A stretch of 64,000 nucleotides of DNA, taken from Deltaproteobacteria bacterium (lineage in GTDB: Bacteria; Desulfobacterota; Syntrophobacteria; BM002). The position numbers and the translations under genes were made by a program. Below are positions 1 to 64,000 of the stretch, piece after piece. The stretch covers positions 155-64,154 of the forward strand of contig JAJDNL010000239.1 of NCBI GenBank assembly GCA_022340745.1, read 5' to 3'. The notes under the pieces were generated by a model that saw only the letters and a list, made by a program, of their open reading frames with translations, was not told the origin of the DNA and made no database searches. Positions within the stretch are counted from its first letter, which is position 1; every line of letters begins with the position of its first letter.

Positions 1-295
1 AGAGGCAAACAAATTGCGCATACCCATCGTTGCGATTGTGGACAGCAACTGCGACCCCGATCCCATCGACTATATCATTCCGGGAAATGACGACGCCATC
101 CGCTCTATCCGCCTCTTCGCTTCCAAAGTCGCGGATGCATGTTTAGAGGGCAAACAGAAAAGAGAAGAGCAACTTCAGGCAGCAATGGACAAAGCATCCA
201 CTGACGCAGAAGCGGAAGCTGCATTGATCGGCACCGCCATCTCTGCTGAAGAAGGCGGCCCGGAGATCGAGATTATCAATCCTGTGGAGGAATGA
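1..295 (+). CDS. rpsB: 30S ribosomal protein S2, C-terminal portion (5' end lies upstream of window)
   Basis: Frame-2 translation reads ...[32 protein letters not shown], the conserved S2 C-terminal core, then an acidic tail. Immediately followed by tsf as in the canonical rpsB-tsf operon. Confidence 0.85.
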
Positions 296-317
296 GCGAC
301 CTTGAAGGAGGAAAAAA

Positions 318-923
318 TTGCAGATTACTTCAGCAATGGTGAAAGAGTTGCGGGAAAAAACCAACGCTGGGATTATGGATTGTAAGGCGGCACTCCAGGA
401 AACCCAGGGTGACATGCAGAAAGCCATTGATTACCTGAGACAGAAAGGCCTGGCAGTAGCTCAAAAGCGAGGCGGCAGATCCGCCAGTGAAGGTATGGTC
501 CATTCCTACATCCACGCAGGGGGCAAAATCGGCGTCATGGTGGAAGTAAACTGTGAAACCGACTTCACCGCCAGAAACGAGGTCTTTGGCGACTTTGTCA
601 AAAACCTCGCCATGCATATTGCCGCAACGAACCCCTTGGCCATTGACCGTGAGGGTCTTGCCCAGGAAGTCGTAGCGCGTGAACAGGAAATCTACCGGGC
701 GCAGGCCCTTGAAACAGGCAAACCGGAAAACATTGTCGATAAAATTGCCGAGGGAAAACTCAATAAATTCTACCAGGAGGTTTGCCTTCTGGAGCAAGCA
801 TACGTACGCGACACTGATATTACCATCGAAGATCTTCTCAACGAGCTTCGCGCCAAGACGGGCGAAAACGTAATAGTCCGTCGTTTCATCCGTTATCAGT
901 TAGGTGAAGATTCGGCTAGCTAG
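318..923 (+). CDS. tsf: translation elongation factor Ts
   Basis: 201 aa. N-terminal UBA-like ITSAMVKELREKTNAGIMDCKAAL is the EF-Ts signature. GGAGG RBS at 307-311; rpsB-tsf-pyrH-frr synteny. Confidence 0.95.
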   Translation: MQITSAMVKELREKTNAGIMDCKAALQETQGDMQKAIDYLRQKGLAVAQKRGGRSASEGMVHSYIHAGGKIGVMVEVNCETDFTARNEVFGDFVKNLAMHIAATNPLAIDREGLAQEVVAREQEIYRAQALETGKPENIVDKIAEGKLNKFYQEVCLLEQAYVRDTDITIEDLLNELRAKTGENVIVRRFIRYQLGEDSAS

Positions 924-1240
924 CACCGTTTGTTGGATTGGCTCCGCCTAATCCACCAGAGGGTAAATCCGAAATCCGAAGCACGAAACTGGGGCCCCGC
1001 CCAAAGGGTGGGGACTCCGAAGGAGAAATCCGAAACAAACTCGAAATTCAAATGTTCAAAACAAAAGAAGCTGATACACTATATCCCGGCGTTTGGGACA
1101 TTTGGATTTTGGTAATTTGAAAATTGTTTCGAATTTCGATATTCGATATTCGATATTCTGATTTCTCTGGAGATATTACCAGGATCGAGACCGAAAACAA
1201 AAAAAGTCTGCCCCCTGAACCAGCACACTGAAAAGGGACC

Positions 1241-1969
1241 ATGCCGGAAGCTAAATACAAGCGTATACTTCTCAAGATTAGTGGTGAGGCTCTGATGGGG
1301 GACGCCTCCTTTGGTATCGTCCCTGAGATTATCGACAAGGTCGCCGCAGATATATATGAAGTGGATAGTCTGGGGGTCCAGGTTGCCGTGGTTATCGGGG
1401 GAGGCAACATCTTCCGCGGCCTGTCTGCTGCTTCTCGTGGCATGGACCGGACCTCGGCGGACCATATGGGGATGTTAGCCACGGTCATCAATGCTCTAGC
1501 ACTTCAAGATGCCCTGGAGAGATTGGGTGGTCAGACCCGGGTACAATCAGCTATAAGCATGAGAGCAGTGGCAGAACCCTACATTCGTCGTCGCGCTATT
1601 CGCCACTTGGAGAAGGGACGTATAGTAATCTTCGCCGCGGGAACCGGAAATCCTTATTTTACAACGGATACCGCTGCCGCCTTGCGCGCCATGGAGGTAC
1701 AGGCCGATGTCCTGCTGAAAGCCACCAGGGTTGATGGTGTCTATCCGGCGGATCCGGAGAAGACCCCGGGTGCCCAAATAATAGACAGGATCACTCATCT
1801 GGAAGTCCTTCATAAGCAGTTGAAAGTAATGGATGCAACTGCTATTTCTCTGGCTATGGATAATGCGATGCCCATAATCGTCTTCAACCTCACAAAGCCG
1901 GGCAACATGAAGAAAGTCGTTATGGGTGAACCGGTTGGCACAATCGTAGAGGGAGAGGATAATGCTTGA
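1241..1969 (+). CDS. pyrH: UMP kinase
   Basis: 242 aa. [12 protein letters not shown]...GGGNIFRG amino-acid kinase fold motifs; overlaps frr start by 8 nt as is typical. Confidence 0.95.
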
Positions 1970-2519
1970 AGAAATATTCGAAGATTTGAAGGACAGGATG
2001 GGAAAGTCAATAGAATCTCTCAAGCGAGAATACAGCCGCCTGCGCACCGGCAGGGCCTCCATTTCCCTCCTGGATGGAATCCGGGTCTCTTACTATGATA
2101 CCCTAACCCCTCTCAATCAAATGGCCTCACTGGCAGTGCCGGAACCTCGCCTCATTGTCATCCAGCCGTGGGACAAAACGGCAATTGAAGATATCGAAAA
2201 GGCAATCCTGAAATCAGAGCTGGGTCTTACCCCCATAAATGATGGAAAAGTCATACGCATATCAATACCTCCTCTCACCGAAGAACGACGGAAAGAACTG
2301 GTCAAAGTCGCGCGAAAAATGAGCGAAGAGAACAAGGTGGCTATTCGCAACATTCGTCGCGATGCCAACGAAATGCTCAAAGACCTCAAAAAAGAAAGTG
2401 AGATCACCGAGGATGACCTGTATCGGTCACAGGAAGAAGTTCAGAAAACAACCGATCAGTTTATCTCTCAGGTGGACGAACTCTGCGAAGCCAAGGAAAA
2501 AGAAATTCTTGAGATCTAG
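1962..2519 (+). CDS. frr: ribosome recycling factor
   Basis: 185 aa; RRF family pattern ([20 protein letters not shown]...IRNIRRDAN). Confidence 0.95.
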
Positions 2520-2532
2520 CTCGGAATGACCA

Positions 2533-3327
2533 ATGGTTCCCGTTCCTGACCTGTCAAAACAAAATACTATTTCTGGTCAGCCCGCCACAGATAGCTCTAA
2601 TCTGAAAAAGCTGCCCCACCACCTGGCCATTATCATGGATGGTAACGGTCGTTGGGCTCAAGAGCGCAACCTCAGTCGTATAGAAGGACATCGTGCCGGA
2701 GCCGAGTCTGTTCGAATCATAGTCAGAAACTGCCGCAGAATTGGTATTCCTATCCTCACACTTTATGCCTTTTCAAAAGAGAACTGGCAACGACCAGGTC
2801 GTGAGGTTCAGGCCCTGTGGAGGCTGTTGAGCCGATATCTTAAATCTGAGCTTGACGAGATGATGGAGAACTCCATCCGTCTCAATGCCATTGGTGATAT
2901 CCAAGAACTGCCGAAAAGTGTTAATCGGTTGCTGGTAGACACCATGAACAAGACCTCGGCAAATAGTGAGATGATCCTCAACCTCGCCCTTAGCTACAGT
3001 GGCCGGACCGAGATCGTCCGAACTGCTCAAAAGCTGGCGGCGGCCTGCGTGGCCAATCAACTGAAACCCTCAGAAATAGATGAAGTAACGTTTTCCCGGA
3101 ATCTCTACACCTCAGACATGCCTGACCCGGACCTGCTTATTCGTACCAGTGGTGAACAACGGATCAGCAATTTTCTCCTGTGGCAAATGGCCTACACTGA
3201 GCTTTACGTCAGCCCGATATACTGGCCGGATTTTCGTGAGGCCCAGTTGATGGAAGCGCTCGCTGACTACCAGCGACGGGAACGCCGTTTTGGTAAAACT
3301 GGAGAACAACAGGCAAAAGAGGGGTAG
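2533..3327 (+). CDS. uppS: undecaprenyl diphosphate synthase (cis-prenyltransferase)
   Basis: 264 aa. HLAIIMDGNGRWA and RTSGEQRISNFLLWQ motifs are diagnostic of UppS. Confidence 0.9.
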   Translation: MVPVPDLSKQNTISGQPATDSSNLKKLPHHLAIIMDGNGRWAQERNLSRIEGHRAGAESVRIIVRNCRRIGIPILTLYAFSKENWQRPGREVQALWRLLSRYLKSELDEMMENSIRLNAIGDIQELPKSVNRLLVDTMNKTSANSEMILNLALSYSGRTEIVRTAQKLAAACVANQLKPSEIDEVTFSRNLYTSDMPDPDLLIRTSGEQRISNFLLWQMAYTELYVSPIYWPDFREAQLMEALADYQRRERRFGKTGEQQAKEG

Positions 3328-3896
3328 AAAATCTTTTCGCCGCCAAATGCTTAAAATACCGTCCCGCCCTGCCCTCTCCAAGTGGATTCCCCACCTGTAT
3401 CTGCAGCGCCAAGCCTCAGCCTAAGCGCTCTGCGCACCAGCAGGCTGCTGAAAAACTCAATATTTTGACTATGAGCATCAGGTCCGTCATTCCGGAAGGC
3501 GCGAAGTCCGCCTGCGGCGGAGAATCCAGTAAAAAAACAGCCCACTGGATACCGGATCTCGACTTCGTCTCGTCGGGTATGACGTTTGGGATTGTTTCCA
3601 GGATTTTTTAGCAGTCTGCAGGGAGCTTCAATATCGAATAAGGAATTTCGAACAGCAGAAGTTTCTAGAAAAAGTAAGACAATGTTTTTCACTTCGATAT
3701 TCTGCGGTTCATATTCTCGAAGACTGGATAGCTGATACTTGAGTGCTGACCGGGGAGACTGATCCGATTTTATGGCTCCTCCAGGGGCTGCCCAGAGCTG
3801 AGTTTTTGGAGCAGGATTTTTTACTCGCAACAAAGCGTTGGCTAAGGGAAGATAAGGGAATATCCCAAAACTTCCAAGGTGTGGTTACGCCTCCGG

Positions 3897-4700
3897 TTAC
3901 AATTTGTGAATCGGGCGATCCCCCTGTTGCTCGTAATAGGGCATCATCTCAGGTACATACTCGGCGAGTTTTTTCTCGCGGTTTGCCGGAGACGGGTGGG
4001 TACTGAGAAATTCGGGGGGACCTTTCCCACCAACCTGGGCCATCTTCTGCCAGAGGGTGATCGCAGCCCGTGGGTCATAGCCCGCCTTAGCTGCCAGCTC
4101 AATCCCGATACGATCCGCTTCAGACTCCGCTGTCCGACTGTTTGGTAACTGGACAGCCAGTGCAGCGGCAAGCGCCGCCCCTGTTAGTGCCAACCCCTTG
4201 CGATCAGAGGCGACACCCACCGCAGCCACTCCAACGGAAGTGGCCATGGCAATCGACATCTGTTCGGCGGAATGATTAGCCAAAGCGTGGGCAATCTCGT
4301 GTCCGAGGACTTGGGCCAGTTCATCATCCGTCGCTTTGAGCTGTATCACCAGACCACTATAGAGGGCCATCTTACCGCCGGCCATGGCCCAGGCGTTCAC
4401 TGTTTTCGGATCATCGATGATTTTGATACTCCAGTCCCACTTTTCCGTCTCCGGCCGCATTTTTATGGCCTGGGCAATCAATCGCTCGGTAATCTTATAG
4501 ACCCGAGCCTTCAAGGCCGGATCATTATCGACCTTGCCCTGCTGTTCATAGGGCTTTATCATCTCGACATACGCCTGTTTGGAGGCGGAAATGGCTGATT
4601 CCTCCGAGACGATCATGAGCTGAGGTCTTCCTGTAGGACTGGTAGCACAGCCAATGATAAATGCTATGCAAAAAATAAAGCCCAGATATTTTTTCTTCAT
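3897..4700 (-). CDS. M48-family zinc metallopeptidase lipoprotein (BepA/YfgC-like)
   Basis: HEIAHALANH (HExxH) zinc motif and M48 core. Best start is MKKKYLGFIFCIAFIIGCATS, a lipoprotein signal with lipobox Cys, at 4700; the longer upstream ORF extension is unlikely. Confidence 0.75.
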   Translation of the reverse strand: MKKKYLGFIFCIAFIIGCATSPTGRPQLMIVSEESAISASKQAYVEMIKPYEQQGKVDNDPALKARVYKITERLIAQAIKMRPETEKWDWSIKIIDDPKTVNAWAMAGGKMALYSGLVIQLKATDDELAQVLGHEIAHALANHSAEQMSIAMATSVGVAAVGVASDRKGLALTGAALAAALAVQLPNSRTAESEADRIGIELAAKAGYDPRAAITLWQKMAQVGGKGPPEFLSTHPSPANREKKLAEYVPEMMPYYEQQGDRPIHKL

Positions 4701-5165
4701 GTGCATAACCCCTAAACTCCCTGATCTCCTGGTTTCATATTTCTGCAGGGTTTGCTGGTCAAGACAATCCCTTGACCGACAAAAGTGTTCGGGAGAAGTC
4801 ATTATTTTTTTACGTTTCGCGGAAATCATAAGGTCGTTGATCTGGCATGTCAAGATCGAGCATAAAGTACGGGGGATTAGGAAGTAATTGAGGATTTCGC
4901 TTCGGGTCATGTGGCTGCGCCGTCATTAGATCATCACGCTTCGCTGTCATTTGTTGTAAGAGGTAGAGGAAGATTGCAGCTTGATGAAAGGCGCAAGGCG
5001 GTAGAAGACTAAATTCTTCCCCTGCGCCCTGCGCCTTGAGCCGTATGCCTCTCTGAATTCTGCCTACTGACTACTATCTACTGGATTCCTTGATTTTGAA
5101 TTGCGGATGGGGGATTGAGCCTTTGAGATATTGGTCCTTCGGACTCCCCACCCTTCTTGGGAATT

Positions 5166-6107
5166 TCATGGCACAATCCATACCGCAGTGTCCTTGGCCC
5201 GGTGTAGTACTTTTGTGGCAACTTGACCCAAAGGGAGTTCCTGCATTGCAGACAACCCTCTGCGTCCTATAATGAGGGCGCCATAGTCCCCTTCACTTGC
5301 TTCCTCGAGAATGTCACCTGCACGGGTTTGGCTTCGTAATTTATATTTAATTGAAATTCGTGTCCCTTGCACTCCAGCCTGCTCAAGTCGTTTCCTGTAA
5401 GAATCAAACATGCTGCAAATATCCCTCTCCACCTCTTCCAATAACTTGCTTTCTATCTCTTCGCCCCTGGGAGTGGAAACATCGAGCAATTGCAACTTAA
5501 AGTCTCGGACCACACTGAAGAGAGTTACTTCAGCACCAGCAGCAGCAGCGAAAGCTCCAACGTAATCCACCGCCCTGCGACAATTTTCAGAACCATCCAC
5601 CGCGAGAAGCATCTTTCTCAAGCGCGTATCACCCCCAATCACCCATACAGGTGTGTTTTCCACCCCTTGGGCAATCTTGTAGGAAACGGAACCGGGAAAG
5701 AGGTCTTGCATCTTGCCAGAACCTCTTCTCCCTAAAACCAAAGCGTCATAACCTTCAGAGCTCTCAGAAATAATGTCATGGGCAATGCCTATCAGCCGCT
5801 CTCTGTGTATGATGTTAATGTCCTCTTCCCTAAAATTGGCTTGGAGTATCAACTTTCTGGCTTCATCTAAGAATGCCTCTGCTGCCCTTTCCTTATTCTG
5901 CTTCCATTCAGTGTACTTTGCCCGCATCTTCCTCTTGAAAAAGCCAGCTTTCTCAAAGTCCCAGAATGCTTCAGGGGCTGTAGATATCACATACATCAGG
6001 CTAATCCTAGGGTTCAATGCAGCGCAGTTATGAGCAACATAGCTCACTGCCTTGAGTGAATGAGGCGATCCATCTACCGCAATCAGAAGTTTTTTCGATT
6101 CTATCAT
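5166..6107 (-). CDS. tandem-domain universal stress protein (UspA family)
   Basis: Two USP domains (LLIAVDGSPHS... and KMLLAVDGSENCRRA...) with G-x2-G-x9-G(S/T) ATP-binding-like motifs. Start chosen at MIESKK, preceded by a GGAGG RBS. Confidence 0.8.
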   Translation of the reverse strand: MIESKKLLIAVDGSPHSLKAVSYVAHNCAALNPRISLMYVISTAPEAFWDFEKAGFFKRKMRAKYTEWKQNKERAAEAFLDEARKLILQANFREEDINIIHRERLIGIAHDIISESSEGYDALVLGRRGSGKMQDLFPGSVSYKIAQGVENTPVWVIGGDTRLRKMLLAVDGSENCRRAVDYVGAFAAAAGAEVTLFSVVRDFKLQLLDVSTPRGEEIESKLLEEVERDICSMFDSYRKRLEQAGVQGTRISIKYKLRSQTRAGDILEEASEGDYGALIIGRRGLSAMQELPLGQVATKVLHRAKDTAVWIVP

Positions 6108-6769
6108 TCTTTGTCCTCCACCGAATGTTCTCCACCCCAACCTTGGCAATCGTGTCTCAAATGAAGGAGAACTTTAGAGCAGAACAGACAGAAATTCTTC
6201 AAACGAGAGAATTTCCTTTTATTTTGACTTCGTAAAGACGAAAGGAGGGCTCCAGTACTATTTGATGAAAAGCTGCAAAAGGTGGATCTGCGGTATGACC
6301 AAGGAGTCGACGAAAGGTGGAGTCTTTATGGTGGCAAGTGAGGTTGCTATATTCGCTAATATTAGAAACCTGACTTCACAGCAAATCCCAGGAGAATCTC
6401 AGCTAAAATCTTATACTCCCGATAGAACAAACAATGTTCTATTAGGAGTCAAACTGGCACATTTTTAGGTTCATTTCTTTCGCTAAAAGAACATGTCTGG
6501 TTACGGTTGAAAAAGGAGACCAACCTAAAATCAGAATACAATCAGGCCAGCGATTGGGTCAATATAAAAACTACTATTTCTTAGATCAATCTGCTGGTTG
6601 CAAAAGGGAGAGGGTGAAGGATAAGATCTTATACTTCAGCTGCCAATTTTTCACCCAGCTATCAAAACTGACTTGATGCCAGAACCATTTCATATTATGT
6701 TGACTTTTCTATATGTTGAGAGGAATTCTTTTCTCTAGCCTGGAGCCGTTGCGAGATCGTGGAGAAGGC

Positions 6770-7594
6770 ATGAAAAACAAGACCATTGACAAACACCACT
6801 TGTATCGCTGGCTGACCGCAGCAGTAGCTCTGCCCATACTGGCGATGATCATTGTCATAGGGCCTGACTGGCTTTTGCTGACCCTCGTACTCCTGGTTAC
6901 CGCCGGCGGACTGCTAGAGTTGTCGAGCTTGCTGCTGGCTGATAGCAAAGCTTGGCTGCGAATGTTGACCTGGAGCATGGGGCTGTTGTTGCCGCTGGCA
7001 ACTTACTGGAAAGGTCTCCTCGGCCTGACCGTAGCCACCGTCTCTACAGTCTTTGTTGCCTTGGCAGTACACCTCTTTCTTTATGCTAGAGGGGAAAAGA
7101 TTCTACCTTCATTGGGAGCTACGGTCTTTTCCCAGCTCTACATCCCCTTTTTGATAAGCCACGTTCTCCTCCTTTTTCGAGTGCCTTCGGGACGGCAGTG
7201 GATCCTCTTACTTTTCTTTGTCGTCTTTTCCTGCGATACCGGCGCCTATTACGTAGGCCACCGCTGGGGACGACATAAGCTCTGGCCTACTGTCAGTCCA
7301 GGGAAAACGGTTGAAGGGGCCATTGGCGGCCTTTTGAGTTCTGTGGCCGTGTCGCTGCTGGTCGGCACGTTGCTGCCTCTAGATGCGGCCACCGTTGGCT
7401 TCCTTCTTGCCTTAGGCTTGGTCTTGGCATTGGTGGGTCAGGTAGGTGATCTGATGGAGTCAATGCTGAAAAGGGTCAGTCAGGTCAAAGACGCCGGTGG
7501 CATACTTCCGGGACACGGCGGATTATTGGATCGACTCGACAGTCTGATCTTCGCTTTTCCCGCAGTGTATTATGGTGTGGTGTTTTTTACTTAG
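6770..7594 (+). CDS. cdsA: phosphatidate cytidylyltransferase (CDP-diglyceride synthase)
   Basis: Multi-pass membrane protein with the CdsA C-terminal signature SCDTGAYYVGHRWGRHKLWPTVSPGKTVEG. Start at the ATG after GGAGAAGG; canonical neighbour of dxr and rseP. Confidence 0.85.
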   Translation: MKNKTIDKHHLYRWLTAAVALPILAMIIVIGPDWLLLTLVLLVTAGGLLELSSLLLADSKAWLRMLTWSMGLLLPLATYWKGLLGLTVATVSTVFVALAVHLFLYARGEKILPSLGATVFSQLYIPFLISHVLLLFRVPSGRQWILLLFFVVFSCDTGAYYVGHRWGRHKLWPTVSPGKTVEGAIGGLLSSVAVSLLVGTLLPLDAATVGFLLALGLVLALVGQVGDLMESMLKRVSQVKDAGGILPGHGGLLDRLDSLIFAFPAVYYGVVFFT

Positions 7595-7680
7595 AGAAAT
7601 TGAGGGATTGAGGAGCACCGGTCTTTTTGAGAGAGTCTGGTGCAACGAGAGTAATGCAGTACTGCAAAATATAAGCTTCC

Positions 7681-7780
7681 AAGCACAAAATCTGAAGGTG
7701 TCGGGTGTCAGGTGTCAGGTGTCAGTGAGGAAAACAAAAAAACTGAAACCTGAACACTGAAACCTGAAACCTTCTCTACA
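7681..7780. repeat. heptamer-built hairpin element (family D): (GTGTCAG)3 arm / A-rich loop / (CTGAAAC)n arm
   Basis: AAGCACAAAATCTGAAGGTGTCGGGTGTCAGGTGTCAGGTGTCAG...AACTGAAACCTGAACACTGAAACCTGAAACC; arms are imperfect reverse complements. Ends 5 bp before the dxr GTG start. Confidence 0.7.
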
Positions 7781-7785
7781 TTAAG

Positions 7786-8964
7786 GTGAAAGGAAACGTT
7801 CCTTTGAAAAAAATCGCTATTCTCGGCTCCACAGGCTCCATTGGGCGCAGTGCCCTGCAGGTAGTCGAGCAATTTCCAGACCGTCTCCAGGTTGTCGCTC
7901 TAGCAGCAGGAAGAAACATCGATCTGTTAGCTGAGCAAATTCACCGCTTTCGACCCAAGCTAGCGGCGGTTCTTGATCCTCAGCTGGCCAAAGATCTAAC
8001 CAGTCGCCTGCAACCGGGCATCGAGGTGGAAGTGGTTGCCGACTCGACAGGCTATCAGCAGGTAGCCAGTTGTGCTGAGGCAGAAATGATACTCTCTTCC
8101 ATGGTCGGCGCCGCAGGACTTATCCCCACTCTCAGTGCCATTCGGGCCGGTAAGGACGTGGCATTAGCCAACAAGGAAACTCTGGTAATGGCTGGCGCCC
8201 TCGTCATGGGGGAGGTCCGCCGGTCTCAGGTGGAACTGCTTCCGGTGGACAGCGAACACAACGCCATCTTTCAAGCCTTGGAAGGACACCGCCGAGAAGA
8301 TCTTAAGCGTATTTTACTTACTGCCTCGGGCGGTCCCTTCCTGAACCTGCCCAAAGAGCAACTCGAATCCGTAACTCCAACCCAGGCTTTGGCTCACCCC
8401 AACTGGTCCATGGGTCCCAAGATTACCATTGATTCAGCCACCCTCATGAATAAAGGTCTGGAGGTCATTGAGGCTAAGTGGCTGTTTGACATTCCAGTGG
8501 AAAAAATAGATGTTCATGTCCATCCTCAGAGTATTGTCCACTCCATGGTGGAATACATTGACGGCTCGGTCATTGCCCAGATGGGTATACCTGACATGCG
8601 TATTCCCATAGCCTATGCCTTAGCCTATCCGGAACGTCTAGAGCTGGACCTGCCTCGCTTGGATTTTTTCACCGTGCAAACCCTTACGTTTCAGGAACCC
8701 GACCTCAACCGGTTCCCCTGCCTGAAATTGGCCTTTGCCGCTTGTAAGGCGGGTGGCACTATGCCAGCCGTTCTTAATGCTGCAAATGAGGTTGCAGTCC
8801 AGGCTTTTCTGGATAACCGCATCCCGTTTAGCGGAATTCCCAGATTGGTGAACCTGGCCATGGAAGAGCATGCCCTGGACCCTGGCGCTGAGCTTGAGGC
8901 CATTCTGGAAGCCGACGCCTGGGCGCGGCGACGAACCGAAGAGGAAATTCCTAATCTTCGATAA
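7786..8964 (+). CDS. dxr: 1-deoxy-D-xylulose 5-phosphate reductoisomerase
   Basis: 392 aa. ILGSTGSIG NADPH-binding N-terminus and LANKE...DSEHNAIFQ core are diagnostic of Dxr. Confidence 0.95.
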   Translation: MKGNVPLKKIAILGSTGSIGRSALQVVEQFPDRLQVVALAAGRNIDLLAEQIHRFRPKLAAVLDPQLAKDLTSRLQPGIEVEVVADSTGYQQVASCAEAEMILSSMVGAAGLIPTLSAIRAGKDVALANKETLVMAGALVMGEVRRSQVELLPVDSEHNAIFQALEGHRREDLKRILLTASGGPFLNLPKEQLESVTPTQALAHPNWSMGPKITIDSATLMNKGLEVIEAKWLFDIPVEKIDVHVHPQSIVHSMVEYIDGSVIAQMGIPDMRIPIAYALAYPERLELDLPRLDFFTVQTLTFQEPDLNRFPCLKLAFAACKAGGTMPAVLNAANEVAVQAFLDNRIPFSGIPRLVNLAMEEHALDPGAELEAILEADAWARRRTEEEIPNLR

Positions 8965-9309
8965 CAGAGTCATTGCGGATTTGGCCTTGCGTCATTTCTT
9001 CGCGCTCGCTCCGCTCCGCTCAGGCCCGCAAGCGGGTCCCTAGTTTGGTTGCGCTGTCATTGGGCCACTACGCTGCGCTGTCATTTGTTGTAAGAGGGAT
9101 AAGATCGCGGCTACCCTTCGACAAGACTTGTCGACGAGCTCAAGTCGTGTCGCTCAGGATGGGGGATGCCCTGGGCATTGGCCCAAAAACTGCATTGGAA
9201 CTACTCGTCCACTTGGTTGGCAACAGCTTTTGGCCACGTTATAATGCAAAAGAAATTTTTGCTCTTATATTAATAAACAACATGAACTGAATAGAGGAGT
9301 TAATTAATC

Positions 9310-10410
9310 TTGGAAGCGCTTTTGGAAATTTCTCGCACGATCATATCCTTTGTAGTTTCACTGGGAATCCTCATCTTTATTCATGAGTTCGGTCATTTTG
9401 TGGCCGCCAAGTTATTCGGGGTCAAAGTTGAGCGTTTTTCCTTGGGCTTTGGTCCGCGACTGCTGGGCAAAGAGGTCGGCGATACCGACTACCGCATCTC
9501 AGCGTTCCCCCTCGGCGGCTATGTCAAAATGCTGGGCGAGTCCACCGATGAAGAAATACCAGAGGAGTTGCATCCTGTCTCTTTTTCCCATCAACCCTTG
9601 CGGCGCCGCATGAACATTGTTGCAGCTGGCCCGGGCTCCAATCTGTTGTTGGCAGTTTTGCTCTATGCTTTTATCTTTGCCTTTTTTGGACTAACCGAAA
9701 CCTCCACGGACATCGGCTCAGTGACCCCTGATTCGCCCGCAGCTGCAGCCGGATTGAAAAGTAACGACAAGGTCCTGGCTATTGACGGGGCCCCAGTGAA
9801 GGTATGGAGTGACCTCTCTCAGTTAATCCAGGAAAGTGGTAACAAGAAGATCCAGCTTAAGCTGCAACGGGGAGATGAGGTGTTTACAGTGGAGCTCACT
9901 CCCGAAGTTCGGGAAACCAAAAACATACTGGGTGAGAAGATCAGCCGCCCCCTCATCGGCATCGTGGCCTCCAACAATATCGTTGTGGAGAAAGTTAACC
10001 CATTCCAGGCGGCGTATTATGCGGTCGCCCAGACGTACGGCATGATAAAGCTTACCTTCGTTGTCCTGGGCAAACTCATTGTCGGCGCGATTTCTCCCAA
10101 GACTCTGGCTGGACCTATTGGCATAGCTCAGATGTCCGGCGAGGTGGCAAAGGCTGGGCCGGTCGCCTTCCTTTATTTCCTGGCGCTCCTCAGTATTAAC
10201 TTGGGGATACTTAATCTCCTCCCCATTCCCATACTCGACGGTGGTCACCTGCTCTTCTTCTCCATAGAGGCGATCATGGGCAAGCCGCTCAGTATAAGAA
10301 AGCGTGAGGTGGCCCAGCAGGTTGGTCTCTTCCTCCTCATTGCACTGATGGTATTCGTTTTCTACAACGACATCTATCGGTTGTTTGATCCGGGGAGGGG
10401 AATGCCCTGA
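9310..10410 (+). CDS. rseP: RIP zinc metalloprotease RseP (site-2 protease)
   Basis: HEFGHFVAAK HExxH in TM1, a PDZ-like middle region, LDGGHL motif. Likely TTG start. uppS/cdsA/dxr/rseP synteny. Confidence 0.85.
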   Translation: MEALLEISRTIISFVVSLGILIFIHEFGHFVAAKLFGVKVERFSLGFGPRLLGKEVGDTDYRISAFPLGGYVKMLGESTDEEIPEELHPVSFSHQPLRRRMNIVAAGPGSNLLLAVLLYAFIFAFFGLTETSTDIGSVTPDSPAAAAGLKSNDKVLAIDGAPVKVWSDLSQLIQESGNKKIQLKLQRGDEVFTVELTPEVRETKNILGEKISRPLIGIVASNNIVVEKVNPFQAAYYAVAQTYGMIKLTFVVLGKLIVGAISPKTLAGPIGIAQMSGEVAKAGPVAFLYFLALLSINLGILNLLPIPILDGGHLLFFSIEAIMGKPLSIRKREVAQQVGLFLLIALMVFVFYNDIYRLFDPGRGMP

Positions 10411-10671
10411 TTTTTGGGCTGGCAGAGAGCGCATCTTTTAGCTACCAACTGGCCCGAAATCGTGAGCAAAAGCCATTCCTTGGTCATATGGCTGCGCCGT
10501 CAGCAAGTCATTTGGGCTTACGCCCGTCATTAAGTTGCAATTGACCATGAGTGACAGCGAAGCGTAATGACGGCCACCTTTAGTAGCCAAGTGACCATGA
10601 ATGACAGCCTAGCACAATAACTTTATAATCCATGATGCTGCGCGCTATGCGCTTAGCGCTATGCGACCATA

Positions 10672-11361
10672 ATGAAAATCCTTGCCATTGACACGTCCAC
10701 GCCCGTCGGGAGTATTGCTATAGTAGAGGGAGCTTTGCTCAAGGCTCAGCATATCCTCAACATCAGTGCAACCCACAATCAACGCTTGTTGCCGGGCATT
10801 GACCGGATTCTGAGGGATGCCGACTGGACCGTGGACGATCTCGATGGGCTGGCGGTGAGTCTTGGTCCTGGAAGTTTCACCGGTTTGCGAATCGGGCTGA
10901 GCGTCGTCAAAGGGCTAGCATGGGCAACGGGCAAACCGTTGGCCGGTGTTCCCACTTTAGATGCACTGGCAGCTAATATTCCCCTCGCCCCTTACCCAAT
11001 CTACCCGGTTTTAGATGCACGCAAAGGTGAGATCTATACAGCCCTTTACCGCATTGGCGATGAGCAGGTGCCGGAGAGGCTTACCCCTTACCTGGCGATC
11101 AAGCCTGAAAAACTTGTTGACCTCATCTCAGAGGAAACCATCCTGGTTGGAGACGCGCTCCTGAGCTACGGAGACTACTTGACAGGTAAACTCGGTGATC
11201 GTTTACATCTGGTACCACCCCATTTAAATGTCATCCATGCAAGCTCTGTGGCCTGGTTGGCCTGGCATAAGCTCCGCAGAGGAATACACGAAGACCTCTC
11301 ACGTTGCACTCCGCTATACGTCCGTCCATCCGAGGCAGAACTCAACAGGATGTCCGAGTAG
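10672..11361 (+). CDS. tsaB: tRNA threonylcarbamoyladenosine biosynthesis protein TsaB (YeaZ)
   Basis: MKILAIDTSTPVGSIAI... Kae1/YgjD-like inactive paralogue pattern; 229 aa. Confidence 0.85.
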   Translation: MKILAIDTSTPVGSIAIVEGALLKAQHILNISATHNQRLLPGIDRILRDADWTVDDLDGLAVSLGPGSFTGLRIGLSVVKGLAWATGKPLAGVPTLDALAANIPLAPYPIYPVLDARKGEIYTALYRIGDEQVPERLTPYLAIKPEKLVDLISEETILVGDALLSYGDYLTGKLGDRLHLVPPHLNVIHASSVAWLAWHKLRRGIHEDLSRCTPLYVRPSEAELNRMSE

Positions 11362-11665
11362 AGTTCCACGCTCACCGGCATGACCGTAATGCAAACCCAT
11401 TAGAGGTCAAAAAGTTGTGGTGTACCAATACAATGGCCACTGGAGTAGTGGAGTAATGGAGCAACGGAGTAATGAGAAAAGAAAGCCTTCGACATTTGGA
11501 TATTTTCCAATACTCCAGTACTCCAACACTCCAATACCCCAATGATTAGATCATTATTGACAAAATAGTCCAGATTGCATATAGATATTCATTTATCCCT
11601 TCATTTTAGGTAATCTCATTCACATCCAACTTTTTGTAGGCTGGATGCTTCAAGGGGAATAGGGT

Positions 11666-11884
11666 ATGGAAAAATGGGATGAAGAGTTGATCGCCCGTCT
11701 CCTTCCTCGCAGCGAAGAGTTGCGCCAGTACATTGAAGAACATCAGCGTTATGAGGAGCAACTGGAAAAATTCAGTGAGCGCCCGTATCTGACTAATGAA
11801 GAGGAAATGGAGAAGAGACGCATCCAAAAACTGAAATTGGCGGGCCGAGACAAAATCGAGGCCATTTTGGCCAAACATAGATAG
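11666..11884 (+). CDS. DUF465 (YdcH-like) small coiled-coil protein
   Basis: 72 aa. LEEHQRYEEQLEKF...LTNEEEMEKRRIQKLKL matches the DUF465 consensus. Confidence 0.6.
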   Translation: MEKWDEELIARLLPRSEELRQYIEEHQRYEEQLEKFSERPYLTNEEEMEKRRIQKLKLAGRDKIEAILAKHR

Positions 11885-11893
11885 AGGTGAGTT

Positions 11894-13582
11894 ATGAAGC
11901 TAACAGGAGCCCAAATATTCTTTGAATGTTTGAAAGCCGAAGGAGTTGAGGTCGTTTTTGGCCTGCCGGGTGGAGCAGTCATCGACCTCTACGATGAGAT
12001 GCCCAAGCACGACATACGCCACATCCTCGTTCGCCACGAGCAGGGAGCAACCCACATGGCCGATGGCTATGCCCGCGCCACTGGAAAAGTGGGTGTTTGC
12101 CTGGTAACCTCGGGCCCTGGAGCAACCAACACGGTTACCGGCATTGCCACGGCTTATTGTGATTCCATACCCATAGTGGTTTTCACCGGCCAGGTACCCA
12201 CACCTCTGATAGGCAATGACGCCTTTCAAGAGGCAGACATTGTTGGCATCACCCGGCCATGCACCAAACACAACTACCTAGTAAAAGACGTCCGTGATCT
12301 TGCCAGGGTCATTCGTGAGGCGTTCTTTCTGGCCCGTTCCGGTCGTCCGGGTCCTGTGCTGGTGGATCTGCCGAAAGACGTAATTATTAGCAAGGCTGAT
12401 TTCAACTATCCCAAGAAACTTGAAATGAAGGGGTATAAGCCCACCACCGAGGCTCATATGGGCCAGATCAAAAGAGCCTACAAAGCAATTGCCAAAGCCA
12501 AAAGACCAGTGATTTATGCCGGCGGTGGCGTGATCCTTTCCAGTGGCGCTAAGGAGCTCAAACAGCTGGGTGAGAAACTCATGTGTCCGGTGACCACTAC
12601 CCTCATGGGTTTGGGCGGGTTTCCAGCCCCTCACGAGTTGTGGCTCGGGATGTTGGGAATGCACGGCACTTTCCGGGCCAATATGGCTGTGGCGAATAGC
12701 GATGTACTCATTGCTATAGGTGCCCGCTTCGACGATCGGGTAACCGGCAAGCTCGATGAGTTCGCCCCATCGGCCAAGATTATCCACATTGACATAGATC
12801 CGACCTCAATAAGTAAGAATGTCAAGGTCGACATACCCATTGTTGGGGATTGTAAAGATGCGCTCAAAAAGTTGCTCCAACTGGTCAAAGAAAGTCCCAT
12901 TGACGACCTGGAGAAGGTCAGGAAGCCGTGGCTGGATCAGATCAAGAAATGGAAGGAAACCTATCCTTTAGCGTATGAACAAAGGGACGATTTGATCAAA
13001 CCGCAGTATGTGGTCGAAAAACTTTACGAACTTTCTGAGGGTAAGGGCATTATTTCCACCGAGGTTGGTCAAAACCAGATGTGGGCGGCCCAGTACTATC
13101 ACTTCTCCAAGCCCCGAACGTTGCTCACTTCGGGCGGACTGGGCACTATGGGGTACGGCCTTCCAGCAGCCATCGGCGCCCAAGCTGCCTTTCCTGACCG
13201 CTTGGTCATTGATGTTGCCGGAGACGGCAGTATTCAAATGTGTATACAGGAGCTTATCACTGCGGTGGAAAATAATTTGCCGGTGAAGGTGGCAATTCTG
13301 AACAACCAATATCTGGGGATGGTCCGGCAATGGCAGCAACTCTTCTACGAGCAGCAATACTGTGCTACCTGCCTCAAGATGGCACCGGATTTCGTAAAAT
13401 TGGCTGAGGCTTACGGTGCTGTAGGACTGCGTGCCACCAAACCCAGTGAGGTGGAACAGGTGATCAAGGAAGCATTTGCCACCCCCAAGCCGGTAGTCAT
13501 GGACTTTGTGGTTAACCCTGAAGAATGTGTCTACCCCATGGTGCCTGCTGGAGCAGCTACCACAGAAATGATCCTGGTATAA
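11894..13582 (+). CDS. ilvB: acetolactate synthase large subunit
   Basis: 562 aa TPP enzyme. [18 protein letters not shown] and GDGSIQM motifs; followed by ilvN and ilvC. Confidence 0.9.
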
Positions 13583-13756
13583 CACTTTGCCAGTTGTCCG
13601 TGGTCAGTTGACTAAAATCGCATAGCGCATAGCGCAATAAAGTGTAAACGAAGTGCGCTGTGCGCTGAGCGCTCTGCGCTTTGCTGCGAACTCAGTGAAT
13701 TGGTAGAGGACAGTTCTCAACAGGTACAGCATAGCGATTGAAAATGTCGCTAGCGT

Positions 13757-13898
13757 ATTGAAGCTCCCTGCAGTCCGCCTGCGGCGGACAGGGAATCTTC
13801 GAAATGTAAGGAAGAGATCCCATTTTATTGTAGTTCGCTCGCTAACCCCGTCCGCCTTCGGCGGACTACGGGGAATGCGCTCGCTGGAGCATTTTCAG
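13757..13898. repeat. dispersed repeat module ATTGAAGCTCCCTGCAGTCCGCC(T/G)(T/G)CGGCGGAC(TACGGGGAATGCGCTCGCTGGAGCATTTTCA), two tandem partial copies in the ilvB-ilvN spacer
   Basis: The same module occurs at 39770-39833 (+) and reverse-complemented at 37837-37943. Fragments at 3600-3620 and 47515-47530. Confidence 0.65.
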
Positions 13899-13931
13899 TT
13901 TGCTTCTGCGTAGGCTGAAAGGAGAGACGTC

Positions 13932-14426
13932 GTGAAGCATACCCTCGGAGTTCTGGTGGAGAATCAGCCCGGTGTCCTTTCCCGGGTAGCTGGCCTGTTC
14001 AGTGGCAGGGGGTTCAATATTGAAAGCCTGACCGTGGCCGAAACCCTTGATCCGCAAATTTCCCATATCACCTTGGTGACCACCGGCGACGAAATGATTA
14101 TGGAGCAGATTGTCAAGCAGCTCAACAAGCTGGTTAATGTGATCAAGGTGATCGATTTTCGCGAGGTGAAATTCGTGGACCGGGAAATGGTCCTGATCAA
14201 GGTGAAGGCCGAGGCCAATACCCGATCTGAAGCACTCCGGATTGTGGATATTTTCAGGGGCAAGGTGGTGGACGTCAGTCCGAATTTTTTCACCATTGAG
14301 GTAACCGGTGACGAGGGCAAAATCCAAGCGATTCTCGATCTGCTGAATCAGCAGGGTATTGTTGAGGTGGTCCGCACCGGCAAAGTCGCCATTGCCCGCA
14401 GTAGAAAGAACAGCACAAAAAAGTAG
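13932..14426 (+). CDS. ilvN: acetolactate synthase small (regulatory) subunit
   Basis: 164 aa; ACT domain ([33 protein letters not shown]); GTG start. Confidence 0.9.
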
Positions 14427-14587
14427 GGGCGGGACACTGATATATCCCGTCTTGTCAAAAATCGGGAACCATTTGAAGAGCTACACATTGTTGCCTGAAT
14501 CCACCGAGGAATGTGCTTTGCTCTGATCTTGATGGTTATCTGGACCTATCGGTTCTCGGTTCTTTACTGGAGCTACAGGAGGACACA

Positions 14588-15580
14588 GTGAAAATTTACT
14601 ATGATTCTGATGCCGATTTGGGCGTGCTGAAAGGGAAAAAAGTGGCAATCATTGGCTACGGCAGTCAGGGCCACGCCCAGGCACAAAACTTGAGGGATAG
14701 TGGCGTGGATGTTATCGTTGCCGAACTCAAAGACACTGCCAATTATGACCTGGCGAAGGAACATGGTTTCGAACCCACCACAGCCGATGAGGCTTCGAGC
14801 CTTGCCGACGTGGTTCAGATCCTTGCTCAGGACGATGTTCAGGCAATGTTGTACCGAAAAGAAGTTGCCCCCCACATGACCGAGGGCAAAACCCTGGTCT
14901 TTTCACACGGCTTTAATATCCACTTCGGCCAAATCAAACCTGCGGCACACCTGGACGTGGTTATGATTGCTCCCAAAGGTCCGGGCCATTTGGTGCGCAG
15001 CGAATACGAAAAGGGAGCGGGGGTACCATCTTTGGTTGCCATTCACCAGGATGCCACCGGCAACGCTCTGGTGACGGCTCTGGCATACGCCAAAGGGTTG
15101 GGAGCCACCCGTGCCGGGGTAATTGAAACCACTTTCGAAGAAGAAACCGAGACCGACCTTTTCGGGGAGCAGGCGGTTCTTTGTGGTGGAGTGACAGAGT
15201 TGGTCAAGGCAAGTTTCGATACCCTGGTGGAGGCCGGCTACCAGCCGGAGATCGCTTACTTCGAGTGCCTGCACGAACTGAAGCTTATCGTTGACCTTTT
15301 TTACCAGGGAGGCATATCCTATATGCGCTACTCGGTGAGCGATACAGCCGAGTACGGGGATTACTCTCGGGGCAAACGAATAATTACGGAAGAAACCAGG
15401 GAAACCATGCAGGAGATCCTGGCTGAAGTGCAGAGCGGTGAGTTCGCTCGGGAGTGGATTCTGGAAAATCAGGCCGGTCGCCCCGTTTTCAATGCCCTGC
15501 GACGGGCGGAGAGAGAGCACCCTATTGAAGAGGTGGGCGCCAAACTTCGTGCCATGATGCCCTGGTTGAAGAAGTCCTAG
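14588..15580 (+). CDS. ilvC: ketol-acid reductoisomerase
   Basis: [22 protein letters not shown] Rossmann N-terminus, class I KARI. Start placed at the in-frame GTG at 14588 (VKIYYDSD...) rather than the upstream ORF extension. Confidence 0.9.
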
Positions 15581-15623
15581 CCCGTGCACTAACAGATACT
15601 TCGAGATCTTCGATGTCGGTACC

Positions 15624-16271
15624 ATGAGACGATTGCCCATTGCCAAGCAAGGCTCTCCATACATTATTGGCCTTGCGGTGCTGTTACTGCTGTTCGGTCT
15701 TTTGGGCTGGACTATTTTGACTGTTCTGACTTTCATCGTAACGCTTTTGGTGATAAACTTCTTCCGAGACCCTGAGAGAACCATACCGCAGGACCCCAAG
15801 GCGGTGTTGGCGCCGGCTGATGGACGAATCATCTTCGTCGGCAAAGTATTTGAAGATAGGTTTTTAAACAAAGAGACTTTGAAGATCAGCATCTTTATGT
15901 CAATCTTCAACGTCCACGTGAACCGCATACCTTTCTCCGGAGAGGTGGAAAGCGTTCATTACCAAAAGGGCACATTTTTTGCTGCTCATGTGGATAAGGC
16001 CTCTAGAGACAACGAACACAACGCAGTGATTTTGAGAATCTCTGGGGGTGAAAAAATAGTTTTTATCCAAATTGCCGGCTTGGTCGCTCGGCGAATCGAC
16101 TGCTGGGTGAAGCCGGGTGAGCGGGTTCAGCGGGGCGACCGTTTTGGTATGATTCGTTTCGGCTCCCGGCTGGACGTCTTCGTTCCCCTCGACAGCGAGC
16201 TGGCAGTGAACAAGGGGCAAGGTGTTAAGGCAGGAGAGACTATTTTATGTTACCACCAAAAAAACAAGTGA
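15624..16271 (+). CDS. psd: phosphatidylserine decarboxylase proenzyme (short, archaeal/anaerobe type)
   Basis: 215 aa. PSD family core with the GS-R self-cleavage region (RFGSRLDV). Overlaps pssA by 25 nt (coupled). Confidence 0.8.
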   Translation: MRRLPIAKQGSPYIIGLAVLLLLFGLLGWTILTVLTFIVTLLVINFFRDPERTIPQDPKAVLAPADGRIIFVGKVFEDRFLNKETLKISIFMSIFNVHVNRIPFSGEVESVHYQKGTFFAAHVDKASRDNEHNAVILRISGGEKIVFIQIAGLVARRIDCWVKPGERVQRGDRFGMIRFGSRLDVFVPLDSELAVNKGQGVKAGETILCYHQKNK

Positions 16272-17062
16272 AGCGGAAAAGCAATAAGCGGAAACAGAAG
16301 AAAAGAGGTATCTACTTACTCCCGAATCTTCTTACCACCGGCAACCTATTTTGCGGCTTTTATAGTATTGTTGCCACCATCAATCACGACTTCAGGACGG
16401 CAGCAATTGCGATTCTTTTTGCCTGTCTCTTCGATATTCTCGATGGCAAGGTGGCTCGTCTCACTGGCTCCAGCAGCCGCTTTGGGGTGGAGTATGATTC
16501 TCTGGCGGATCTGGTGGCTTTCGGTGTAGCACCTGCTCTGCTTGTGTACAGGTGGGCGCTTGAACCATTCGGCCGCCTGGGGTGGGGAGCGGCTTTCGTC
16601 TTTGTTGCCTGTGGTGCCCTGCGGCTGGCTCGTTTCAATACCCAGACTAATTCGACTCCCAAAAAGCATTTCGTGGGACTTCCCATTCCCGGAGCCGCCT
16701 TAATGGTAGCCACAACCGTGATGTTTTTTTACCGGATGGGAGGCAGTGGTCCCACAAAGCATTTCCTGTTGTTGGCCATGACCTACCTCTTGGGTTTTCT
16801 CATGGTCAGCAGCATCCCTTACAACAGCTTCAAAGAGTTTGATGGATTTCAGCGGATGCCGTTTCGGACACTGTTCTTGATAATCCTCCTCTTGTCGGTA
16901 ATCGCTGCCCAACCTTCCATCATGCTCTTTACTCTGGGCTTTGTCTATGTGAGTTCAGGCCCTTTGGGTTACACTCACGGTTTACTCCAAAGCCGCAGGC
17001 AATCCGTTGAGGGACAAACGGATAGCCAGGAGATGGTAAAGAGCAAAAACAGAACAAAATAG
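16247..17062 (+). CDS. pssA: CDP-diacylglycerol--serine O-phosphatidyltransferase
   Basis: CDP-alcohol phosphatidyltransferase motif DILDGKVAR...G...D...D; multi-TM; psd-pssA pairing. Confidence 0.85.
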   Translation: MLPPKKQVKRKSNKRKQKKRGIYLLPNLLTTGNLFCGFYSIVATINHDFRTAAIAILFACLFDILDGKVARLTGSSSRFGVEYDSLADLVAFGVAPALLVYRWALEPFGRLGWGAAFVFVACGALRLARFNTQTNSTPKKHFVGLPIPGAALMVATTVMFFYRMGGSGPTKHFLLLAMTYLLGFLMVSSIPYNSFKEFDGFQRMPFRTLFLIILLLSVIAAQPSIMLFTLGFVYVSSGPLGYTHGLLQSRRQSVEGQTDSQEMVKSKNRTK

Positions 17063-17163
17063 AGGCTACTCCCACCATACGAGGCAAATGACGAAAATGA
17101 ACCTGAGTGCCTGAAGCCTTGTAACAGACCATTACCACTTCGTCAGTCAAGACTTACAGGGTC

Positions 17164-17336
17164 TAGCCCGGATATTTCATGAAATATCCGGGCTCAATCT
17201 ATTCCCCTCCCAGGTAGTATCCAGGAAGGGGAAATTTTTCTTTACAGTGGGGTCAACTGCTTGGTGGTGTCACCACTTGCGGCTGACACCACCGTGATGA
17301 ATGTTAGCCCGGATATTTCATGAAATATCCGGGCTA
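17164..17336. mobile_element. MITE-A compound copy: two minimal 31-bp perfect palindromes flanking a 110-bp hairpin-rich core
   Basis: TAGCCCGGATATTTCATGAAATATCCGGGCT occurs at 17164-17194 and again at 17305-17336. The segment between them contains a 10-bp stem (GGTGGTGTCA...TGACACCACC). Lies 9 bp upstream of the leuC start. Confidence 0.7.
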
Positions 17337-17344
17337 GATGACCA

Positions 17345-18622
17345 GTGACAAAGGTAGCTACTATGAGAATGACGATTACCGAGAAAATTCTTGCGGCCCA
17401 CGCCGGATTGGACAGAGTAGTACCGGGAGAACTCATCGAAGTCAGTGTTGACTTCTCCCTCGCCAATGATATTACCGCGCCCATTGCCATTGAGCAGTTC
17501 CGCCAGGCGGGTGCTGAAAAGCTCTATGACGTGGCGAGGGTTGCTCTTGTCCCCGACCATTTTGTACCCAACAAGGACATTGAATCTGCCGCCCAGTGCC
17601 AGCTTTTGCGTGAGTTTGCCGCCGAGCATGAATTACCCCATTTTTTTGAGGTGGGTCGCATGGGCATCGAACATGCACTCCTGCCTGAACAGGGACTGGT
17701 CCTCCCCGGAGATGTGGTAGTGGGAGCCGACAGCCACACGTGTACCTACGGGGGACTCGGAGCCTTTGCCACCGGCGTTGGCAGTACGGATCTTGCTGCG
17801 GTTATGATAACCGGCCGGACCTGGTTCCGCGTGCCGGCCTCCATCAAATTTATCTTCCAGGGGGATCTTCGTCCCTGGGTTACCGGCAAGGATCTGATTC
17901 TTTATACCATTGGCCAGATTGGCGTTGATGGTGCCCGTTACCGGGCCATGGAGTTCACCGGCCCTGTCATTGCTCAACTCTCCATGGATCAACGGTTGAC
18001 CATGGCCAACATGGCCATTGAAGCAGGGGCAAAAAACGGCATCATCGCACCTGACGAGTGCACCCGGGCGTTTGTGGAGGAAAGGGCCCAGCGGCCCTAC
18101 CAATTTTACCAAAGCGACGCTGATGCTGAGTATGAGCAGGTCATTACCTACAATGTTAGTGAGATCGAACCACAAGTGGCCCTGCCACCTTCCCCAGCGA
18201 ACAGCCAACCGGTTTCATCCTTGGATGAGATTCCCATTGACCAGGTAGTGATCGGCTCCTGTACCAATGGCCGCATTGAGGATTTGAGATTGGCTGCCCA
18301 GTTGCTGAAAAGCCGCAAGGTGGCACCTAGGGTACGCTGCCTCATCATTCCTGCCACCCAGGCCATTTACCGACAGGCCATGGATGAGGGTCTGTTCACA
18401 ATTTTTCTCAAGGCGGAGGCTGCTATAAGCACCCCGACCTGTGGTCCCTGCCTGGGTGGTTACATGGGCATTCTCGCTGCTGGGGAGAGGGCTGTGGCCA
18501 CCACCAACAGGAATTTCGTGGGGCGAATGGGTCATCCGGAAAGTGAAGTCTATCTGGCCTCTCCTGCCGTGGCAGCAGCCTCGGCCGTGCTGGGCCGCAT
18601 CGCCAGCCCAGAGGAACTGTGA
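17345..18622 (+). CDS. leuC: 3-isopropylmalate dehydratase large subunit (archaeal-type, about 420 aa)
   Basis: Aconitase-family catalytic domain with a Cys ligand triad (SHTC...CTNG...CGPC); followed by leuD and leuB. Confidence 0.9.
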   Translation: MTKVATMRMTITEKILAAHAGLDRVVPGELIEVSVDFSLANDITAPIAIEQFRQAGAEKLYDVARVALVPDHFVPNKDIESAAQCQLLREFAAEHELPHFFEVGRMGIEHALLPEQGLVLPGDVVVGADSHTCTYGGLGAFATGVGSTDLAAVMITGRTWFRVPASIKFIFQGDLRPWVTGKDLILYTIGQIGVDGARYRAMEFTGPVIAQLSMDQRLTMANMAIEAGAKNGIIAPDECTRAFVEERAQRPYQFYQSDADAEYEQVITYNVSEIEPQVALPPSPANSQPVSSLDEIPIDQVVIGSCTNGRIEDLRLAAQLLKSRKVAPRVRCLIIPATQAIYRQAMDEGLFTIFLKAEAAISTPTCGPCLGGYMGILAAGERAVATTNRNFVGRMGHPESEVYLASPAVAAASAVLGRIASPEEL

Positions 18623-18630
18623 AGATTATT

Positions 18631-18930
18631 CACCACAAAGAACACGAAGGGCACAAAGGGGAATACAGAGCCTGTCCGATAACTGCTTTCCCCTCCCCTA
18701 GCGGGAGGGGATAACGGGGAGGGGGGGGGAATATTAACCCCCTGAAGTTTCATTGCTTTTTCACCCCCACCCTAATTCTCCCCCGTCGAGGGGGAGAGAA
18801 TTATGAGGTTGTCGGACACCCTTTACTGAGAGATTAGAAATCGCTATTAACTTGAACTCTGGTCGAGATAATTGCCCTATTTCAACTTTAGTCCTCAATA
18901 TTCTTTGTGTACTTTGTGACCTTTGTGGTC
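18631..18930. mobile_element. MITE-C-like insertion (about 300 bp) between leuC and leuD with imperfect 28-bp TIRs
   Basis: CACCACAAAGAACACGAAGGGCACAAAGG at the left versus CTTTGTGTACTTTGTGACCTTTGTGGTC at the right (reverse-complement related). Interior has two GC-rich palindromes and a G9 homopolymer at 18721-18729. A related terminus pair sits at 45585-45710 between porA and porD. Confidence 0.55.
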
Positions 18931-18968
18931 CAATCTTGATGTGATTGCAACCTAGGAGATGAAGATAC

Positions 18969-19463
18969 ATGAAACTCTCTGGCAAGGCATGGAAGTTCGG
19001 GGCTGACATTGACACTGATGCCATTATTCCAGCTCGCTATCTAAACACTTCAGATCCGCAGGAGCTTGCCCAGCATTGCATGGAGGACGCTGATCCCGAG
19101 TTTGCCCATAAGGTCTCACCAGGTGATGTTATTGTCGCTGATAGGAATTTCGGTTGCGGCTCCTCGCGAGAACACGCCCCCATTGCTATTAAAGCGGCTG
19201 GGGTAAGCTGCGTAATTGCCGCCAGCTTCGCTCGCATTTTCTACCGTAACGCTTTTAATATGGGTCTGCCCATTCTGGAGTCAGAGGAGGCGGCGGCAGA
19301 TGTTGTCACGGGCGAACAGTTAGAAATAGATCTGGCAACTGGAATTATTATCAACAAAAGCCGAAACTTGTCTTACAAGGCTCAGCCAGTGCCGCCCTTC
19401 ATGCAAGAGTTAGTGGCCGGAGGCGGTCTGATACCTTATGTTATGAAGAGATTGAGGGATTAA
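18969..19463 (+). CDS. leuD: 3-isopropylmalate dehydratase small subunit
   Basis: 164 aa aconitase swivel domain (GDVIVADRNFGCGSSREHAP). Confidence 0.9.
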   Translation: MKLSGKAWKFGADIDTDAIIPARYLNTSDPQELAQHCMEDADPEFAHKVSPGDVIVADRNFGCGSSREHAPIAIKAAGVSCVIAASFARIFYRNAFNMGLPILESEEAAADVVTGEQLEIDLATGIIINKSRNLSYKAQPVPPFMQELVAGGGLIPYVMKRLRD

Positions 19464-19473
19464 GGAGTGGTGA

Positions 19474-20538
19474 ATGTCTAATACTTATCGGATTGGCGTG
19501 ATTCCGGGCGATGGCACCGGTCCTGAGGTGGTAGCGGAAGGCCTCAAGGCCCTCGCAGCCGTTGCCGAACGTAATGGCTTCTCCTACGAACTGGTTTCCT
19601 ATGACATTGGCGGGGAGCGCTATCTGAAAACTGGTGAAACCCTGCCTAAATCAGTGCTCAATGAACTGCAGGAAGTGCACGCCATTTACTTGGGTGCCAT
19701 CGGTCACCCTGAGGTTCAGCCCGGGATTCTGGAACAGGGTATCTTGTTAACAGTCCGGTTTGCCCTGGACCAGTACATAAATCTACGCCCGGTCGTCCTC
19801 TATCCTGGTGTCTGGACACCGCTGCGGGATAAGAATCCTGAAGATATCGATTGTGTGGTGGTTAGAGAGAATACCGAAGGTCTCTATGTTGGCAGTGGTG
19901 GTTTTTTGAGAAAGGGTACTCCGGATGAGGTTGCCATTCAGGAATCGGTGAATACGCGCAGAGGCGTGGAGCGCTGTGTCCGCTATGCTTTTGAGCTTTG
20001 CCAGCGCCAGGGACGTAAGAAGGTAACGCTTTGCGGTAAGACCAATGTATTGACCTACGCCTTCGACCTGTGGGAGCGGACCTTCAATGAGGTAGGCCAG
20101 GAATACAAAAACATCGAAACGGATTATGCCCACGTGGATGCCATCTGTATGTGGATGGTGAAAAATCCAGAATGGTTCGACGTTATTGTGACCGACAATA
20201 TGTTCGGTGACATTATTACCGATCTGGGGGCAATGATTCAGGGTGGGATGGGCATAGCAGCCGGGGGCAATATAAACCCACACGGTGTTTCCATGTTCGA
20301 GCCCATTGGAGGTTCTGCCCCTAAATATACCGGGAAAAGTGTAATCAATCCTCTGGCAGCCGTTGCTGCCTTGGCCATGCTCCTGGATAATCTGGGCGAA
20401 GAAGATGCTGGTCGCCAGGTGGAGGACGCCATCAAGCGTGTAGTGAAAGATGACTTGAAAAGCATGGACGCCGGTCATATGGGGTATACTACCCAGGAGG
20501 TTGGTAATTTGGTGGTTAGATATATTTCAGAGAGCTAG
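19474..20538 (+). CDS. leuB: 3-isopropylmalate dehydrogenase
   Basis: 354 aa; [14 protein letters not shown]-terminus and NMFGDIITD motif of isocitrate/isopropylmalate dehydrogenases. Confidence 0.95.
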
Positions 20539-20562
20539 TTGGTTTATAAGAGGTAATGGGCA

Positions 20563-21582
20563 ATGAAAAGCGAATATCATGTAGCGGTAGCCGGTGCCAC
20601 GGGCGCGGTTGGCAATGAGATGATCCGGATTCTTGAAGAGCAGGAGTTCCCGGTAGCTTCCCTCAAACTCCTGGCCTCTTCCCGCTCCGTGGGAAAGACT
20701 CTAGATTTTCGCGGTGAAAGCCTGCACGTTGAAGAGCTCCATGAGGATTCTTTCGAGGGCGTAGATATTGCTCTGTTCTCGGCAGGTGCTGGGCCCAGCA
20801 GGGAGTTCGCGCCGGCAGCGGCCGAGTCTGGCTGTGTGGTAATCGACAATTCCAGCGGTTGGCGGATGGATCCGGAGGTGCCGTTGGTGGTACCTGAGGT
20901 CAACCCTCACGCTGTCGCCGACTATCGTAACAAAGGCATCATCGCCAACCCGAACTGTTCTACCATTCAGATGGTGGTCGTGCTTAAGCCTATCTATGAC
21001 GCCGTGGGAATTGAGCGAGTGGTAGTGTCAACCTACCAGGCGGTCTCGGGTACCGGAAAAAACGCCATGGATGAATTGATGGAACAGACAAGAAATCTCT
21101 TGACTTTCCAAGAAGTTACACCCGAGGTTTATCCTCACCGAATCGCCTTTAACTGCTTTCCTCATATCGGCAGCTTCCTGGAAAATGGCTATACCGAAGA
21201 AGAGATGAAAATGGTCCATGAGACCCATAAGATCATGGAGGATCCCACCATTAGGATAAGCGCTACCACCGTGCGCATTCCGGTCTTCTATGGCCACTCG
21301 GAAGCGGTAAATATTCAGACCGGACGCAAGCTATCTGCTAAAGAAGCACGGGTTCTGCTTTTTCAGGCTCCCGGGGTGAGGGTGATGGACAATCCGGATG
21401 AGCGAATCTATCCAATGCCATCGGAAGCAGCCGGCATCAACGACACCCTGGTGGGAAGGATTCGAGAAGACATCTCTAACGAAAATGGGCTCGACCTTTG
21501 GATCGTAGCCGATAATATCCGCAAGGGTGCCGCCCTCAACACCGTGCAGATCGCAGAACTCTTGGTGAGAGAATGCCTATAA
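20563..21582 (+). CDS. asd: aspartate-semialdehyde dehydrogenase
   Basis: 339 aa; VAVAGATGAVG NAD(P) N-terminus, active-site NCSTI Cys motif. Confidence 0.95.
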   Translation: MKSEYHVAVAGATGAVGNEMIRILEEQEFPVASLKLLASSRSVGKTLDFRGESLHVEELHEDSFEGVDIALFSAGAGPSREFAPAAAESGCVVIDNSSGWRMDPEVPLVVPEVNPHAVADYRNKGIIANPNCSTIQMVVVLKPIYDAVGIERVVVSTYQAVSGTGKNAMDELMEQTRNLLTFQEVTPEVYPHRIAFNCFPHIGSFLENGYTEEEMKMVHETHKIMEDPTIRISATTVRIPVFYGHSEAVNIQTGRKLSAKEARVLLFQAPGVRVMDNPDERIYPMPSEAAGINDTLVGRIREDISNENGLDLWIVADNIRKGAALNTVQIAELLVRECL

Positions 21583-21831
21583 TGTTGCCCTGCAATCCGG
21601 CGGGAATTGTTATCTCAGAGGACCATGAGGGCGGGGATAAGCCCCGCCCCTTCACATGCAGCAAAGCGCAGAGCGCCAGGCGCATAGCGTTTGGTAAAGA
21701 ACGAACAGTGGCCGGTAAAACGATTATGCACTGATTCTTTAAAACGTTCAGCGTTTACCACTTAGCCTTCACTCATTTTTTTCTCTATGCTCTATGCGCT
21801 ATGCGCTATGCGATATTAGGCATTTCCTTCC

Positions 21832-22641
21832 ATGAAATTTCTTCGAGACCTTACACTCGGCCACTATTATCCCACGAGCTCTCCCATCCACAAACTGGAT
21901 CCCCGGATAAAGCTCATCGGTTTGTGTTTCGCTGGTATTACGCTTTTTGCCCTCGATGAACTGTTGGGCCTCGCTCTTTTTTTTCTCGGCTCTCTTTGGC
22001 TGATCCACTTGGCCCACCTGCCTCTTACCACCGTCCTTCGAGGGTTGCGACCGTTCGCCTGGCTTTTCGTATTGACTGCCTGCCTACAATTGTTTTTCAC
22101 CTCAGGCCGACCGGTTTTCTCTTTTGACTTGGGGCCCCTGAATATTACCTGGGAAGGTCTCCATCAAGCAGTCCGCATTGGTGGTCAACTTTCTCTTTTC
22201 ATCCTGTTCTCCTCTATTCTAACCCTGACCACCTCACCTCTGGAATTGCTGCGGGCTTTGGAGAAGTTTGGCAGCCCCCTTGCCCGAGTCCGCATTCCAG
22301 TTGCAGAATTATGCCTGGCAATGCTCCTCTGCATCCGCTTTCTCCCTATCCTGGGACAGGAGGCAGAGAGAATTGTCGAATCCCAGATGGCACGCGGCAT
22401 CGATCTTAGCTCTGGAACCTGGCGTAACCGTTTAGAAAAATTTCATAGTATTTTTTTCCCTCTTCTCTATAATGTCCTGTGGCGCGCGGATGAACTGGCC
22501 ACTGCCATGGCCGTCCGTGGCTATGGGCAGATTACTGAAAAACAGACTTTAAAGTATATGCGTTTATCCAGGGTAGACTGCTTGAGTCTGGCAGTAATTG
22601 TGACCTGGTGTATCGCGCTCTTTTGGCTCTTCCGTGGTTGA
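21832..22641 (+). CDS. ecfT: energy-coupling factor transporter transmembrane component (CbiQ/EcfT family)
   Basis: 269 aa polytopic protein; YYPTSSPIHKLDPRIKL N-terminus typical of EcfT/CbiQ. Confidence 0.75.
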   Translation: MKFLRDLTLGHYYPTSSPIHKLDPRIKLIGLCFAGITLFALDELLGLALFFLGSLWLIHLAHLPLTTVLRGLRPFAWLFVLTACLQLFFTSGRPVFSFDLGPLNITWEGLHQAVRIGGQLSLFILFSSILTLTTSPLELLRALEKFGSPLARVRIPVAELCLAMLLCIRFLPILGQEAERIVESQMARGIDLSSGTWRNRLEKFHSIFFPLLYNVLWRADELATAMAVRGYGQITEKQTLKYMRLSRVDCLSLAVIVTWCIALFWLFRG

Positions 22642-23204
22642 GGGTTACATTGCGAATTATCGCCGGTGAGCATCGAGGTCTGCGGCTGAGGACCCCACAG
22701 GGTAAAAGCATGCGACCTACAGCCGAGCGAGTGCGGGAGGCCATCTTTAGTATCATCGATTTTGATTTGACTGGACTCTGGGTTCTGGATCTTTTTGCTG
22801 GCACAGGGGCCATGGGGCTCGAGGCACTCAGTCGCGGTGCCGGTTTTGTGGTCATGGTGGATCAACACCCTGGAGCCGTAAAGCTGATTAATCGCAATCT
22901 GGCCGCTTGCGGTAATCCCCAGCGCGCCAAACTCTTCAGACTGGACCTGCGCCGTGGGCTCAAGGGACTCATACGACGTGGTTACCGCTTCGATTTGGTG
23001 TTCCTGGATCCACCTTACGGGCGGGGATTGAGCCAGCGCTGCTTGGAGCAACTCGGCAACGGCACGCTCCTTAATGCGACTGCTACCGTGGTTAGTGAGC
23101 ATGCCACTGAGGAGAATCTCACTTCAACCTATGGCTGTCTCCAGCGCCAGAAAATCCGCCGCTATGGGAGTACGGCAGTTAGTTTTTACTTAAGGGGAGA
23201 ATAG
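22638..23204 (+). CDS. rsmD: 16S rRNA (guanine966-N2)-methyltransferase
   Basis: IIAGEHRG, DLFAGTGAMGLEALSRGA and VFLDPPY motifs. Probable TTG start overlapping the ecfT stop. Confidence 0.8.
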   Translation: MRVTLRIIAGEHRGLRLRTPQGKSMRPTAERVREAIFSIIDFDLTGLWVLDLFAGTGAMGLEALSRGAGFVVMVDQHPGAVKLINRNLAACGNPQRAKLFRLDLRRGLKGLIRRGYRFDLVFLDPPYGRGLSQRCLEQLGNGTLLNATATVVSEHATEENLTSTYGCLQRQKIRRYGSTAVSFYLRGE

Positions 23205-23210
23205 GAAACT

Positions 23211-23711
23211 ATGAAAGACAAAAGAGTCACCGTCTATGCCGGATCTTTTGACCCTATCACCAACGGTCATCTGGACTTACTGGACCGAGCCCTCAAGATC
23301 TTCGACAACATCATCATCGCAGTTGCTGAAAATCCAGCAAAACAGCCGCTTTTTACTCTTGAAGAACGTCTTGACCTCATCCGCGCAAGTCTAAAGAACC
23401 ATCAAGAGCCCGAGCGTATTAGGGTGGACAGCTTTAAGGGACTGCTCGTGGACTACGTTGAGCGCTGCGGCGCTATGGCCATTCTCAGAGGACTGCGGGC
23501 CGTAAGCGACTTTGAGTATGAGTTTCAAATGGCCCTTATGAATCGAAAGCTAAGCCGCAAGCCGGAAACCCTGTACCTGATGACAGGGGCTCGCTGGATC
23601 TACATCTCATCCAGAATAATCAAGGAGGTAGTGCAGGCGGGGGGTGGTGTGACCGGCCTGGTGCCAGAGGCGGTAGAGAAAAAGTTGCGTGAAAAATTCG
23701 AGATTGACTAG
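23211..23711 (+). CDS. coaD: phosphopantetheine adenylyltransferase
   Basis: 166 aa; YAGSFDPITNGHLDL nucleotidyltransferase motif. Its TAG stop at 23709-23711 is the first three bases of a MITE-A terminal repeat. Confidence 0.95.
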   Translation: MKDKRVTVYAGSFDPITNGHLDLLDRALKIFDNIIIAVAENPAKQPLFTLEERLDLIRASLKNHQEPERIRVDSFKGLLVDYVERCGAMAILRGLRAVSDFEYEFQMALMNRKLSRKPETLYLMTGARWIYISSRIIKEVVQAGGGVTGLVPEAVEKKLREKFEID

Positions 23712-23728
23712 CCCGGATGTTTCATAAA
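23709..23728. repeat. solo MITE-A terminus overlapping coaD stop codon
   Basis: TAGCCCGGATGTTTCATAAA; the TAG is the coaD stop. Followed by unrelated hairpin-repeat modules. Confidence 0.65.
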
Positions 23729-24003
23729 TTGCCTTTGTGAGACCCTCTAACCGGAGACCCGCCCCAAAGGGATTGAGACTGAGCGCAGCGAGCGCGAAGA
23801 AGAAGGGTGTGCCACAGAAGCGACGATCACAGAACGCGGATTAAAATTTTCCTGAAAAGCTCGTGAGAACCAGAGATCTAATGGCGCAATGTGAACTCTT
23901 ACATTCAATATCATCAATTGTAGTCAAAAATCCGAAACCGGGAACCCGCCCGGAGGGTGGGAGTCCGAAGGACAAATTCGCAATCCGCAATCCGAAATCA
24001 GGC

Positions 24004-25596
24004 TTGCTTATTATTCTGCTGGTCAGTATCGCCTTGAACCATTGCGGACTTTCTGGAATCAACAGTTGGGACAGCCAGGTGCGCGGTTCGGACCAGATGC
24101 CGGACAGTATCCGACACCTGGTGCAGAAGCTCGCCACAAAAAGTAAGAAAGTCGAAAACCACACCGGTCTGGCCATTACCTATCCTTATGATGGAGCTGT
24201 TTTTCCTCCTGAGATTGCAGCACCTGTTATCGTATGGGAAGACGCCAATGCGGCTTCGAACCACTGGCTTATCGTGGTCGAATTCAGCAGCCAACGCAGT
24301 CCGATTTACGCTATTGCTGACGAGCAGGGCTGGGCACCGGACCAATCGATCTGGGAGGCCGTCAAAGCCAACTCAGTCCGCGCTCCTGCGAAAATAACCG
24401 TTTACGGTTTTGACCTCCAACATTCCGACACCATCGTCGCCAAGAACAGCATCCGCATTTCCACTTCAAAAGATCGTGTTGATGCCTCAATATTTTACCG
24501 ACAGGTCCAGCTCCCATTTAAAGTAGGGAAGAAGAATTTTAAAAAGCTAAAGTGGCGCCTTGGTGATATCTCTTCATATGAAAAACCGCCAGTTGTCATG
24601 GAAAATCTTCCTGTTTGTGCAAGCTGTCATCTTTTTTCAAAAGACGGCACTTTAATCAGCATGGAGATGAACTACAAGGAGGACAGTGGCGCTCATTTTA
24701 TCACGTCGGTCAGGGAGAATATTGAGTTGTCTGCAGAGGATTTCATGAGCTGGAATGATTTCCCCAGGCCGGAACTTCTGCCAAAAACCAGGGGCCTGTT
24801 TGCCAAGATATCGCCCAGCGGAAAATACATGGTGAGTACGGTACATGAGATATCCTATGCCGCCCTGACCAATAATTTTGCTTTCTGCCAGCTCTTCTTC
24901 CCAACCTACGGCGTGCTGGCCTGGTATTCGGTTGACAACAGGGAGTTTCATCTCCTTGCCGGAGCTGATGATTATGACTTTGTCCAGACTGACCCCAGCT
25001 GGAGCTGGGATGAAAAGTATATTGTCTTTGCCAGGTCAACCACCAAAAACGACTACCATGAAGACATCACAAACATCCACACCCATATCGAGGATGCCGA
25101 CATTCAGGAACTGAATGAAAAATTTCCCATCCAGTTTAATCTTTACAGGATGCCGTTCAATCAAGGAAAAGGCGGGATACCAGAGCCCTTAAAAGGTGCA
25201 AGTCACAACGGCATGAGCAACTATTTTCCAAGATATTCGCCGGACGGCAAGTGGATTGTCTTTACCCGCAGCAGGACCGGCATCATGCTCCAACCGGATA
25301 GCGAACTCTTTATTATACCGGCAGCCGGAGGCGAGGCTCGAAGGATGCGTTGCAACCGTGAGCTTTTCAATTCCTGGCACAGCTTTTCGCCCAATGGGAA
25401 ATGGATGCTTTTCAGTTCCAAGGCCAATACTCCTTTTACCGAAATCTTTCTGACCCACATTGATGCCAACGGGGTTGACAGTCCCCCGGTATGTTTATCC
25501 CGTTTCAGCGATGACCACTATGCCGCCAATGTGCCGGAGTTTGTCAATATTGGGCCCGGGGCGATCAAGAAGATAAAGATTTCGGCTCAGCGCTGA
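24004..25596 (+). CDS. exported CXXCH-motif protein with C-terminal TolB-like (PD40) beta-propeller
   Basis: Single C-A-S-C-H haem-c binding motif mid-protein (PVCASCHLF). C-terminal repeats YFPRYSPDGKWIVF / SFSPNGKWMLFSS are PD40/TolB-like. Hydrophobic N-terminus. Start uncertain: the ORF opens at 23863 but its first 140 nt are occupied by a dispersed hairpin repeat, so 24004 (TTG) is my best guess. Confidence 0.5.
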   Translation: MLIILLVSIALNHCGLSGINSWDSQVRGSDQMPDSIRHLVQKLATKSKKVENHTGLAITYPYDGAVFPPEIAAPVIVWEDANAASNHWLIVVEFSSQRSPIYAIADEQGWAPDQSIWEAVKANSVRAPAKITVYGFDLQHSDTIVAKNSIRISTSKDRVDASIFYRQVQLPFKVGKKNFKKLKWRLGDISSYEKPPVVMENLPVCASCHLFSKDGTLISMEMNYKEDSGAHFITSVRENIELSAEDFMSWNDFPRPELLPKTRGLFAKISPSGKYMVSTVHEISYAALTNNFAFCQLFFPTYGVLAWYSVDNREFHLLAGADDYDFVQTDPSWSWDEKYIVFARSTTKNDYHEDITNIHTHIEDADIQELNEKFPIQFNLYRMPFNQGKGGIPEPLKGASHNGMSNYFPRYSPDGKWIVFTRSRTGIMLQPDSELFIIPAAGGEARRMRCNRELFNSWHSFSPNGKWMLFSSKANTPFTEIFLTHIDANGVDSPPVCLSRFSDDHYAANVPEFVNIGPGAIKKIKISAQR

Positions 25597-25610
25597 GCGC
25601 AAAGCGTGAA

Positions 25611-25697
25611 GTAAACAGTAAACGGTGAACGGTAAACCGATCATGCGCTGGCTCCGCGACTGTTTACCGTTTACCATTTACCGTTCTTTCTTTTTTT
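25611..25697 (+). terminator. rho-independent terminator-like hairpin built from GTAAAC(A/G/C) heptamers
   Basis: GTAAACAGTAAACGGTGAACGGTAAACC ... GTTTACCGTTTACCATTTACCGTT inverted arms followed by a TTCTTTCTTTTTTT tract; 15 nt after the stop of the CXXCH/PD40 gene. Confidence 0.55.
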
Positions 25698-25786
25698 CGC
25701 TATGCGCCATGCGCTATGCTCTATGCGATCTGACCTGGCCCTGAGGACCAGGTCTGCTACTTTGAATCAAAGACGGGAGTTAATCT

Positions 25787-28207
25787 ATGAAAAGAGCTAG
25801 TGTCTATTTTATCCTGACACTGATCATTGTAGCCGGATGCAGTGCCTACAGGACTGCACAGTTTAAAAGGAGATATGGGCCGGTTCGTACTGTGGATCGG
25901 ACTGTCAGTTCTCATAAATCAGGTGAGATCTCTTTTTATGATGAGGTGCAGCCCATCCTGGAGCGTCGCTGTGATGTGTGCCACGGCTGTTATGATGCGC
26001 CCTGCCAGCTGAAGCTCACCTGTTATGAAGGGCTCGAGCGGGGCGGTACCACAAAGCTGGTTTACGATAGTGCCAGATTGAGACCGGATAAGCCGACCCG
26101 GCTATTTGTTGATGCAAATTCAGTGGAAGAATGGCGCCAGATGGGTTTCCACCCTGTTCTCAACGAGAGGGATCAGACCCCGCCGGCAAATCTCGAAAAC
26201 TCGGTGGTTAATCTGATGCTGCAGCTGAAAAAAGAGAATCCCCTGCCGGAGACGGAACTTCTGCCGGCCAGTTTTGATATCAGTCTTGACAAAAAACAGA
26301 ACTGTACAACTGCGGAAGATTTCAGTGAATACAAGAAGAAATATCCTCTCTGGGGAATGCCGTATGCGCTGCCCGGACTGACCGACAAGGAGCATAAGAC
26401 AATCGTAGAATGGTTGAGACAGGGGGGATTGATTACTCCGCGACCACCCATGTCGGCCAATGCCAAAAAAATTATAAACCAGTGGGAGGAATTCTTTAAC
26501 GGAACGTCGCTGAAGCAGCAGCTTGTATCACGCTATATTTATGAACATCTGTTTATCGCCCATATCCATTTTGACGACCTGCCGGACCGGGAGTTTTACC
26601 GGCTGGTTCGATCCAAAACACCTCCAGGAGAACCGGTGGTTGAGATCAATACAGCCAGACCCTATGACGATCCCGGGGTTGAGAAATTCTACTATCGGTT
26701 TCGTCCAATAGAAACAACCATTGTGGCAAAAAATCACACTGTCTATCGGATGAATAGACAAAAAATGGAACTCTACCGGGAGCTCTTCCTGCAGGACGAT
26801 TATGAGGTAAACAAGCTGCCGTCCTATGATCTCAAAACAGCCTCCAATCCGTTTAAGGCTTTTGCGGATCTGCCCGCTATTTCCCGTTACAAGTTCTTGC
26901 TGGATGATGCCCAGTTCTTCGTCATGGGCTTTATCAAGGGGCCTGTTTGCCGTGGCCAGATTGCCCTCAACGTTATTAACGACCACTTCTTTGTTGCCTT
27001 TTTTGATCCGGAAAAAGACATCATCAGCAATGATACCGCCTTTCTTGCCAGTGTGAGTGATTATCTGGACTTACCTACCAGCGGGGAAAATAAACTAAAT
27101 ATCACGATCCTTTGGACTGACTATCAGGATAAACAAAAAAAATATCTGGCTGCCAAGGGAGAGTATCTTGCCAAACTGGATCCGGCCAAAACGGGGAATG
27201 ATATAACTCATATTTGGAACGGTGACGGCCACAATAGAAATGCGTTGTTAACGATTTTCAGACATTTTGACAGTGCCAGCGTGGTAAAGGGTTTTGTGGG
27301 AGACACACCCAAAACCGGCTGGGTGATTGACTATCCGCTTTTTGAAAGGATCCACTATCTGCTGGTTGCCGGTTTCAACGTGTTTGGCAATGTGGGACAT
27401 CAACTAGAAACTCGGCTTTATATGGACTTTCTCCGCATGGAGGGAGAGAATAATTTCTTGAGCTTCCTGCCAAAGGATAAGCGCGTCGAGGAACGGGCAG
27501 ATTGGTATAAGGGCGCCAGGGCCGAACATAAGATTCACCTGGAGGACCCTCTTCGGGGGCTTCAATGGGACACCGGAATTGTCTACACAACAAACGATCC
27601 CAAAAAGGAATTTTTTGAGCAGATCATTGAGCATGCAGGTCCGGCTGCCGGTCCGAAGGACTACTTGAACCGCTGCCCTGAGAAAAACTGTGTTGATAAG
27701 AATACAGGGCCACTTGAACAAAGAGCGGACTTGGCCCTGCAAAAGGTGACCGGGAAGCGCGGCCCTGAGATACAGGTGGTCCAGGATGTGGCCTTTATTC
27801 ATGTGGTTACCGGTAACAAGGATAATGACCTCGCCTATACCGTTATCCGCAACAAGGCTTTGAGCAACAATTCATTCATGTTTGGTGAGGAGAGAAGGCG
27901 CATTGTTGAAGACGACACCCTTACCATAGTCAAGGGTTATGTGGGCAACTATCCAAACTCATTCGTCCGAGTAAACCTAGACGAAATAGAGGAGTTTGTT
28001 GAAAGTTTTCTCAAAATCAGGGATCAACTCAGCTATTACAATGTCGCCAGAAAGTATGCCATTAGAAGAACCAGTCCCAATTTCTGGGAGGAGGCAGACT
28101 GGCACTACCAGAAATATCTCAAGGACGAACCGGTGGAAGCAGGGCTATTTGATATGTATCGTTTCAATCGGATTGCAGAGAAATCTGATGCGGAGTTTAC
28201 ATGGTAA
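25787..28207 (+). CDS. cti: fatty acid cis/trans isomerase (CTI family), periplasmic haem-c lipoprotein
   Basis: 806 aa. Lipoprotein signal MKRASVYFILTLIIVAGC. N-terminal CDVCHGCYDAPCQLKL (CXXCH) and overall size match Pseudomonas/Vibrio Cti as I recall it. No search was run. Confidence 0.6.
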   Translation: MKRASVYFILTLIIVAGCSAYRTAQFKRRYGPVRTVDRTVSSHKSGEISFYDEVQPILERRCDVCHGCYDAPCQLKLTCYEGLERGGTTKLVYDSARLRPDKPTRLFVDANSVEEWRQMGFHPVLNERDQTPPANLENSVVNLMLQLKKENPLPETELLPASFDISLDKKQNCTTAEDFSEYKKKYPLWGMPYALPGLTDKEHKTIVEWLRQGGLITPRPPMSANAKKIINQWEEFFNGTSLKQQLVSRYIYEHLFIAHIHFDDLPDREFYRLVRSKTPPGEPVVEINTARPYDDPGVEKFYYRFRPIETTIVAKNHTVYRMNRQKMELYRELFLQDDYEVNKLPSYDLKTASNPFKAFADLPAISRYKFLLDDAQFFVMGFIKGPVCRGQIALNVINDHFFVAFFDPEKDIISNDTAFLASVSDYLDLPTSGENKLNITILWTDYQDKQKKYLAAKGEYLAKLDPAKTGNDITHIWNGDGHNRNALLTIFRHFDSASVVKGFVGDTPKTGWVIDYPLFERIHYLLVAGFNVFGNVGHQLETRLYMDFLRMEGENNFLSFLPKDKRVEERADWYKGARAEHKIHLEDPLRGLQWDTGIVYTTNDPKKEFFEQIIEHAGPAAGPKDYLNRCPEKNCVDKNTGPLEQRADLALQKVTGKRGPEIQVVQDVAFIHVVTGNKDNDLAYTVIRNKALSNNSFMFGEERRRIVEDDTLTIVKGYVGNYPNSFVRVNLDEIEEFVESFLKIRDQLSYYNVARKYAIRRTSPNFWEEADWHYQKYLKDEPVEAGLFDMYRFNRIAEKSDAEFTW

Positions 28208-28322
28208 TTCGGGGATCGCTAGGAAGTAATCAGTGCGCCGTGAGCGCTCATAATACAACAGACCAGCATAAAGAGATGGAGAAACTACATTTACCTGGTG
28301 GCAAGCTTATTGTGGGGAAGTG

Positions 28323-28772
28323 CTACTGCCGTCTCTTTTTGCGGACAAAATAGTCAGCCAGGATCTGTGCATGATCGAAAGCCAGTGGTGAAGGCAGATC
28401 TTTTTCAGTAAACACCCCCACCTCTCTGGCATCGTCTCTGGCCTGCGGTTCACCTCCGGCTCGGGCCAAAAAAACTACAGTAATAGTGTGGTGTCTCGGA
28501 TCGCGGTCGGGCGCAGAGTAAGCACCGAGTTGCCCGAGTAACTCCACATCCAAAGAGGTCTCTTCTCGGGCTTCCCGCCGGGCCGCCTCCTCAAGAGATT
28601 CGCCGTAATCCACAAACCCGCCCGGTATGGCCCAGCCATGGGGCTCATTGGCCCGCTGAATCAGGATAATCCCCTTGTCTCCCAGCTCAATGATGATGTC
28701 CACTGTGGGCAAGGGATTTCTATATCTGGATATCAGCTCACCACAGTGCGGACAGGCAAGACCCTTCATCAT
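28323..28772 (-). CDS. NUDIX hydrolase with N-terminal zinc ribbon
   Basis: Nudix box [24 protein letters not shown]; N-terminal CPHCG Zn-ribbon. Confidence 0.8.
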
Positions 28773-28937
28773 ATCCGTCTCCTTCTAAGGGTTGTGGCTC
28801 ACTCCGTTCGTCGCATAGCGCCAAGCGCAGAGCGTTTTGTTATCATCTAATCATCCGCTTCGCGCTATGATCTATGCCCTTTGCGCCTTTTTGCAACAGA
28901 CAACGGACAACTGACCACTGACCCTGCCGGCAGGCAG

Positions 28938-29891
28938 TTAGTGCTGGATCTCGAACAATCGGCTGATGGAATCTTCGTTGTGAATACTCTTGATGGCCTC
29001 GGCGAACAGGAGCGCCGATGAGAGTACTTTTAGGTTGGGGATATCGGCTCTGTCAGGTTTCCTAGGTAGGGTATCAGTGACCACTACCGATCCGAAAGGA
29101 CTCTGGGTCAATCTTTCAGCAGCCGGACCGGACAAAATTGCATGGGTGCAACAGGCATGCACCGCTTTGGCACCGTTTTCCAGGAGGGTCCGGGCCGCCT
29201 CTACAAGGGTTCCACCGGTATCTACCATATCATCGAGGATGATCGCTATTTTCTCTTCCACCTCACCAATCAGGTGCATGGCCTCCGCCTGGTTGGCATC
29301 TGCTCTTCTCTTGTCGATGAGGGCCAGACTTGCATTCAGTCGGCTGGCATAGGCGCGAGCCCGAGGAACACCTCCGGCGTCGGGGGCTACTATTACGAGT
29401 TCATTTCTGAACTGTTCCCGTATATGGGGCAAGATAATCGGAGAGGCATAGAGATTGTCCACAGGGATGTTGAAAAAACCTTGGATCTGGCCGGCATGTA
29501 AATCCATGGTGAGCACCCGGTTCGTTCCCACTTTGGTAAGAAGGTCGGCCACCAAACGTGCGGTAATGGGTACCCGAGGCTTGCTCTTCCGATCCTGGCG
29601 GGCATAACCGTAATATGGCATCACCGCTGTAATTCGCTTTGCTGATGCACGTTTAAGAGCATCAATTATTGCCAGCAGTTCCATGAGATGATCATTTACA
29701 GGATGGGCGAGGGATTGAATCACGAATGCGTCTGTGCCCCGCACATTTTCTCCAACCTCCACGAGAGTCTCGCCATCGTTGAATGTGTCTATCCTGGCAC
29801 GACAGAGGGATATTCCAAGATGATCGCAGATCTTTTCTGCCAGACCCCGGTTGCTATTACCGCCGATAACTCTCAAGCCCACCGTTGCCAT
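28938..29891 (-). CDS. prs: ribose-phosphate pyrophosphokinase
   Basis: PRPP synthetase motifs (DLHAGQIQGFF, VAPDAGGVPRAR, PRPP-binding DDMVDTGGT). Confidence 0.95.
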   Translation of the reverse strand: MATVGLRVIGGNSNRGLAEKICDHLGISLCRARIDTFNDGETLVEVGENVRGTDAFVIQSLAHPVNDHLMELLAIIDALKRASAKRITAVMPYYGYARQDRKSKPRVPITARLVADLLTKVGTNRVLTMDLHAGQIQGFFNIPVDNLYASPIILPHIREQFRNELVIVAPDAGGVPRARAYASRLNASLALIDKRRADANQAEAMHLIGEVEEKIAIILDDMVDTGGTLVEAARTLLENGAKAVHACCTHAILSGPAAERLTQSPFGSVVVTDTLPRKPDRADIPNLKVLSSALLFAEAIKSIHNEDSISRLFEIQH

Positions 29892-30129
29892 AACCAACTC
29901 TCCTCGTGCTTCTCTTTGTCATTGGAAAATGAGTCTATGATTACTTTCTTATTTAGCTCCAGTCCAGGGTAATAGATTCTGAAGAGAACCTATGAATCAA
30001 GGGAAGAGCGGTAGGATTTCGGCCTGCTACCATAGTACACACTGGCGTAAATCTCAAGCACCAAATCTGAGGGTGTCAGGTGTCAGGGAAGCAAGAAAGC
30101 CAACCGCTGAACACTTAAACCTCAATTAT

Positions 30130-30504
30130 TTAATGGCTACCACAATGGTCACAGCAGTGAACTGTTGCTGCCAAGGCCTGGACTACCTCTTTGGGTTCAG
30201 CCTTCACAATTTTGACGACCCTCAGCTCAAGGACCAAACTCTTCTCCACCTTGGGCAAATCATCTTGGGGCAACAACTGAGATGCCACAAATGCTGCTGC
30301 CTCCGACGCTAGCACCAGTTCCAGGCATTCTCCTTCTCTAAGGCTTTCCAGTCTTTGATCCACCCCTTCGATCCAAGACTCCACACCATAAAGAAAGCGG
30401 TGCTGCCCTGAGGCTTTCATTGCTTGGTTCTCTTGTTTTTCATCATATAGCCGAAATTCAAGCGTCACATAGTGTAAGGGCGTCACCTCTATCGCCATTG
30501 CCAA
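30130..30504 (-). CDS. FKBP-type peptidyl-prolyl isomerase-like protein with Cys/His-rich C-terminal tail
   Basis: 124 aa. Spacing pattern V.LEFRL.D...(30)...F.YG...I.G.D..L..L..GE.LEL.L....A. resembles the FKBP fold; C-terminal CCDHCGSH resembles SlyD-type metal-binding tails. Weak call. Confidence 0.4.
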   Translation of the reverse strand: MAMAIEVTPLHYVTLEFRLYDEKQENQAMKASGQHRFLYGVESWIEGVDQRLESLREGECLELVLASEAAAFVASQLLPQDDLPKVEKSLVLELRVVKIVKAEPKEVVQALAATVHCCDHCGSH

Positions 30505-30601
30505 GATCTCCTATCCCCGTAACGTTTTATAAAAATAACTAAGTTATTATCTTAACGTTTTTTCCTCGCTCTTTCCATCGCTAATGTTCTCCTTGAACAA
30601 T

Positions 30602-30675
30602 GAGGTTTCAGTGTTCAGGTTTCAGCTTTTATTGCTGTATTTCCTGACACCTGACACCCGACACCTGAAACCTCC
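30602..30675. repeat. family D heptamer hairpin element copy, inverted orientation
   Basis: GAGGTTTCAGTGTTCAGGTTTCAG...CCTGACACCTGACACCCGACACCTGAAACC. Together with a partial copy at 30058-30100 it brackets the FKBP-like gene. Confidence 0.6.
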
Positions 30676-30805
30676 ACAAAAGCCCGCAATCTTCACCTAC
30701 AACCCTGCCACGGGCGGGAGTCACCTGGTCTCCGGTGCACAATGATTTGCTTTTTTCTTGACTTGCCGCTACTATCTGACGGTCATCAACGAAAAGGGAG
30801 TAAGT

Positions 30806-31306
30806 ATGGCGAGGCTAGGGACTGTGCAAAAAAAAATATCTTTGTTTACCATGATCGTGACGATGTCCATTACTTTTTCTTTCCTTTCCGCCGCAAATGT
30901 TAGAGGCGGCAATCTCATGGATCTCACGTTGGTGGATGTGGATGGGAAGAAGGTGAGTCTCGATCAGGTGGCTGGGGACCAACTGCTCCTGCTTTATTTT
31001 TGGGCTACCTGGTGTAAGCCCTGTCGAAAAGCACAACCCAAGGTTGCCGCACTTGCCGAAAAATATAAGGACATGGTTAAGGTGGTGGGAATTAATGTGG
31101 GAGAATTGGATTCGCCAAAAGATATAAAAAAATATATTTCCCGTCAAAAGATCACCTACACCATGTTAATTGACCACAACGATGAGGCAGTGAAAAAGTT
31201 CTCCGTTGCTGCCATCCCAGTGATTATCCTTTTGGATGAAACCGGTAAAATCTTGTTCCGCGATCATGAGCCGCCGGCAAATCTGGATAAGTTCTTCTCT
31301 GAATAG
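30806..31306 (+). CDS. TlpA/ResA-like thiol-disulfide oxidoreductase (thioredoxin fold), exported
   Basis: WCKPC active site inside LLLYFWATWCKPCRK; N-terminal signal/anchor; RBS AAGGGAG upstream. Its TAG stop is the first three bases of a solo MITE-A terminus. Confidence 0.7.
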   Translation: MARLGTVQKKISLFTMIVTMSITFSFLSAANVRGGNLMDLTLVDVDGKKVSLDQVAGDQLLLLYFWATWCKPCRKAQPKVAALAEKYKDMVKVVGINVGELDSPKDIKKYISRQKITYTMLIDHNDEAVKKFSVAAIPVIILLDETGKILFRDHEPPANLDKFFSE

Positions 31307-31323
31307 CCCGGATGTTTCATGAC
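31304..31323. repeat. solo MITE-A terminus overlapping stop codon of TlpA-like gene
   Basis: TAGCCCGGATGTTTCATGA; the TAG is the stop of the 30806-31306 CDS. Confidence 0.65.
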
Positions 31324-31448
31324 TTGCAGTAAGCCCATGTTCGATGACATTACAATTGAAGCTCCCTGAGTTCATGGTTCAGACTTCCAAAAAGAGTTAG
31401 CTCAGCCCATTTGGCAGCAAGATTCTCTAATAAGGTGGAAAGCACACT

Positions 31449-31655
31449 ATGACTATGCCTTTACTGATTGCCAGTATTTTGGCGGGAATTTTGGTGACCT
31501 GTGTAGGTATTTACCGTGCTTACAACCAGGGCGAGTTCATGCCCCTGGTCTTGGGCATGCTAATATTAATGAGTTGCGCAGCTAATTACCTCAAACGGCT
31601 TACCAAAAAAGAAGACGGGGAAGACCAATCCACAGATGAGGCGGCAAACGGTTAG
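31449..31655 (+). CDS. small membrane protein, hypothetical
   Basis: 68 aa ORF with two predicted TM helices; no recognisable family; sits between two MITE-A copies. Confidence 0.3.
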   Translation: MTMPLLIASILAGILVTCVGIYRAYNQGEFMPLVLGMLILMSCAANYLKRLTKKEDGEDQSTDEAANG

Positions 31656-31689
31656 ACCGAATCGACGATTTTACCTTTGTTCTGCTGGC

Positions 31690-31873
31690 TAGCCCGGATA
31701 TTTCATGAATGACTTGCTGCGACCACGGATATGCACGTCCTTCCTGGCGTCCTCGGATGTCGGCCCCTGCAACGTACGGTACAGGTACGCCTCGGAACCG
31801 ACACCCTGCGGTTGCCAGGTTGCACGCCCATCTTCGTGGTCTCGCGACAGCAATTCATGAAATATCCGGGCTA
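31690..31873. mobile_element. MITE-A copy (184 bp), terminal inverted repeats TAGCCCGGATATTTCATGAA
   Basis: Perfect 20-bp TIRs; internal nested inverted repeat (TTGCTGCGACCACGG...CTCGCGACAGCAA). Core shares GTACGTCGCA...CGACACCCGAGGACGCC...ATATCCGCGGTCGCAG blocks with the other copies. Confidence 0.75.
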
Positions 31874-32646
31874 GGTTTCAAGGCGGTGACCAGCATACGT
31901 TTGTTGAGAAGACCGTAATCGTCGGCCTTTGGGTGAGAAACCAGAAGACCACCACAGTCGATTTGCTGGAAGCCGCTTTCAGTGAGGAGCGCTTCCATAT
32001 CTTGGGGCTGGAAAAGCCGGGCAAAGTAGCGAACATCTCGGATAAGACCACGTTCTTTACTCAAAACAATTTCCCTCACCAAAACCCCTTCGTCTTGTAG
32101 TTGACGTTCCCGACATACCACCACATCTTCATTGGCCTCGTGCCAACTGCTGGGCTTGAATTGCCGGCGCGCGTAGTCGCTGTGGATTAAGTCAAGGAGC
32201 ACCCTACCGCCTGGTTTCAACAAGCGGCGGATCTCTCGAAGTATCTCCTGGTTCTGGCTGTCTTCTTTGAAGTAACCAAAGGAATTTCCCATAACCAATA
32301 CCACGTCAAAGCTTTCGTCCGCCAACCCTACCCTACAGGCATCACCGCGACAGAAATGTATCGAGGAGTCGATTTTCGTGGCAGCGTGAGAACCCACTTC
32401 TAACAATACCTGCGAGTAGTCAACCACCATCACATTTCTGTAGCCGCGCCTGGTCAACTCGATGGCATGTCGCCCTTGACCGCCACAAAGGTCGAGAATG
32501 AGATCGTCAGTCCTGAGGCTGAGAGTGGCCTCAACCATGTCGACCTCGGTAGCTGTTACTTCCGGGCAACACACACTACGAGCGTCAGTTACAAGATACG
32601 TCTCGTCAAAAATATGTTGCCACCAAGTGGGATCATATTCATCCAT
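31855..32646 (-). CDS. class I SAM-dependent methyltransferase
   Basis: Motif I VLDLCGGQGRHAIEL and motif post-I/II (LKPGGRVLLD). Confidence 0.75.
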   Translation of the reverse strand: MDEYDPTWWQHIFDETYLVTDARSVCCPEVTATEVDMVEATLSLRTDDLILDLCGGQGRHAIELTRRGYRNVMVVDYSQVLLEVGSHAATKIDSSIHFCRGDACRVGLADESFDVVLVMGNSFGYFKEDSQNQEILREIRRLLKPGGRVLLDLIHSDYARRQFKPSSWHEANEDVVVCRERQLQDEGVLVREIVLSKERGLIRDVRYFARLFQPQDMEALLTESGFQQIDCGGLLVSHPKADDYGLLNKRMLVTALKPSPDIS

Positions 32647-32923
32647 AACTACCTCTCCACTGCCGGGAGGGGGCTAACCATTTGGTAACAGAGGGGGATT
32701 CTGTCTGCGCAGTCAGAAAATCCCAAATCCGAATATCTAAATCCTAATGACCAAAACTAAGAATGATTCTATTTGTGCAATTTTGTTTTGAACATTGGAA
32801 AATTGGGATTTAGAATTTGTTTCGAGCTTCGGATTTAGGATTTCGGATTTATTATCTGCCGTTTTCGGCTCGAAATTCGGAATTCGAAACTTACGCTTCT
32901 TTCGAGAGAAGTTGCTTCCCGCA

Positions 32924-34312
32924 CTACTCTTGAGGATGAGAGCCGAAGGAGAAAAGCCCATCACTTGCCATCAAGGCTGGTTGTCCGGTCCAGGGGGCGG
33001 TCCTGGCAATGGCTTCCTCTTCAGCGGCAATATGGACAAAATCGTCCAACCTTCCCGCCCGCCACCACTCAGTCAACTGCACAGCGTCAGCCCACAGGTT
33101 CTCGCAGTAGACTTGCAGTTGTTTCATCTGAGCCTCATTTATGAGCCGCGGTCGCCAAGCGGTCATTATCGGGCCCAACAGATAAGTGTGCCCCATGGCC
33201 ACGGCCTGCTCATTCACTTCCTGGCGAATTTCTTCAAGTAAGCTGTACTGCACTCGACAAATGGCTGCATTGATTTGCTCTGCCACTTCGCCCCCGGGAG
33301 TGGTTCTCGGCAGGAGAGCAAGCGCCTGGGTGCCACCTCCAGCCCCAACATTCGTAGGAATTCCGCCAAAACGGCCCAGAAAACCGATCAGTCCCGCATC
33401 TGTGATGAGGCAGCGAAAATCCGTCTGCCACCTTTGCAATCCCACCCTTTGCTCTTCGCTGAAAAGCCAGGGGGAGTCTTCCGCCCACAGAGGAAGTGGC
33501 ACCAGTTCCTGCACAATATAATCGCCGGCCGTGAGAGCCTCCTGGAGATCTGCATCCGGGTCTTCACTCTTGAAGCCGATAAAGATCCCTTCGCCGGAAT
33601 AGCCTTGCACGGGCTTGAGCACCAGCCGATCCCAATTCTCCTTGGTCCAGGTCACCAAATCGTTTATGGCCTCGTCCTCGGGCCCGGTGGTAGATCTCTC
33701 ATACAATTGCCTCGTCCAAGGTGTTCTTTGAACCGTGGTCTCATGCAACTGCTCACGTAGGGAATCGGTAACTGCTTCAAATATACCTTTGGCTCCCGCA
33801 GGCTCCATCCCGCGAGGGTTCACAACCAGATCATCTTTGATGGCTTGACGTAGGGCCGTGAGGGGTCCGTCTTTTTCCATCTTTAAAAGCACGTCATTGT
33901 TGAAATCCATAAAGATCAAGGTTACCTGAAGGCCCTGGTGGTACAGAGATCCTTTATGATAATCAAGCTCCTGCGGGGCGGCCAGTGCCGCCGTTACCTC
34001 ATCGATACTACCTAGATACTGGACAAAATTTCGGTTTTCAACGACTGTATCCAGCGTATCAGGCTCGGCCACCAGAACGATGTGAGCTGCTTGGTTTCCA
34101 TTCCGTTTCTTATGAGCTCGAAGCAAGGCAGCTGCAAAAGCAGGTACCGGATTCAAAAATTCATGGTCGAAATCAAGACGAATATCCAAGCCTAAATGAG
34201 GTTGCAGCAGACGCCATGCTAATTTACCCAACTCCTGGGTGATTCGTTGATATTCCCAACCACCAGGACTGCCGAGATTCCACTCCGAGTGATAACCTAA
34301 GAAATCTTCCAC
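32924..34312 (-). CDS. ATP-grasp fold ligase-like protein (GshB/RimK-type core with extra N- and C-terminal regions)
   Basis: 462 aa. Central LVLKPVQGYSGEGIFIG (ATP-binding Lys loop), DYIVQELV, and ...GRFGGIPTNVGAGGG (R-x-N-x-x-GG) match ATP-grasp segments. Confidence 0.5.
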   Translation of the reverse strand: MEDFLGYHSEWNLGSPGGWEYQRITQELGKLAWRLLQPHLGLDIRLDFDHEFLNPVPAFAAALLRAHKKRNGNQAAHIVLVAEPDTLDTVVENRNFVQYLGSIDEVTAALAAPQELDYHKGSLYHQGLQVTLIFMDFNNDVLLKMEKDGPLTALRQAIKDDLVVNPRGMEPAGAKGIFEAVTDSLREQLHETTVQRTPWTRQLYERSTTGPEDEAINDLVTWTKENWDRLVLKPVQGYSGEGIFIGFKSEDPDADLQEALTAGDYIVQELVPLPLWAEDSPWLFSEEQRVGLQRWQTDFRCLITDAGLIGFLGRFGGIPTNVGAGGGTQALALLPRTTPGGEVAEQINAAICRVQYSLLEEIRQEVNEQAVAMGHTYLLGPIMTAWRPRLINEAQMKQLQVYCENLWADAVQLTEWWRAGRLDDFVHIAAEEEAIARTAPWTGQPALMASDGLFSFGSHPQE

Positions 34313-34339
34313 AGATACCTCCCTCGTTCGTGTCCACCC

Positions 34340-34424
34340 GAATGTCGGGTGTCAGGTGTCAGGTGTCAGGGAAGAAAAACAAAACAACTGAAACCTGAAC
34401 ACTGAAACCTGAAACCTCTTCTAC
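34340..34424. repeat. family D heptamer hairpin element copy
   Basis: GTCGGGTGTCAGGTGTCAGGTGTCAGGGAAGAAAAACAAAACAACTGAAACCTGAACACTGAAACCTGAAACC; immediately upstream (5' side) of the ATP-grasp gene on the other strand. Confidence 0.7.
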
Positions 34425-34520
34425 CGACAAAGACATTGAACTATGACCCCCGCAAGGCGGGATCGTGGACTGGCCCCAAGGACCAGGTTTTCGATGTTAA
34501 ATAAGTGCTGACTAACCAGT

Positions 34521-36188
34521 TTATTTGAAGCCACCTGCAGCTGAACTACCATCCTCCGTCAGATTTTCAAATCTCCAGGCAGCAAGATGAAATGGTATCT
34601 CGCCCCCCTCCAATAGGAGCCGGTGAAAATGCTGCCAGCCAAACGCGGGGAGAAAACGTTGCCGCAGCTCCATAATCTCGTATTTCCCCAGGCTGTAACA
34701 CAGCTGGTAGCCAGGATTCAACCGAAATCGTTCCACTTGAGCCATTGCCTCGTCCGCCGCGAAACCTACTGATACGAGGAGATCGGCACCCTTTTCCATG
34801 GTAAAGCTCTGCATGGCCAGGCCGGAGTCTATCAAACACCGAGCTGCCCGCCACAGTCTTCTCTTACAATCCACCAGGAGTTCCAACTCGTCCTTTACAT
34901 ACCCGGATTCGGCAAGAATAGCTTCCGCATAGTAGGCCCACCCTTCATAGAAAAGGGGCGATTCGATTTGACGCCGCACAGGGTTTTTCAGGTGTCGCCG
35001 GATGCTGTCCAATAAATGATGTCCGGGATAGGTTTCGTGTCCAGAAAGAAACCTGTACTCACGATGTAACCGTTGCCTGCGGAGTACGTCCATGTGTGAA
35101 TTGCCGGCTGTATTACCAGCGGTAATGTAGAAGTAGGCCTGTTCACCAGGGTCAATAGTTAACGGCGCGCTGTATGAGGCACCACTTCTCACTGATCGTA
35201 AATAGGTTGGTGTTTCGCTGAGTACTACCTCCTGGTCCAGATGGCCATCTAACAGCTTGAGTTTTTGGCAAAGATCACGAAGACTTTCTATTTCATCACC
35301 GTAGAGGCGAAAAAGATCCAGTTCTTCCCCTGTGCCAGGTAGGTAGTTCTCATAAAGCTGCTGCCAATCCTGGCTGGGATCGATGCTTCGACGCAGCCGG
35401 TCCATTTCTTCCTGGCTGTCCTGCCATTCTTCCTCAGCGATGGCGAAAATTTCCTCCAATGGCCTATTGCAGCCGAAATGGCGCTGAACAAGCTCTTCTA
35501 CCGAAATCGACTGAACCGACGCTGCGGGTGTCGGTCCAATTGCTCGCAGTCTCTGGGAAAAAGCAGCAAGCGCATGCTGGGCTTCGTTGCACACTCGTAC
35601 CAGTTGTCTCCGGTGGCTCTCTCTCCTCACCTCTCGAAGAAGTTCTTCAAGATACTCTTGCGCATCCTTACCCATCGCCACTGCGGCCCGATAGTAGGGC
35701 CCGGGGATGGTGCTTAAATTCTTGCCCGCTTGCCTCAACAAGCAGCTCAGACCAGCAAGCCGTTCAATAGTACGCTCGAAACGCTCCTTTTCGTCGGCGG
35801 CAGGCTTGTTCACAGCATGATCCACCCCGATACAACCGACCTTGAGATACATCAGAGGATTATGACGCCAGGATTGGACCTCTTCTAATTCAATGAGCAC
35901 GCCAGCCATGTTGTGCAGCAGAAACTGCCGATCAATTTCCTCTTCGAAATCCTGAGCCGCTGGTTGTTTTCGCAATTGGTTCTGCAGGTCACGCACGGAC
36001 GCCCCCACTGTTCCAATTGCTTCCTGGCTCAATTCGTCCGTACGGTCCAAAAACTGTACCGCTTCTTGGACACGGGGCAGAAAGTGGAATTCATCACTGG
36101 CGCACATCACCGGAAAAGCTCTGGCGAGTAAGGAGAAGTACTCTTCGGCTATTCTGCTTATCTGGCTTTCCGGCTGATCTGACATCAT
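34521..36188 (-). CDS. DUF885-family protein (putative metallopeptidase-like)
   Basis: About 555 aa. Contains HETYPGHHLL, which matches the conserved HE-x-x-PGHH block I associate with DUF885. Start set at MMSDQ. Confidence 0.55.
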   Translation of the reverse strand: MMSDQPESQISRIAEEYFSLLARAFPVMCASDEFHFLPRVQEAVQFLDRTDELSQEAIGTVGASVRDLQNQLRKQPAAQDFEEEIDRQFLLHNMAGVLIELEEVQSWRHNPLMYLKVGCIGVDHAVNKPAADEKERFERTIERLAGLSCLLRQAGKNLSTIPGPYYRAAVAMGKDAQEYLEELLREVRRESHRRQLVRVCNEAQHALAAFSQRLRAIGPTPAASVQSISVEELVQRHFGCNRPLEEIFAIAEEEWQDSQEEMDRLRRSIDPSQDWQQLYENYLPGTGEELDLFRLYGDEIESLRDLCQKLKLLDGHLDQEVVLSETPTYLRSVRSGASYSAPLTIDPGEQAYFYITAGNTAGNSHMDVLRRQRLHREYRFLSGHETYPGHHLLDSIRRHLKNPVRRQIESPLFYEGWAYYAEAILAESGYVKDELELLVDCKRRLWRAARCLIDSGLAMQSFTMEKGADLLVSVGFAADEAMAQVERFRLNPGYQLCYSLGKYEIMELRQRFLPAFGWQHFHRLLLEGGEIPFHLAAWRFENLTEDGSSAAGGFK

Positions 36189-36420
36189 TCGTGCTATTTT
36201 ATTGAGGTTATGAATTCCGAAATGAGAAACACGAAGCACGAAACAAATTCAAAATTCAAATTTTCCAATATTCAAAACAATTTCTTTCCGGAAAGCAATT
36301 ACCATTTTGGCCATTTGGATTTCGAAAATTTGAAAATTGTTTCGGATTTCGATATTCGGATTTCGGAGTTTGAAACTATCGCTGCGGATCTGGGACACCT
36401 TCTGGTTACCAGCGATCATT

Positions 36421-37059
36421 CTAACCAAAATCTAAGTCTGGGGGTACCTCCCAGTCGTCGCCGAGAAAAAGCGGGAGCTCAGCGATGCAGATCGGACCCA
36501 CCCTTACCTTCCAGCCAGTCTGCCTCGCCAGTGGCTCCTGCAACGAGGAGGCGAATCCGGGAAGAATCATCTCCCGCTTCGCCTTTTCGTGGTTCAACTG
36601 TGAATCTTCCAGGTGGGCAGCTATCTTTTCGGCTTTCAATGACTGGTAGATCATGGCCATATCAACGGTATCTCCGCGGCAATCAACGCAGAGCAGCCAA
36701 AAAGGACTAAGAGTGCAGGCCATTATTGAGGTAAGCACTTCTTGGGTAAACTCGCTGTTGCCTGAAACGATGAGCAGGCTGCGTTCGTTCGCCTGGTTAA
36801 TCTCCGTCAGCCCTTCAGGGGCTGGGCGTGGTAGCTCCAGGGCAGGGACTTGGGGAAGAAATTGGTCGGCCTTCATAGCCAAATAGAAAGCCCGTACTTG
36901 GTTGCCCTTTAGAGAGGGGCAGTTGTCCGGCGTCCGGGTTCCGTTTTTCATGTGCTTTACGAAAGCAGCACAAGAAACCTCTCCGCACTCTTTACAGTCA
37001 GTCCGCGGGAGATATTGGAGAAAATCGATTCTTTTCAGGTAAAGGTCAGCTGCAATCAT
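36421..37059 (-). CDS. Fe-S cluster protein with CFeSP/RnfB-type N-terminal 4-Cys domain (PF04060-like)
   Basis: N-terminal LPRTDCKECGEVSCAAFV is the C-x2-C-x4-C...C pattern found at the N-terminus of the corrinoid Fe-S protein large subunit and RnfB. The remainder (about 150 aa with a CVDC pair) is unassigned. Confidence 0.5.
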   Translation of the reverse strand: MIAADLYLKRIDFLQYLPRTDCKECGEVSCAAFVKHMKNGTRTPDNCPSLKGNQVRAFYLAMKADQFLPQVPALELPRPAPEGLTEINQANERSLLIVSGNSEFTQEVLTSIMACTLSPFWLLCVDCRGDTVDMAMIYQSLKAEKIAAHLEDSQLNHEKAKREMILPGFASSLQEPLARQTGWKVRVGPICIAELPLFLGDDWEVPPDLDFG

Positions 37060-37182
37060 ATATTCACTGGGGTTAATCCGGCGTGACGTAGGCTGATTCT
37101 CTGAAAAGAGGAAAAGGCACGCTAGATTACAGGGAAGGGATATGAGAAATAACTACTAGGAGTGCTTCCAGGCGGCGTTAGA

Positions 37183-37515
37183 CTACGCTTCCTGCGAGTG
37201 ACGGACAAAGTTATCGAGCCTGAAAACATCCGACCGGCTGAGTTCGATCCACTTCAACCCCACGCCTTGATCCCCACAAGGTTCGTGTTTGGGGCATATC
37301 CAGACGACTTCAGCCCGGGATACAACTGAGCCATGATATTGGGGTAGGTGAACGTTGATTTGCACCCGATCACCCACGTGCATGCTTTCACCGGTGCGGA
37401 CAAAAACTCCAACAGGGCTTATATTCTTGGCCTTGCCTTTGGCGGCGCCACGATCGCCAATCAGACAGTATTGTGTATTGATGCTTGCGCGCGGAAAGCG
37501 TCTTTCTTCTTTCAT
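37183..37515 (-). CDS. PilZ-domain protein (putative c-di-GMP receptor)
   Basis: 110 aa; RRFPR...(20)...NISPVGVFV matches the PilZ RxxxR / (D/N)xSxxG motifs. Confidence 0.7.
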   Translation of the reverse strand: MKEERRFPRASINTQYCLIGDRGAAKGKAKNISPVGVFVRTGESMHVGDRVQINVHLPQYHGSVVSRAEVVWICPKHEPCGDQGVGLKWIELSRSDVFRLDNFVRHSQEA

Positions 37516-37707
37516 CTAGAGCCGCTCCAAAGTGTTTTATTTGTTCATCTTATATCATAATAACAAGGAATTGTATAGTGAAAGTGGTCACTCCCCTGTA
37601 CTCATCAGCCATGCGATAGCCTGCTGGAGTAATGGAGTGGCGAAGCATTGCAGAATATCAAATTGGTCCTTCGGACACCCCACCCTGCGGGCGGGTCCCC
37701 GGTTTCC

Positions 37708-37786
37708 AAGCACAAAATCTCTGGGTATCAGGTGTCGGGTGTCAGGGAAGAAAAACAAAACAACTGAAACCTGAAACCTCCTCTAC
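37708..37786. repeat. family D heptamer hairpin element copy
   Basis: AAGCACAAAATCTCTGGGTATCAGGTGTCGGGTGTCAGGGAAGAAAAACAAAACAACTGAAACCTGAAACC. Confidence 0.7.
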
Positions 37787-38041
37787 CGGCACAGCCATTG
37801 AACGCTGACTTGGCCCCAAGGTCTAAGTTTTCATCTTGAAAATGCTCCAGCGAGCGCATTCCCCGTAGCGACACGACTTGAGCGACACGACCTGAGCTCG
37901 TCGACAGGTCTCGTCGACAGGTCTTGCTGCAGGGAGCTTCAATAAATAGAGGAGCTCCCGACAAGGTAATTCTGTGTCTTGACGATTGTTTATGCTAAAA
38001 TGTTGCGGTCTTTTCTACTGATCTAGTCTTGGAGGTAATGT

Positions 38042-39730
38042 ATGAAGGTTCGAAAGTTGGTCATTGTTGGTGGTGTGGCCGGAGGTGCTTCTGCCGCAGC
38101 CAAGGCGAGGCGCTGTAGCGAAGCAGTGGAAATCATCATGTACGAAAAGGGGCCGGATATCTCTTACGCTAATTGTGGCCTCCCCTACTATCTTTCTGGC
38201 GTCATCGAGAAGCGGGAAGATTTGCTCATCACCTCTGCCGAGTTCTTTCGCCGCCGCTTTCAGGTGGATGCCCGAACCAGTCACGAGGTCATTCAGATAG
38301 ACCGCGATAGCAAAAAAGTGATTGTGAAGAATCTCAATACAGGGCAGATGGAAGAAGAATCCTATGATCGTTTAATCTTGGCCCCCGGCTCTCACCCCAT
38401 AGTACCGCCGGTACCCGGTATAGATCTTCCTTTCGTTTTTTCCTTAAAAACTCTTGAAGACACCGATCGCATATTCAACTACCTTCAGAACAAAAATCCC
38501 CGCAGGGCCGTGGTAGTGGGCGGCGGCCTTATCGGCATTGAAGCTGTCGAGAATCTTGCTCTCAAAGGACTCGAAACCACCGTAGTGGAACTTGCCCCGC
38601 AGGTACTCACCTTCTTGGATTGGGAAATGGCTGAGATGGTCCGCTTGCATATGCGTCAAAAAGATATAAACCTCTGTCTTTCAGAAGGTTTACAGTCAAT
38701 AGAGGAGCAAAACGGCCAAGGGTTGGTGCGCACCGACAAAGGTGGAGAAATCCCCGCTGACCTGGTTCTGGTGGCGATTGGTGTCAGGCCCAACGTTGAT
38801 CTTGCCCAGAATGCGGACCTGGAACTAGGTGTTACCGGCGGGATTAAAGTCAACGAGTTCATGCAGACCAGTGACCCTGATATCTTTGCTGCAGGCGACT
38901 GTATCGAATCCATGAACCTGGTGACCGGCAAGCCGGTTCTCACGCCCATGGGCTCAGCGGCAAACAAAGAAGGACGTGCCGCCGGGGCCAACGCCCTTGG
39001 TCGCAGCATTGCGGTCAAAGGTTTTACCGGTACCATTATTGTCAAGGTCTTCGACCTGACCGTAGCAAAGACTGGCCTATCTGAAAGGGAAGCGATAGCG
39101 GAAGGCTACTCCCCTCTGCCCCTTTATGTGCAACCCGGCCACCACGCCGGCTACTATCCAGGATCCAAGCCCCTCCATATTAAGACTGTGACCGAACGAG
39201 AGAGCGGTAGACTCCTTGGGGCCCAGGTTATTGGGGAGGAGGGAGTAGACAAGCGTGTGGACGTTTTCGCCACCGCCATCTACCAGCAAATGCGTTTGGA
39301 GGATCTCCTTCAACTTGATCTGGCCTATGCCCCTCCCTACTCAGCGGCCAGAGACCCGGTGATAATTGCCGGTGCGGTAGGCCAGAATTATTATCAAGGT
39401 GACTGGGATCCCATCAGCCCCCACGAATTGAAAACGAAAATGGATGCGGGAGAATCCTTTGTGCTGGTGGATGTCCGCACCAGATTGGAACTGCAAGACA
39501 GAGGACCCTTGCCAGGTGCCCTCCATATTCCCATAGATCTTCTCCGAAGGCAGTTGCAGAAACTGGATCCTGAGAAAGAAACCATTTTGTATTGTGCCCA
39601 GGGATTCCGCTCCTACTTGGGCAACCGAATCCTGGCCATGCGTGGCTTCAAACGGGTCAGGACTCTCTCAGGGGGCATGGATAACTGGATGTATGAGGGG
39701 GAATCAGCCCCTGCCCAGTCGGCTGATTAA
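38042..39730 (+). CDS. CoA-disulfide reductase with C-terminal rhodanese domain (CoADR-RHD)
   Basis: FAD/NAD(P) Rossmann VIVGGVAGGASAA, CoADR redox Cys in SYANCGLPYY, C-terminal rhodanese with active Cys in ILYCAQGFRS. Confidence 0.85.
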   Translation: MKVRKLVIVGGVAGGASAAAKARRCSEAVEIIMYEKGPDISYANCGLPYYLSGVIEKREDLLITSAEFFRRRFQVDARTSHEVIQIDRDSKKVIVKNLNTGQMEEESYDRLILAPGSHPIVPPVPGIDLPFVFSLKTLEDTDRIFNYLQNKNPRRAVVVGGGLIGIEAVENLALKGLETTVVELAPQVLTFLDWEMAEMVRLHMRQKDINLCLSEGLQSIEEQNGQGLVRTDKGGEIPADLVLVAIGVRPNVDLAQNADLELGVTGGIKVNEFMQTSDPDIFAAGDCIESMNLVTGKPVLTPMGSAANKEGRAAGANALGRSIAVKGFTGTIIVKVFDLTVAKTGLSEREAIAEGYSPLPLYVQPGHHAGYYPGSKPLHIKTVTERESGRLLGAQVIGEEGVDKRVDVFATAIYQQMRLEDLLQLDLAYAPPYSAARDPVIIAGAVGQNYYQGDWDPISPHELKTKMDAGESFVLVDVRTRLELQDRGPLPGALHIPIDLLRRQLQKLDPEKETILYCAQGFRSYLGNRILAMRGFKRVRTLSGGMDNWMYEGESAPAQSAD

Positions 39731-40158
39731 TAGATAACCCCCACCATCAAGTGAGGCTACGCTAGTTCTATTGAAGCTCCCTGCAGTCCGCCTTCGGCGG
39801 ACTACGGGGAATGCGCTCGCTAGAGCATTTTCAACGCAGAAAATCTGGCGCTTGGGGCCAGTCTTTTTTGATTTATGATTGCAGATTGAAGTGTATACAT
39901 TTTATATTTAAAAGTTGTGAGTTCTTAAATCTAAAATCTGCATTCTAAAATCTAAAATCCCACAGGCAGTCCTAAGCCGGGTCCTTTGGGCCCGGATTCT
40001 TTATTCTCTACCCTCATGCACATGGAATTCTTTGACTTTTTCACTTGATTTTTCCCAAAGCCATGTATTAAATTCGCCTTGATAATCGCCGGTTTCTCAA
40101 AGTGGGTCGATTTCGCTTCAAAGGATTGCTTCCTTGGCCAAAGCGGCGACCTAAAGTC

Positions 40159-40422
40159 TAGCCCGGATTTTTCATGAATTGCTGTCGCGAGACCGAGAGA
40201 CTGGGAACCCGCTTGCGGGACTGAGCGGAGCGCAGCGAGCGCGAAGAGGATGGGTGTACCACCGGGAAACCGCAGGGGGTTGGATCTGAGGTGTACTTGA
40301 ACAGTACGTCGCAAGATCCGACACCCGAGGACGCCCGGCTTCCGGCTCGGAGAGCCTACAGCTCGGAGAGAAGGACAGTCATATCCGCGGTCGCAGCAGG
40401 CAACTCGTGAAATATCCGGGCC
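40159..40422. mobile_element. MITE-A copy (264 bp)
   Basis: TAGCCCGGATTTTTCATGAA ... TCGTGAAATATCCGGGCC termini; core blocks GTACGTCGCAAGATCCGACACCCGAGGACGCCC and ATATCCGCGGTCGCAG shared with the 47315 and 56645 copies. Confidence 0.7.
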
Positions 40423-40462
40423 GAAACGTTATGGGTTAATCTTGAAAAAGGAGGTCAGCGTT

Positions 40463-40663
40463 TTGGCAAACGGCATTGTAAAGTGGTTCAATGACAGGAA
40501 AGGCTATGGTTTTATCCAGCAGGAAGATGGCGAGGACATATTCGTTCACTACTCTTCTATCGACATGGCCGGTTATAAGTCTCTCGCAGAAGGCGAGCAG
40601 GTGACCTTCGAGGTGGAAGAGGGCGACCGGGGGCCTGTGGCCAAAAACGTCCAAAAACTTTAA
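40463..40663 (+). CDS. cold-shock protein (CspA family)
   Basis: [15 protein letters not shown] (RNP1) and DIFVHYSSI (RNP2). TTG start 8 nt after a GGAGG RBS. Confidence 0.85.
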
Positions 40664-40879
40664 TTCAGATCCGAACAAGCTATCAGCACACACATGATGG
40701 GCATCTCGTCCTGGAGAGACTGGATGCCCTTCCCCTTTTTTGGGTTAATACTGCATTGCTTCATCTTACGCACTAAGTCTTTGACTCCTTTTCTCTCTTG
40801 CTTCTCTGGATCAGTTGACACTGATATAGCTGGGGGGGTAACGTTGAGGAGAAGAAAGGGATGTTATCTCGGAGCTGAA

Positions 40880-41413
40880 ATGATGCATAAGCGATGGGGG
40901 TGGGGTATCATCTTTATCTGCTTAGTCCTTACCGTGACTGGCTGCGCCGCTGTGGAGGTTTATTCAAGCCACCCAGCAGTGCAAAAGATGAGTAATGACT
41001 ATTTCAATGTCGAGCTTGAACCCCAGCTTCAAGAAGGCCAGAACTTTTTTACCTCTTTTCGTTTTGTCTTTACCAATAAAACCAAGCGAGATTTGCACCT
41101 TGACTGGGAAAACACCTATTATCTCTTCAATGGCCGCAGGGGTGGTCGCTTCCTCTGGGAAGGTGTTGACTGGGATGCCTTGAAAAAAGTAAGAAACCAG
41201 CCACTTATCCCGGTCGCCGCAGGTGATACTGTTACAGCAGTGATCTTTCCCAAGAACTTGGCTGGCAGATCGAGAATAACATCGACCACGGGTCTGAGGT
41301 ACACCAGAGGCCCACTACCAGTCGGGGAGAATGGCATATTTCTCGTGGTCAGACATAATGGGAGAGAAATACGGGAAAAAATTGTCGTCGAAATAGAAGC
41401 GCAACAGGGTTGA
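40880..41413 (+). CDS. hypothetical lipoprotein
   Basis: Start at MMHKRWGWGIIFICLVLTVTGC (signal peptide with lipobox Cys); no family recognised. Confidence 0.4.
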   Translation: MMHKRWGWGIIFICLVLTVTGCAAVEVYSSHPAVQKMSNDYFNVELEPQLQEGQNFFTSFRFVFTNKTKRDLHLDWENTYYLFNGRRGGRFLWEGVDWDALKKVRNQPLIPVAAGDTVTAVIFPKNLAGRSRITSTTGLRYTRGPLPVGENGIFLVVRHNGREIREKIVVEIEAQQG

Positions 41414-41572
41414 TGTCAACAAAACGCTCGGAGTCATCCTCCGGACTGTGCTTGACTGTTGACAAATACATTGAATTTGAGTAGCTTACGTTGCCTTAAT
41501 AGCCCCTGTCTCTGCTGAGATAGCAGCACCACATACACAAAGTTTGCCTATTGAGAGGTCCATATCGGAGAT

Positions 41573-42493
41573 ATGAAGCGAAAATTCACCATCAACATTG
41601 GCAAGCTCTTCGGCATCATTGTGTACGTTTTGGCTGTACAGCAAAGGCGGCTCGTCATTCGCAATCTGCGTTTTTGTTATCCTGAGTGGCACGACGATCA
41701 GATTAGGAAGCTCGCCAGACGTGTTTTCAAGAACTTCGGCATCACCTCTGTTGAAGTGTGTCAATCCGCACTCATGTCTCGGGAGAAACTCTCACGTAGA
41801 TATAGAGTAATTGGTGAGGATATTCTCATAAATGCCCTGAAGGCGAACGAGGGTATACTGATCGTTACAGCCCACCTAGGGAACTGGGAAGTTGCCCAAC
41901 ACTATATGAATAACTTTGCAACGCCTTTCTCGGTGGTGGCTACCAGGATGAAGCAGGCGTGGGCGAATCGGTTGTTGAATCATTTGCGCTCCCGTTTTGG
42001 CAATACTGTCATCGACAAGAAAGGCGGGTTGCCAAACATAATGCAGGCCCTTCGCAGAGGGGAAATAGTTGCCTTGCTCATAGACCAAAGCAGACGCAAA
42101 CAAGGGATTGAAGTTACTTTCTTCGGTCGGGAGGCAACTGCAACCCCTGCCGCTGCCCTGCTGGCGATGCGATGCAAAAGTACGGTTTTACCAATGTTTT
42201 GTGTCCGGGATCCTGACGGCCAGCTCACCATTCAGGTGAAACCACCTCTGGAAACGATACGGACAGGCGACTTGCGGAGCGATCTACAGACAAACACCCA
42301 AATTATGATGAATGCTGTGGAAGAGATGGTCAGGGAATATCCAGATCAGTGGTTTTGGACTCTGAAACCGTGGAAGGTCGCCTACCCACACCTCTATAGG
42401 GAGTGGGAGGAGCGACGAAAAAAACACAAAACAAGAAAAAAACGACGCCGGGCCGCAGCGCGAAAAACGAACTCACCCGCCACTCCCCGATAG
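41573..42493 (+). CDS. lysophospholipid/lipid A biosynthesis acyltransferase (LpxL/HtrB family)
   Basis: 306 aa; the family's N-terminal TM region and the H-x4-D-like acyltransferase region (TAHLGNWEV); basic C-terminal tail. Confidence 0.7.
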   Translation: MKRKFTINIGKLFGIIVYVLAVQQRRLVIRNLRFCYPEWHDDQIRKLARRVFKNFGITSVEVCQSALMSREKLSRRYRVIGEDILINALKANEGILIVTAHLGNWEVAQHYMNNFATPFSVVATRMKQAWANRLLNHLRSRFGNTVIDKKGGLPNIMQALRRGEIVALLIDQSRRKQGIEVTFFGREATATPAAALLAMRCKSTVLPMFCVRDPDGQLTIQVKPPLETIRTGDLRSDLQTNTQIMMNAVEEMVREYPDQWFWTLKPWKVAYPHLYREWEERRKKHKTRKKRRRAAARKTNSPATPR

Positions 42494-42504
42494 CACTTAT
42501 AGGT

Positions 42505-43242
42505 CTAGCTGACAATTCTTTGGGGGCGTTCTGCTCTTTCTCGGGCTACGTCTTTTTGCAAGAATTCGCACTCCTCACGGTCGAACTCCCAGCAGCATCT
42601 CGGCTTGATCTCATAAATGGCGCAGAAAAACTTGGCGGTAGCGAAGTATTCGAAGAGAAAAGGACAGAAACGCTGATACTTGCAGCCATCACCCCGAAAA
42701 TACACGTACCAGAGGCTGGGAAGTTTAGAATTTGCCCTGAATTCAGGAATCCCACCTCGGATCTCACAGCACTCCCCACAGTATTCACACCAGATCGCTT
42801 CAGGCAGGGATTCCTGCGGAGGGTCTAGCAGCTGCATGGTGAATATCTCACTATGATCGTTGAGATTTTTCAAGTCTTGCCGAATGGAGAGGAATATTTC
42901 CACCCACCTCAACAGATGTTCCGCCGAGATCCTTGCCAGACTCGCTTCAGACAAATCAGCAAAGCCGGGCTCTCTGCTGAACCCTCCAACGTTCAGTTTT
43001 CGTAGCTTGCTGAAAGGAAAATAGGGATCAGACAGCCCCTTAGTCACCAATTCTCGCTCCCGGGTTGGCTGATAACAGGATGCCAGTGAGTCCAGCGCAT
43101 CATGCCAACGACTCAGGGTCTTCGGATCAGATTGCCTCAGGAGCTCGAGTTTTCGTTGCCGTCGATTGAGGTCACAAAAAGCGATGAATCGTTGATGGAA
43201 CGACGATGTGGGCATGGCGTTAGGAGCTGGTTTTTGCATCAC
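42505..43242 (-). CDS. YkgJ-family cysteine-cluster protein (CxxCxxCC, UPF0153)
   Basis: CEYCGECC motif plus additional downstream Cys; lies 8 nt downstream of porB on the same strand. Confidence 0.7.
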   Translation of the reverse strand: MMQKPAPNAMPTSSFHQRFIAFCDLNRRQRKLELLRQSDPKTLSRWHDALDSLASCYQPTRERELVTKGLSDPYFPFSKLRKLNVGGFSREPGFADLSEASLARISAEHLLRWVEIFLSIRQDLKNLNDHSEIFTMQLLDPPQESLPEAIWCEYCGECCEIRGGIPEFRANSKLPSLWYVYFRGDGCKYQRFCPFLFEYFATAKFFCAIYEIKPRCCWEFDREECEFLQKDVARERAERPQRIVS

Positions 43243-43250
43243 CCCGTGCT

Positions 43251-44159
43251 CTATGTTTCCTCGGAAAGCTCATGACGTTGCAGAAACCGCTGCCACCGTT
43301 TGTCAATCCAACCTTGCAGATAATCTATCTGCTCAGGGGTGACGTGCTTAAAGCGTCCCTGTAATTTCAGGTATTGGCTGACCGGTTTTTTCTTGCCGCT
43401 ACGGGCCATGCTGCGGCTCCGTCCAGTTAGGCGCAGGACACCGTTTTCAATCTCAAGAAGGACCCACATGGCGGTGTCCACCGCCAATTTTCCCAGCTCG
43501 ACCAAATCATCGGTGGGAAACCCCCACCCAGGAGAGCAGGGAATGTTTATGTGCATGAAGCGGGTGCCATTGATGTTCTTGGCTTTCACAACCTTGTCAT
43601 ACAAATCCAGTGGGTATGCTGGCGAGGCTGAAGCCATGTACGGTATTCCGTGGGCTTCCATGATGGCCAGAATGTCCTTCTTGTGCTCGAACTTGGTTCC
43701 CGGAGTGGTGGTGGTGAATGCACCCATAGGCGTGGCGCTGGACCGTTGAGTGCCCGTGTTCATATAGCCTTCATTATCGTAACAGATATAGAGAAAATCG
43801 GTATTTCTTTCCGCAGCAGCGCTGAGAGCCTGAATCCCAATGTCGAAAGTGCCGCCGTCGCCGGCAATTCCCACCACCGTGTAGTCGGTCTTGCCCAGCG
43901 CTTTCAGACCGGCGGCGATTCCGGTAGCCGAAGCCGCAGTAGTGGCGAAGGCGGTGTTGATATTAGTAAGCCCAACCGAGGTGGACGGATAGAGTCCATG
44001 GAGCACGGTCAAGCAGGAGGCCGGTATGGTTAGAATGGTCTTTTCGCCCAAAGCCTTGAGAATATGACGATACGCCAGGGACAAACCGCACCCAGAACAG
44101 GCCCTGGTTCCGGGCAACATGTATTCTTCCTCCGGAAGTTGCATCAAATTAGTAACCAT
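43251..44159 (-). CDS. porB: 2-oxoacid:ferredoxin oxidoreductase beta subunit (TPP-binding; POR/VOR type)
   Basis: N-terminal Cys cluster (CSGCG...C) and TPP motif GIAGDGGTFDIG...YDNEGYMNTGTQ. Confidence 0.85.
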   Translation of the reverse strand: MVTNLMQLPEEEYMLPGTRACSGCGLSLAYRHILKALGEKTILTIPASCLTVLHGLYPSTSVGLTNINTAFATTAASATGIAAGLKALGKTDYTVVGIAGDGGTFDIGIQALSAAAERNTDFLYICYDNEGYMNTGTQRSSATPMGAFTTTTPGTKFEHKKDILAIMEAHGIPYMASASPAYPLDLYDKVVKAKNINGTRFMHINIPCSPGWGFPTDDLVELGKLAVDTAMWVLLEIENGVLRLTGRSRSMARSGKKKPVSQYLKLQGRFKHVTPEQIDYLQGWIDKRWQRFLQRHELSEET

Positions 44160-44318
44160 AATCCCAGTGCCCTTTCCTATTAAGCTCTTTGTTGCTTGCT
44201 ACAATGACAGTGCAGGAAGCGTAACAGAGAAATTAAGGGATTCGGGAATTCAGGGATTGAGGAATTGGAATCCCCCAATCCCTAAATTCCTAAATTCCCT
44301 AATTCGCAATTAATGTCA

Positions 44319-45515
44319 TTAGACTGCTACCCCTATCCACTGTGGGCCGTTTATCTGGACCCTCCGCTTCAAGGCCTCCTCAGTGGCAGCTTCCAGATCC
44401 GTGGCCACGATGTTCTTGCCGCCCAGACCAACAATGAAATTCGTGATCGTTGGCTGCAGGCCGCCTTCGAAAAGAGCGGCCTTGGTCTCGGTGCAGGTGG
44501 CGCCTTCGTTGCCGTAACTAATATTCTTGTCAAAAATCACTACGTGTTTCGCCCCTGATAGCGCTTGGCGCAGTGGTTCCGCCGGGAAAGGCCGAAAAAT
44601 CCGCAGGGACACCACTCCCGCCTTGCAACCCTTTTCCCTGAGCGCATCAGCCGCAAGGGAAGCCTCATTGGCCAGGGAACCCATGGTGAGCAGAATAGTA
44701 TCTGCCCCTTCAGTCCGGTATTGCCACAGCAGGCATTCATAGCTCCGGCCGAAAACCTCCCCAAACTCGCGGCCCACCTCGAGGATAACATCCCCTGCGG
44801 ACTCGAGGGCTTCCTGCAGACGCATGCGAAACCCCATGTAGCTCGGACAGAACACACCCTGGGCATTCGCCCGCGGACCCGCCAGCATTACGGGATTGAT
44901 ATTTATGGGTTCCGGCCCGTCCACCTGCAAGTGGGGCACGTATGGCGGCAGGAATGCATCCACTTGCTTCTGGTCCGGTATCTCCACCGGCATGACCGTG
45001 TGTGAAAGCACAAAGCCGTCGAAGCAGACCATCATGGGGACGTGGAGCTGCTCACAGATCTTATATGCCATGATCATGCTGTCCATAATCTCCTGATTAT
45101 CCCGGCAGTAGACTTGCATCCAGCCGGTGTCGCGCTGGGAGATGGAATCCTGCATGTCATTGAAAATTGTCCAGGGCGCCCCAAGTCCCCGGTTAGCAAG
45201 AGCCATGACAATTGGCAACCTTGCCCCTGCGGCCCAGTGCAGTTGCTCATGCATGTAGGCCAGTCCATTGGCCGCCGTAGCAGTGAATACTCGCGCACCT
45301 ACAGTTGAGGCGGAAATGCACACAGTCAGGGCGCTATGTTCGCTTTCAACCCGAATAAACTCGGCTTCCAACTCTCCTGAGTCCACATACTTGACCAAGG
45401 TCTCTGGAATTTTTGACTGTGGGGTTATGGGGTAGGCAGCAATGACCTGCACCCGGCAAAGCTTGGCCCCCATTGCGGCTGTCTCGTTACCATTGATAAT
45501 TTGCACATTGCTCAC
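44319..45515 (-). CDS. porA: 2-oxoacid:ferredoxin oxidoreductase alpha subunit
   Basis: 398 aa; MGAKLCRVQVIAAYPITPQS N-terminus typical of PorA/VorA. Confidence 0.85.
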   Translation of the reverse strand: MSNVQIINGNETAAMGAKLCRVQVIAAYPITPQSKIPETLVKYVDSGELEAEFIRVESEHSALTVCISASTVGARVFTATAANGLAYMHEQLHWAAGARLPIVMALANRGLGAPWTIFNDMQDSISQRDTGWMQVYCRDNQEIMDSMIMAYKICEQLHVPMMVCFDGFVLSHTVMPVEIPDQKQVDAFLPPYVPHLQVDGPEPININPVMLAGPRANAQGVFCPSYMGFRMRLQEALESAGDVILEVGREFGEVFGRSYECLLWQYRTEGADTILLTMGSLANEASLAADALREKGCKAGVVSLRIFRPFPAEPLRQALSGAKHVVIFDKNISYGNEGATCTETKAALFEGGLQPTITNFIVGLGGKNIVATDLEAATEEALKRRVQINGPQWIGVAV

Positions 45516-45730
45516 AAGAAGTCACCACACCATCTGGTCAGATTTCTCCCGTACCTGGCCATGGAAAGTCAAATTAACCACAAAGAGCACAAAGCACACA
45601 AAGGATCAAGATATATACGAGATGAGAAAAATATCAGGCATGACCGGACATCTAATATATCACATTTCACATCTGTTATTTCTTGGTGATCTTCGTGTCC
45701 TTCGTGGTGAAAATGTATCTCTGTTATTCT

Positions 45731-46057
45731 CTATTCAGTATCTTCCTCGATGACGCACTCAGCGAGCACAAATTCTTCCTCGACCTCCATCCGAATTGCC
45801 TTGGTCGGGCACACCTGGGCGCAAACCCCGCAACCTTTACAATATTGAAGATCTATCTCAATGGGTATTCCTCTTTTCACTGTGCCATCCGGACAATAGA
45901 GCCAGCACAAATAACAGGTGTCTTTCTGCTTTTTATAAGGAGTACACTTGCTTAGGTCGATTATCGGACGCTTAGCCCTCCACTCGCCTGTATTACCTGC
46001 CTCTCCTTTGGTCAGCGTGGCGCAAGCGGAAATGAACTGGTCTTTTTTAGATGCCAT
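45731..46057 (-). CDS. porD: 2-oxoacid:ferredoxin oxidoreductase delta subunit (2x[4Fe-4S] ferredoxin)
   Basis: Two CxxCxxCxxxCP motifs (CYLCWLYCPDG, CKGCGVCAQVCP). Confidence 0.8.
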   Translation of the reverse strand: MASKKDQFISACATLTKGEAGNTGEWRAKRPIIDLSKCTPYKKQKDTCYLCWLYCPDGTVKRGIPIEIDLQYCKGCGVCAQVCPTKAIRMEVEEEFVLAECVIEEDTE

Positions 46058-46178
46058 AGAGGCCTTCCTTAGCTTACCTAGCTTTTCCTAGTTACTTCTA
46101 GAGCTGTACGAGCTACCAAGCTTGGAAAGGGTTTTTGGTATTATAACACCTGCGGTCCAAGAAAAGGATCATCTCGGG

Positions 46179-46781
46179 CTAAGACAGTTGCCAGCTGCGG
46201 TTGATTCTCGTTGCTTCGTAGGTGAGTCGGGCGCCTTGAATGTTAATCTTTGCTGCTTGCCCGCTGAAATTCTCGCCAATGGCTTTTTCCAGGCTCTTCA
46301 TCTGAATCAGAGAACTGGCCTTGGAAAAGGCTCCAAGTAAAGACGTATTGATCAGCACCGCTCCAGCAACCACCAGACCAATCTCTCTGGCAATAGAGTT
46401 GGCATCGGAAGTTGCCACCGCAATGTCCATGTCAGTGCAAAATATTTCGGGGGGACTGCTGGCGTTTAAGATAAGAAGCCCATCCGCTCTCAGACCGCCC
46501 AGCACATCAACCGCCTGCAAAAGTCTTTCATCCAGCACAACTACTACATCAGCTTGAGTCGCTGGACTCAAGGTGCGAATAGGTTTTTTTGAAAACCTGG
46601 TTGTGGCAGTAATGGGAGCTCCTCGTCGCTCAACACCGAAAAATGGCGCTGCAGTCACTCCTTGGTAACCATCAAGATACGCAGCCTCAGCAAGTATCAT
46701 AGCAGCGGTTACCGCACCCTGACCGCCACGGCCGTGCCAGGTTACATTGATGACTCTCTCTTCTGTGAGATCCTCAGCCAT
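46179..46781 (-). CDS. porG: 2-oxoacid:ferredoxin oxidoreductase gamma subunit
   Basis: WHGRGGQGAVTAAMILAEAAYLDGY is the gamma-subunit signature. Confidence 0.8.
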   Translation of the reverse strand: MAEDLTEERVINVTWHGRGGQGAVTAAMILAEAAYLDGYQGVTAAPFFGVERRGAPITATTRFSKKPIRTLSPATQADVVVVLDERLLQAVDVLGGLRADGLLILNASSPPEIFCTDMDIAVATSDANSIAREIGLVVAGAVLINTSLLGAFSKASSLIQMKSLEKAIGENFSGQAAKINIQGARLTYEATRINRSWQLS

Positions 46782-46816
46782 GCTTACCTATATACCTTCG
46801 GACCCCCTTGATTGTC

Positions 46817-46836
46817 CAGCCCGGGTATTTCATGAA
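46817..46836. repeat. solo MITE-A terminus (CAGCCCGGGTATTTCATGAA) upstream of porG
   Basis: Sequence identity to the MITE-A TIR; 36 bp upstream of the porG start on the opposite strand. Confidence 0.5.
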
Positions 46837-46919
46837 TCACTTGCCGCTTTCCTATTTCTACGGTAGATTCCTAGAGGTGGAAATAACCACTCCTTTATTA
46901 CCGGTTGAGAGCGTTGGAT

Positions 46920-47333
46920 ATGTCTGAAAGACTGATAGAGAAAATCGCCCTGCCAAACGGTTTGATTCTAGAAATCTGGGACACATCTCACCTCATGGCG
47001 GGCGACAGATGGTTGGTCTCGCTTCTCGCCAAGGTGGAAGTCACTGTCTTGCCCGAGTACTTCTCTCCACTTGACGATGGCGAACAGGCTTACCAAGATC
47101 TGGTCGCCGCCCATGGCAACTCTCTGGTTTTTACCCAGGAAAAAGTGAGACTTTTCGTGGATAAAGGCGAAACCAAAGAGGTGCTCACCAGACTGCGCCG
47201 GAGCATCAAGGACAATCTGGCAGCATATCTCGGCAACCCCAAATTTGCCTCGTCTTACGTACTGAAAAAATATGGCGACCTCCGAGATCGCCAGAATTGG
47301 GGCGCCGCCCCCCCTAGCCCGGATGTTTCATGA
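46920..47333 (+). CDS. hypothetical protein, 3' end defined by MITE-A insertion
   Basis: ORF with no family recognised. Its last codons and its TGA stop lie inside the MITE-A left terminus (…GCC CCC CCT AGC CCG GAT GTT TCA TGA). Confidence 0.35.
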   Translation: MSERLIEKIALPNGLILEIWDTSHLMAGDRWLVSLLAKVEVTVLPEYFSPLDDGEQAYQDLVAAHGNSLVFTQEKVRLFVDKGETKEVLTRLRRSIKDNLAAYLGNPKFASSYVLKKYGDLRDRQNWGAAPPSPDVS

Positions 47334-47550
47334 AAATGCTATAGCGAGCGCGTCCTCCGTAGCGACTCGACCTGAGCGACACGACCTGAGCTCGTCGACA
47401 GGTCTCGTCGACAAGTCTTGCTGCGGGGTTAGCGAGCGAATTACAATAAAACGGTACGTCGCAAAGTGCGACACCCGAGGACGCCCAGAAGGACGCCTAT
47501 ATCCGCGGTCGCAGTCCGCCGTAGGCGGAATTCATGAAACATCCGGGCTA
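47315..47550. mobile_element. MITE-A copy (236 bp)
   Basis: TAGCCCGGATGTTTCATGAA ... TTCATGAAACATCCGGGCTA termini; same core blocks. The left TIR supplies the last codons and TGA stop of the upstream ORF 46920-47333. Confidence 0.75.
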
Positions 47551-47632
47551 CAAATGATGCGCTTTTCCCATAGGGAGAAGCCAAATACGGCTAAAATCTT
47601 GTAACCCTAACCGCCCTGCGAGAGTTCTTTCC

Positions 47633-47824
47633 TTAGGCTGCCGAGCGATAACGTCTTTGCTTTCTCTGAATCCTCTTGATCGCTTTTTTGCGTTTGATCC
47701 GTCGGCGCTCACTCTTACTCAGATAATATGTGTGTCTCCGAAGCGCCGGTTGAACGTTTCTCTGAAAATCCTTTCGCAGCTTTTTGATTTTCCTTTCCAG
47801 GGAATCACTCTCAAAGCCGGCCAT
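47633..47824 (-). CDS. rpsU: 30S ribosomal protein S21
   Basis: 63 aa, very basic. ...ALRRHTYYLSKSERRRIKRKKAIKR resembles the S21 core (ALRRFKR...YEKPS..RKR). Not in its usual rpsU-dnaG context. Confidence 0.55.
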   Translation of the reverse strand: MAGFESDSLERKIKKLRKDFQRNVQPALRRHTYYLSKSERRRIKRKKAIKRIQRKQRRYRSAA

Positions 47825-48211
47825 CCACTGTTCACCTCTCTTTCACCATAAAAAAAGCCCTTTTCACAGGGCCCAGCCGCAACTTTCTTTGGCATGAATC
47901 GTTGTAAGGAACTGAACCTCTTCATGGTCTCAGAAGTTATCTACCAAAGCAATCGTGCTGCTGCAGTCCCCTATCAACTTTTTATCTAACATATCCTCTT
48001 GGCAGTGGCAACCCCGCACCCCTCAGGAGTTACTCCATTCCTTTGCTCACTTGGCAGATGATAGGTTGAACCGCAGAATATCGAAGTGAAAAACATTGTC
48101 TTATTTCTTTCAAAAACTTCTGCCGTTCGAAATTCCTCGTTCGATATTCACAAACGACTATTTACTTCACTCCGTATTATAGCGACCCAAGGAAGGCTGA
48201 TTGAATATCTA

Positions 48212-48440
48212 CCACAGAGGCACAGAGATCACGGAGGAGGTTGTTTTTTCCCTGGCCGGGAGACGACGGCCAGGGAAAAGAGCCTCCGCCTTCGGCGAAA
48301 GCTCCTTAACTGGTTCCAACCGATGACATCAAACCACCGGGTTACTTGATCGTGCCCGCAGGGCTGCGATCTTTTGCCCGATCGCCGTCTCCCGATCGGG
48401 CAAAAAAAATATTCCCTCTGTGCTCTCCGTGTCTCTGTGG
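48212..48440. mobile_element. MITE-B copy 1 (229 bp), TIR CCACAGAGGCACAGAG
   Basis: Termini CCACAGAGGCACAGAG...CTCTGTGCTCTCCGTGTCTCTGTGG. Internal hairpins (CCCTGGCCGGGAGACGACGGCCAGGG; TTTTGCCCGATCGCCGTCTCCCGATCGGGCAAAA). About 90 percent identical to the reverse complement of copy 2. Confidence 0.75.
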
Positions 48441-48561
48441 TTAGTAAATAAAAGTGGATATCGAAATCTAGTATTGATAGCATGCGCAGCTGAGGGAATA
48501 GGCGTTATTCAAAATTGAAAACAGGCTGAATCCCGCTTTAATCATAACTGAAAGTGCGGCA

Positions 48562-49353
48562 CTATCCCTTCAGTGATCCTGTAAAATTCGGCTTCCTTTT
48601 CTCCAGGAAGGCCCCAAAGCCTTCGCCAGCATCCTCACTGGCGAAACAGAGTGCAAAAGCTTCCATCTCTAGGGCACAGGCATTCAGCAAGTCCAGGTTC
48701 ATACCCTGATCGATAACGTGCTTGACTGCCTTCGTCGCAACCCTGCCCTTGCTCGCCATGAGGGATGCAACCTTCCTGGTCTCTTCCATGAGTGTTTCAG
48801 GCGGAAACACCCTGTTCACCAACCCCATGTCTTTCGCCTCCTGAGCACTGATCATGACACCGGTCAGGCAAAGCTCTTTGGCCAGGGCCCGCCCCACTAA
48901 CCGAAGCAGACGCTGGGTGCCACCAAAACCGGGAATAATGCCCAGATTAATTTCTGGCTGGCCGAGCTGTGCCGTTTCTGAAGCATAAATAAAATCACAT
49001 GCCAGTGCGATCTCGCAGCCACCGCCAAGCGCGAATCCGTTTACACAAGCGATTACGGGAATGCTCAGACTTTCCAGGGCAAAGAGAGCCTCCTGCCCCT
49101 TTACGGCAAAGTACTTGGCAGAGATAGGATTCAGCTTCTGTAACTCCTTTATGTCAGCACCAGCCACAAAGGCCCTGTCGCCCGCGCCCGTCAAAATAAG
49201 CGCCCTGACCTCCTCATCGTCTGCAATTGTCTTTATGGCCTCACCCACTTCGGTGAGAGTGCCCATTTTAAGGGCATTCAGCACCTCAGGCCGGTTGAAA
49301 GTTATGGTAGCAATTCCCCCTTCTACCTCAAACAAAATATCCTCATACGGCAT
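48562..49353 (-). CDS. enoyl-CoA hydratase/isomerase (crotonase family)
   Basis: ATITFNRPEVLNAL...LTGAGDRAFVAGADI oxyanion-hole motifs. Start at MPYEDILF, preceded by an AAGGAGAGG RBS. Confidence 0.85.
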   Translation of the reverse strand: MPYEDILFEVEGGIATITFNRPEVLNALKMGTLTEVGEAIKTIADDEEVRALILTGAGDRAFVAGADIKELQKLNPISAKYFAVKGQEALFALESLSIPVIACVNGFALGGGCEIALACDFIYASETAQLGQPEINLGIIPGFGGTQRLLRLVGRALAKELCLTGVMISAQEAKDMGLVNRVFPPETLMEETRKVASLMASKGRVATKAVKHVIDQGMNLDLLNACALEMEAFALCFASEDAGEGFGAFLEKRKPNFTGSLKG

Positions 49354-49880
49354 GTTACACCTCTCCTTTGTTAATCTAAGATCCATTCCAATAGCTTTAA
49401 CGATTGAGTCCATAAGAATTGAAATTTTCCTCCATGTCAAGAAAAAGCCGGCTGCAAAGATTTACCCGTTTTTTATCCGGTAAAAAATGGGTAAATCTTT
49501 GCAAAAGTAATACGGCCAAGAATCGCAACGAATACAGACCAGGACATGGGCTTTTCGGTTGATTGACTGGGCCTTGCCCCTATGCTAGTAAAAGAGGCCA
49601 CATCATACTGGCCTGTAACTAATTTAATGCCAGAAGTTCGAAACTAGTGGTTATCTAACAGTCGTTCTTGGATGAATGGAGTAAGTGTCATTTATGATTT
49701 AAGATTGCTGATTGCAGATTGAGACTAAACAGTGCTTATGACTTCGATGCGCAAAGCTCTTCAATCTAAAATCTGCATTCTAAAATCAAAAATCGCTAGT
49801 ACTCCAGCCCATCCTCCGAAGGCGCAACCGGCGACCTCCTATCACTTGGTTGCTTCTTAACCAGTTTGAGGGCTCGATAC

Positions 49881-50918
49881 ATGATTGATCTCCGTAGTGA
49901 CACAGTGACCATGCCTGGCCGGGCCATGCGAGAGGCCATGGTTACAGCCGAGGTTGGTGACGATGTTTTGGGTGAGGACCCCACCATCAACCTTCTCCAA
50001 GATAAGATGGCGTCCCTGCTGGGCCAGGGAGCCGGGCTTTTCGTGCCCTCGGGTACGATGGCCAACCAGGTAGCCATTAAGACCCATATTCAACCAGGCG
50101 ATGAAATTTTAATCGATCAGGATGCGCACATCTATTACTATGAGTGTGCGGCCACGGCGGTAATCGCCGGTGGCCAGTTTCACTGCCTGAAAGGGGACAA
50201 TGGCATCTTGTCGCCTGAAGCCATAGCGGCTGCCATCAGGCCTCCGGACATCCATCAACCTCCATCGCGACTTGTTTGCTTGGAGAATACTCACAACCGG
50301 GGCGGTGGGACTATTTATACCGTAGAGAGAACAACCTCCATAACAAAACTGGCCTCTAGCCAAAACATAAAAGTTCACCTTGATGGCGCTCGGCTTTTTA
50401 ATGCTGCCCTCGCTGCGAGAACCACGGTAAAAGAGTTGACCGGCGGGGTGGATTCCGTTTCCATCTGTTTCTCGAAAGGACTGGGGGCACCCGTGGGTTC
50501 GGTACTGTGCGGTTCCGCGGACTTCATCGCCGAAGCCCGGCGCTTCCGCAAAATGTTTGGTGGCGGTATGCGCCAGGTTGGCATCCTGGCTGCAGCTTGT
50601 CTTTACGCACTTGACCATCATGTGGAGCGGTTGGAGGAAGATCATGAAAACGCCAGGAGACTTGCCTCCGAACTTGCCCAGATGGACGGAATTCAGATTG
50701 AGCCCGAACAAGTGATAACCAACATTGTCATCTTTGATGTGGCTGGCACCGGTCTGGATGCAGGCAGTTTTTCAGACAAACTGGCTACCGAGGGAGTCCT
50801 CACGATTCCCTTCGGCCCCACCACCGTTCGCGCCGTAACTCATCTGGATGTGAGGGCAGCGGATATTGACAGAGCGCTTGAAATCATAAGGCATTTTCTC
50901 AAATCATCGGCCAGATAA
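49881..50918 (+). CDS. ltaE: low-specificity L-threonine aldolase (PLP-dependent)
   Basis: MIDLRSDTVTMP... N-terminus and the beta-eliminating lyase fold pattern. Confidence 0.85.
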   Translation: MIDLRSDTVTMPGRAMREAMVTAEVGDDVLGEDPTINLLQDKMASLLGQGAGLFVPSGTMANQVAIKTHIQPGDEILIDQDAHIYYYECAATAVIAGGQFHCLKGDNGILSPEAIAAAIRPPDIHQPPSRLVCLENTHNRGGGTIYTVERTTSITKLASSQNIKVHLDGARLFNAALAARTTVKELTGGVDSVSICFSKGLGAPVGSVLCGSADFIAEARRFRKMFGGGMRQVGILAAACLYALDHHVERLEEDHENARRLASELAQMDGIQIEPEQVITNIVIFDVAGTGLDAGSFSDKLATEGVLTIPFGPTTVRAVTHLDVRAADIDRALEIIRHFLKSSAR

Positions 50919-50967
50919 GATGTGGGGCCATATCCCCGTGTCGCGTACATGAACCGAGTGGCTTTTC

Positions 50968-51759
50968 ATGAGCGGAATCGTAACCCTACTCACAGATTTT
51001 GGCAGCCGCGACCAGTACGTGGCCGCAGTCAAAGGCGTGCTGTTGAGCATTAACCCGTCACTCAATATAGTAGACATCACCCACGAAATAAGCCCGCAAA
51101 ACATCAAGGAGGCAGGCTTTATTCTGGCCTCAGCCTGCACATATTTCCCGGAAGGGACGCTCCACCTGGCAATTGTGGATCCTGGGGTTGGTGGGGAACG
51201 CCAGGGTTTGGCCGCCGCAACCGAGCGCTATCTTTTTGTCGGTCCTGACAACGGCTTGTTTGACTGGGTTTTTGCTGTTGATCCACCTCATCAGGTTGTG
51301 GTGCTGGAAAACCCTGACTATCAACTGCCGCAGGTTAGCGCCACATTCCATGGCCGTGATATCTTCGCCCCAGCAGCCGGACACCTGTCTCTCGGCATAC
51401 CTTTGGAGAAACTGGGGCCAGCCAGCCATTACCGGATGCATTTCCCCGGCAGACAGATCTTGAGGGATCAGGACAAACTACAGGGAGAAATCATTCATGT
51501 AGATCGTTTCGGTAACCTCATCTCTAATATTGAAATCTTGTCTGCCGGGACCGAAAGAAAGTTGCGGGACCTACAGGTCACTCTCGCTACCGAGCAACTA
51601 CTCACAGGCCCCGGCACCTATGAAGAGGCTCCCCCTTTACGCCCGTTTGCCTTGATTGGCAGCAGTGGTCTCTTGGAGGTGTCAGTCCGTAATGGCAGCG
51701 CCCATAAGGTTACCGGCTGCGGTGTGGGTACTCCAGTACTGGTTCGCCGGCTAAAGTGA
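50968..51759 (+). CDS. SAM hydroxide adenosyltransferase / SAM-dependent halogenase-like (DUF62) family protein
   Basis: IVTLLTDFGSRDQYVAAVKGVLLSINP...IVDITHEI is the DUF62 N-domain signature. Confidence 0.8.
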   Translation: MSGIVTLLTDFGSRDQYVAAVKGVLLSINPSLNIVDITHEISPQNIKEAGFILASACTYFPEGTLHLAIVDPGVGGERQGLAAATERYLFVGPDNGLFDWVFAVDPPHQVVVLENPDYQLPQVSATFHGRDIFAPAAGHLSLGIPLEKLGPASHYRMHFPGRQILRDQDKLQGEIIHVDRFGNLISNIEILSAGTERKLRDLQVTLATEQLLTGPGTYEEAPPLRPFALIGSSGLLEVSVRNGSAHKVTGCGVGTPVLVRRLK

Positions 51760-51864
51760 ACAGCATGGCTTACTCAAAGCTGAGAATCACTTTACCAAAA
51801 CGCCCATGCCATTAACTCCGCATACCATGGATACTAGATTTCGATATGCACTTTTATTTACTAA

Positions 51865-52094
51865 CCACAGAGACACGGAGAGCACAGAGGGAACCATTTC
51901 TCTTGCCCGATCGGGAGACGGCGATCGGGCAAGAGATCGCAGCCCTGCGGGCACGATCTAGTAACCGGGTGGTTCATGCCTACGGTTGGATCTAGGCTAA
52001 AGAGCTTTCGCCGCAGGCGGAGGCTCTTTTCCCTGGCCGTCGTCTCCCGGCCAGGGAAAAAACAACATCCTCCGTGTCCTCTGTGCCTCTGTGG
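51865..52094. mobile_element. MITE-B copy 2 (230 bp), inverted relative to copy 1
   Basis: CCACAGAGACACGGAGAGCACAGAG...CCTCTGTGCCTCTGTGG; same internal hairpins in reverse orientation. Confidence 0.75.
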
Positions 52095-52209
52095 TAAATT
52101 TTCACTCAGGCTTCATTAGGCCGCAACCACACGGAGCAGAGTAAATAGTCGTTTGCAAAATCCGATTAGCAGAAAAGATTCAAACATTAGGGGATTGGGG
52201 GAGCAAAAT

Positions 52210-52914
52210 ATGGCAAAAGATCAGCTCATTGAAGAACTCAAGAAGGCCGACTTGTTTTCTCGCCTGGAAGCTGACGATCTGGATGCTCTGTTGGGAATTG
52301 CTCGGATGCGCCAGATTGACGACGGCGAAATTCTTTTTGCTGCCGGTGATCGAGCAACTGGATTCTACGTGCTGCTCCAGGGCAAGATCAAACTGTATAA
52401 GGTCTCTGCCGATGGAAAAGAATACATTCTGCGAGTGGTGCACAGCAGGCAAACATTTGCCGAGGCAGCCGCTTTCTCCGGGCTCACCTACCCCGTCTTC
52501 GCGGAATGCATGAGCTCATGCCAACTTGTTTACTTTGACGCTAGCGACTTCCGCGCTCTCATCCAACGTAGCCCACAGCTAGCTCTCAACATGATCGCCA
52601 CCATGGCGTCCCTCCTGCAATCCCTCAATCAGAAAATCGAAGACCTCTCCCTCCGAGAAGTTGCGGCTCGGCTTTGCCGTCACCTGCTGACACGAGCCCG
52701 GGATGAACACGGGGAAGTAACTGACGGTATCAGCGTCCAGCTTGAAACCACCAAAAGCGCCTTGGCGGCGAGGTTGGGGACAATCAGCGAAACCCTCTCC
52801 CGGAGTTTTAAGAAGCTCCAGCAGCGCGGTGTTGTGGCGGTTGATCGAGACCAGGTAACCTTGCTGGACTGCGACCAGGTGCAACAGGTTGCTGACGGCG
52901 ATCTCAAGCTTTAG
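52210..52914 (+). CDS. Crp/Fnr-family transcriptional regulator
   Basis: cNMP-binding beta-roll (GEILFAAGDRATGFYVLLQGKIKL) plus C-terminal HTH (TKSALAARLGTISETLSRSFKKL). ATG preceded by a GGGGAG RBS. Confidence 0.8.
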   Translation: MAKDQLIEELKKADLFSRLEADDLDALLGIARMRQIDDGEILFAAGDRATGFYVLLQGKIKLYKVSADGKEYILRVVHSRQTFAEAAAFSGLTYPVFAECMSSCQLVYFDASDFRALIQRSPQLALNMIATMASLLQSLNQKIEDLSLREVAARLCRHLLTRARDEHGEVTDGISVQLETTKSALAARLGTISETLSRSFKKLQQRGVVAVDRDQVTLLDCDQVQQVADGDLKL

Positions 52915-52952
52915 CGAGTGATTTCTATCGGCTTTCCCAGGGTAGATTAGTG

Positions 52953-53681
52953 TTACGCTGCAGCCCATTCATCTTTCTTTGCAGCTGCTTCTAGAACTAA
53001 TCTCATGGTACTGATGTCTTCGATACCTCTTTCGTCGAATTCCATCTGACAATCCCTATATTCAAAATCCCCTTCCGCCCAAAGGGAGATGTCTAAGACT
53101 GCCTCTTGGATCTGATAGCGGATCAATTCTTTCAGGCTGTCTTCACTGATGTACCCCAGATCCAGTAACATCTCCCCTAGTCGCTTTTTTTCTTCCTTGG
53201 TCTTCTCCAGGGCCTCCTCCAATTGTTCTTGGGAAAGCAGTCCTCTATCATAGAGCATTTGCCCCAACCGCTGTCCCTCTCTGCCGCTAGCCGCGACAAT
53301 TTTGCCGTCTTTCAGGCAAATGGCTCTCATTGCCTGCCCCTGTTCAAAGTGCAGCACCCCGGTTCTATTATCAGTTGATAAAATCTGCAAGATAGTAGAC
53401 AGAGCCACTGACTTCAGGTTCCCTCTGAAGCCAACTGGATTCGTACACTTTGAAGATTCGAAGGGGTACTGAACCTGTTGTCGGTCATCAGGACCTCTGG
53501 CATTCCATGCCTCTATAGCGGTCCTTTTACTTTCCATTATGGGGCCTGAGCCGCCACACCAGCAGACCACTGTGAAATAACCTTCAGAACTCTCGGCAAT
53601 ATGCATCCGGATTTTGCCATCTCCGTTCTCTTTTGTCTCACAGAACGGACAGGGCCTCAGTCCCTTCTCAGCATCAGCCAT
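52953..53681 (-). CDS. Zn-ribbon / DUF4388 / MshEN-domain protein (putative c-di-GMP receptor)
   Basis: N-terminal CPFCE...CWCG ribbon (Lar-like) and a DUF4388-like middle (SVALSTILQILSTDNRTGVLHF). C-terminal tandem 24-residue motifs RLGQMLYDRGLLSQEQLEEALEKT / 5-residue spacer / RLGEMLLDLGYISEDSLKELIRYQ fit the MshEN c-di-GMP-binding consensus. Confidence 0.6.
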   Translation of the reverse strand: MADAEKGLRPCPFCETKENGDGKIRMHIAESSEGYFTVVCWCGGSGPIMESKRTAIEAWNARGPDDRQQVQYPFESSKCTNPVGFRGNLKSVALSTILQILSTDNRTGVLHFEQGQAMRAICLKDGKIVAASGREGQRLGQMLYDRGLLSQEQLEEALEKTKEEKKRLGEMLLDLGYISEDSLKELIRYQIQEAVLDISLWAEGDFEYRDCQMEFDERGIEDISTMRLVLEAAAKKDEWAAA

Positions 53682-54151
53682 TATCTCCCTCCCGCCTTCT
53701 TTCTTTTGGTATCCGGGTTATTAGGGCATCCCTCACACAGGAGAGGACCCTCATACCACCAGATGCAACCTCCGCATCTTTCGCTCGGCCGCTCATTCAC
53801 AATATAATCCCCCTTAAACACCCCTTCCGGAAAACAGCTATGCTACATGTCGTTGTCGTTAATAGTGTCTTGGTTAGCGAAAGTAATGCCAAGAAAGAAA
53901 AAGGCTGGGAAAAGTCATGAAATCAACAAGATATAACTCTTGATCATGGTTTTGCTGTTGGCCGAATAGCTAAATTTGGCCACATAGCCAGATGCGACCT
54001 GATCAAATGGCTGAACCACAAACAATTGTCTCTTTACAAGTCTATTCTGCGTGATTACCTTACCGGATGAAAGAAAATGATGGGTTTCCCAACTATTAAA
54101 ACAATCAATCAGATTTCTTTAGCCACGGGAAACCTTTTTTGGAGGGAAATA

Positions 54152-54412
54152 ATGGCAGTAACCCTGTTTCGAGATAAATCGTCAATCTATCAACAACTCT
54201 TTAACCCGATGCGATCTAGCCCCTTGCCACATGGTTTCCACTTGTCAAGGGAACAGGTAGGCCATTCGGAGTCGCGGTCACCACAGTTGGCTGGCACCTG
54301 GAATAAAGGCGAGAATAGTGACCATGGTGATGTGGAGGAAGAGGCTCGACTGCATGAGCTCATGGAGGATATTAAACGCTATATTCGCAGCATTGATGTA
54401 AATGCTCTCTAA
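54152..54412 (+). CDS. hypothetical protein
   Basis: 86 aa ORF starting MAVTLFRDK with a GGAGGG RBS 7 nt upstream; no family recognised. Confidence 0.3.
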   Translation: MAVTLFRDKSSIYQQLFNPMRSSPLPHGFHLSREQVGHSESRSPQLAGTWNKGENSDHGDVEEEARLHELMEDIKRYIRSIDVNAL

Positions 54413-54493
54413 AGCAGCTAAACTTCCACCTGTTTCAGGTGTTTTTATATAAGCCCTCTGGAGTCCACGAAACGGAGGGTTTTCTTTTTTGGG

Positions 54494-55369
54494 CTATGTG
54501 TCTGCCTCTAAATTATATCCTAGGTGCGTAAGGGCTTTCTCGAGTTGCTGGCGGACGGTTGCGCTGTCAGCGCTCACCGGCCCTTTACTGAAACCACACT
54601 GCCGCAAGGAGTAACTCAGCTCGACTATTGGTGGTAGTGAAGCCGTCCGACGCACGGCCGGGTCACTGCTTTGACACAGTTCGGTTGGCGAACCGCAAAA
54701 GATAAGTCTCCCCGCGCCCATGACAGCCACTCTCCCCACCCAACCAAGAAACAGCTCCAGCTCATGGGCAATAACCAGCATGCTCCGATCCCCTCTGTTC
54801 CAGTGCTGCAGGAGCGAAACCACTCGTCTCCGTTCCCGAGCATTCAACCCAGCCAGCGGTTCATCCAGGATCAACACCTGTGGTTCCAGGGCCAGTAGGC
54901 TCACCAATGCAGCCTTTCGCTGTTGACCTGAACTCAGGGATCTGGGCGAACGATCGGCAAGTTGGGCGAGAGGAAAAGCAATATCCTCAGAGATCCTCCG
55001 CAGGCGGCGGGAGACATCTGATCTTTCCATACCGAGCCCCACTCGCAGGCCCCAACTTAGCTCATCCCAAACAGTGTTGGCAAAAAACTGACGCTCCGGA
55101 TACTGAGACGCCAACACCACCCTGTCGGTGGTGGCAAACCGTCTGCCATTGCTGCCATAGAGATCTTCCCCATTGAACCGCACGGTTCCCTGCTCGGGCC
55201 GAACCAATCCAGCCAGAATGCGTGCAAGAGTTGTCTTGCCGCTACCGCTCGGTCCCGTCAGCAGAACAACCTCACCGGGCACTAACTTCAACCCGACCCC
55301 ATTGAGCACCTGACGACTGAAAGGCGTGGATTCTGAGAACGTGTGGCTTATATCTACCGCCTCCAGCAT
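54494..55369 (-). CDS. ecfA: energy-coupling factor transporter ATPase (EcfA2/CbiO-like ABC ATPase)
   Basis: Walker A GPSGSGKTT, ABC signature LSSGQQRKAA, Walker B ILILDEP. Confidence 0.8.
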   Translation of the reverse strand: MLEAVDISHTFSESTPFSRQVLNGVGLKLVPGEVVLLTGPSGSGKTTLARILAGLVRPEQGTVRFNGEDLYGSNGRRFATTDRVVLASQYPERQFFANTVWDELSWGLRVGLGMERSDVSRRLRRISEDIAFPLAQLADRSPRSLSSGQQRKAALVSLLALEPQVLILDEPLAGLNARERRRVVSLLQHWNRGDRSMLVIAHELELFLGWVGRVAVMGAGRLIFCGSPTELCQSSDPAVRRTASLPPIVELSYSLRQCGFSKGPVSADSATVRQQLEKALTHLGYNLEADT

Positions 55370-55372
55370 AAC

Positions 55373-55630
55373 TCAGTCTACCACCTTGTAAACCAGATCA
55401 TTTTCCCGAACCCGGTCTGTAACCTGAATACCGACAAGTTGGCCCTTCACCGCCTTGGTGATCGCCTGTTTTTCCTCCTGAATGCTCTGAACTTCCTGTT
55501 TGAAATCAGTGGTGTATCCTTTGAACCAGAGCACATCACCTACCTCAAACTCCCCATTTGTCATCTCAATGGCCGCCACACTTAGTTTAACGAAAAAATT
55601 TTTGACTACTCCCACCTGGACGTCTGCCAT
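55373..55630 (-). CDS. small beta-barrel protein (EF-Tu domain-2-like), hypothetical
   Basis: 85 aa between the two ecfA genes; G..V..GDV.....G pattern reminiscent of translation-factor beta-barrel domain II. Weak. Confidence 0.35.
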   Translation of the reverse strand: MADVQVGVVKNFFVKLSVAAIEMTNGEFEVGDVLWFKGYTTDFKQEVQSIQEEKQAITKAVKGQLVGIQVTDRVRENDLVYKVVD

Positions 55631-55733
55631 TACCCTCACCCCCTTGTACATTTTTGATTGCAGACTGAAGATTGCAGATTACAAAATCTCAGTGCTGCAA
55701 CTGAGCTCAATCTAAAATCTCAAATCTTAAATC

Positions 55734-56582
55734 TTAAATCTCAATCTTTTCATTATCCTGCGTGCACCCTGGAACTGTCAAGAGCTCCAGTAAATGCTCC
55801 AGAGTGACAACTTCATCCGGCTCAACCAGCCCTCTACGAGCGAGCATCTCTCCGAGGTCAGCAATGGCAGGCACTTCCAAGCCAAGTTGATTAACAAGCT
55901 CCTTTTCCTGTAAGAGCCTGCCTGGAGAGTCGTCGAAAACTAACACGCCATTGTCTAAGGCAACCAGCCTCTGAGCAAGAAGAGCCTCTTCCAAAAGATG
56001 CGTGCTGTGCACCATTGTGCAGGACTCTCTCGCCTGGATGTCTTTCAGGAGGTTTAGTATTTCAGCGCGGCTCCGTCCCGCAACCATACAAAGAGGATCG
56101 TCCAGCAGGAGACATCCTTTCTGCTGTGCCAGAGCGCCAGCAAGGATCAGCCGCTGCTGCTCCCCTCCTGAGAGATGGTGGCTGAAATGTGCCGCCCGTT
56201 CATAAAGATCAACATACCGCAGGGCTTCCTCTACCCGGATTTGAATAGTCTCCGGAGTTAATCCCATGTTTTCGAGACCGAAAGCTACGTCCTCTGCCAC
56301 CACCGGTGAGACAATCTGGTTTTCAGGATTGGCAAAAATGCAGGCTGCAAGGTGGTTGAGTTCTCTTGCAGCAAGAACAGAGCCGTTTATCCTGATCTCT
56401 CCGGCTTGGGGTTGGAGTAAGCCCTTCATTAACTTCAGGAGCGTGGTCTTCCCGCTCCCTGAAGGACCCACTATTGCCACCCACTCTCCAGCAGTAATAC
56501 GCAGATCGAAATCAGCAAATACCGGTTCCTCCGCGCCGTCCTGGTAAGAGAAGGTTACCTTGTTGAGCTCAATACTGACCAT
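55734..56582 (-). CDS. ecfA: energy-coupling factor transporter ATPase (EcfA1-like ABC ATPase)
   Basis: Walker A GPSGSGKTT, signature LSGGEQQRLILA, Walker B LLLDDP. Confidence 0.8.
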   Translation of the reverse strand: MVSIELNKVTFSYQDGAEEPVFADFDLRITAGEWVAIVGPSGSGKTTLLKLMKGLLQPQAGEIRINGSVLAARELNHLAACIFANPENQIVSPVVAEDVAFGLENMGLTPETIQIRVEEALRYVDLYERAAHFSHHLSGGEQQRLILAGALAQQKGCLLLDDPLCMVAGRSRAEILNLLKDIQARESCTMVHSTHLLEEALLAQRLVALDNGVLVFDDSPGRLLQEKELVNQLGLEVPAIADLGEMLARRGLVEPDEVVTLEHLLELLTVPGCTQDNEKIEI

Positions 56583-56644
56583 GCAGCAAGAATACTCCTA
56601 TTTCGCCTAGATTTAAACGGTATTGTCGAGCACAATGCACAACC

Positions 56645-56828
56645 CAGCTCGGATGTTTCACCAATTGGTGTCGCGAGACCGCAATGATGAGTGTGCCACC
56701 GGGCAACCACAGGGTGTCGGATCCGAGGCGTACTTGAACAGTACGTCGCAGGGTCCGACACCCGAGGACGCCCGGGAGGACGATCATATCTGCGGTCGCA
56801 GCAGGTGATTCGTGAAATATCCGGGCTA
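56645..56828. mobile_element. MITE-A copy (184 bp) with degenerate left terminus
   Basis: CAGCTCGGATGTTTCACCAA ... TTCGTGAAATATCCGGGCTA; core nearly identical to the 40159 copy (GTGTACTTGAACAGTACGTCGCA...GGTCCGACACCCGAGGACGCCCGG). Confidence 0.7.
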
Positions 56829-56912
56829 AAATAGAGGGTATGTCATTGACTAATTTATTGATTTAATGGTACTTTAGCCATCGATATACGCAACTGCAAA
56901 GGGTACACGAAC

Positions 56913-57662
56913 ATGACCGACACCGCGAGATTCAAAAAAGGCGCCACCATCATCCACGAAGGAACCACCGGTTCTAACGCCTATCTCATTCTTTCGGGCT
57001 CGGTGGAGGTGTACAAAAAAGTTGGAGATGAAAAGCTGGTACTGTCCAGATTAGTAAAGGGCAACATTTTTGGGGAAATGAGCCTTGTGGATGACAAACC
57101 TCGCTCCGCGACTATTGCTGCCTTGGAAGATACCGAAGTGAGAATCTTGAGCCGCGAGCGCTTTGAGTCCATGTTGGAGCAAAACCCTCGCGCCGTTATC
57201 CCGCTACTCAAACAGGTTTTTCAGCGCGTCAGATATTTGAACCAGATGGTAACGGCATTCTGTGGTCAAGCCAGCACCGGGACCGTGGAATTGGCGACTC
57301 ATCCTCTTCGGCTAACGGCCAAAACTGAAGAGGCCGAACAAGCCATGCAGGGCAAGGAGATAGATATCAGCAAAATACCCTTTCAAATTGGCAGGACCTC
57401 TACCAGCAGCGTGTTTGGCTCTAATGATTTGAACATTGAAGACACAGAGCCATATCGGATTTCTCGATGCCATTGCCTGATAACCATTGTGGATAACGAA
57501 TATTATGTGGTTGATACGGTAAGCAGCCGCGGAACCGTGGTTGACAGCAGTAAAATCGGAGGCCGAGAAGACCTGAAGCGAGTATTACTTGCAAGTGGCA
57601 AACATCAGATTATCCTGGGTGGCGAAGAGTCACCGTATGTGTTTGATCTTGAAGTTCCCTAG
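56913..57662 (+). CDS. cyclic-nucleotide-binding domain / FHA domain protein
   Basis: N-terminal cNMP-binding fold (GNIFGEMSLVDDKPRSATIAA). C-terminal FHA (IGRTSTSS...ISRCHCLI...YVVDTVSSRGTVVDSSKI). Its TAG stop is the first three bases of a MITE-A terminus fragment. Confidence 0.75.
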   Translation: MTDTARFKKGATIIHEGTTGSNAYLILSGSVEVYKKVGDEKLVLSRLVKGNIFGEMSLVDDKPRSATIAALEDTEVRILSRERFESMLEQNPRAVIPLLKQVFQRVRYLNQMVTAFCGQASTGTVELATHPLRLTAKTEEAEQAMQGKEIDISKIPFQIGRTSTSSVFGSNDLNIEDTEPYRISRCHCLITIVDNEYYVVDTVSSRGTVVDSSKIGGREDLKRVLLASGKHQIILGGEESPYVFDLEVP

Positions 57663-58082
57663 CCCGGAGAGATTTTAGATTTGTCCTGCGGACTCCCACC
57701 CTTCGGGCGGGTTCCCAGTTTTAGAATGCAGATTTCAGATTTAAAAGCTCAAGACCTTCTAGTGAAGAATGCATTCACCTCAATCTGCAATCTCCAATCT
57801 GCAATCATAAATCTAAAGAGACTGGCCCTGAGACCAGGTTTTCTACGACTAAATAAGATCTAATTCCCCCCACTCCCCCCATACAAAGTGGTAATTTATT
57901 TCCACTTTGTTACCTTTACTTCCCAAAAATTACCTCGCAGTTTTCCCATAAGATCTTTTTAACTATTTGGAATCGTAGAGAAATTTAAAAGATTGCCTTT
58001 TGGCACGGTCTTTGTTTATCAAGGCTTCACTGAGCAAATTAACTCATGCTGACGCCGACAAGGAATGGTACGAGAAGTCCGT

Positions 58083-59168
58083 ATGAAATTAACTAAAGCA
58101 AGACGGCTTTCACTGCGTGTTCCGGTGATAGGATGGGAAGCGTTTATATCAACAAAGAAATCCGAAAACACGCGCGCGAAAGTTGCCAATGTCAGCGCTG
58201 ACGGGGCTTATCTAATTACCGGAAAACACTATCAGCCAGCCTCAACGGTCGCTCTGTCGATCAAGTCTCCTGTAATCTCCTTTTCCGTTACAGGAATGGT
58301 AGTTCGAAACGATCCATTCGGTGTGGCTATTCGTTTTCTCAATCACAGTGCATCAACCAGAAATTCGCTTTTGACAATTATCTCTAAATTATTGGCCGAA
58401 AAAAAGTCAAACCCATCAGGTTTGAACGAGGCTCCAATAGGCAGTGAACATCAATCAAAGCTCAACCTTGATGCAGAGCAAGAATGCTTTCACGCCAGTG
58501 GACTATTATCCACGCCATCGGGCACAGCAGCCCCACGTTCACGAGAGAGAAAGAGCATGAGGTCATCAGGACAAGAATGTTTCTACACCAGTGCACTGAT
58601 GGCCACGGCACCGTGCAGCGAACCCCCTCCCCGTTTGGCGGAGTGTAATAGTACCAGGTCAAAGGACAACAATTTTATGATTAGCTCAGCTCCAGCCCAT
58701 AGCGCAGAATCACTGAAGGTATTCTTGAGCCACTGTGGAACAACTACAGTGAAGTGCCCTTTATGTAAGAAATGTCATTACACCACAGTCCCTGAACATT
58801 TTCACAACAAACCGGTTCGGGCAAAATGTGAGTGTGGCAAGTCTTTTTCTGTGCTTTTCGACAGCCGACAATATTTTCGCAAAGAGGTGCAACTGCCTGG
58901 GGAATACCGGGACACGTCTGGCGCGCAGGACCTGATGACCGTAACAACGCTATCTATTCGCGGTGCAGGATTTGAAACAAGACGAGGCAACATTTTATTA
59001 AAAGAAGGAGAAACCATTCAGGTAAACTTCTTGCTCAATAAAAATGATCGGAACTGGATTAAATTAAAAGCAGTCGTCAAACGGGTTAAGGGTAATCAGG
59101 TAGGCGTAGAATTCACTGGGCTGAATGAGCACCAGCAAAAGTGCATTGGATTTTATCTGATGCCTTGA
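58083..59168 (+). CDS. dual PilZ-domain protein with central zinc-ribbon
   Basis: N-terminal PilZ (RRLSLR...NVSADGAYL). C-terminal PilZ (RKEVQLPG...TLSIRGAGF). Central Cys cluster CPLCKKCH...CECG. Confidence 0.65.
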   Translation: MKLTKARRLSLRVPVIGWEAFISTKKSENTRAKVANVSADGAYLITGKHYQPASTVALSIKSPVISFSVTGMVVRNDPFGVAIRFLNHSASTRNSLLTIISKLLAEKKSNPSGLNEAPIGSEHQSKLNLDAEQECFHASGLLSTPSGTAAPRSRERKSMRSSGQECFYTSALMATAPCSEPPPRLAECNSTRSKDNNFMISSAPAHSAESLKVFLSHCGTTTVKCPLCKKCHYTTVPEHFHNKPVRAKCECGKSFSVLFDSRQYFRKEVQLPGEYRDTSGAQDLMTVTTLSIRGAGFETRRGNILLKEGETIQVNFLLNKNDRNWIKLKAVVKRVKGNQVGVEFTGLNEHQQKCIGFYLMP

Positions 59169-59824
59169 AACGAGTACCACTGTCTGAGTCTTGGGGCACC
59201 CGGTTTTCTTTGAGATTTCACCCCTCACACTGTAATCCATGCCTTCTTCCTGAAAGACCTGCTACCACCTTGTGTGCGAGATCCAATACGTTCAGAACTA
59301 TGAAGGAGGGGATGAGATCCACACTGCAGAGTCTCACCTTCCTTTCTAAGCTAATCGATTAACCCAGAAAATGGTGGTTTTTCAGTTCACTTGTGGTAAA
59401 ATGTCAATGGATCACAGGGTAGGAGATTCAGGTTTTCTGCATTATCCTACTCCCGCAGGCTTTGCCCTCACTGGCTCTGGCCAGTGGGGGCATTTTTTTT
59501 GGTGTTGCGCCCTTAACGTTTTCCAATATTCTGTGCCAGACTGAAATCCAGCCGAGTGTGCATTAAGGGATGTAATGAGCGCTTGCCCGTCGTGCTAGCT
59601 TCGTTCATATATTGCATCTTCAGCCGCAGTTTGGGCAACTCTTGGAACAGAAAACTTGATCTGGTCCCTCATTGGATTGGGAAGCTTGCCGAATGGGACT
59701 ATTGAGGTCATGCGGTGACACTTGACAAAGAGATATTGGTTACTGGCCACTTCTCTGATAAAATCGGTCTTTCTTATCGACTTCTTTATTCCTAACGGGA
59801 ATTTTTATCATTAAAGAGCAATGA

Positions 59825-60502
59825 ATGGTTAGAAATGTTGTAAGGACATCTGCGGAAAAAACGATTGACCGGTTTGGGACTCCGGCCGCAGCGGAGAAAT
59901 ACTCGACTGCTTTAGAAGGGACAAAAACACATCTAAGGGAACAAAGGTGTATCCAACGTGCGCTGCAAATGGTTCCTGTGGGTGCGAAGGTGCTCGATCT
60001 TCCCTGCGGAGCGGGTAGGTTACTGCCCTCACTCACGGCCCTGGGTCTTCAGGCTGTCGCTGTCGACTCATCCCCCCATATGGTTGCTCTTGCCCGCCAA
60101 CGGGCGGAAACCAGAGGATTTAAGAAAGAAACAGAGTTTCTTGTTTCCAGTATTTTTGACACCGGTTTGAAAGATGATACTTTCGATGCAGCAATCTGCA
60201 ACCGATTGTTTCACCACTTTAGGGAGCCGCAAATTCGCCGGAATGCCCTGAGAGAACTTCACCGACTCTGTACCGGAACAATTGTGGTTTCATTTTTCTG
60301 TAATCTGGCGCTTGATGCATTAGTGTTTCATCTTAAAAATGCAATCAGGCGGAAAAAGCCGTCGGACCGCATCCCAATCGGTTATGGTGTCTTTGCTCGT
60401 GATATAGATGCAGCGGATCTTCTTATTGAGAGATCGATAGCGACGCGACCTGGAATTTCTCGACAATGGTACTTTGTTGTGAGGCGTAAAGTCCTTCCCT
60501 GA
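59825..60502 (+). CDS. class I SAM-dependent methyltransferase
   Basis: Motif I VLDLPCGAGRLLPSL; acidic residue after beta2; post-II FDAAICNRLFHH. Confidence 0.7.
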   Translation: MVRNVVRTSAEKTIDRFGTPAAAEKYSTALEGTKTHLREQRCIQRALQMVPVGAKVLDLPCGAGRLLPSLTALGLQAVAVDSSPHMVALARQRAETRGFKKETEFLVSSIFDTGLKDDTFDAAICNRLFHHFREPQIRRNALRELHRLCTGTIVVSFFCNLALDALVFHLKNAIRRKKPSDRIPIGYGVFARDIDAADLLIERSIATRPGISRQWYFVVRRKVLP

Positions 60503-60546
60503 AAACACTTATAAACGGTAACTAATCGTTCTAGGTATGGACCCAG

Positions 60547-61215
60547 ATGGAAAGACTAGATCTAGCAGACTATGAACGACTGGTTGCCGGAGCTAGAGTG
60601 CTCTCTGCCGACAGTTATGGTGAAAAAGTTCTAGAACTTCCTGATGGTCTTATGCTCAAGCTCTTCCGCCGAAAACGAGGATTTTCCTCCGACCTTTTAT
60701 GGCCTTATGCAAAAAGATTTGAAGCTGGGGCGAGAAAGCTTCGTGAACGACAGATTCCAACTGTAGAAGTGGTCGGCACCTATCGAGTAAAATCTATCAG
60801 GAGAGATGCCGTGGTTTATTATCCTCTCGAGGGTAGGTCCCTGCGGCAAGCATTGAGAGACTTCAATAATCAAAAAGCCCTGATCATGAACTTTGCGGCA
60901 TTTTTTGTAAGCCTGCATGAAGGAGGGATCTATTTTCGTGCAACTCATTTCGGGAACGTTGTTATTACTCCCAACGGTGAGTTCGGCTTGATTGATGTGT
61001 CAGAGGTCTACTTCTCCCGATCTGCTCTGAGCCTGTCAAAACGAGTCAGAAATTTTAGGGTCATATTTCGCTACAGAGAAGATCGGGAGGCTATTCTGGC
61101 CTCTGGTTTTGACTTGTTCTTGGATTCTTACCTTGCAAATTCAAGTGTCCCAGTCAACGATCGTCAATCGTTTGTCCAACGGCTCTGGAGTGCACTTCAG
61201 CTTGACAGCTCATAG
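60547..61215 (+). CDS. lipopolysaccharide-kinase / protein-kinase-like fold protein (Kdo/WaaP/RIO-like)
   Basis: LHEGGIYFRATHFGNVVITPNGEFGLIDVSE resembles the catalytic-loop and DFG-like region of Kdo/WaaP kinases (H.GNV....LIDV). Weak. Confidence 0.4.
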   Translation: MERLDLADYERLVAGARVLSADSYGEKVLELPDGLMLKLFRRKRGFSSDLLWPYAKRFEAGARKLRERQIPTVEVVGTYRVKSIRRDAVVYYPLEGRSLRQALRDFNNQKALIMNFAAFFVSLHEGGIYFRATHFGNVVITPNGEFGLIDVSEVYFSRSALSLSKRVRNFRVIFRYREDREAILASGFDLFLDSYLANSSVPVNDRQSFVQRLWSALQLDSS

Positions 61216-61600
61216 AGTTGATCATCTGCTAAATACCAGACTCGATTGTTATATGGACTCAGCCCTAAAGAGTTATGTAAATTTTTTAGGAGGCATCAAT
61301 CGCTCTGAGTTTCAGGTAATTTCTGGATTAGGTTGTGGCTAACCCAAGACTTATTATCTACATTGCATAGCAGTTTGTCGAAATTTTATATAGCATACTT
61401 TAATCCACCGTGTACCGCTTGAGAACCAGATACCATATGGTGGAGCAACCAAACCATGCTCCAGCGCTCCTGGAAATTCCACCAAGACTAAGCTGCCAGC
61501 CGCTGACCAATTCTCGAGGGGTTAACGTCAGGAGCAGTAAAGAATCCGGGCCCATCGAAGATCCCGCTGTGCGTAAAAGGAGCCCAGCACTTTACGGTTT

Positions 61601-61678
61601 GTCCTGCGGACTCCCACCCTACGGGTGGGTTCCCGGTTTGTCCTGCGGACTCCCACCCTACGGGTGGGTTCCCAGTTT
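61601..61678. repeat. two tandem 39-bp hairpin units GTCCTGCGGACTCCCACCCTACGGGTGGGTTCCC(G/A)GTTT
   Basis: Each unit contains a CCCACCC-TACG-GGTGGG stem-loop. Related single units at 57683-57722, 37663-37700, 5128-5160 and, reverse-complemented, at 23936-23974. Confidence 0.7.
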
Positions 61679-61699
61679 GTCCTGCGGACCAGGTTTCCT

Positions 61700-61740
61700 A
61701 AAACTAAATAAGAAAGGGCAGTCCATCTGCAGACTGCCCT
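61700..61740 (-). terminator. rho-independent terminator of rplQ (bidirectional hairpin)
   Basis: GGGCAGTC-CATCTGCA-GACTGCCC stem 30 nt downstream of the rplQ stop, followed on the minus strand by TTTCTTATTTAGTTTT. Confidence 0.55.
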
Positions 61741-61768
61741 CTTTATGAGTCACCGTGGAAAAGAACTA

Positions 61769-62494
61769 CTACTTCTCGTCCTCGTCTTTGGCTTTCTTGG
61801 TCCTACCTTTTTTCTTTTTGGCAGTTTTTGTAGCTTTCTCTGACTCAGGCTCTGAGGCCTCTTCAGCTGCCGGGGCTTCGGCTTTCGCCTTTTTCGCGGG
61901 TTTACGCTTCTTCTTTTTCTCTTCGACAGCTTCCTCTGCTACCGCCTTTTCAGCTGCCGGTGCTTCGGCTTTCGCCTTTTTCGCGGGCTTACGCTTCTTC
62001 TTTTTCTGCTCGACAGCTTCCTCTGCTACCGCCTCTTCAGTTGCAGCTTCCTCCTCTACTATCTCCTCAACAGCCGGAGGTGCAGCCTCTACAGCTTTGC
62101 GGGGTTTGCGTTTCCTCTTCTTTTTCTTCTTTGCAGCTTCCCCGGTCATCAGCTCGATGAGACTCAATGGGGCACCATCACCAACCCGAAAACCTACTCT
62201 TACCATACGAGTGTAGCCGCCACTGCGGGCCTGATAACGCTGGGCCAGATCAGTAAATAATTTGTGAACCACCGCCTTATCTCGTATGACTTGGAGTGCC
62301 TGGCGTCTGGCGTGCAGATCTCCCCTTTTTCCCAAGGTTATCATCCAATCAGCCCAGCGCCGAAGCTCCTTGGCCTTGGCATGGGTGGTGTATATACGTT
62401 CGTGATCCAGCAGCGAAGTCACCATGTTGCGAAACATGGCCAACCGATGGCTGGAAGAGCGATTCAGCTTTCTCCCACTCTTGCCGTGTCGCAT
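61769..62494 (-). CDS. rplQ: 50S ribosomal protein L17 with long Lys/Ala/Glu-rich C-terminal extension
   Basis: N-terminal 120 aa are canonical L17 ([24 protein letters not shown]...). The C-terminal 120 aa are a low-complexity [19 protein letters not shown] repeat. rpoA-rplQ synteny. Confidence 0.9.
61864..62037. repeat. 87-bp direct tandem duplication inside the rplQ C-terminal extension (2 copies, about 95 percent identical)
   Basis: Copy 1 at 61864-61950 and copy 2 at 61951-62037 differ at about 4 positions. Encodes the repeated AVAEEAVE(Q/E)[19 protein letters not shown](K/E) 29-aa unit. Confidence 0.8.
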
Positions 62495-63502
62495 CTATTC
62501 CTGTTCCTTTCTCGCCTCTATTTCTTCCCTCGAGGGGAAGTTTTCTAACTTCATACCCAGCGACAAGCCCATTTCTGCCAGAATCTCTTTGATCTCATTG
62601 AGCGACTTGCGGCCAAAATTCTTTGTTTTTAGCATCTCCGCTTCGGTTTTCTGGACAAGTTCGCCAATCAGCCGGATATTGGCGTTCTTGAGACAATTTG
62701 CTGAACGTACTGACAATTCGAGCTCGTCCACCGAACGAAAGAGGTTGTCGTTCAGTTTCGGTTCCTCTACCTCTTCTTCGGGAGCTTCGATTTCTGGTTC
62801 CTCATCGAAGTTAATAAAGATGGCCATCTGCTCTTTCATAATCTTTGCAGCAAAAGCCAGAGCATCCTCTGGAAGCACACTGCCATCGGTCCAGATCTCC
62901 ATAGTCAACTTGTCGTAGTCCGTAATCTGGCCGACACGGGCCTGACTCACCACATAATTCACTTTGCGAATGGGAGAGAAGATAGCATCCATGGGAATGA
63001 CTCCAATGGCAGCATCCTCTTCCACATTGCGCTCAGCCGGAATGTAGCCCTTCCCGCTTTTGATCTGCATCTCCATCTGTAGCCTGCCGTCTTTTGACAA
63101 AGAGGCAATGTGTTGCTCTGGATTGAGAATTTCCACCTCGGGCGGACAGACAAAATCACCTGCCGTAACCGTGGCCTCACCTGCTTTGTCCACCGATATG
63201 GTCTTGGGCTCTTCTCCATGTAGTTTGAGCCTGACTTCTTTCAAGTTCAGGATAACATCGGTAACATCTTCCCGAACTCCGGCAATGGTGGAGAATTCAT
63301 GCAGGACCCCATCTATTTTCACCGAGCTGATCGCAGAACCTTGCAGCGATGACAGCAAGATGCGTCTCAGGGCGTTACCGATGGTAATGCCAAAGCCCCG
63401 CTCTAAAGGTTCGCAGGAGAATTTTCCGAAAAACCTAGAAGCGGTCTTTGCGTCCAGTTCCAAACGTTTTGGGCTGATCAATTCACGCCAATTTTTATGC
63501 AT
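62495..63502 (-). CDS. rpoA: DNA-directed RNA polymerase subunit alpha
   Basis: 335 aa; NTD ([23 protein letters not shown]) and CTD ([23 protein letters not shown]) signatures. Confidence 0.95.
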
Positions 63503-63589
63503 TGTAACTCCTCTTATGATAACCCCAACCGGCCAGATGTGAGAAGAGAGGCAGGAGCCAGATGCCGAGGATCAGGCCAGGGGGGCCGT

Positions 63590-64000
63590 CTATTTGGAGT
63601 AGAGCTCCACAATGAGCTGCTCCTGAATAGGCATGGTCAACTCGTCGCGAGCCGGGTATCCCTTGATTGTCCCTTTGAACTTGTCCTTTTCTATCTCCAG
63701 CCACTGCGGCACTCCTCGTCTGGCTACGGCCTCCATTGCCTCTGCAATCGGAACAATATTTCTACTCTTCTCTTTCACCTCAACGGTGTCATTCTCTTTG
63801 ATGAGATAAGACGGAATGTTAACCCGCTTGCCGTTGACAACGAAGTGGTTGTGGCGCACCAACTGCCTCGCCTGAGCCCGGGAATTCGCAAAACCCATGC
63901 GGTAGACCACGTTGTCCAAACGCCGTTCCAGGAGAATGAGAAGGTTCGTGCCGGTAACCCCCTTCTGCCGCTCCGCCTTGTGAAAGTAGAAGCGAAATTG
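63590..64000 (-). CDS. rpsD: 30S ribosomal protein S4, C-terminal two-thirds (5' end beyond window end)
   Basis: ...[62 protein letters not shown]. The ORF continues to the window edge; rpsD-rpoA-rplQ order. Confidence 0.9.

Follow-up and report, generated by a model that had tools for sequence, protein, structure and literature searches.

An excess of heptamers in the intergenic DNA of bacteria has been noted since 2007, and slippage was proposed as its source (Mrazek 2007, as quoted in PMC4692102). The GGGAATC repeats of Xanthomonas and the GGGGAYT repeats of Nostoc are intergenic heptameric repeats, with mostly about 4 units per array, nearly all arrays intergenic and scores of loci per genome; in 70-75 cases per Xanthomonas genome two convergent arrays are able to form a stem-loop, and the site is conserved among related species while length and sequence vary (Rehm et al. 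2015, PMC4692102). The inverted GGGAATC pairs of Xanthomonas are the closest precedent for the family described here, which likewise consists of intergenic, multi-locus tandem 7-nt repeats in inverted pairs, conserved at their loci with a variable number of units. Because inverted heptamer-array hairpins have already been described in Xanthomonas (PMC4692102), the family is a new example of the known 'heptamer repeat' phenomenon and not a distinct class of small elements, as a preliminary description of this DNA had suggested. It differs from the Xanthomonas repeats in its unit, GGTKTCR, which is not G-rich and therefore has no quadruplex potential, in the systematic mismatches between its arms, in the conserved non-repetitive leader, loop and trailer modules of its copies, which form mosaics, and in its hosts, which are Desulfobacterota, several other phyla and phages.

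Direct repeats of TAACTGA, found in Beggiatoaceae, cyanobacteria and Bacteroidetes, form intergenic arrays of 2-6 units across distant phyla with no evident transfer mechanism; only one set of 170 is inverted, the arrays are forward and mostly end a few nucleotides from a start codon, and for repeats upstream of start codons a cis-RNA role was proposed (MacGregor 2015, PMC4679880). Rotated, TAACTGA reads CTGATAA, and the core CTGA is common to the units CTGAAAC, CTGACAC and CTGAACA of the present family. Unlike the TAACTGA repeats, the hairpins here have no start-codon bias. The STRR repeats of cyanobacteria, like the present repeats, are tandem heptamers that occur in families scattered through non-coding DNA, a single genome having several different units, and STRR units lengthen helix P12 of RNase P RNA, i.e. 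can build a hairpin. By their description, the STRR units CCCCAGT, TTGGTCA and CAACAGT differ from GGTKTCR. These heptanucleotide repeats of Calothrix and Anabaena reportedly go back to Mazel et al. in 1990.

REP, BIME and REPIN elements are short extragenic imperfect palindromes present in many copies, for which mobilisation in trans is presumed (Bertels and Rainey 2011, PMC3116915). The present copies are REP-like in being short extragenic imperfect palindromes, nested with other small repeats and lacking target-site duplications, but their stem consists of 2-4 tandem heptamers per arm, whereas REP stems are not composed of tandem units. The earlier view that this construction, with its conserved flanking modules, is unlike that of REP/BIME and ERIC elements was borne out. 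The foot of REP elements is the conserved tetranucleotide GTAG, while no consistent GTAG-type foot is present here: of the five copies, only 1, 4 and 5 have CTAC, placed 8-9 nt outside the right arm, and trailer types A and B lack it. As in MITEs, the copies are small, non-coding, dispersed and polymorphic for presence and absence; unlike MITEs, they lack target-site duplications, a related full-length IS and any terminal inverted repeats apart from the stem. Heptad arrays may also be protein-binding sites. The omega repressor of pSM19035 recognises direct and inverted arrays of adjoining 7-bp units (WATCACW), with one protein dimer per unit, and these arrays are located at a few plasmid promoters beside the gene for the binding protein; ToxR binds TTTTGAT heptads. 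The copies described here, unlike the omega arrays, are dispersed in the chromosome and have no associated gene, and the omega system serves below as the model for a protein-recognition array.

Five copies of the element in the window

The whole stretch of DNA analysed, referred to as the window, is 64 kb long; its Dxr protein identified it as part of an uncultured Syntrophobacteria-like Desulfobacterota MAG. It contains exactly five copies, with no further ones in a module BLAST of the whole window. Four copies are complete and one, copy 2, is decayed; all five are intergenic. They follow the plan (GGTGTCR)2-4, then 17-19 nt of A-rich loop, then (CTGAAAC/CTGAACA)2-4, with the following features.

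7647..7696, + strand: leader module of copy 1, GAGAGTAATGCAGTACTGCAAAATATAAGCTTCCAAGCACAAAATCTGAA, itself a decayed heptamer/octamer array
7697..7725, + strand: left arm of copy 1, GGTGTCG GGTGTCA GGTGTCA GGTGTCA G
7726..7742, + strand: loop of copy 1, TGAGGAAAACAAAAAAA
7743..7771, + strand: right arm of copy 1, CTGAAAC CTGAACA CTGAAAC CTGAAAC C
7772..7785, + strand: trailer of copy 1, TTCTCTACATTAAG, followed by the dxr start (GTG 7786 or TTG 7804)
30055..30123, + strand: copy 2, decayed; leader CAAGCACCAAATCTGAG, left arm 30072-30087 (2 units), loop, degenerate right arm 30107-30123
30602..30674, - strand: copy 3, inverted; read on the + strand, GGTTTCA GTGTTCA GGTTTCA G at 30604-30625, loop 30626-30643, then CTGACAC CTGACAC CCGACAC CTGAAAC C at 30644-30672
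30673..30700, + strand: trailer-B module, CTCCACAAAAGCCCGCAATCTTCACC, adjoining copy 3
34341..34416, + strand: copy 4, without leader, 3 and 4 units; AATGTCG, three GGTGTCA and GG (to 34370), loop 34371-34387 (GAAGAAAAACAAAACAA), right arm 34388-34416
34417..34500, + strand: trailer-C and 'T' modules behind copy 4, TCTTCTACCGACAAAGACATTGAAC..., small hairpin CCCCGCAAGGCGGG, GACTGGCCCCAAGGACCAGGTTTTCGATG
37621..37723, + strand: leader of copy 5, broken by a nested 40-bp GC-rich module (37665-37704)
37724..37778, + strand: hairpin of copy 5, 3 and 2 units; GGTATCA GGTGTCG GGTGTCA GG, loop 37747-37763, CTGAAAC CTGAAAC C
37779..37842, + strand: trailer-C and 'T' module of copy 5, TCCTCTACCGGCACAGCCATTGAACGCTGAC TTGGCCCCAAGGTCTAAGTTTTCATC

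Re-reading of the coordinates confirmed the five-copy family at the places where it had been reported. With up to two mismatches, GGTGTCAGGTGTCAG has 14 matches in the window against 0.09 expected, and CTGAAACCTGAAAC has 16 against 0.65. The five copies are true members of a widespread family of intergenic imperfect hairpins whose arms are short runs of GGTKTCR, and in every arm the 7-nt units are arranged head to tail (TRF period 7, 2.3-4.9 copies).

The modules are shared less evenly than had been described. The conserved leader AAGCACMAAATCT is restricted to copies 1, 2 and 5. Copies 4 and 5 are the only ones with the exact loop GAAGAAAAACAAAACAA; they also share the ending CCTCYTCTAC, for which copy 1 has CCTTCTCTAC. 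The leader of copy 1, in which a leader-consensus BLAST match covers positions 7663-7693, aligns with the leaders of copy 5 and of L038, L116, L119 and L029 (L numbers denote the other loci compared), and its 29-mer right arm is the commonest right arm among 141 hairpins of the family. The decayed right arm of copy 2 reads CTGAACA CTTAAAC CTCAATT. Trailer-B recurs behind hairpins in L028, L030, L044 and L054, while the trailer-C and 'T' modules of copy 4, which have 96% identity to the consensus of relatives, are common to copy 5, L038 and L029. In the L038 ortholog, the copy 5 leader is present without the 40-bp insert; further copies of this GC-rich module are found elsewhere in the window.

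The arms had been taken to be complementary. In fact, GGTGTCAG stands opposite CTGAAACC, so that each unit has one G.A mismatch, or T.C when the other strand is read, and the unit CTGAACA gives three mismatches against the opposite arm. The predicted RNA hairpin of copy 1 has a free energy of -39 kcal/mol, and RNA folding compared with shuffles gives z-scores of -5.9, -4.5 and -3.8 for copies 1, 3 and 4, respectively; DNA folding gives -6.0 and -3.1. For copies 2 and 5, folding is not clearly above shuffles (z about -1.2).

The gene context also required correction. Copy 1 does not end 5 nt before the start of dxr; its last unit ends 15 nt ahead of the GTG at 7786, and the GenBank protein MCG6946423.1 (Dxr), of 386 aa, corresponds to a TTG start at 7804. 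Copies 4 and 5 had both been placed between divergent genes, which is true of copy 5, located 208 and 264 nt from the two starts, but not of copy 4, which lies between two minus-strand genes; divergent spacers hold copies 3 and 5 only. Between copies 2 and 3, the minus-strand gene at 30130-30504 matches nothing in Pfam or NCBIfam, so that its 'FKBP-like' label is unsupported.

Heptamer repeats across the genome

Heptamer arrays are abundant outside the five copies. TRF returned 30 period-7 rows in the window, compared with 0.65 in shuffles, and 28 of 30 non-overlapping arrays of period 7, 14 or 21 are intergenic, though only 19% of the window is non-coding. Over 878 kb scanned, 434 of about 930 arrays have period 7. 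The spacers are also rich in tandem 8-mers, and at least six further hairpin families of like construction, made of 7- or 8-mers, are located at 11441, 13619, 25610, 32718, 36226 and 44227. A classical MITE is present at 31689-31876.

Turnover at orthologous spacers

Many Desulfobacterota MAGs contain the same leader, loop and trailer modules, and single MAGs, e.g. BM002, CSMAG_766 and CSMAG_1091, give several element-bearing contigs. At orthologous spacers of close relatives, whole copies comprising leader, hairpin and trailers are present, absent or replaced. The cdsA-dxr spacer, which holds copy 1, has 4 left units in the window, L113 and L114, and 3 in L112, these being roughly 98%-identical strains. 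The same spacer is empty (18 bp) in L117 and L118, carries an octamer-repeat hairpin in the element's place in L115, and in L116, L119 and L120 has a 45-bp element nested in the right arm. In the pilZ-CoADR spacer, copy 5 has 3/2 units in the window and 4/4 in L038, while the element is absent from L029; L029, in turn, has a whole copy in inverted orientation, complete with its leader and trailer modules, at a position where the window and L038 have no element. Heptamer number varies between copies as well as between strains.

Copies and other small repeats form mosaics, copies themselves receive insertions of other small elements, and each arm gains and loses 7-nt units on its own. Arm lengths are loosely coupled (r = 0.30), with equal arms in 43 of 141 hairpins, and the loop is mostly 15-19 nt long. 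In the orthologue comparison, conservation is higher in the arms than in the leader or loop, which could reflect concerted evolution or selection. No target-site duplication was found at the filled and empty sites compared (window against L117 and L118; L029 against L038 and the window).

Placement and neighbouring genes

The placement census comprised 121 independent sites, with loci chosen through a search pattern that itself sets part of the arm sequence and genes called crudely as the longest ORFs; by these calls, 5 of 141 hairpins are inside ORFs. At the 121 sites, tandem, divergent and convergent spacers are represented as expected from the length-weighted background of spacers (chi-square p = 0.64), with no depletion in the convergent ones. 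Within tandem spacers the mean relative position of the hairpin is 0.49; the median distance to the start downstream is 76 nt, and that to the stop upstream is 87 nt. Sense and antisense orientations (37:23) show no significant strand bias (p = 0.09). Placement among spacers is indistinguishable from random, and the census rules out the association with start codons and promoters that had been suggested. Of the two observations that the preliminary description regarded as counting against the family, random placement and unconserved flanks, the former is nearly what was found, but the leader and trailer are conserved.

No RNA family was matched at the gathering threshold when the whole window was searched against Rfam 15; the sole sub-threshold match, to mir-2278 (17.5 bits against a threshold of 93, E = 0.8), is spurious. 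At four loci there were no terminator-like sites, with no U-tract and loops of 17-19 nt, and promoter-like matches were sparse, inconsistent and near the shuffle expectation. REPs are defined by their association with a RAYT gene, and no RAYT or other transposase was found among 13 hairpin-flanking proteins (7 of them between two hairpins), a scan that covered flanking proteins only, RAYT being usually single-copy. When the 4,446 ORFs located no more than 1.5 kb from 266 hairpins were clustered, ubiquitous PAS/histidine kinases were the only recurrent family. Genes between two hairpins with a Pfam match have housekeeping functions (AHAS small subunit, rubrerythrin, PilZ, MurC and similar), and one has no match.

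Several candidate identities were rejected. Integron attC sites were dismissed, as the termini do not match RYYYAAC/GTTRRRY and the genes alongside are core genes; so were CRISPR repeats, there being no spacers. An identity as a MITE or insertion-sequence end was rejected on the grounds that there is no target-site duplication and no full-length IS with the same termini; the sole inverted pair that spans genes, in L016, has 115-nt arms and encloses an oxidoreductase and an epimerase. Iterons or response-regulator sites, proposed in the preliminary description, do not agree with the housekeeping neighbours, the lack of positional bias and the result of BLAST against 72,556 plasmids, which gave no match and led to rejection of a plasmid or iteron origin. 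In Coxiella, heptamers are found upstream of an S23p gene (PMC4990558), and in Chloroploca a gene of this type (PF05635, 23S rRNA intervening-sequence protein, Avd-like) lies between hairpins; this lead was dropped because phmmer over 2.66 Mb gave only 2 such genes. No paper with the tandem strings GTGTCAGGTGTCAG or CTGACACCTGACAC was found in the open-access literature.

Constraint on the unit and its occurrence in other phyla and phages

Among the matches listed, the profile of unconstrained units has positions 1-3, 5 and 6 at least 92% invariant, with G or T at position 4 and A or G at position 7. Of 271 free cases, again among the matches listed, 252 (93%) had G or T at position 4 and 19 had A or C. 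With the arm-to-arm pairing register assumed to run from the loop outward, the state of position 4 was the same across the arms in 82 of the listed pairs and different in 99 (odds ratio 0.67, p = 0.23), i.e. there is no compensatory covariation at this dimorphic position, and only 13-25% of unit pairs are perfectly complementary. Because the G/T state is independent in the two arms, it is the sequence that is kept, while pairing is not maintained. Among the listed matches with the left arm fixed, about half have C at the right-arm position and about 40% have A; T and G together make up less than 8%.

The GGTKTCR unit pair was also found in phage contigs and, going by the labels of the records, in at least eight other phyla; the loops and flanks there are unrelated. 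The JGI samples 3300056970, 3300057003 and 3300057045 contain the element, and its cultured carriers include Desulfococcaceae HSG9 and Candidatus Chloroploca. In IMG/VR, (GGTGTCA)3 and (CTGAAAC)3 are 2-3.5 times commoner than two control heptamers of the same composition; with at least three units, the controls have 11 and 15 loci in phage contigs against 39. Since the controls also form phage arrays, the claim that the cross-phylum motif is unique was tempered. TAACTGA arrays occur at no fewer than 107 loci in phage contigs. Hairpins in phage contigs are located directly ahead of a Shine-Dalgarno sequence and ATG, and single (CTGACAC)n arrays often adjoin a ribosome-binding site and ATG.

Possible origin and function of the hairpins

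The copies are tentatively interpreted as non-coding, non-autonomous, REP/BIME-like imperfect palindromes in which the stem is a heptamer microsatellite in each arm, driven by slippage. The gain and loss of 7-nt units would result from replication slippage, with two old unit variants, GGTGTCA and GGTTTCA, drawn on separately by the arms, and the periodic mismatches would have arisen because the arms turn over their units independently. Spread to new spacers may be due to a hairpin-recognising enzyme acting in trans or to recombination between the many shared modules, and any effect on neighbouring genes, e.g. by a stable stem-loop in a UTR, would be a by-product and not the element's reason. 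Against this reading, there is no mobilising enzyme among the proteins scanned near the hairpins and no target-site duplication at the filled and empty sites compared, genes between two hairpins are housekeeping genes, and the unit is strongly constrained to GGTKTCR; moreover, pure neutrality does not predict a unit pair shared across phyla, unless all copies share ancestry via horizontal transfer. The constraint would fit an alternative in which each GGTKTCR is one candidate unit for a protein that binds nucleic acid, either double-stranded DNA or single strands. The arms would then be two inverted arrays and the hairpin a side effect, with nucleoid organisation or multi-locus regulation as possible roles. 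Such a protein-recognition array is conceivable but somewhat unlikely. It is consistent with the near-invariance of five unit positions, the keto-only position 4 and the A/G at position 7, with arms that keep sequence and not pairing, with the rarity of T and G in the right arm among the matches listed, even though C-to-T is the commonest neutral change and preserves wobble pairing, with the unit pair in many phyla and phages bearing unrelated loops, and with the enrichment of both trimers over controls in IMG/VR. However, the hairpins have no positional relation to promoters or starts and no recurrent neighbouring DNA-binding gene, and the G/T dimorphism could represent two ancestral variants kept by unit turnover. 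The genome also contains many unrelated heptamer and octamer arrays and hairpins, and arbitrary control heptamers form arrays in phages; a unit-independent process is therefore more economical. It is distinctly unlikely that GGTKTCR arrays, perhaps together with CTGA heptamers like TAACTGA, constitute a recognition code across phyla and phages, the reader being one conserved protein or an enzyme working in 7-nt steps. If true, this would explain the unrelated loops in distant lineages, the keto-only position 4 and the arms that keep sequence but not pairing.

Some REP elements are known to act in cis as RNA stem-loops, and the hairpins could likewise function in UTRs, protecting mRNA ends, being cleaved by RNase III or modulating translation of the next gene. 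Stable hairpins are predicted for copies 1, 3 and 4, and copies 1 and 4 end 15-36 nt upstream of a start codon. Owing to the near symmetry of the element, a CTGAMAC array forms the 3' arm of the transcript whichever way the element faces. The hairpins of phages directly before Shine-Dalgarno and ATG, and the single (CTGACAC)n arrays beside ribosome-binding sites, point in the same direction, as do the CTGA core of TAACTGA (PMC4679880) and the RNase III site at the first of a variable set of heptamers in Coxiella (PMC4990558). This role is nonetheless unlikely: the sole varying position shows no compensatory covariation and few unit pairs are perfect, convergent spacers are occupied as frequently as their length predicts, hairpins in tandem spacers are centred and not near starts, copy 5 is remote from both divergent starts, and there is neither a U-tract terminator signature nor an Rfam match. 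Phage spacers, for their part, are so short that any repeat in them is necessarily near a start codon. A purely local origin, by which hairpins arise in place through slippage and template switching and the likeness of copies is convergence without dispersal, would fit the heptamer arrays of many sequences throughout the genome and in phages, the absence of a transposition signature at filled and empty sites, and the unrelated loops and flanks in other phyla. Copies in the window and its relatives, however, share a non-repetitive leader of about 50 nt, near-identical loops of 17-19 nt and trailers of 30-80 nt, which excludes convergence as the source of these modules, and the complete inverted copy of L029, with its modules, occupies a site empty in two relatives. 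For the Desulfobacterota family local origin is largely refuted by the shared modules, and as an overall explanation it is highly improbable.

Significance of the family

Heptamer hairpins break short-read assemblies and mislead the prediction of start codons and small RNAs in these MAGs. The family represents a tractable case of heptamer repeats, having a defined unit, GGTKTCR, and being abundant in environmental Desulfobacterota and also present in phage contigs. Polymorphisms in unit number, presence or absence and nested insertion are documented at orthologous sites, and the slippage, binding-protein and RNA-structure hypotheses are separately testable on this family.

Structure of the hairpin family

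The five copies in the window, read directly from the sequence, share a general plan: GGTGTCA-type heptamers in a run, then a loop, A-rich and 17-19 nt long, then a second run made of CTGAAAC/CTGAACA heptamers.

Hairpin copies with heptamer arms (unit GGTKTCR)
7697-7771, copy 1, cdsA-dxr spacer: 4 left units, 4 right units
30055-30123, copy 2: 2 left units, right units decayed
30602-30674, copy 3, inverted: 4 left units, 3 right units
34341-34416, copy 4: 3 left units, 4 right units
37724-37778, copy 5, pilZ-CoADR spacer: 3 left units, 2 right units

The window contains 14 and 16 occurrences of the two arm motifs, versus 0.09 and 0.65 expected from shuffles, and a BLAST search of the window with the consensus modules returns these five copies and no others. 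The preliminary description, which had reported a five-copy family, is therefore confirmed as an observation, including positions and outline structure, while its interpretation is partly supported. Copies 1, 3 and 4 fold far better than shuffled sequence, as RNA and DNA alike, but copies 2 and 5 do not. The arms, which it had called complementary, are not true complements: pairing GGTGTCAG with CTGAAACC gives a G.A mismatch in every unit (T.C on the opposite strand), and each CTGAACA unit has three mismatches against the opposite arm. The leader, described like the loop as shared by the copies, is present in three of the five, and the exact loop in two; the genes flanking copy 4, supposedly divergent, lie on the same strand, and the 'FKBP-like' label of the ORF at 30130-30504 lacks support. 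The leader and one type of trailer are decayed heptamer/octamer arrays that are mutually inverted copies, which makes the full element a palindrome of about 200 bp whose regularity rises towards the loop.

The source genome is generally rich in heptamer arrays, and the family is one example of this. Tandem Repeats Finder (TRF) gives 30 period-7 rows in the window versus 0.65 in shuffles, and 28 of 30 non-overlapping period-7/14/21 arrays fall in the non-coding 19% of the window. The arms of six or more further hairpins consist of unrelated tandem 7- or 8-mers, paired as TGGAGTAA/TCCAATAC, CGCATAG/GTGCGCT, GTAAACN/GTTTACC, AAATCCN/GGATTTN, GAGGAATT/AATTCCTA and one more.

Other hairpins of tandem 7- or 8-mers
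11441-11548
13619-13684
25610-25685 (a T-run follows)
32718-32851
36226-36367
44227-44305

Other repeats and the dxr start

Several further repeats occupy the window. One is a classical MITE-like element, about 188 bp long, whose 20-bp terminal inverted repeats TAGCCCGGATATTTCATGAA are perfect; it is also present in related MAG loci (L006, L029, L030, L044, L069 and L105). A 40-bp GC-rich repeat GGTCCTTCGGACACCCCACCCTGCGGGCGGGTCCCCGGTT has one occurrence in the window consisting of 2.4 tandem copies of 39 bp. A small module, GACTGGCCCYRAGGACCAGG then TTTTCGATG, stands beside several repeat hairpins and resembles a short stem with a T-run; it has no consistent position behind genes.

Additional repeats
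31689-31876 (+) and 56642-56830 (-): full MITE-like copies
17162-17338: pair of MITE terminal palindromes, 111 nt apart
37665-37704, 991-1024, 5133-5154, 23936-23973, 57695-57712, 61595-61689: 40-bp GC-rich repeat, the first nested in the copy 5 leader and absent from the orthologous locus L038
37867-37924 and 47361-47418: (AGCGACACGACCTG)x2 then (CTCGTCGACAGGT)x2, a repeat-built partial palindrome
61857-62044: 87-bp tandem repeat, 2.2 copies, 93% matches, possibly coding
34471-34500, 37810-37842, 25735-25765, L029 4290-4335, L038 1618-1650: GACTGGCCCYRAGGACCAGG/TTTTCGATG module

The Dxr encoded downstream of copy 1 has the same sequence as MCG6946423.1, a protein of a 'Deltaproteobacteria bacterium' MAG. 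Its start is ambiguous: GTG 7786 opens the ORF (392 aa, as in JGI calls), and the GenBank protein of 386 aa corresponds to TTG 7804, with which the conserved N-terminus MKKIAILGSTGSIG agrees.

Turnover at orthologous sites

The most informative evidence comes from orthologous sites. Across 36-44 kb the window shares synteny, at 84-94% identity, with MAGs labelled Desulfobacteraceae BM002 and Syntrophobacterales CSMAG_766. In the cdsA-dxr spacer, three strains of about 98% identity carry 4, 4 and 3 left units with a constant right arm; the variation in heptamer number between copies and strains, for which the preliminary description had suggested a check, is real. The spacer is empty (18 bp) in two relatives with 94% Dxr identity, and in one relative (95%) an octamer-repeat hairpin takes the place of the heptamer hairpin; remnants of this octamer hairpin border copy 1 of the window. 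In three relatives (93-95%) a 45-bp element, TTGGAGCGAAGCGGAAATCCCGTCTGAAGCGAAGCGGCAGCGGGG, lies without duplication inside the right arm, between CTGAAACCTG and AACAC (L116, about 1930-1975; L119/L120, about 1905-1950); it is also found in L082. It is similar to the very small mobile repeats that reportedly insert in heptamer arrays of Nostoc.

The pilZ-CoADR spacer has 3/2 units and a 40-bp module nested in the leader in the window, 4/4 units without this module in L038, and no element in L029. At a third site, a complete inverted copy with modules follows a terminator in L029, and none is present in the window or L038. No target-site duplication is visible at any of the three sites. Copies are gained and lost as blocks, arms change one unit at a time, each independently of the other, and the spacers are mosaics of small repeats nested inside one another.

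Distribution in other genomes and phages

A scan of 185,579 species genomes for GTGTCRGGTGTCAG-N10-40-CTGAAACCTGAA gave at least 111 loci. Among the matches listed, about 92 are from Desulfobacterota-type MAGs, many with the leader, loop and trailer modules of the window, and the other 19 have identical heptamers with unrelated loops and flanks, under the labels Blastocatellia, Acidobacteriota, Solibacteraceae, Akkermansia, Opitutales, Victivallales, Planctomycetota, Chloroploca, Selenomonadales, Gemmatimonadaceae and Gammaproteobacteria. The pattern is absent from the plasmid collection searched and occurs in 12 phage contigs, mostly just 5' of a ribosome-binding site.

IMG/VR loci with at least three perfect tandem units
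GGTGTCA: 39
CTGAAAC: 32
TAACTGA: at least 107, the commonest heptamer tested
GTGGACT, same-composition control: 11
GGGTTAC, same-composition control: 15

Some control arrays likewise make hairpins or adjoin start codons, indicating that heptamer arrays are general and that the GGTGTCA/CTGAAAC unit is only moderately favoured. Single arrays in phage contigs, for example (CTGACAC)n or the control (GTAACCC)n, very often stop immediately before a ribosome-binding site and ATG when read on the G-poor strand (IMG/VR loci L134-L162 and L174-L188).

Sequence constraint and placement

When the variable base was left open, a metagenome scan gave at least 120 loci (at least 136 hairpin matches). Among the matches listed, the left arm being set to GGTGTCA, position 4 of the right-arm units, each read along its own GGT strand, is G in 150, T in 102, A in 12 and C in 7, and units outside the search pattern give the profile GGTKTCR, all other positions being at least 92% invariant. 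The right-arm variable base in phage contigs is C in 7 loci and A in 12 (about five distinct), never G or T. The G/T state of paired units is independent between arms (same 82, different 99; odds ratio 0.67, p = 0.23; among the matches listed, with the register assumed from the loop outward and phylogenetically non-independent sequences). Of all unit pairs, 13% are perfect complements; the share is 25% once pairs fixed by the pattern are set aside. Thus, the arms conserve the unit sequence but not the pairing at the variable position.

In the window and the loci, 141 hairpins were located, with genes called crudely as longest non-overlapping ORFs, and collapsing orthologous sites left 121.

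Placement of hairpins
Tandem spacers: 60 (37 sense, 23 antisense; p = 0.09)
Divergent spacers: 20
Convergent spacers: 11
Inside ORF calls: 5

The spacer classes do not differ from the length-weighted background (p = 0.64) and the mean relative position in tandem spacers is 0.49; therefore, abutment on start codons, proposed earlier, is not a property of the family, and the suggested promoter bias finds no backing either. Consensus scans of four loci gave no consistent promoter signal and no terminator-like sites, and Rfam has no match in the window. Genes between two hairpins are ordinary (oxidoreductase and epimerase, AHAS small subunit, rubrerythrin, PilZ and MurC, among others), and clustering of the 4,446 ORFs lying no more than 1.5 kb from any of 266 hairpins recovers only the ubiquitous PAS/histidine-kinase superfamily. 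In a Candidatus Chloroploca locus (L019), whose arrays are very long and reach 19.9 units, a PF05635 gene (7435-7821; 23S rRNA intervening-sequence protein, S23p/bAvd-like) lies between two heptamer hairpins, and variable heptamers precede an S23p ORF in Coxiella (PMC4990558). A general linkage was not found, just 2 such genes being present in the 2.66 Mb examined.

Origin and significance of the hairpins

The best-supported reading, though a tentative one with slightly less than even chances, is that the hairpins are REP/BIME-like dispersed imperfect palindromes with stems of heptamer microsatellites. It is based on the block-wise gain and loss, the nesting, the independent gain and loss of units and the neutral-looking placement. 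Slippage may cause the changes in unit number, the periodic mismatches could reflect two old unit variants shuffled through unit turnover, and dispersal would proceed by a trans-acting route or recombination.

The main rival, a putative protein-recognition array, would fit the restriction of units to GGTKTCR, with only keto bases at position 4, as well as arms that vary independently and the occurrence of the unit in different phyla; however, the same genome holds many unrelated heptamer families, and the arrays have neither positional logic nor a candidate protein, which makes it rather unlikely. A role as an RNA stem-loop is more doubtful still, as covariation is absent and neither gene end is preferred, and a purely local origin of each hairpin, contradicted by the non-repetitive modules common to the copies, is very improbable.

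An intergenic excess of heptamer repeats in bacteria and the idea of polymerase slippage go back to Mrazek 2007, as summarised in PMC4692102. Two Xanthomonas genomes contain 186 and 183 GGGAATC arrays, mostly of four units, 70-75 cases being convergent pairs capable of forming stem-loops, at loci that are conserved while their lengths differ between species (PMC4692102). These pairs are the same kind of object as the GGTKTCR hairpins, and cyanobacterial STRR heptamers are further relatives in kind, as are the TAACTGA repeats of Beggiatoaceae (PMC4679880), which share the CTGA core but are direct repeats near start codons. REP/REPIN elements (PMC3116915) have a similar lifestyle but lack tandem-unit stems, and no RAYT has so far been associated with the GGTKTCR hairpins. 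The Xanthomonas, STRR and TAACTGA precedents thus place the family in a known kind rather than in the distinct small-element class first proposed.

The tandem strings of the family were not found in open-access papers. The GGTKTCR family is real, previously undescribed as far as could be found, and abundant among environmental Desulfobacterota. Though ordinary in kind, it offers a clean, polymorphic and phage-shared system for the long-standing question of heptamer repeats.

Follow-up and report, generated by a model that had tools for sequence, protein, structure and literature searches.

Between pssA and leuC of an uncultured deltaproteobacterium, two identical palindromes enclose a hairpin, a T-run and a second stem, an arrangement that raises the question of whether a mobile element has brought a control region to this junction of an amino acid biosynthesis operon or has settled around one that was already there. 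The earlier note on this DNA, made from the letters of the window (the whole 64-kb stretch analysed here), had read the arrangement as a single mobile structure. The reading developed below is that positions 17164-17336 are the native pssA-leuC spacer of a Syntrophobacteria-like organism together with two independent 30-bp insertions; taken jointly with the passenger role of the palindromes and the leaky-terminator role of the hairpin that are argued in later sections, we give it a probability of about 0.8.

Layout of the pssA-leuC junction

Profile searches placed ilvB, ilvN, ilvC, psd and pssA ahead of leuC, leuD, leuB and asd, in agreement with the names that the flanking genes had been given earlier, with pssA closing the ilvB-ilvN-ilvC-psd-pssA block (Table 1). 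Homologues of the window PssA carry the labels of Syntrophobacteria or Deltaproteobacteria MAGs. Within the spacer, the 31-nt sequence TAGCCCGGATATTTCATGAAATATCCGGGCT occurs twice in identical form (17164-17194 and 17305-17335; 0 copies in 100 shuffles), and the 110 bp between these units (17195-17304) hold the GC-rich hairpin, the T-run and the second 10-bp stem exactly as first described. When only strictly perfect pairing is counted, the palindrome of copy 1 runs from 17165 to 17194 (30 bp) and that of copy 2 from 17305 to 17336 (32 bp), whilst the two copies considered as a pair form 33-nt inverted-repeat arms (17162-17194 and 17306-17338) with 111 nt between them. The second stem is shorter in relatives, where the spacer alignment reads GTGTC/GACAC.

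Table 1. Features of the pssA-leuC junction and the full-length element used as reference (positions in the window)
Feature	Position	Strand	Details
pssA, CDP-diacylglycerol--serine O-phosphatidyltransferase	16247..17062	+	NCBIfam TIGR00473, E 3e-43
Palindrome 1, putative 28-bp collapsed MITE	17164..17195	.	28-mer 17166-17193 = GCCCGGATATTTCATGAAATATCCGGGC; flanked by TA (left) and TC (right)
Native hairpin and tail	17202..17243	+	Hairpin 17202-17233 (TTCCCCT.../...AGGGGAA), then A-TTTTT-C-TTT at 17234-17243
Second native stem-loop	17263..17293	+	10-bp stem GGTGGTGTCA/TGACACCACC at 17263-17272/17284-17293; -21.3 kcal/mol
Palindrome 2, identical putative 28-bp collapsed MITE	17305..17336	.	28-mer 17307-17334; TA on either side
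Shine-Dalgarno-like AAAGG of leuC	17350..17354	+	Within block ATGACCAGTGACAAAGGTAGCTAC, kept in all close relatives
leuC, 3-isopropylmalate dehydratase large subunit (likely start)	17363..18622	+	TIGR02083, E 2.8e-208; open frame from GTG 17345
Reference full-length MITE of the same family	31690..31873	.	184 bp including TA flanks; terminal inverted repeat reference

The structure had been placed 9 bp upstream of leuC, a distance that counts from GTG 17345, which is merely the first start codon of the frame. Because residue 9 of this frame is where the match to the LeuC profile starts, ATGGGAATGACG is kept in relatives, the gene of one relative (L001) is called from that ATG with a 419-aa product and the AAAGG motif stands in front of it, ATG 17363 is the likely start of leuC, 26 nt beyond the second palindrome.

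The palindromes and their MITE family

Copies of the half-site CCCGGATATTTCA number 15 in the window against 1.6 expected. Besides the reference element, full-length family members are found at 40159-40423, 47315-47550 and 56645-56828, and solo left ends at 23709, 31304 and 46817. The four full-length elements are 184-265 bp long and have ends from CCCGGATATTTCA around interiors that are unrelated or mosaic. An 18-20-nt end sequence, GCCCGGATATTTCATGAA, is shared by both ends of the four elements, the three solo ends and both palindromes, and the assignment of the palindromes to a family first called 'MITE-A' holds, the same ends being present at other elements of the window.

The inner 8 bases of the 18-bp terminal inverted repeat GCCCGGATATTTCATGAA are the self-complementary TTCATGAA, and this octamer or a one-mismatch variant of it lies at the inner edge of both repeats in all full elements. 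Because the left and right repeats, overlapped on TTCATGAA, give exactly the 28-bp palindrome, each palindrome is a family MITE without interior. Its two 18-bp terminal inverted repeats are fused through TTCATGAA, the smallest derivative that this family, which is common in the window, could give. Full copies of 184-472 bp contain no long ORFs, and the 28-bp palindromes are likewise non-coding.

Native core and order of insertion

Relatives were collected by a metagenome scan with PssA, which yielded 80 loci, and two more came from exact-protein look-ups. Six of these relatives (L002 and L037-L041, PssA 89-90% identical) have the full 110-bp core, including hairpin, T-run and second stem, and neither palindrome; two others (L035 and L036, PssA 98% identical) carry palindrome 1, altered by one G>A change, in the same place and lack palindrome 2. 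The alignment gaps at the palindrome sites span 31 columns at site 1 and 30 columns at site 2, the latter in L035, L036 and all 89-90% relatives, which fits 28 bp plus a duplicated TA. Since the core stands without palindromes in the 89-90% relatives, it represents the native spacer, and the palindromes are separate insertions. The comparison shows palindrome 1 to be the older of the two, inserted before the split from the 98% relatives, and palindrome 2 to be the younger and specific to the lineage of the window. One of the contigs compared, L002, ends in an artefact: at 3431-3453, the 3' end of this Logan contig carries the adapter-like AGATCGGAAGAGCACACGTCTGA in mid-spacer, presumably Illumina adapter sequence.

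These configurations speak against the earlier proposal of one compound MITE, according to which 17164-17336 would be a single mobile unit with long palindromic ends carrying a terminator and leader cassette. It is true that the outer ends qualify formally as an inverted-repeat pair with TA flanks, and the whole segment has a very stable fold (z = -8.85), but the relatives carry the core by itself (six) or with palindrome 1 only (two), the core is unlike the interiors of other family members, and it is confined to the orthologous junction, the core motif having a single copy in the window and turning up in none of the 116 fetched loci outside orthologous pssA-leuC junctions. The segment 17164-17336 was seen neither to come and go as a whole unit nor to repeat elsewhere, and a compound element is very improbable. 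The companion idea of a hijacked terminator delivered by mobile DNA falls on the same comparison: as the core, hairpin included, is native and sits in the palindrome-free 89-90% relatives, the terminator was neither brought in nor hijacked by a mobile element.

The repeats might also serve as a recombination switch, since each copy is its own reverse complement and could act as a direct and an inverted repeat, so that recombination would delete or invert the terminator-bearing core; on inversion, as read from the sequence, the hairpin would lose its U-run. Only this geometry argues for such a switch, whereas the homology amounts to just 31 bp, relatives have at most one copy, and neither the alternative orientation nor the deletion was present in any fetched locus, which makes a switch extremely improbable. 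Two separate insertions into a native spacer therefore remain our reading of the junction.

The spacer has received other members of the family in other lineages. In L044 (2848-3775, PssA 84% identical), it reaches 1078 bp, and two full-length family MITEs of 472 and 361 bp, at TA sites other than those used in the window, bracket the conserved hairpin. In L042, a MITE end fragment, GCGGATATTTCATGA (2780-2801), takes the place of the final nine codons of pssA and provides its stop codon, PssA ending there in ...TDSQEADIS as against ...TDSQEMVKSKNRTK (translation by eye).

Target sites, distribution and assignment of the family

The second MITE of L044 (...ctgc TA, 361 bp, TA gtgtcgc...) set against the empty site of L037 (...cttgt TA gtgtcgc...) is a clean TA target duplication for the family. 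Filled and empty sites of the window differ at 2-3 flanking bases and are compatible with TA duplication, though no proof of it on their own. Further sites came from a 28-mer scan of species-representative genomes, with a search pattern that favoured near-perfect palindromes, which returned 32 loci, 30 of them independent once two orthologous pairs were removed, so that the palindrome stands singly at about 30 unrelated sites in other genomes. A TA adjoined the 28-mer on the left at 21 and on the right at 20 of these 32 genome sites, with both sides so flanked at 15. The hosts were labelled as Desulfosudaceae, Syntrophobacteria, Nitrosomonas, Sulfuricella, Thiohalomonas, Rhodospirillales, SAR324 and Thermodesulfovibrionia, and the contigs bearing the 28-mer ranged from 44 to 68% GC.

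One further label is that of the L022 scaffold, binned as Shewanella sp. MAG-BB-1, which over about 400 bp of palindrome flank is 95% identical to L032, the chromosome of Deltaproteobacteria bin435 (CP070843.1); because of this match, the scaffold was probably mis-binned in the public record, and labels that cross phyla are to be read with caution. In two Desulfosudaceae MAGs (L003 913-1441 and L015 4988-5518), a small Cys-rich gene, which we take to resemble desulfoferrodoxin, lies between two 28-bp palindromes about 500 bp apart. The two pairs are orthologous with 92% identity, which shows that such palindromes, as far as these sequences go, can persist across species.

At the 32 genome loci, the 28-mer usually lay <60 nt from a gene end, often on the TA of a stop codon (TAG or TAA), and about 90% of bacterial MITEs are intergenic (PMC11602168). 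In the window, the frames 23211-23711 and 30758-31306 stop at a TAG that holds the flanking TA of a MITE, and the minus-strand frame 31855-32646 stops inside a MITE repeat; ORFs that end in MITE ends (23709, 31304 and 31855) fit a preference for TA within stop codons.

Tc1/mariner/IS630 elements integrate solely at TA, which they duplicate (PMC2170065), and RUP provides a precedent for an IS630-dependent bacterial MITE (PMC2229807). On the strength of the TA duplication and the anatomy, the palindrome family would be a TA-duplicating MITE family of the IS630/Tc1-mariner type. No transposase gene bounded by family repeats was found in the window or in the searched plasmids and loci, and Pfam matches for ten window ORFs near repeats were to housekeeping genes only. 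When the palindrome was compared with plasmids by BLAST, nothing but solo ends came up, these on a Magnetococcus plasmid in which broken IS630 genes are also present. An IS630 remnant beside a palindrome in L024, located by tblastn with the Magnetococcus IS630 fragments, has its own, different ends.

Origin of the 28-bp form

A full MITE could give rise to the 28-bp form in place if the stretch between its two direct TTCATGAA repeats were deleted, and fold-back template switching at the TTCATGAA centre could have the same outcome; we infer that either route is more likely than transposition of the 28-bp unit itself. The window holds only two collapsed copies in 64 kb, 141 bp apart, for which a rough estimate gives a probability of a few per cent under independent placement in intergenic DNA, and this proximity hints at a local relationship that independent collapse leaves unexplained.

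Were the 28-bp unit itself transposable, copy 2 could be a local hop from copy 1, to which it is identical, close by and later in origin. Identical 28-mers with TA flanks at about 30 independent sites, on contigs across the GC range given above, point the same way, as does symmetry at one variable position in 31 of 32 copies, compared with about half of six full-length MITEs. The search pattern, however, selected near-perfect palindromes, and deletion between TTCATGAA repeats would leave the same product. Moreover, the 18-bp transposase sites overlap by 8 bp, and looping of a paired-end complex, to judge from Tc1/mariner mechanisms, should be impossible at 28 bp; a transposable unit is thus unlikely. 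An extension of the idea, in which the 28-bp fusion of terminal inverted repeats is a mobile 'nano-MITE' that makes local hops, spreads between very different bacteria and turns the native DNA flanked by it into a new mobilisable cassette, is quite unlikely. If it held, the terminator between the two units would be the birth of a MITE caught in the act, and a nano-MITE would lie far below the size range of MITE finders. In place of either, we prefer collapse in situ by deletion or template switching. A 28-bp fusion of this kind is smaller than the MITE sizes typically reported, and surveys may miss such units.

The native hairpin as a candidate terminator or attenuator

The terminator-like hairpin that the earlier note placed between pssA and leuC is present as hairpin and T-run at 17202-17243. 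The hairpin itself (17202-17233) has a folding energy of -16.3 kcal/mol and is followed by A-UUUUU-C-UUU on the transcribed strand, which is the anatomy of an intrinsic terminator, and a simple consensus terminator scan did not list it. Conservation, judged from per-sequence folds, extends to 14 relatives with 79-98% PssA identity, in which hairpin and T-run are kept whether MITEs are present or not; among the fetched relatives in this range, only L001 and L042 are without the hairpin, and a heptamer-repeat element stands in its place. Little or no variation is found in the stem base TTTCCCC/GGGGAAA and the T-run (L044 is slightly off, with GGGGATG before the T-run), and the inner stem varies yet pairs in all copies (for example, CCCC-T/A-GGGG vs CCCCC/GGGGG).

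The hairpin of L045 stops 6 nt short of the leuC ATG, leaving no room for a separate promoter, so read-through must occur there. Relatives with 53-60% PssA identity have pssA-leuC spacers of 3-24 bp, from which it follows that the cluster was ancestrally one operon. Its absence from L001 and L042 marks the hairpin as dispensable, at least in the sequences of those relatives, and this dispensability, the L045 spacing and the short distant spacers together suggest that termination is leaky. From anatomy and conservation, 17202-17243 would be a native Rho-independent terminator or attenuator that leaks. As the functional element of the spacer, this ancestral hairpin with its U-run would lower read-through from ilvBNC-psd-pssA into leuCDB-asd, setting the ratio of the transcripts.

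Of the other roles suggested earlier for this junction, that of a promoter for leuCDB-asd found no support, as a consensus scan returned no plus-strand promoter-like site in the spacer and site counts did not exceed those of shuffles. A lone minus-strand promoter-like site (17351 to 17324, TTGTCA-16-GATATT), which borrows GATATT from palindrome 2, was set aside, as the counts are not above shuffles. The suggestion of a regulated attenuator survives in part: a terminator-like hairpin is there, but neither a Leu-rich leader peptide nor an Rfam family accompanies it. The spacer contains no Leu-rich leader ORF, and the sole ORF before the hairpin, MTKMNLSA, has one Leu and an ATG that is not kept in relatives. 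When the spacer and the leuC-leuD region were scanned against Rfam, no match came up in 17063-17362 up to E = 5, and those outside the spacer were at chance level.

A group of more distant relatives (L050-L059, 66-74% PssA identity) has a different and well-conserved pssA-leuC spacer of 115-123 nt, running …GGTGAACGGACGCCCTCGGC…GGCCGAGATC…GTTTTGTCGTC…GAGGTTGATTGCACC, in which no Rfam match and little covariation were found; this spacer could be an undescribed leuC leader.

What the palindromes may do

As read from the sequence, neither palindrome has a T-run after it, and so neither is a terminator. The palindromes are probably selfish passengers, and, as they have no T-runs and no convincing promoter hexamers, any regulatory effect is probably minor and at most one on mRNA processing or stability. 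As RNA, each palindrome would form a hairpin of about -20 kcal/mol. When both are transcribed, they can pair in a 33-bp duplex that encloses the terminator, and the comparison of alternative RNA folds, which had been put forward as a check, came out for this long-range duplex as thermodynamically preferred over local hairpins (-131.5 kcal/mol vs -109.1 kcal/mol with the pairing span limited to 70 nt).

The favoured duplex lends some weight to the alternative that the palindromes, singly or paired, have been co-opted and now matter for expression. They might undergo RNase III-type processing like that of Correia/NEMIS elements, or form a hairpin that stabilises the 5' end 14 nt ahead of the ribosome-binding site of leuC; they might also sequester the terminator in the 33-bp duplex or serve as an operator for the transposase of the family. 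Palindrome 1, older than the split from the 98% relatives, has been kept, and in L044 the hairpin independently lies between two family members with facing ends able to pair, an arrangement for which selection, rather than a hot spot alone, could be responsible. MITE hairpins have, in addition, been reported as RNase III substrates in Neisseria (PMC2229807). Set against this, the palindromes are absent from most relatives, a stem-breaking change is already present in palindrome 1 of L035 and L036, local hairpins should form first during transcription, and insertion at gene boundaries is a general habit of the family. Co-option is accordingly unlikely, and we continue to regard the palindromes as passengers.

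Comparison with known systems

RUP elements of Streptococcus pneumoniae, which are IS630/Tc1-mariner MITEs, resemble the family described here in being short and non-coding, with terminal inverted repeats, TA duplication, a mostly intergenic location and many copies (PMC2229807, PMC2170065). They differ in length, at about 107 bp compared with palindromes of 28 bp that have no interior, and in their partner, since an IS630-family transposase with matching ends was not found in the sequences searched here. Correia/NEMIS elements of Neisseria are likewise gene-boundary MITEs that form RNA hairpins in co-transcribed spacers, and they have been proposed to affect neighbouring transcripts via RNase III (PMC2229807). 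Correia elements are, however, 105-155 bp long and have an IHF site and mapped promoters, none of which is seen in the 28-bp unit.

REP, BIME and REPIN elements, mobilised by RAYTs, share with the present palindromes a length of about 30 bp, a location in operon spacers, frequent pairing and the formation of mRNA hairpins. A REP is an imperfect palindrome bearing a conserved 5' GTAG head; it is not known to duplicate its target and is processed in single-stranded form by a Y1 transposase. The palindrome here, in contrast, is perfect and without a GTAG head, and its family is TA-duplicating, which sets it outside the REP definition. The native hairpin at 17202-17243, for its part, has in common with intrinsic terminators a GC-rich stem, an A/U-extended base, a U-run, a position 3' of a stop codon and conservation. 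Unlike usual terminators, it lies within an ancestral operon and abuts the leuC start in L045, and it is probably leaky.

Other repeats in the window

The leuC-leuD spacer (18623-18968, 346 bp) contains a different repeat element, with 27-nt inverted arms at 18632-18658 and 18903-18929 and G/C-rich inner hairpins. The same spacer in L036 holds unrelated heptamer repeats instead, and, as the contents of the two differ, several operon spacers must have been invaded independently. Inverted repeats of about 370 bp, 85-94% complementary, lie at 48151-48518 and 51787-52155, and others at 3630-3711 and 48067-48148. The genes between the pair of about 370 bp encode an enoyl-CoA hydratase, a beta-eliminating lyase and a SAM hydroxide adenosyltransferase, and no transposase was found between these two repeats. 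Intergenic DNA of the window is rich in short tandem repeats of the heptamer type (GGTGTCA, AAATCCG, AAATCTA and similar) and in other dispersed families, with examples at 7677-7755, 30052-30094, 34328-34399 and 37704-37775 and further sites at 965-989, 36220-36365, 39899-39959 and 49741-49794. Heptamer-type repeats also occupy the pssA-leuC spacer of L001 and L042.

Implications

Mobile DNA does sit at the pssA-leuC junction, as had been claimed, in the form of two MITE-family palindromes. The metagenomic series from none through one to two palindromes dates both insertions and, together with L044 and L042, shows that one MITE family has struck a single spacer of about 250 bp at least five times independently. 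What looked like an exotic regulatory cassette would be ordinary transposon debris around a native terminator-like hairpin, and the value of the result lies mainly in this correction. For the annotation of the ilv-psd-pssA / leuCDB-asd junction, the candidate control point would be the hairpin at 17202-17243 and not the palindromes.

Follow-up and report, generated by a model that had tools for sequence, protein, structure and literature searches.

A nested foldback element between leuC and leuD and the widespread family of repeat arms to which it belongs

The genes leuC and leuD, which encode the large and small subunits of 3-isopropylmalate dehydratase, are normally adjacent, and this locus raises the question of what the 346 bp between them are, how such DNA is acquired and whether the leu genes need it. 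The locus lies in a stretch of 64,000 nucleotides, called the window throughout, and a sequence-only reading of this stretch had described the spacer as a structured insertion into the leu operon. As far as the additional DNA is concerned, the description is sound: in relatives with a LeuD 60-74% identical to that of the window, the leuC-leuD spacer mostly measures -10 to about 50 bp, so that the 346 bp are extra DNA compared to the usual junction. Judged by LeuD, the best named relatives are MAGs of Syntrophobacterales and Syntrophobacteria.

Architecture of the leuC-leuD spacer

Gene ends assigned by NCBIfam place the spacer at exactly 18623-18968, and within it lies a foldback element of 298 bp (18632-18929). 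From leuC to asd, the features are as follows (window positions, with the strand where assigned).

17345..18622, + strand: leuC, 3-isopropylmalate dehydratase large subunit (NCBIfam TIGR02083, 691.9 bits)
18620-18622: TGA stop of leuC
18629-18631: TTC, the family flank 5' of the left arm
18632..18658, + strand: left arm of the element, ACC followed by CACAAAG aa CACGAAG gg CACAAAG, three 9-bp units
18673..18683, + strand: left half of the second-layer inverted repeat (TGTCCGATAAC)
18689..18729, - strand: C-rich hairpin module 1, composed of a perfect hairpin (18689-18711) and a G-rich flank (18716-18729)
18721-18729: run of nine G (G9) in the flank of module 1
18765..18797, + strand: C-rich hairpin module 2, composed of the C-rich flank CACCCCCACCC (18765-18775) and a perfect hairpin (18777-18797)
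18808..18818, + strand: right half of the second-layer inverted repeat (GTTGTCGGACA)
18819..18902: unpaired AT-rich right interior of about 84 nt, with no left-side counterpart
18903..18929, + strand: right arm of the element, CTTTGTG ta CTTTGTG ac CTTTGTG GT
18954..18959, + strand: AGGAGA, the Shine-Dalgarno-like motif of leuD, read from sequence and outside the element
18969..19463, + strand: leuD, small subunit (TIGR02084, 239 bits; TIGR02087, 208 bits)
19474-20538: leuB (NCBIfam)
20563-21582: asd (NCBIfam)

The two arms, 27 nt each, are 81% complementary and stand 244 nt apart; they are the imperfect inverted repeats that had been noticed as the boundaries of the segment. Each arm consists of three tandem 9-bp units of the form CACRAAGnn, in which the heptamer is constant and the 2-nt spacer varies between units. 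The halves of the second-layer inverted repeat are 11 nt long and 91% complementary. From the outside inwards, the nesting order is therefore the triple-9-mer arms, the 11-nt inverted repeat and the two inverted hairpin modules. Modules 1 and 2 are inverted copies of one unit, made of a C-rich tract and a perfect C-rich hairpin. Their hairpins correspond to the two GC-rich perfect palindromes of the earlier description, which had also picked out the run of nine G, and are the sole perfect C-rich hairpins in the 64 kb. For the AT-rich right interior, nothing similar occurs in any fetched locus except that of L001, an independent ENA assembly in which the spacer is identical, including G9. In addition, the metagenome collection contains no exact copy of an interior 30-mer.

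As RNA, the leu spacer has a predicted folding energy of -133.9 kcal/mol (z = -6.1), with the arms forming the closing stem. Simple scans of the spacer revealed no promoter-like or terminator-like sites. Searches against Rfam gave no match at gathering score in the window and, at E values up to 10, only chance-level matches, the best of which in the spacer (E = 0.11) lies far below threshold.

Related elements and arrays in the window

A search with CACRAAGNNCACRAAG, the two-unit arm pattern, gave 8 matches in the window compared to 0.03 expected from shuffles, and all 8 fall in the leu spacer or at 45579-45706. The latter region holds a second element of the same kind, as the sequence-only reading had proposed when it saw a related pair of termini between porA and porD. 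A broader regular expression for the arm superfamily (own script) matched the window 16 times, against a shuffle mean of 0.06, and the window contains four elements of this superfamily in total. Besides the leu element, the relevant features are the following.

44227-44298: inverted array pair in the porA-porB spacer
45577..45708: second CACRAAG element, 132 bp, between the porD-like and porA-like genes on the minus strand
48211..48441: third element, with arms of the CACRGAG variant
51864..52095: fourth element, also with CACRGAG arms, about 90% identical to the third and in inverted orientation

The por genes belong to a 2-oxoacid:ferredoxin oxidoreductase operon. The por element has a predicted RNA fold with z = -4.6, and its interior resembles both elements of L251, one of the related contigs described below. 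The elements at 48 and 52 kb carry CTCYGTG units, from which the CTTYGTG of the leu element differs at one position. Identity between these two copies runs about 70 nt past both arms (48151-48518 versus 51787-52155), and this duplication is thus not bounded by the arms.

The window is also rich in short tandem arrays. Using Tandem Repeats Finder with a threshold of at least 2.7 copies and twenty dinucleotide shuffles as controls, 31 arrays of period 6-9 were found in the window versus 0-2 in the shuffles. Most of them (24 of the 31) have period 7, and 27 are intergenic, in a window of which intergenic DNA makes up 16% on a crude ORF map. The period-7 and period-8 arrays consist of identical head-to-tail units, are intergenic and vary in copy number; many of the window arrays form inverted pairs or nested sets, and several of these composites recur elsewhere. 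Both the 48-kb and 52-kb elements and the 31 arrays had been missed by the sequence-only reading. A Pfam scan of 54 window ORFs showed no transposase among the 25 most frequent families listed.

Spread of the arms and turnover among relatives

The earlier reading had made the element depend on copies elsewhere, and these proved to form a dispersed family, in the window as well as in genome and viral collections. The three-unit arm pattern occurs in at least 120 stretches of viral_contigs, and the pattern with the ACCAC prefix in at least 120 stretches of genome_contigs (one genome per species); the chance expectation for the prefixed pattern is estimated at ~0.1 matches in 596 Gb. Among the matches listed, the bacterial hosts include Desulfobacterota, Acidobacteriota, Planctomycetota, Verrucomicrobiota, Chloroflexota, Cyanobacteria, Alpha- and Gammaproteobacteria, Nitrospirae, Binatia, Methylomirabilota and Thermotogae, and Methanothrix represents the archaea. 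Isolates carrying elements that were checked by eye are Calothrix NIES-4105, Endozoicomonas elysicola, Bowmanella, Thioalkalivibrio, Salinisphaera and Desulfobacter vibrioformis. Reference plasmids gave chance-level arm matches only, and reference phages none.

The consensus of the family arms is t.ACCACGAAG-rr-CACGAAG-rr-CACGAAG. With three mismatches allowed, the fetched loci contain 117 convergent pairs of 56-599 bp, in addition to 257 solo arms, in statistics that all derive from loci picked by the arm pattern itself; 109 of the arm pairs are unique, and neighbouring arms are convergent in 89 of 113 cases. Arms of the CACGAAG, CACAAAG and CACAGAG types can mix within one element. Most of the interiors are unrelated, and there are subfamilies that do share them.

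Comparison of closely related contigs, with a LeuD 86-95% identical to that of the window, showed that the leuC-leuD spacer ranges from 43 to 468 bp and differs in content.

L242, 43 bp: a single CTTCGTGGT unit only
L251, 166 bp: left arm as in the window, including its 'aa' and 'gg' spacers; interior differs
L250, 171 bp: other arrays
L245-L247, 195 bp: inverted 7-nt arrays
Window, 346 bp: the nested foldback element
L249, 468 bp: CACAGAG left arm, CTTTGTG right arm and an interior of many other arrays

The number of arm units at this junction is three in the window, two in L251 and one in L242, which is the closest relative. Judged from sequence, the right arms of L249 and L251 may be read as orthologous to that of the window, and the AGGAGA region of leuD is also similar in these two contigs. 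The neighbouring leuD-leuB spacer is 10 bp long in the window and L250, and is occupied by a different array element in each of L242, L245/L247 and L249; between the close relatives L245 and L247, the number of array units differs. Parts of the element also occur at other places. The twin hairpin module is found, reversed and lacking the CACRAAG arms, in the leuB-asd spacer of L250. Moreover, a CACGAAG element of the distant MAG L188 contains one hairpin module with the adjoining 'ctgtccga.aac', together with 'ctgtccgagaac', which resembles the left half of the second-layer inverted repeat.

Since the spacers of close relatives are so different, the leu element is probably dispensable. No role specific to leucine regulation is indicated, and for leucine synthesis itself the element probably matters little.

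Origin and possible function of the arms

[quoted passage not shown] Flanking direct repeats of 3-5 bp are absent from about 107 unique pairs at every offset from 0 to 10, the 0-5 matching 3-5-mers per offset being at chance level, and no target-site duplication is read at the leu and por copies. The heptamer TGAAGAT, present at 18620 and 18960, was considered as such a duplication and rejected; it lies 30 nt outside the right arm, and its recurrence is likely due to chance. The 120 array-flanking ORFs of the fetched loci comprise housekeeping genes and one IS66 transposase, with no enrichment of a cognate transposase or of HUH families, and long convergent arm pairs in these loci enclose ordinary genes and no transposase. 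Recurring arm pairs of 1627 bp and 1807 bp in viral loci were considered as candidate autonomous elements and dismissed: in the two that were read by eye, they are solo arms in related phage-like contigs, and the genes between them look like phage structural genes. Altogether, no mobilising enzyme or copying mechanism was identified near the arms in the fetched loci.

Comparison of the two arms of a pair indicates on what level they are constrained. The inner spacer dinucleotides agree from arm to arm no more often than in permuted pairs, and the outermost spacer pair shows a weak excess of agreement. Taken relative to transcription, the mismatches are G.U-compatible in 39 cases versus A.C in 36, and solo arms in co-directional spacers show no bias (39 sense versus 32 antisense). 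Only one arm feature correlates between arms, the choice of A or G at heptamer position 4, a correlation that could be explained by genome-specific preference. In addition, family elements are also found where the neighbouring genes are convergent or divergent. The two arms are constrained symmetrically, in their heptamers and at the level of the DNA. Two other identities of the arm were discarded. The match of TTCACCACA to a DnaA box covers 7 of 9 positions, but the majority G variant reaches 6 of 9 and the internal units mismatch; a coding origin, as His-Glu or Arg-rich peptides, was rejected, given that the arms are found in either orientation and form inverted pairs.

Among the known systems closest in form are the repeats of Geobacter metallireducens, of which classes 1-3 were described as putative binding sites of global regulators (Aklujkar et al. 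2009, PMC2700814). Class 2 consists of three tandem ~9-nt repeats TCTCCGTS[Y], with the reverse complement CACGGAGA, paired on opposite strands at variable distance in intergenic regions including operon spacers, whereas class 3 consists of heptamers, one pair of which lies between proB and proA (PMC2700814). Similar to class 2, the 48-kb and 52-kb elements of the window carry a CACRGAG unit, a match made on the printed consensus only, and the elements of the present family are likewise paired at variable distance (56-599 bp). The leu element differs from class 2 in using CACRAAG, and mixed CACGAAG/CACAGAG elements link the arms of leu type to the Geobacter variant. The leu modules also resemble the class 4 sites (CCCTCACCC ... 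CCCTCTCCC-loop-GGGAGAGGG), by eye, in that a C-rich tract is followed by a perfect C-rich hairpin; however, they differ in sequence detail and form two inverted copies nested in another element. Binding by IHF/HU was proposed in PMC2700814 as a guess, for one genome, and that description does not report the phylum-wide spread, the turnover or the nesting found here.

Heptamer arrays form a second group for comparison. Rehm et al. (2015) described GGGAATC arrays in Xanthomonas with 70-75 convergent pairs, and MacGregor (2015) described TAACTGA arrays in Beggiatoaceae and summarised the known excess of heptamer repeats; arrays of this kind, including the cyanobacterial STRR, are treated in PMC4692102 and PMC4679880, and in Mrazek 2007 as cited there. 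A 2022 preprint on Nostoc assigned regulatory effects to heptamer repeats and found no binding partner. The short tandem arrays of the window share with the STRR, Xanthomonas and Beggiatoaceae arrays the 3-5 short units, the strongly intergenic position and the variation in length between relatives. Unlike them, the leu arms combine a fixed heptamer with 2-nt spacers that differ between units, and simple slippage therefore does not generate the arms. 

The family also resembles REP, BIME and REPIN sequences, which go with RAYT (Y1) transposases, in being intergenic and hairpin-forming, occurring as inverted doublets and singlets, and showing no target duplication. REP sequences are often found inside operons, like the leu element, where they can stabilise the upstream mRNA. 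Nevertheless, a single arm of the family is a run of tandem 9-mers starting with ACCAC, with neither a palindrome nor a GTAG/CGTC head, and REP families are lineage-specific, compared to the very wide spread of the leu arm motif. Eukaryotic foldback (FB) transposons have terminal inverted repeats composed of short tandem repeats, with a middle that is variable or absent; they are far larger, and homology with the leu element is not implied. Searches of the literature for six arm 16-mers or heptamers with repeat terms, and for prokaryotic foldback elements or MITEs with tandem-repeat ends or convergent heptamer pairs since 2016, returned nothing relevant.

The DNA-level constraint on the heptamer, the exchangeable nested contents and the turnover of spacers together suggest, with moderate confidence, that the leu element is one copy, tolerated where it lies, of a family of selfish or neutral foldback repeats, which would be copied in hairpin or cruciform form and resized by slippage. 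In structure, inverted triple-unit arms, with a conserved heptamer, a purine-rich 2-nt spacer and the terminus ACCAC, enclose exchangeable DNA. We propose that intergenic spacers gain and lose such repeats, that slippage of units changes their length and that their interiors are re-filled. Copying would occur at the DNA level by a process acting on the hairpin or cruciform, which would leave no target-site duplication and need no protein encoded by the element. In the leu operon, the element is probably transcribed together with leuC and leuD. A very stable hairpin would then separate the two cistrons, so that leuD would have to start at its own ribosome-binding site. By analogy with REP sequences in other operons, the element could serve for RNA processing or slow the decay of RNA; by analogy with REP sequences and with the Chunjie MITE (see below), it might plausibly affect the stoichiometry of LeuC and LeuD, an effect that would come from the hairpin in the joint transcript.

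The main rival, unlikely but compatible with the selfish-repeat reading, is that the arms are bound cooperatively by a protein, for example a nucleoid-associated protein or global regulator, and that the paired arrays would organise or regulate the local DNA. A strict heptamer with free but purine-biased spacers, mirror-symmetric and independent of the direction of transcription, is what such sites might look like, and the paired triple repeats of PMC2700814 were themselves taken as putative regulator sites. That one heptamer stays constant across phyla and domains would be easier to understand with a conserved trans-acting factor, which could mean a host function, and the persistence of arms between leuC and leuD in the window, L249 and L251, despite a replaced interior, could reflect selection on the arms. 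However, no candidate protein is known, the flanking genes have no functional theme, the 9-bp phase is off the helical repeat, and the closest relative L242 has just one unit at this junction. Moreover, binding sites leave unexplained how arrays appear in new spacers and how whole nested elements are duplicated. A classical MITE, in the sense of a deletion derivative of an IS moved by cut-and-paste through a DDE transposase that recognises the triple-repeat ends, appears improbable, although the terminal inverted repeats, the small size, the lack of an ORF, the many dispersed copies and the subfamilies sharing interiors at different loci would all fit. To our knowledge, no known IS family has 27-nt terminal identity across phyla. 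Target-site duplications are lacking in the 107-109 unique pairs and transposases between or beside the arms in the fetched loci, interiors are mostly unrelated, heptamer types are combined within one element, and the 48/52-kb duplication extends past its arms. For a MITE inside an operon there is the precedent of Chunjie in Geobacter uraniireducens (Chen et al. 2008, presented in PMC10969869 and PMC3184786), an element of about 180-235 bp that, in these accounts, forms a hairpin and sits in an operon without breaking it, with an RNA stability of -98 to -130 kcal/mol. The leu element resembles Chunjie, as there presented, in its hairpin, its position in an unbroken operon and its similar predicted RNA stability. 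However, the same accounts give Chunjie 21-bp terminal inverted repeats and 9-bp direct repeats, compared to the absence of duplications in the present family.

That the spacer holds an RNA element selected in the leuCD transcript, whether a processing site, a stabiliser or an attenuator setting the LeuC:LeuD ratio, is also given little probability. The leu and por copies are both predicted to be very stable as RNA, both lie between subunit genes of heteromeric enzymes, and the effect of REP sequences on upstream mRNA shows how such an element might work. Against this stand the lack of an Rfam match at gathering score, the absence of pair-preserving covariation and of a G.U/A.C asymmetry, the unrelated or almost missing sequence at leuC-leuD in related contigs, and the occurrence of the family between convergent and divergent genes. 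Finally, G9, which the sequence-only reading had regarded as a classic slipped-strand site, is very improbable as a contingency switch controlling leuD. It is the only homopolymer of at least 8 in the window, and the homologous modules of L250 and L188 have G5 where the window has G9, so that the length of the run has changed in evolution. Nevertheless, the tract is non-coding with no promoter-like site nearby, it is the same in the independent assembly L001, and it is simply the complement of the C-rich tract in the reversed module, at the place where the other module has CACCCCCACCC.

The (CACRAAGnn)x3 arms may, tentatively, mark a very widespread and essentially undescribed class of prokaryotic foldback elements that spreads without target duplication or a transposase of its own. 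If true, this would point to an unrecognised copying machinery, or to a conserved host factor reading a signal with a 7+2-nt period, and might also explain the excess of intergenic heptamer arrays. Elements of this kind are already known, though unexplained, whereas their cross-phylum spread, turnover and nesting appear to be unreported. Inverted short-tandem-repeat arrays occupy nearly every sizeable intergenic spacer in this genome, also where the genes on either side encode subunits of one heteromeric enzyme. Arrays like these are on record here and there, for Calothrix, Xanthomonas, Beggiatoaceae and Geobacter, but have never been explained; a widespread and clearly delimited member with clear events of gain and loss provides a handle on what copies or binds them. 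The arrays also create spurious small ORFs and extended gene calls, supply repeats for inversions, and can lengthen proteins after loss of a stop codon, as in L001, where the leuC stop has become CGA and the tail of the protein is read from the left arm.

Elements near upstream stop codons

Where the genes on either side of an element run in the same direction (56 pairs in the fetched loci), the element tends to lie nearer to the gene that precedes it: the median distance from the upstream stop codon is 33 nt, with many elements at 3-30 nt, against a median of 67 nt to the following start codon. In several of these loci the left arm touches or overlaps the stop codon, as exemplified by TGAACCAC. 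In L001, an independent metagenome assembly, CGA replaces TGA as the stop codon of leuC (L001 1446-1508), and LeuC therefore acquires the tail RRLFTTKNTKGTKGNTEPVR, translated from the left arm of the leu element.

The arm motif in viral contigs

The high-GC viral contig L052 carries triple CACGAAG units at 1640-2280 and 7160-7340, beside other short arrays of CAGAAGG (four units) and of the ACGGCA type. The long open reading frames of this contig appear to hold some of these repeats in frame, giving peptides such as HHEGHEGHEG. Among the matches listed, the three-unit pattern is also present in L028, L038, L091, L096, L099, L108 and L115, which are labelled giant-virus MAGs by IMG/VR. The matches in the contigs so labelled might represent coding repeats, contamination or true elements.

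Other arrays and an inverted duplication in the window

The window contains further arrays and repeats, as follows.

44227-44298: 8-nt arrays GAGGAATT / AATTCCTA, paired in inverted orientation between porA and porB
7696-7772, 30603-30673, 34343-34417 and 37740-37780: composite of (GGTGTCA)n, an A-rich linker and (CTGAAAC)n, with both orientations among the four copies
21660-21816 and 25590-25730: nested element with outer arrays GCGCAnAGC/GCTATGCGC and inner arrays GGTAAAC/GTTTACC
37867-37924 and 47361-47418: palindromic unit of ~60-75 bp, present twice
48151-48518 and 51787-52155: inverted duplication of ~370 bp, copies 85-94% identical
61595-61689: tandem repeat, 39 bp x 2.4
61857-62044: tandem repeat, 87 bp x 2.2, within the minus-strand open reading frame 61769-62494

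Given the inverted pair between porA and porB, array elements occupy two successive inter-subunit spacers of the por operon. The nested element is also found in related contigs (L247 4750-4890, the ilvB-ilvN spacer of L245, and L249 4405-4530), and the spacer that houses it varies by relative, being asd-cbiQ, ilvB-ilvN or leuB-asd. The palindromic unit is built from two 14-nt repeats (AGCGACACGACCTG) and, after them, two 13-nt inverted repeats.

Each copy of the ~370-bp duplication harbors an element with the arm variant CACRGAG, and the 3.3 kb between the copies encodes an enoyl-CoA hydratase, a beta-eliminating lyase and a SAM hydroxide adenosyltransferase. The two copies are a possible substrate for inversion.

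What the first reader, a model, noticed from the sequence alone, without database searches (positions are those of the whole stretch)
23709..23728. MITE-A terminus repeatedly coincides with gene stop codons (coaD, TlpA-like, cNMP-FHA, and ORF 46920-47333)
Three genes (coaD at 23709, TlpA-like at 31304, cNMP-FHA at 57660) end with a TAG that is the first three bases of the MITE-A terminus TAGCCCGG. A fourth (46920-47333) reads 7 codons into the terminus and stops at the TGA inside TTCATGAA. Four such overlaps in one window are unlikely by chance. They imply one of three things. The element may target stop-codon-like sites such as TA or CTAG. Insertions may have truncated or extended C-termini and been fixed. 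Or the element may act as a 3'-end/terminator module selected at gene ends. Any of these would be an interesting, testable property.
Basis: seen in the sequence. Interest (0 to 1): 0.75.

Follow-up and report, generated by a model that had tools for sequence, protein, structure and literature searches.

The report
Mobile element that lands on stop codons
A small non-coding mobile element inserts at the sequence Y-TA-R and begins with G, so it rebuilds a TAG stop codon wherever it lands on a gene's own TAA/TAG stop; this explains why its ends so often coincide with gene ends, a tidy but mechanistically ordinary property of a known transposon family.

Summary
coaD (23709), the TlpA-like gene (31304) and the cNMP-FHA gene (57660) all end in a TAG made of a flanking TA plus the first G of the MITE-A end GCCCGGATNTTTCAYGA. 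ORF 46920-47333 reads into an end and stops at its TGA.

MITE-A is a non-autonomous derivative of an ISPa33-like IS1380-family insertion sequence. About 1.57-kb elements with the same 17-nt ends encode IS1380 transposases. Across 508 ends, the flanks are T at -2 (83%), A at -1 (89%) and C or T at -3 (88%). The target is therefore YTAR, mostly CTAG, with TA on both sides.

The coincidence replicates outside the window:
- Genome set: 32 of 119 insertion sites have an ORF of at least 100 aa ending exactly at TA+G, against 9 and 9 in the other two frames.
- Metagenome set: 24 of 156, against 6 and 5.
- Baseline: about 7-10% of tolerated YTAR sites are stop codons.

Filled and empty orthologous sites show native TAA stops hit exactly (prs, cNMP-FHA, TlpA-like). 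They also show small C-terminal remodelling (methyltransferase, ORF142, perhaps coaD).

Target specificity plus purifying selection explains the pattern. A selected terminator role is neither needed nor supported.

The parts
23211..23711 (+). coaD (phosphopantetheine adenylyltransferase). Its TAG stop at 23709-23711 is the flanking TA plus the first G of the MITE-A end.
   Evidence: Pfam PF01467, 1.2e-25; sequence.
23711..23816 (+). Truncated MITE-A copy. It keeps only the 'End B' side, which carries a nested secondary repeat as in the copy at 40161. The far end is missing.
   Evidence: 19-mer match with 2 mismatches; 81% identity to 40160-40195 (D1); compared by eye.
30758..31306 (+). TlpA-like thiol:disulfide oxidoreductase. 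Its TAG stop at 31304-31306 is TA plus the G of a solo MITE end.
   Evidence: Pfam AhpC-TSA/Redoxin. The orthologue in L129 has the same length after PPANL and ends in TAA.
31306..31333 (+). Solo MITE-A end of about 28 nt, GCCCGGATGTTTCATGACTTGCAG..
31692..31871 (.). Full MITE-A copy of 180 bp, flanked by TA at 31690-31691 and 31872-31873 inside CTAG...CTAG.
   Evidence: (I1). It folds as one long hairpin of -99.6 kcal/mol, z -9.9. It is 92% identical to copies in the Syntrophobacterales MAG loci L049 and L011.
31855..32646 (-). SAM methyltransferase that reads 5 codons into the right MITE end (..KP SPDIS) and stops at the TGA of TTCATGA.
   Evidence: Empty orthologue L128 ends AAA CCT AGC TAA (KPS*). 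L129 has a separate end in the opposite orientation at AAA CCC TAG|CCCGG.
17166..17193 (.). 28-nt perfect palindrome made of two fused 14-nt MITE-A ends. It has TA on the left (17164-17165) and TC on the right, and lies in the intergenic region 5' of leuC.
   Evidence: (I23). Identical palindromes occur in L040, L052 and L098.
17307..17334 (.). Second 28-nt fused-end palindrome, flanked by TA on both sides.
40161..40421 (.). Full MITE-A copy of 261 bp with a nested secondary repeat. It has TA on the left and a decayed right flank (CG). Intergenic.
46819..46847 (+). Solo MITE-A end in the divergent promoter region between porG and ORF142. It is conserved in relatives L131 and L133, so it is old.
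46920..47333 (+). Conserved hypothetical protein (ORF142) whose last 5 codons and TGA stop are supplied by the MITE end.
47317..47548. Full MITE-A copy flanked by TA (47315-47316 and 47549-47550). Its left interior is replaced by another repeat family (D8).
   Evidence: The same insertion in L133 ends the gene at TAG (132 aa), and the empty site in L131 gives 134 aa.
56647..56826 (.). Full MITE-A copy in the divergent region upstream of the cNMP-FHA gene. The left flank is CA (decayed TA) and the right flank is TA.
   Evidence: Empty sites in L135 and L137 carry a single CTCTAGAAAA here.
56913..57662 (+). cNMP-binding/FHA protein. Its TAG stop at 57660-57662 is TA plus the G of a MITE remnant.
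   Evidence: Pfam. 116 of the 120 listed orthologues are 249 aa, and the 15 commonest C-terminal variants, 100 of the 120, all end in VP or IP.
57662..57667 (+). 6-nt remnant (GCCCGG) of a MITE-A end, left after loss of the rest of the element.
   Evidence: The window and L135 read CCC TA GCCCGG AGAGA. The empty allele L136 reads CCC TA A AGAGA.

Best explanation
MITE-A is a non-autonomous deletion derivative (about 180-265 bp, plus decayed fragments) of an ISPa33-like insertion sequence of the IS1380 family.

How it produces the pattern:
1. The cognate transposase integrates at the short palindromic target 5'-Y-TA-R-3', with CTAG preferred, and leaves TA on both sides.
2. The element's first base is G (GCCCGG...CCGGGC). 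Each flank therefore reads TAG when read inward on either strand.
3. A second stop, the TGA in TTCATGA, lies 5 codons in, in the next frame.
4. A TAA or TAG stop codon preceded by a pyrimidine is itself a perfect YTAR target.
5. It is also the only position in a gene where insertion is silent: NNY TAR becomes NNY TA[G...C]TA R, so the protein is unchanged.
6. Insertions elsewhere in genes are purged, and insertions in promoter regions are often purged.
7. The surviving copies are therefore enriched at stop codons.
8. A minority landed a few codons from the end and were tolerated as small truncations or extensions.
9. Later decay of the element cannot remove the G, because the gene now depends on that TAG. 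This leaves remnants such as TAGCCCGG at 57660.

Shown: the family assignment, the target profile, the enrichment and frame bias, and the filled-versus-empty sites.

Inferred: that TA is duplicated by the transposase, and that purifying selection rather than active recognition of gene ends produces the roughly 2-3 fold excess over YTAR availability.
For: Family:
- About 1.57-kb elements bounded by the same 17-nt ends in L058, L026, L024, L012, L116 and L013 encode IS1380 transposases (NF033539, 416 bits; PF13701, 550 bits).
- The named relative ISPa33 has ends TA|ACCCGGATTTCTCATGA.

Target:
- Over 508 ends, position -1 is A in 89%, -2 is T in 83% and -3 is C or T in 88%. There is no signal beyond -4.
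- TA lies on both sides in 115 of 175 pairs.
- Tandem copies share a single TA (L026 and L058).

Enrichment:
- Genome set: 32 of 119 sites have an ORF of at least 100 aa ending at TA+G, against 9 and 9 in the other frames (p=9e-6). The YTAR baseline is about 10% (p=1.5e-7).
- Metagenome replicate: 24 of 156, against 6 and 5 (p=2e-5), with a 7.4% baseline.
- In paired frame-A cases the base after the far TA is G or A in 34 of 36. The pre-insertion in-frame codon was therefore TAG or TAA, the native stop.

Filled versus empty sites:
- prs: CAC TAA in the window and L128, against CAT TA|GCCTGG.. in L129 and L130.
- cNMP-FHA: CCC TAA in L136, against CCC TAG CCCGG in the window. 116 of the 120 listed orthologues are 249 aa.
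- TlpA-like: the tail has the same length as the TAA-ending orthologue.
- Methyltransferase: the site was hit in opposite orientations in the window and in L129.
- ORF142: 134 aa empty, 132 aa filled.
Against: - coaD, the flagged locus, does not clearly fit the 'native stop' version. The closest MITE-free relative (L122, 96% aa identity) runs two codons further (..IDSA TGA) and has no TA at the site. coaD tails are hypervariable in this clade.
- The ORF142 insertion was at a non-canonical CTAC site inside the reading frame.
- No perfectly clean filled/empty pair shows one TA becoming two, because the flanks have diverged. TA duplication is therefore inferred.
- As I recall from ISfinder (not checked here), the IS1380 family is described with 4-5 bp duplications, not 2 bp.
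- The baseline of 'tolerated' YTAR sites rests on crude ORF-based gene calls.
- The residual 2-3 fold excess could also reflect real preference for gene 3' ends.
Confidence: 0.8

Rival explanations
1. The MITE is retained at gene ends because it works there. Its long hairpin would act as a transcription terminator, an RNase III site or a 3'-exonuclease block, so selection would favour copies placed directly after stop codons.
For: - The full copy 31688-31875 folds into one continuous hairpin of -99.6 kcal/mol, z -9.9.
- Insertions on stop codons exceed the YTAR-availability baseline 2-3 fold.
- Comparable roles have been proposed for Correia/NEMIS elements (PMC2229807).
Against: - All three TAG cases in the window are truncated single ends of 108, 28 and 6 nt, which cannot form the hairpin.
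- No T-tract terminator was found downstream of coaD.
- Five of the 10 window sites are intergenic (four lie 5' of a gene or in a divergent promoter region, one follows no nearby gene end).
- The frame bias (A far above B and C) is predicted by stop-codon targeting, not by a 3'-UTR structural role, which would be indifferent to frame.
Confidence: 0.12
2. The element does not seek stop codons. It lands anywhere near gene 3' ends and supplies a new stop (TAG or TGA) that truncates or extends the protein, and the coincidence reflects tolerance of C-terminal remodelling.
For: - Methyltransferase: KPS* becomes KPSPDIS*.
- ORF142: 134 aa becomes 132 aa through an in-frame TAC target, then a 1-nt loss gives SPDVS*.
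- coaD is two codons shorter than its closest MITE-free relative.
- Two of the three inward frames stop within 6 codons of the end.
Against: - In 34 of 36 paired frame-A cases the reconstructed pre-insertion codon is TAG or TAA, so the stop was already there.
- The prs, cNMP-FHA and TlpA-like proteins keep exactly the orthologous length.
- If remodelling were the rule, frames A and B should be similar, yet A:B is 32:9 and 24:6.
Confidence: 0.06
3. The overlaps are coincidental. TAG is simply the commonest stop codon in this lineage, and MITE ends happen to begin with TAG.
For: TAG makes up 30 of 61 stops in the window and 36-39% in relatives. Within the window alone, 3 of 10 against a 10% baseline is not significant.
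Against: - Two independent replicate sets give p=1.5e-7 and a frame bias of p=2e-5.
- TAGCCCGG occurs 12 times against 1.5 expected.
- Filled and empty alleles exist at the same codon.
Confidence: 0.02

Closest known systems
ISPa33 and related IS1380-family insertion sequences
   Same: - The terminal sequence is of the same type: TA|(A/G)CCCGGAT(T/A)T(C/T)TCATGA.
- TA lies on both flanks.
- Full-length relatives with ends identical to MITE-A encode NF033539/PF13701 transposases.
   Different: - MITE-A has no transposase gene and is 180-265 bp. No IS1380 transposase is encoded in the window.
- Its interior is unrelated to the IS interior.
- The 2-bp TA flank differs from the 4-5 bp duplications I recall being listed for the family (memory, not checked).
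TA-duplicating bacterial MITEs mobilised by IS630/Tc1-mariner-type transposases (RUP of S. pneumoniae, Correia/NEMIS of Neisseria)
   Same: - Small palindromic elements with TA at their ends.
- They fold as long hairpins.
- They lie mostly between genes and are sometimes fused to ORF ends (PMC2229807, PMC5896051).
   Different: - The transposase family differs (IS1380, not IS630).
- I found no paper reporting a quantified excess on stop codons for those families.
Eukaryotic piggyBac transposons
   Same: IS1380 transposases are used as the prokaryotic outgroup of piggyBac (PMC10813416). From memory, not checked here: piggyBac also uses a short palindromic target with a central TA (TTAA, against YTAR here), and its ends also begin CCC...GGG.
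   Different: - As I recall, piggyBac duplicates all four bases (TTAA). Here only TA is common to both flanks; the outer Y/R are target preference and the inner G/C belong to the element.
- No experimental link was tested.
QMITE2 of Coxiella burnetii (C-terminal extension of enhC)
   Same: A MITE inserted at the 3' end of a gene supplies C-terminal residues or the stop codon (PMC5896051).
   Different: That is a single anecdotal locus. It involves no TA+G stop-regenerating end and no target-site explanation.

Membership tests
MITE derived from an IS1380-family (ISPa33-like) insertion sequence | Terminal inverted repeats match those of an autonomous IS that encodes the family's transposase. | tested here: met
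   The ends GCCCGGATATTTCAYGA bound elements of about 1.57 kb in L058, L026, L024, L012, L116 and L013 that encode IS1380 transposases. ISPa33 ends match at 14 of 17 positions.
MITE derived from an IS1380-family (ISPa33-like) insertion sequence | Small, non-coding and present in many copies. | tested here: met
   The window holds 4 full copies of 180-261 bp, plus 2 fused-end palindromes and 4 solo ends or remnants. There is no transposase homology in the window. More than 120 metagenomic contigs carry copies.
MITE derived from an IS1380-family (ISPa33-like) insertion sequence | Evidence of mobility, meaning filled and empty orthologous sites. | tested here: met
   prs stop: empty in the window and L128, filled in L129 and L130. 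ORF142: empty in L131, filled in L133 and the window. Upstream of cNMP-FHA: empty in L135 and L137, filled in the window.
   Only TA is shared by the two flanks. Four-base flanks differ in L049, L069 and L094, and in window copy 47315 (CTAG against CTAC). ISPa33 itself shows the same TA flanks, so this looks like a property of the clade and not a reason for exclusion.
MITE derived from an IS1380-family (ISPa33-like) insertion sequence | A cognate transposase is present in the same genome. | not testable with these tools
   The window has none and the rest of the source MAG could not be read. A full-length copy exists in a Thermodesulfobacteriota chromosome (L013).
IS630/Tc1-mariner-derived MITE (the usual source of TA-flanked bacterial MITEs) | Ends shared with an IS630-family element that encodes a DDE_3 transposase. 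| tested here: not met
   All full-length elements with these ends encode IS1380-type transposases (PF13701), not IS630-type.
Intrinsic (Rho-independent) terminator module | A GC-rich hairpin followed by a T-tract just after the stop codon. | tested here: not met
   There is no terminator-like site in 23600-24100. The fused-end palindromes are followed by CAATCT and AGATGA. The truncated ends at three genes lack a second arm.
Known structured RNA family (Rfam) | A match at the gathering threshold. | tested here: not met
   There are no Rfam matches in the whole window.

The most novel reading that the evidence does not exclude
Stop codons may be the adaptive niche of this transposon clade, not merely a survivorship pattern. 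On this reading the ISPa33-like IS1380 elements, prokaryotic relatives of piggyBac, evolved a YTAR target together with a G-first end that carries TAG and TGA in two inward frames. They could then settle silently on TAR stop codons in at least eight phyla while keeping a 17-nt end nearly invariant. As a by-product, they would convert TAA stops to TAG and lock them in place. This could contribute to the unusually high TAG usage seen here (30 of 61 stops in the window) and to the hypervariable C-terminal tails of genes such as coaD. Full copies might additionally be co-opted as 3'-end RNA structures.
Probability: 0.2. Interest if true: 0.6.

Novelty: new member of a known kind. Interest (0 to 1): 0.4.

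Why it matters
- It gives a simple, testable rule for where this widespread element family can live. It also explains recurrent annotation oddities: genes whose stop codon lies inside a repeat, short variable C-terminal tails, and orphan TAGCCCGG motifs after genes.
- It shows that an IS1380-family clade uses a 2-bp TA flank at a YTAR target, which bears on the family's relationship to piggyBac.
- It points to a possible mutational pressure from TAA to TAG in repeat-rich Syntrophobacterales-like genomes.
- It is not a new kind of system. The mechanism is target specificity plus selection.

Tried and rejected
1. The genome contigs pattern had only 15 fixed bases, so I expected about 500 chance hits. 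In fact about 75% of all matched ends (167 of 224, including near-matches) are preceded by TA, so they are real ends. A whole-genome census of the source was therefore not possible.
2. P0017, a coaD orthologue with the tail ..PPSPDHTRCT, looked like a MITE read-through. Its DNA (CCACCATCACCTGAC) is unrelated to the end, so I dropped this lead.
3. I sought a clean empty site for the two fused-end palindromes at 17164 and 17305 by aligning L129 and L130. The region has diverged too far to define one.
4. L122 does not serve as an exact empty site for coaD. The whole intergenic region has been remodelled and there is no TA at the site, so the ancestral stop position of coaD remains unresolved.
5. 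Two further stops followed by CCCG (ilvC-like at 15578, porG at 46179) were considered as old remnants. Relatives also use TAG there with a different or near-identical context, so this is inconclusive.
6. Literature searches for a described stop-codon bias of MITEs, or for IS1380 TA targeting, found nothing specific.
7. Rfam and the terminator scan were negative.

Full report
**1. What is in the sequence**

The motif TAGCCCGG occurs 12 times in the window, against 1.5 expected. The 19-mer AGCCCGGATATTTCATGAA occurs 14 times within 3 mismatches, against 0 expected. Reading each locus gives ten insertion sites:

| Site | Kind |
|---|---|
| 31692-31871, 40161-40421, 47317-47548, 56647-56826 | full copies |
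| 17166-17193, 17307-17334 | 28-nt palindromes, each two ends fused back to back |
| 23711-~23816, 31306-~31333, 46819-~46847 | solo or truncated ends |
| 57662-57667 | 6-nt remnant |

Gene identities were confirmed with Pfam: coaD (PF01467), a TlpA-like redoxin, a cNMP-binding/FHA protein and a SAM methyltransferase.

ORF 46920-47333 reads CCT AGC CCG GAT GTT TCA TGA. A fifth case was missed: the methyltransferase 31855-32646 on the minus strand reads into the other end of the full copy at 31692-31871, in the same frame, and stops at the same TGA.

**2. What the element is**

About three quarters of all ends matched within 2 mismatches are preceded by TA, most often cTA or tTA.

- In L058, L026, L024, L012, L116 and L013 the same ends bound elements of about 1.57 kb. 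These encode proteins of about 450 aa that match the IS1380 transposase models (NF033539, 416 bits; PF13701, 550 bits).
- The closest named relative found in annotated plasmids is ISPa33, at 57% aa identity. Its ends are TA|ACCCGGATTTCTCATGA.
- MITE-A copies 85-92% identical to those in the window occur in Syntrophobacterales and 'Deltaproteobacteria' MAGs.
- The window encodes no such transposase.

MITE-A is therefore a non-autonomous derivative of an ISPa33-like IS1380-family element. The source is a metagenome-assembled genome: coaD is found on ENA and JGI metagenome contigs, and ORF142 is 100% identical to an NCBI MAG protein on a 95.8-kb contig.

**3. Target site**

Base frequencies upstream of the terminal G over 508 ends:

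| Position | Result |
|---|---|
| -1 | A 89% |
| -2 | T 83% |
| -3 | C 61%, T 27% |
| -4 | weak pyrimidine bias |
| beyond -4 | no signal |

- Both flanks are TA in 115 of 175 paired ends.
- Four-base flanks are often unequal, for example TTAG...CTAG, or CTAG...CTAC at 47313 and 47547.
- Tandem elements share a single TA (L026 and L058).

So the element proper is GCCCGG...CCGGGC, the target is YTAR (CTAG favoured), and TA flanks both sides. Empty alleles carry one TA or CTAG where the element sits. The flanks have diverged too far for a textbook one-TA-to-two demonstration, so duplication is an inference.

**4. Is the stop-codon coincidence more than chance?**

For every TA-flanked end, I measured the ORF reading inward in each of the three frames. 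Frame A ends exactly at TA+G; B and C are the other two frames.

| Set | Sites | ORF >=100 aa in frame A | Frame B | Frame C | Frame test | Baseline |
|---|---|---|---|---|---|---|
| Genome loci | 119 | 32 (30 of 111 outside the window) | 9 | 9 | p=9e-6 | ~10% (p=1.5e-7) |
| Metagenome loci, MITE-A-specific pattern | 156 | 24 | 6 | 5 | p=2e-5 | 7.4% |

- The baseline is the share of YTAR sites outside coding sequence or on a stop codon that are stop codons. It comes from a crude greedy ORF map.
- The metagenome contigs are shorter, so that count is a lower bound.
- In the window alone, 3 of 10 is only suggestive.

The effect is real, general to this transposon clade, and about 2-3 fold above target availability.

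**5. Was the native stop there already?**

In paired frame-A cases the base after the far-side TA is G (28) or A (6) in 34 of 36. With a TA duplication, the pre-insertion in-frame codon was therefore TAG or TAA, which is the gene's own stop.

Orthologous loci reached through coaD, ORF142 and cNMP-FHA homologues give direct cases:

- **prs:** it ends CAC TAA in the window and in L128. In L129 and L130 it ends CAT TA|GCCTGGATATTTCATGAATCAC.., with a full MITE.
- **cNMP-FHA:** 116 of the 120 listed orthologues are 249 aa. L136 has CCC TAA AGAGA; the window and L135 have CCC TA GCCCGG AGAGA.
- **TlpA-like:** the window tail PPANLDKFFSE-TAG has the same length as L129's PPANLEKLLQG-TAA.
- **Methyltransferase:** L128 (empty) ends AAA CCT AGC TAA. 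The window has the MITE in the TA of CCTAGC, giving KPSPDIS*. L129 has an end of the opposite type at AAA CCC TAG|CCCGG. This is an independent hit or a local rearrangement.
- **ORF142:** empty alleles (L131) are 134 aa (..ETPEQ, TGA). The filled allele L133 is 132 aa (..ETP, TAG|CCCGG) and carries the same MITE as the window. The window has one base fewer in the C-run, so it reads on to SPDVS-TGA. The right flank, TA CAAATGA, implies a non-canonical in-frame TAC target.
- **coaD:** the closest MITE-free relative (L122, 96% aa identity) ends ..QIDSA-TGA, two codons further, with no TA at the site. coaD tails are hypervariable among orthologues of at least 85% identity. The flagged locus is therefore either a small truncation or a hit on a lineage-specific stop. 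This is unresolved.

**6. Mechanism and rivals**

The best explanation combines three things:

- YTAR/TA targeting by an IS1380-type transposase;
- a G-first end that rebuilds TAG;
- purifying selection that removes other intragenic insertions and many 5' insertions.

The internal TGA gives a second safe frame.

The terminator-module idea is not needed, for these reasons:

- The full copy does fold strongly (-99.6 kcal/mol, z -9.9).
- However, the three TAG cases in the window are truncated ends that cannot form that hairpin.
- No T-tract terminator is present in the scanned region downstream of coaD.
- Five of the ten sites are intergenic.
- A structural 3'-UTR role would not predict frame bias.

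Pure C-terminal remodelling explains a minority of cases. Chance is excluded by the replicate sets.

**7. Comparison with known systems and novelty**

The element works like other TA-flanked bacterial MITEs (RUP, Correia/NEMIS; PMC2229807), but it belongs to the IS1380 family, whose transposases serve as the prokaryotic outgroup of piggyBac (PMC10813416).

I found no paper that quantifies a stop-codon bias for bacterial MITEs or describes TA/YTAR targeting in IS1380. An anecdotal C-terminal fusion is known for QMITE2 (PMC5896051).

I rate it a new member of a known kind, with a neat and general property that had apparently not been tabulated.

**8. Caveats**

- Gene calls are ORF-based.
- The baseline of 'tolerated' sites is approximate.
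- The source genome outside the window was not available.
- The statement that IS1380 elements usually make 4-5 bp duplications is from memory.

Noticed in passing
window 57673-57721, 23935-23977, 61591-61678, 37656-37704, 5130-5154: A second small repeat family with the core GTCCTGCGGACTCCCACCCTTCGGGCGGGTTCCC. The copy at about 57680-57718 is a 39-nt insertion absent from the 96%-identical relative L135, which reads ..TTTTAGA|TTTTAGAATG there. It sits directly after the MITE-A remnant at the cNMP-FHA stop.
   Followed up: partly
window 23863-24000 (5' end of the PD40/Tricorn-like gene 23881-25596): Relative to L122, the lipoprotein-like N-terminus MKKKSILLIILL.. is replaced. In-frame sequence derived from repeat elements supplies a new ATG at 23881 and an N-terminal extension of about 40 aa. 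Repeats in this genome therefore also remodel gene 5' ends.
   Followed up: partly
window 31431-31615: The 68-aa small ORF between the TlpA-like gene and the methyltransferase is inverted relative to L128, L129 and L130, and the Zn-ribbon gene present in those relatives is missing. The inverted segment is bounded by MITE-A ends at 31304 and 31690, which suggests a MITE-mediated rearrangement.
   Followed up: partly
window 23712-28338: About 4.6 kb (PD40/Tricorn-like gene plus an 806-aa ORF) lies between coaD and the NUDIX gene. It is absent at this position in the syntenic loci L126, L128, L129 and L130. Its left border is the truncated MITE-A copy.
   Followed up: no
whole window (61 ORF-based genes): TAG is the commonest stop codon: 30 TAG, 16 TAA and 15 TGA. 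In relatives it is 36-39%. That is unusual for bacteria, fits a CTAG-preferring element, and is possibly reinforced by TAA-to-TAG conversion. Two further stops are followed by CCCG (15578 and 46179), but their status as remnants is inconclusive.
   Followed up: partly
window 48151-48518 and 51787-52155: Inverted repeats of about 370 bp (85-94% identical, in three blocks) flank a 3.3-kb segment with three ORFs. A further 82-nt arm at 48067-48148 matches 3630-3711.
   Followed up: no
window 47328-47428 and 37834-37934; 40200-40247 and 8997-9044: Other repeat families are nested inside MITE-A copies. One replaces the left interior of the copy at 47317, and another is inserted in the copies at 40161 and 23711. 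This shows serial insertion of small repeats into one another.
   Followed up: no
window 7677-7775, 30603-30676, 34328-34447, 37704-37809; 965-1152, 32718-32869, 36213-36365: Several more low-complexity intergenic repeat families (GGTGTCAGGTGTCAGG.., CTGAAACCTGAAACC.., AAATCCGAAATCCGAAG..) recur next to genes throughout the window.
   Followed up: no
L040, L052, L098, L026 (genome loci) and window 17166-17193, 17307-17334: The identical 28-30-nt fused-end palindrome GCCCGGATATTTCATGAAATATCCGGGC occurs in Desulfosudaceae and Gammaproteobacteria MAGs (L040, L052; L098's source was not listed). L026, an Alphaproteobacteria MAG, instead has two elements abutting across one TA. It may be a minimal mobile unit or a recurrent deletion product.
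   Followed up: no
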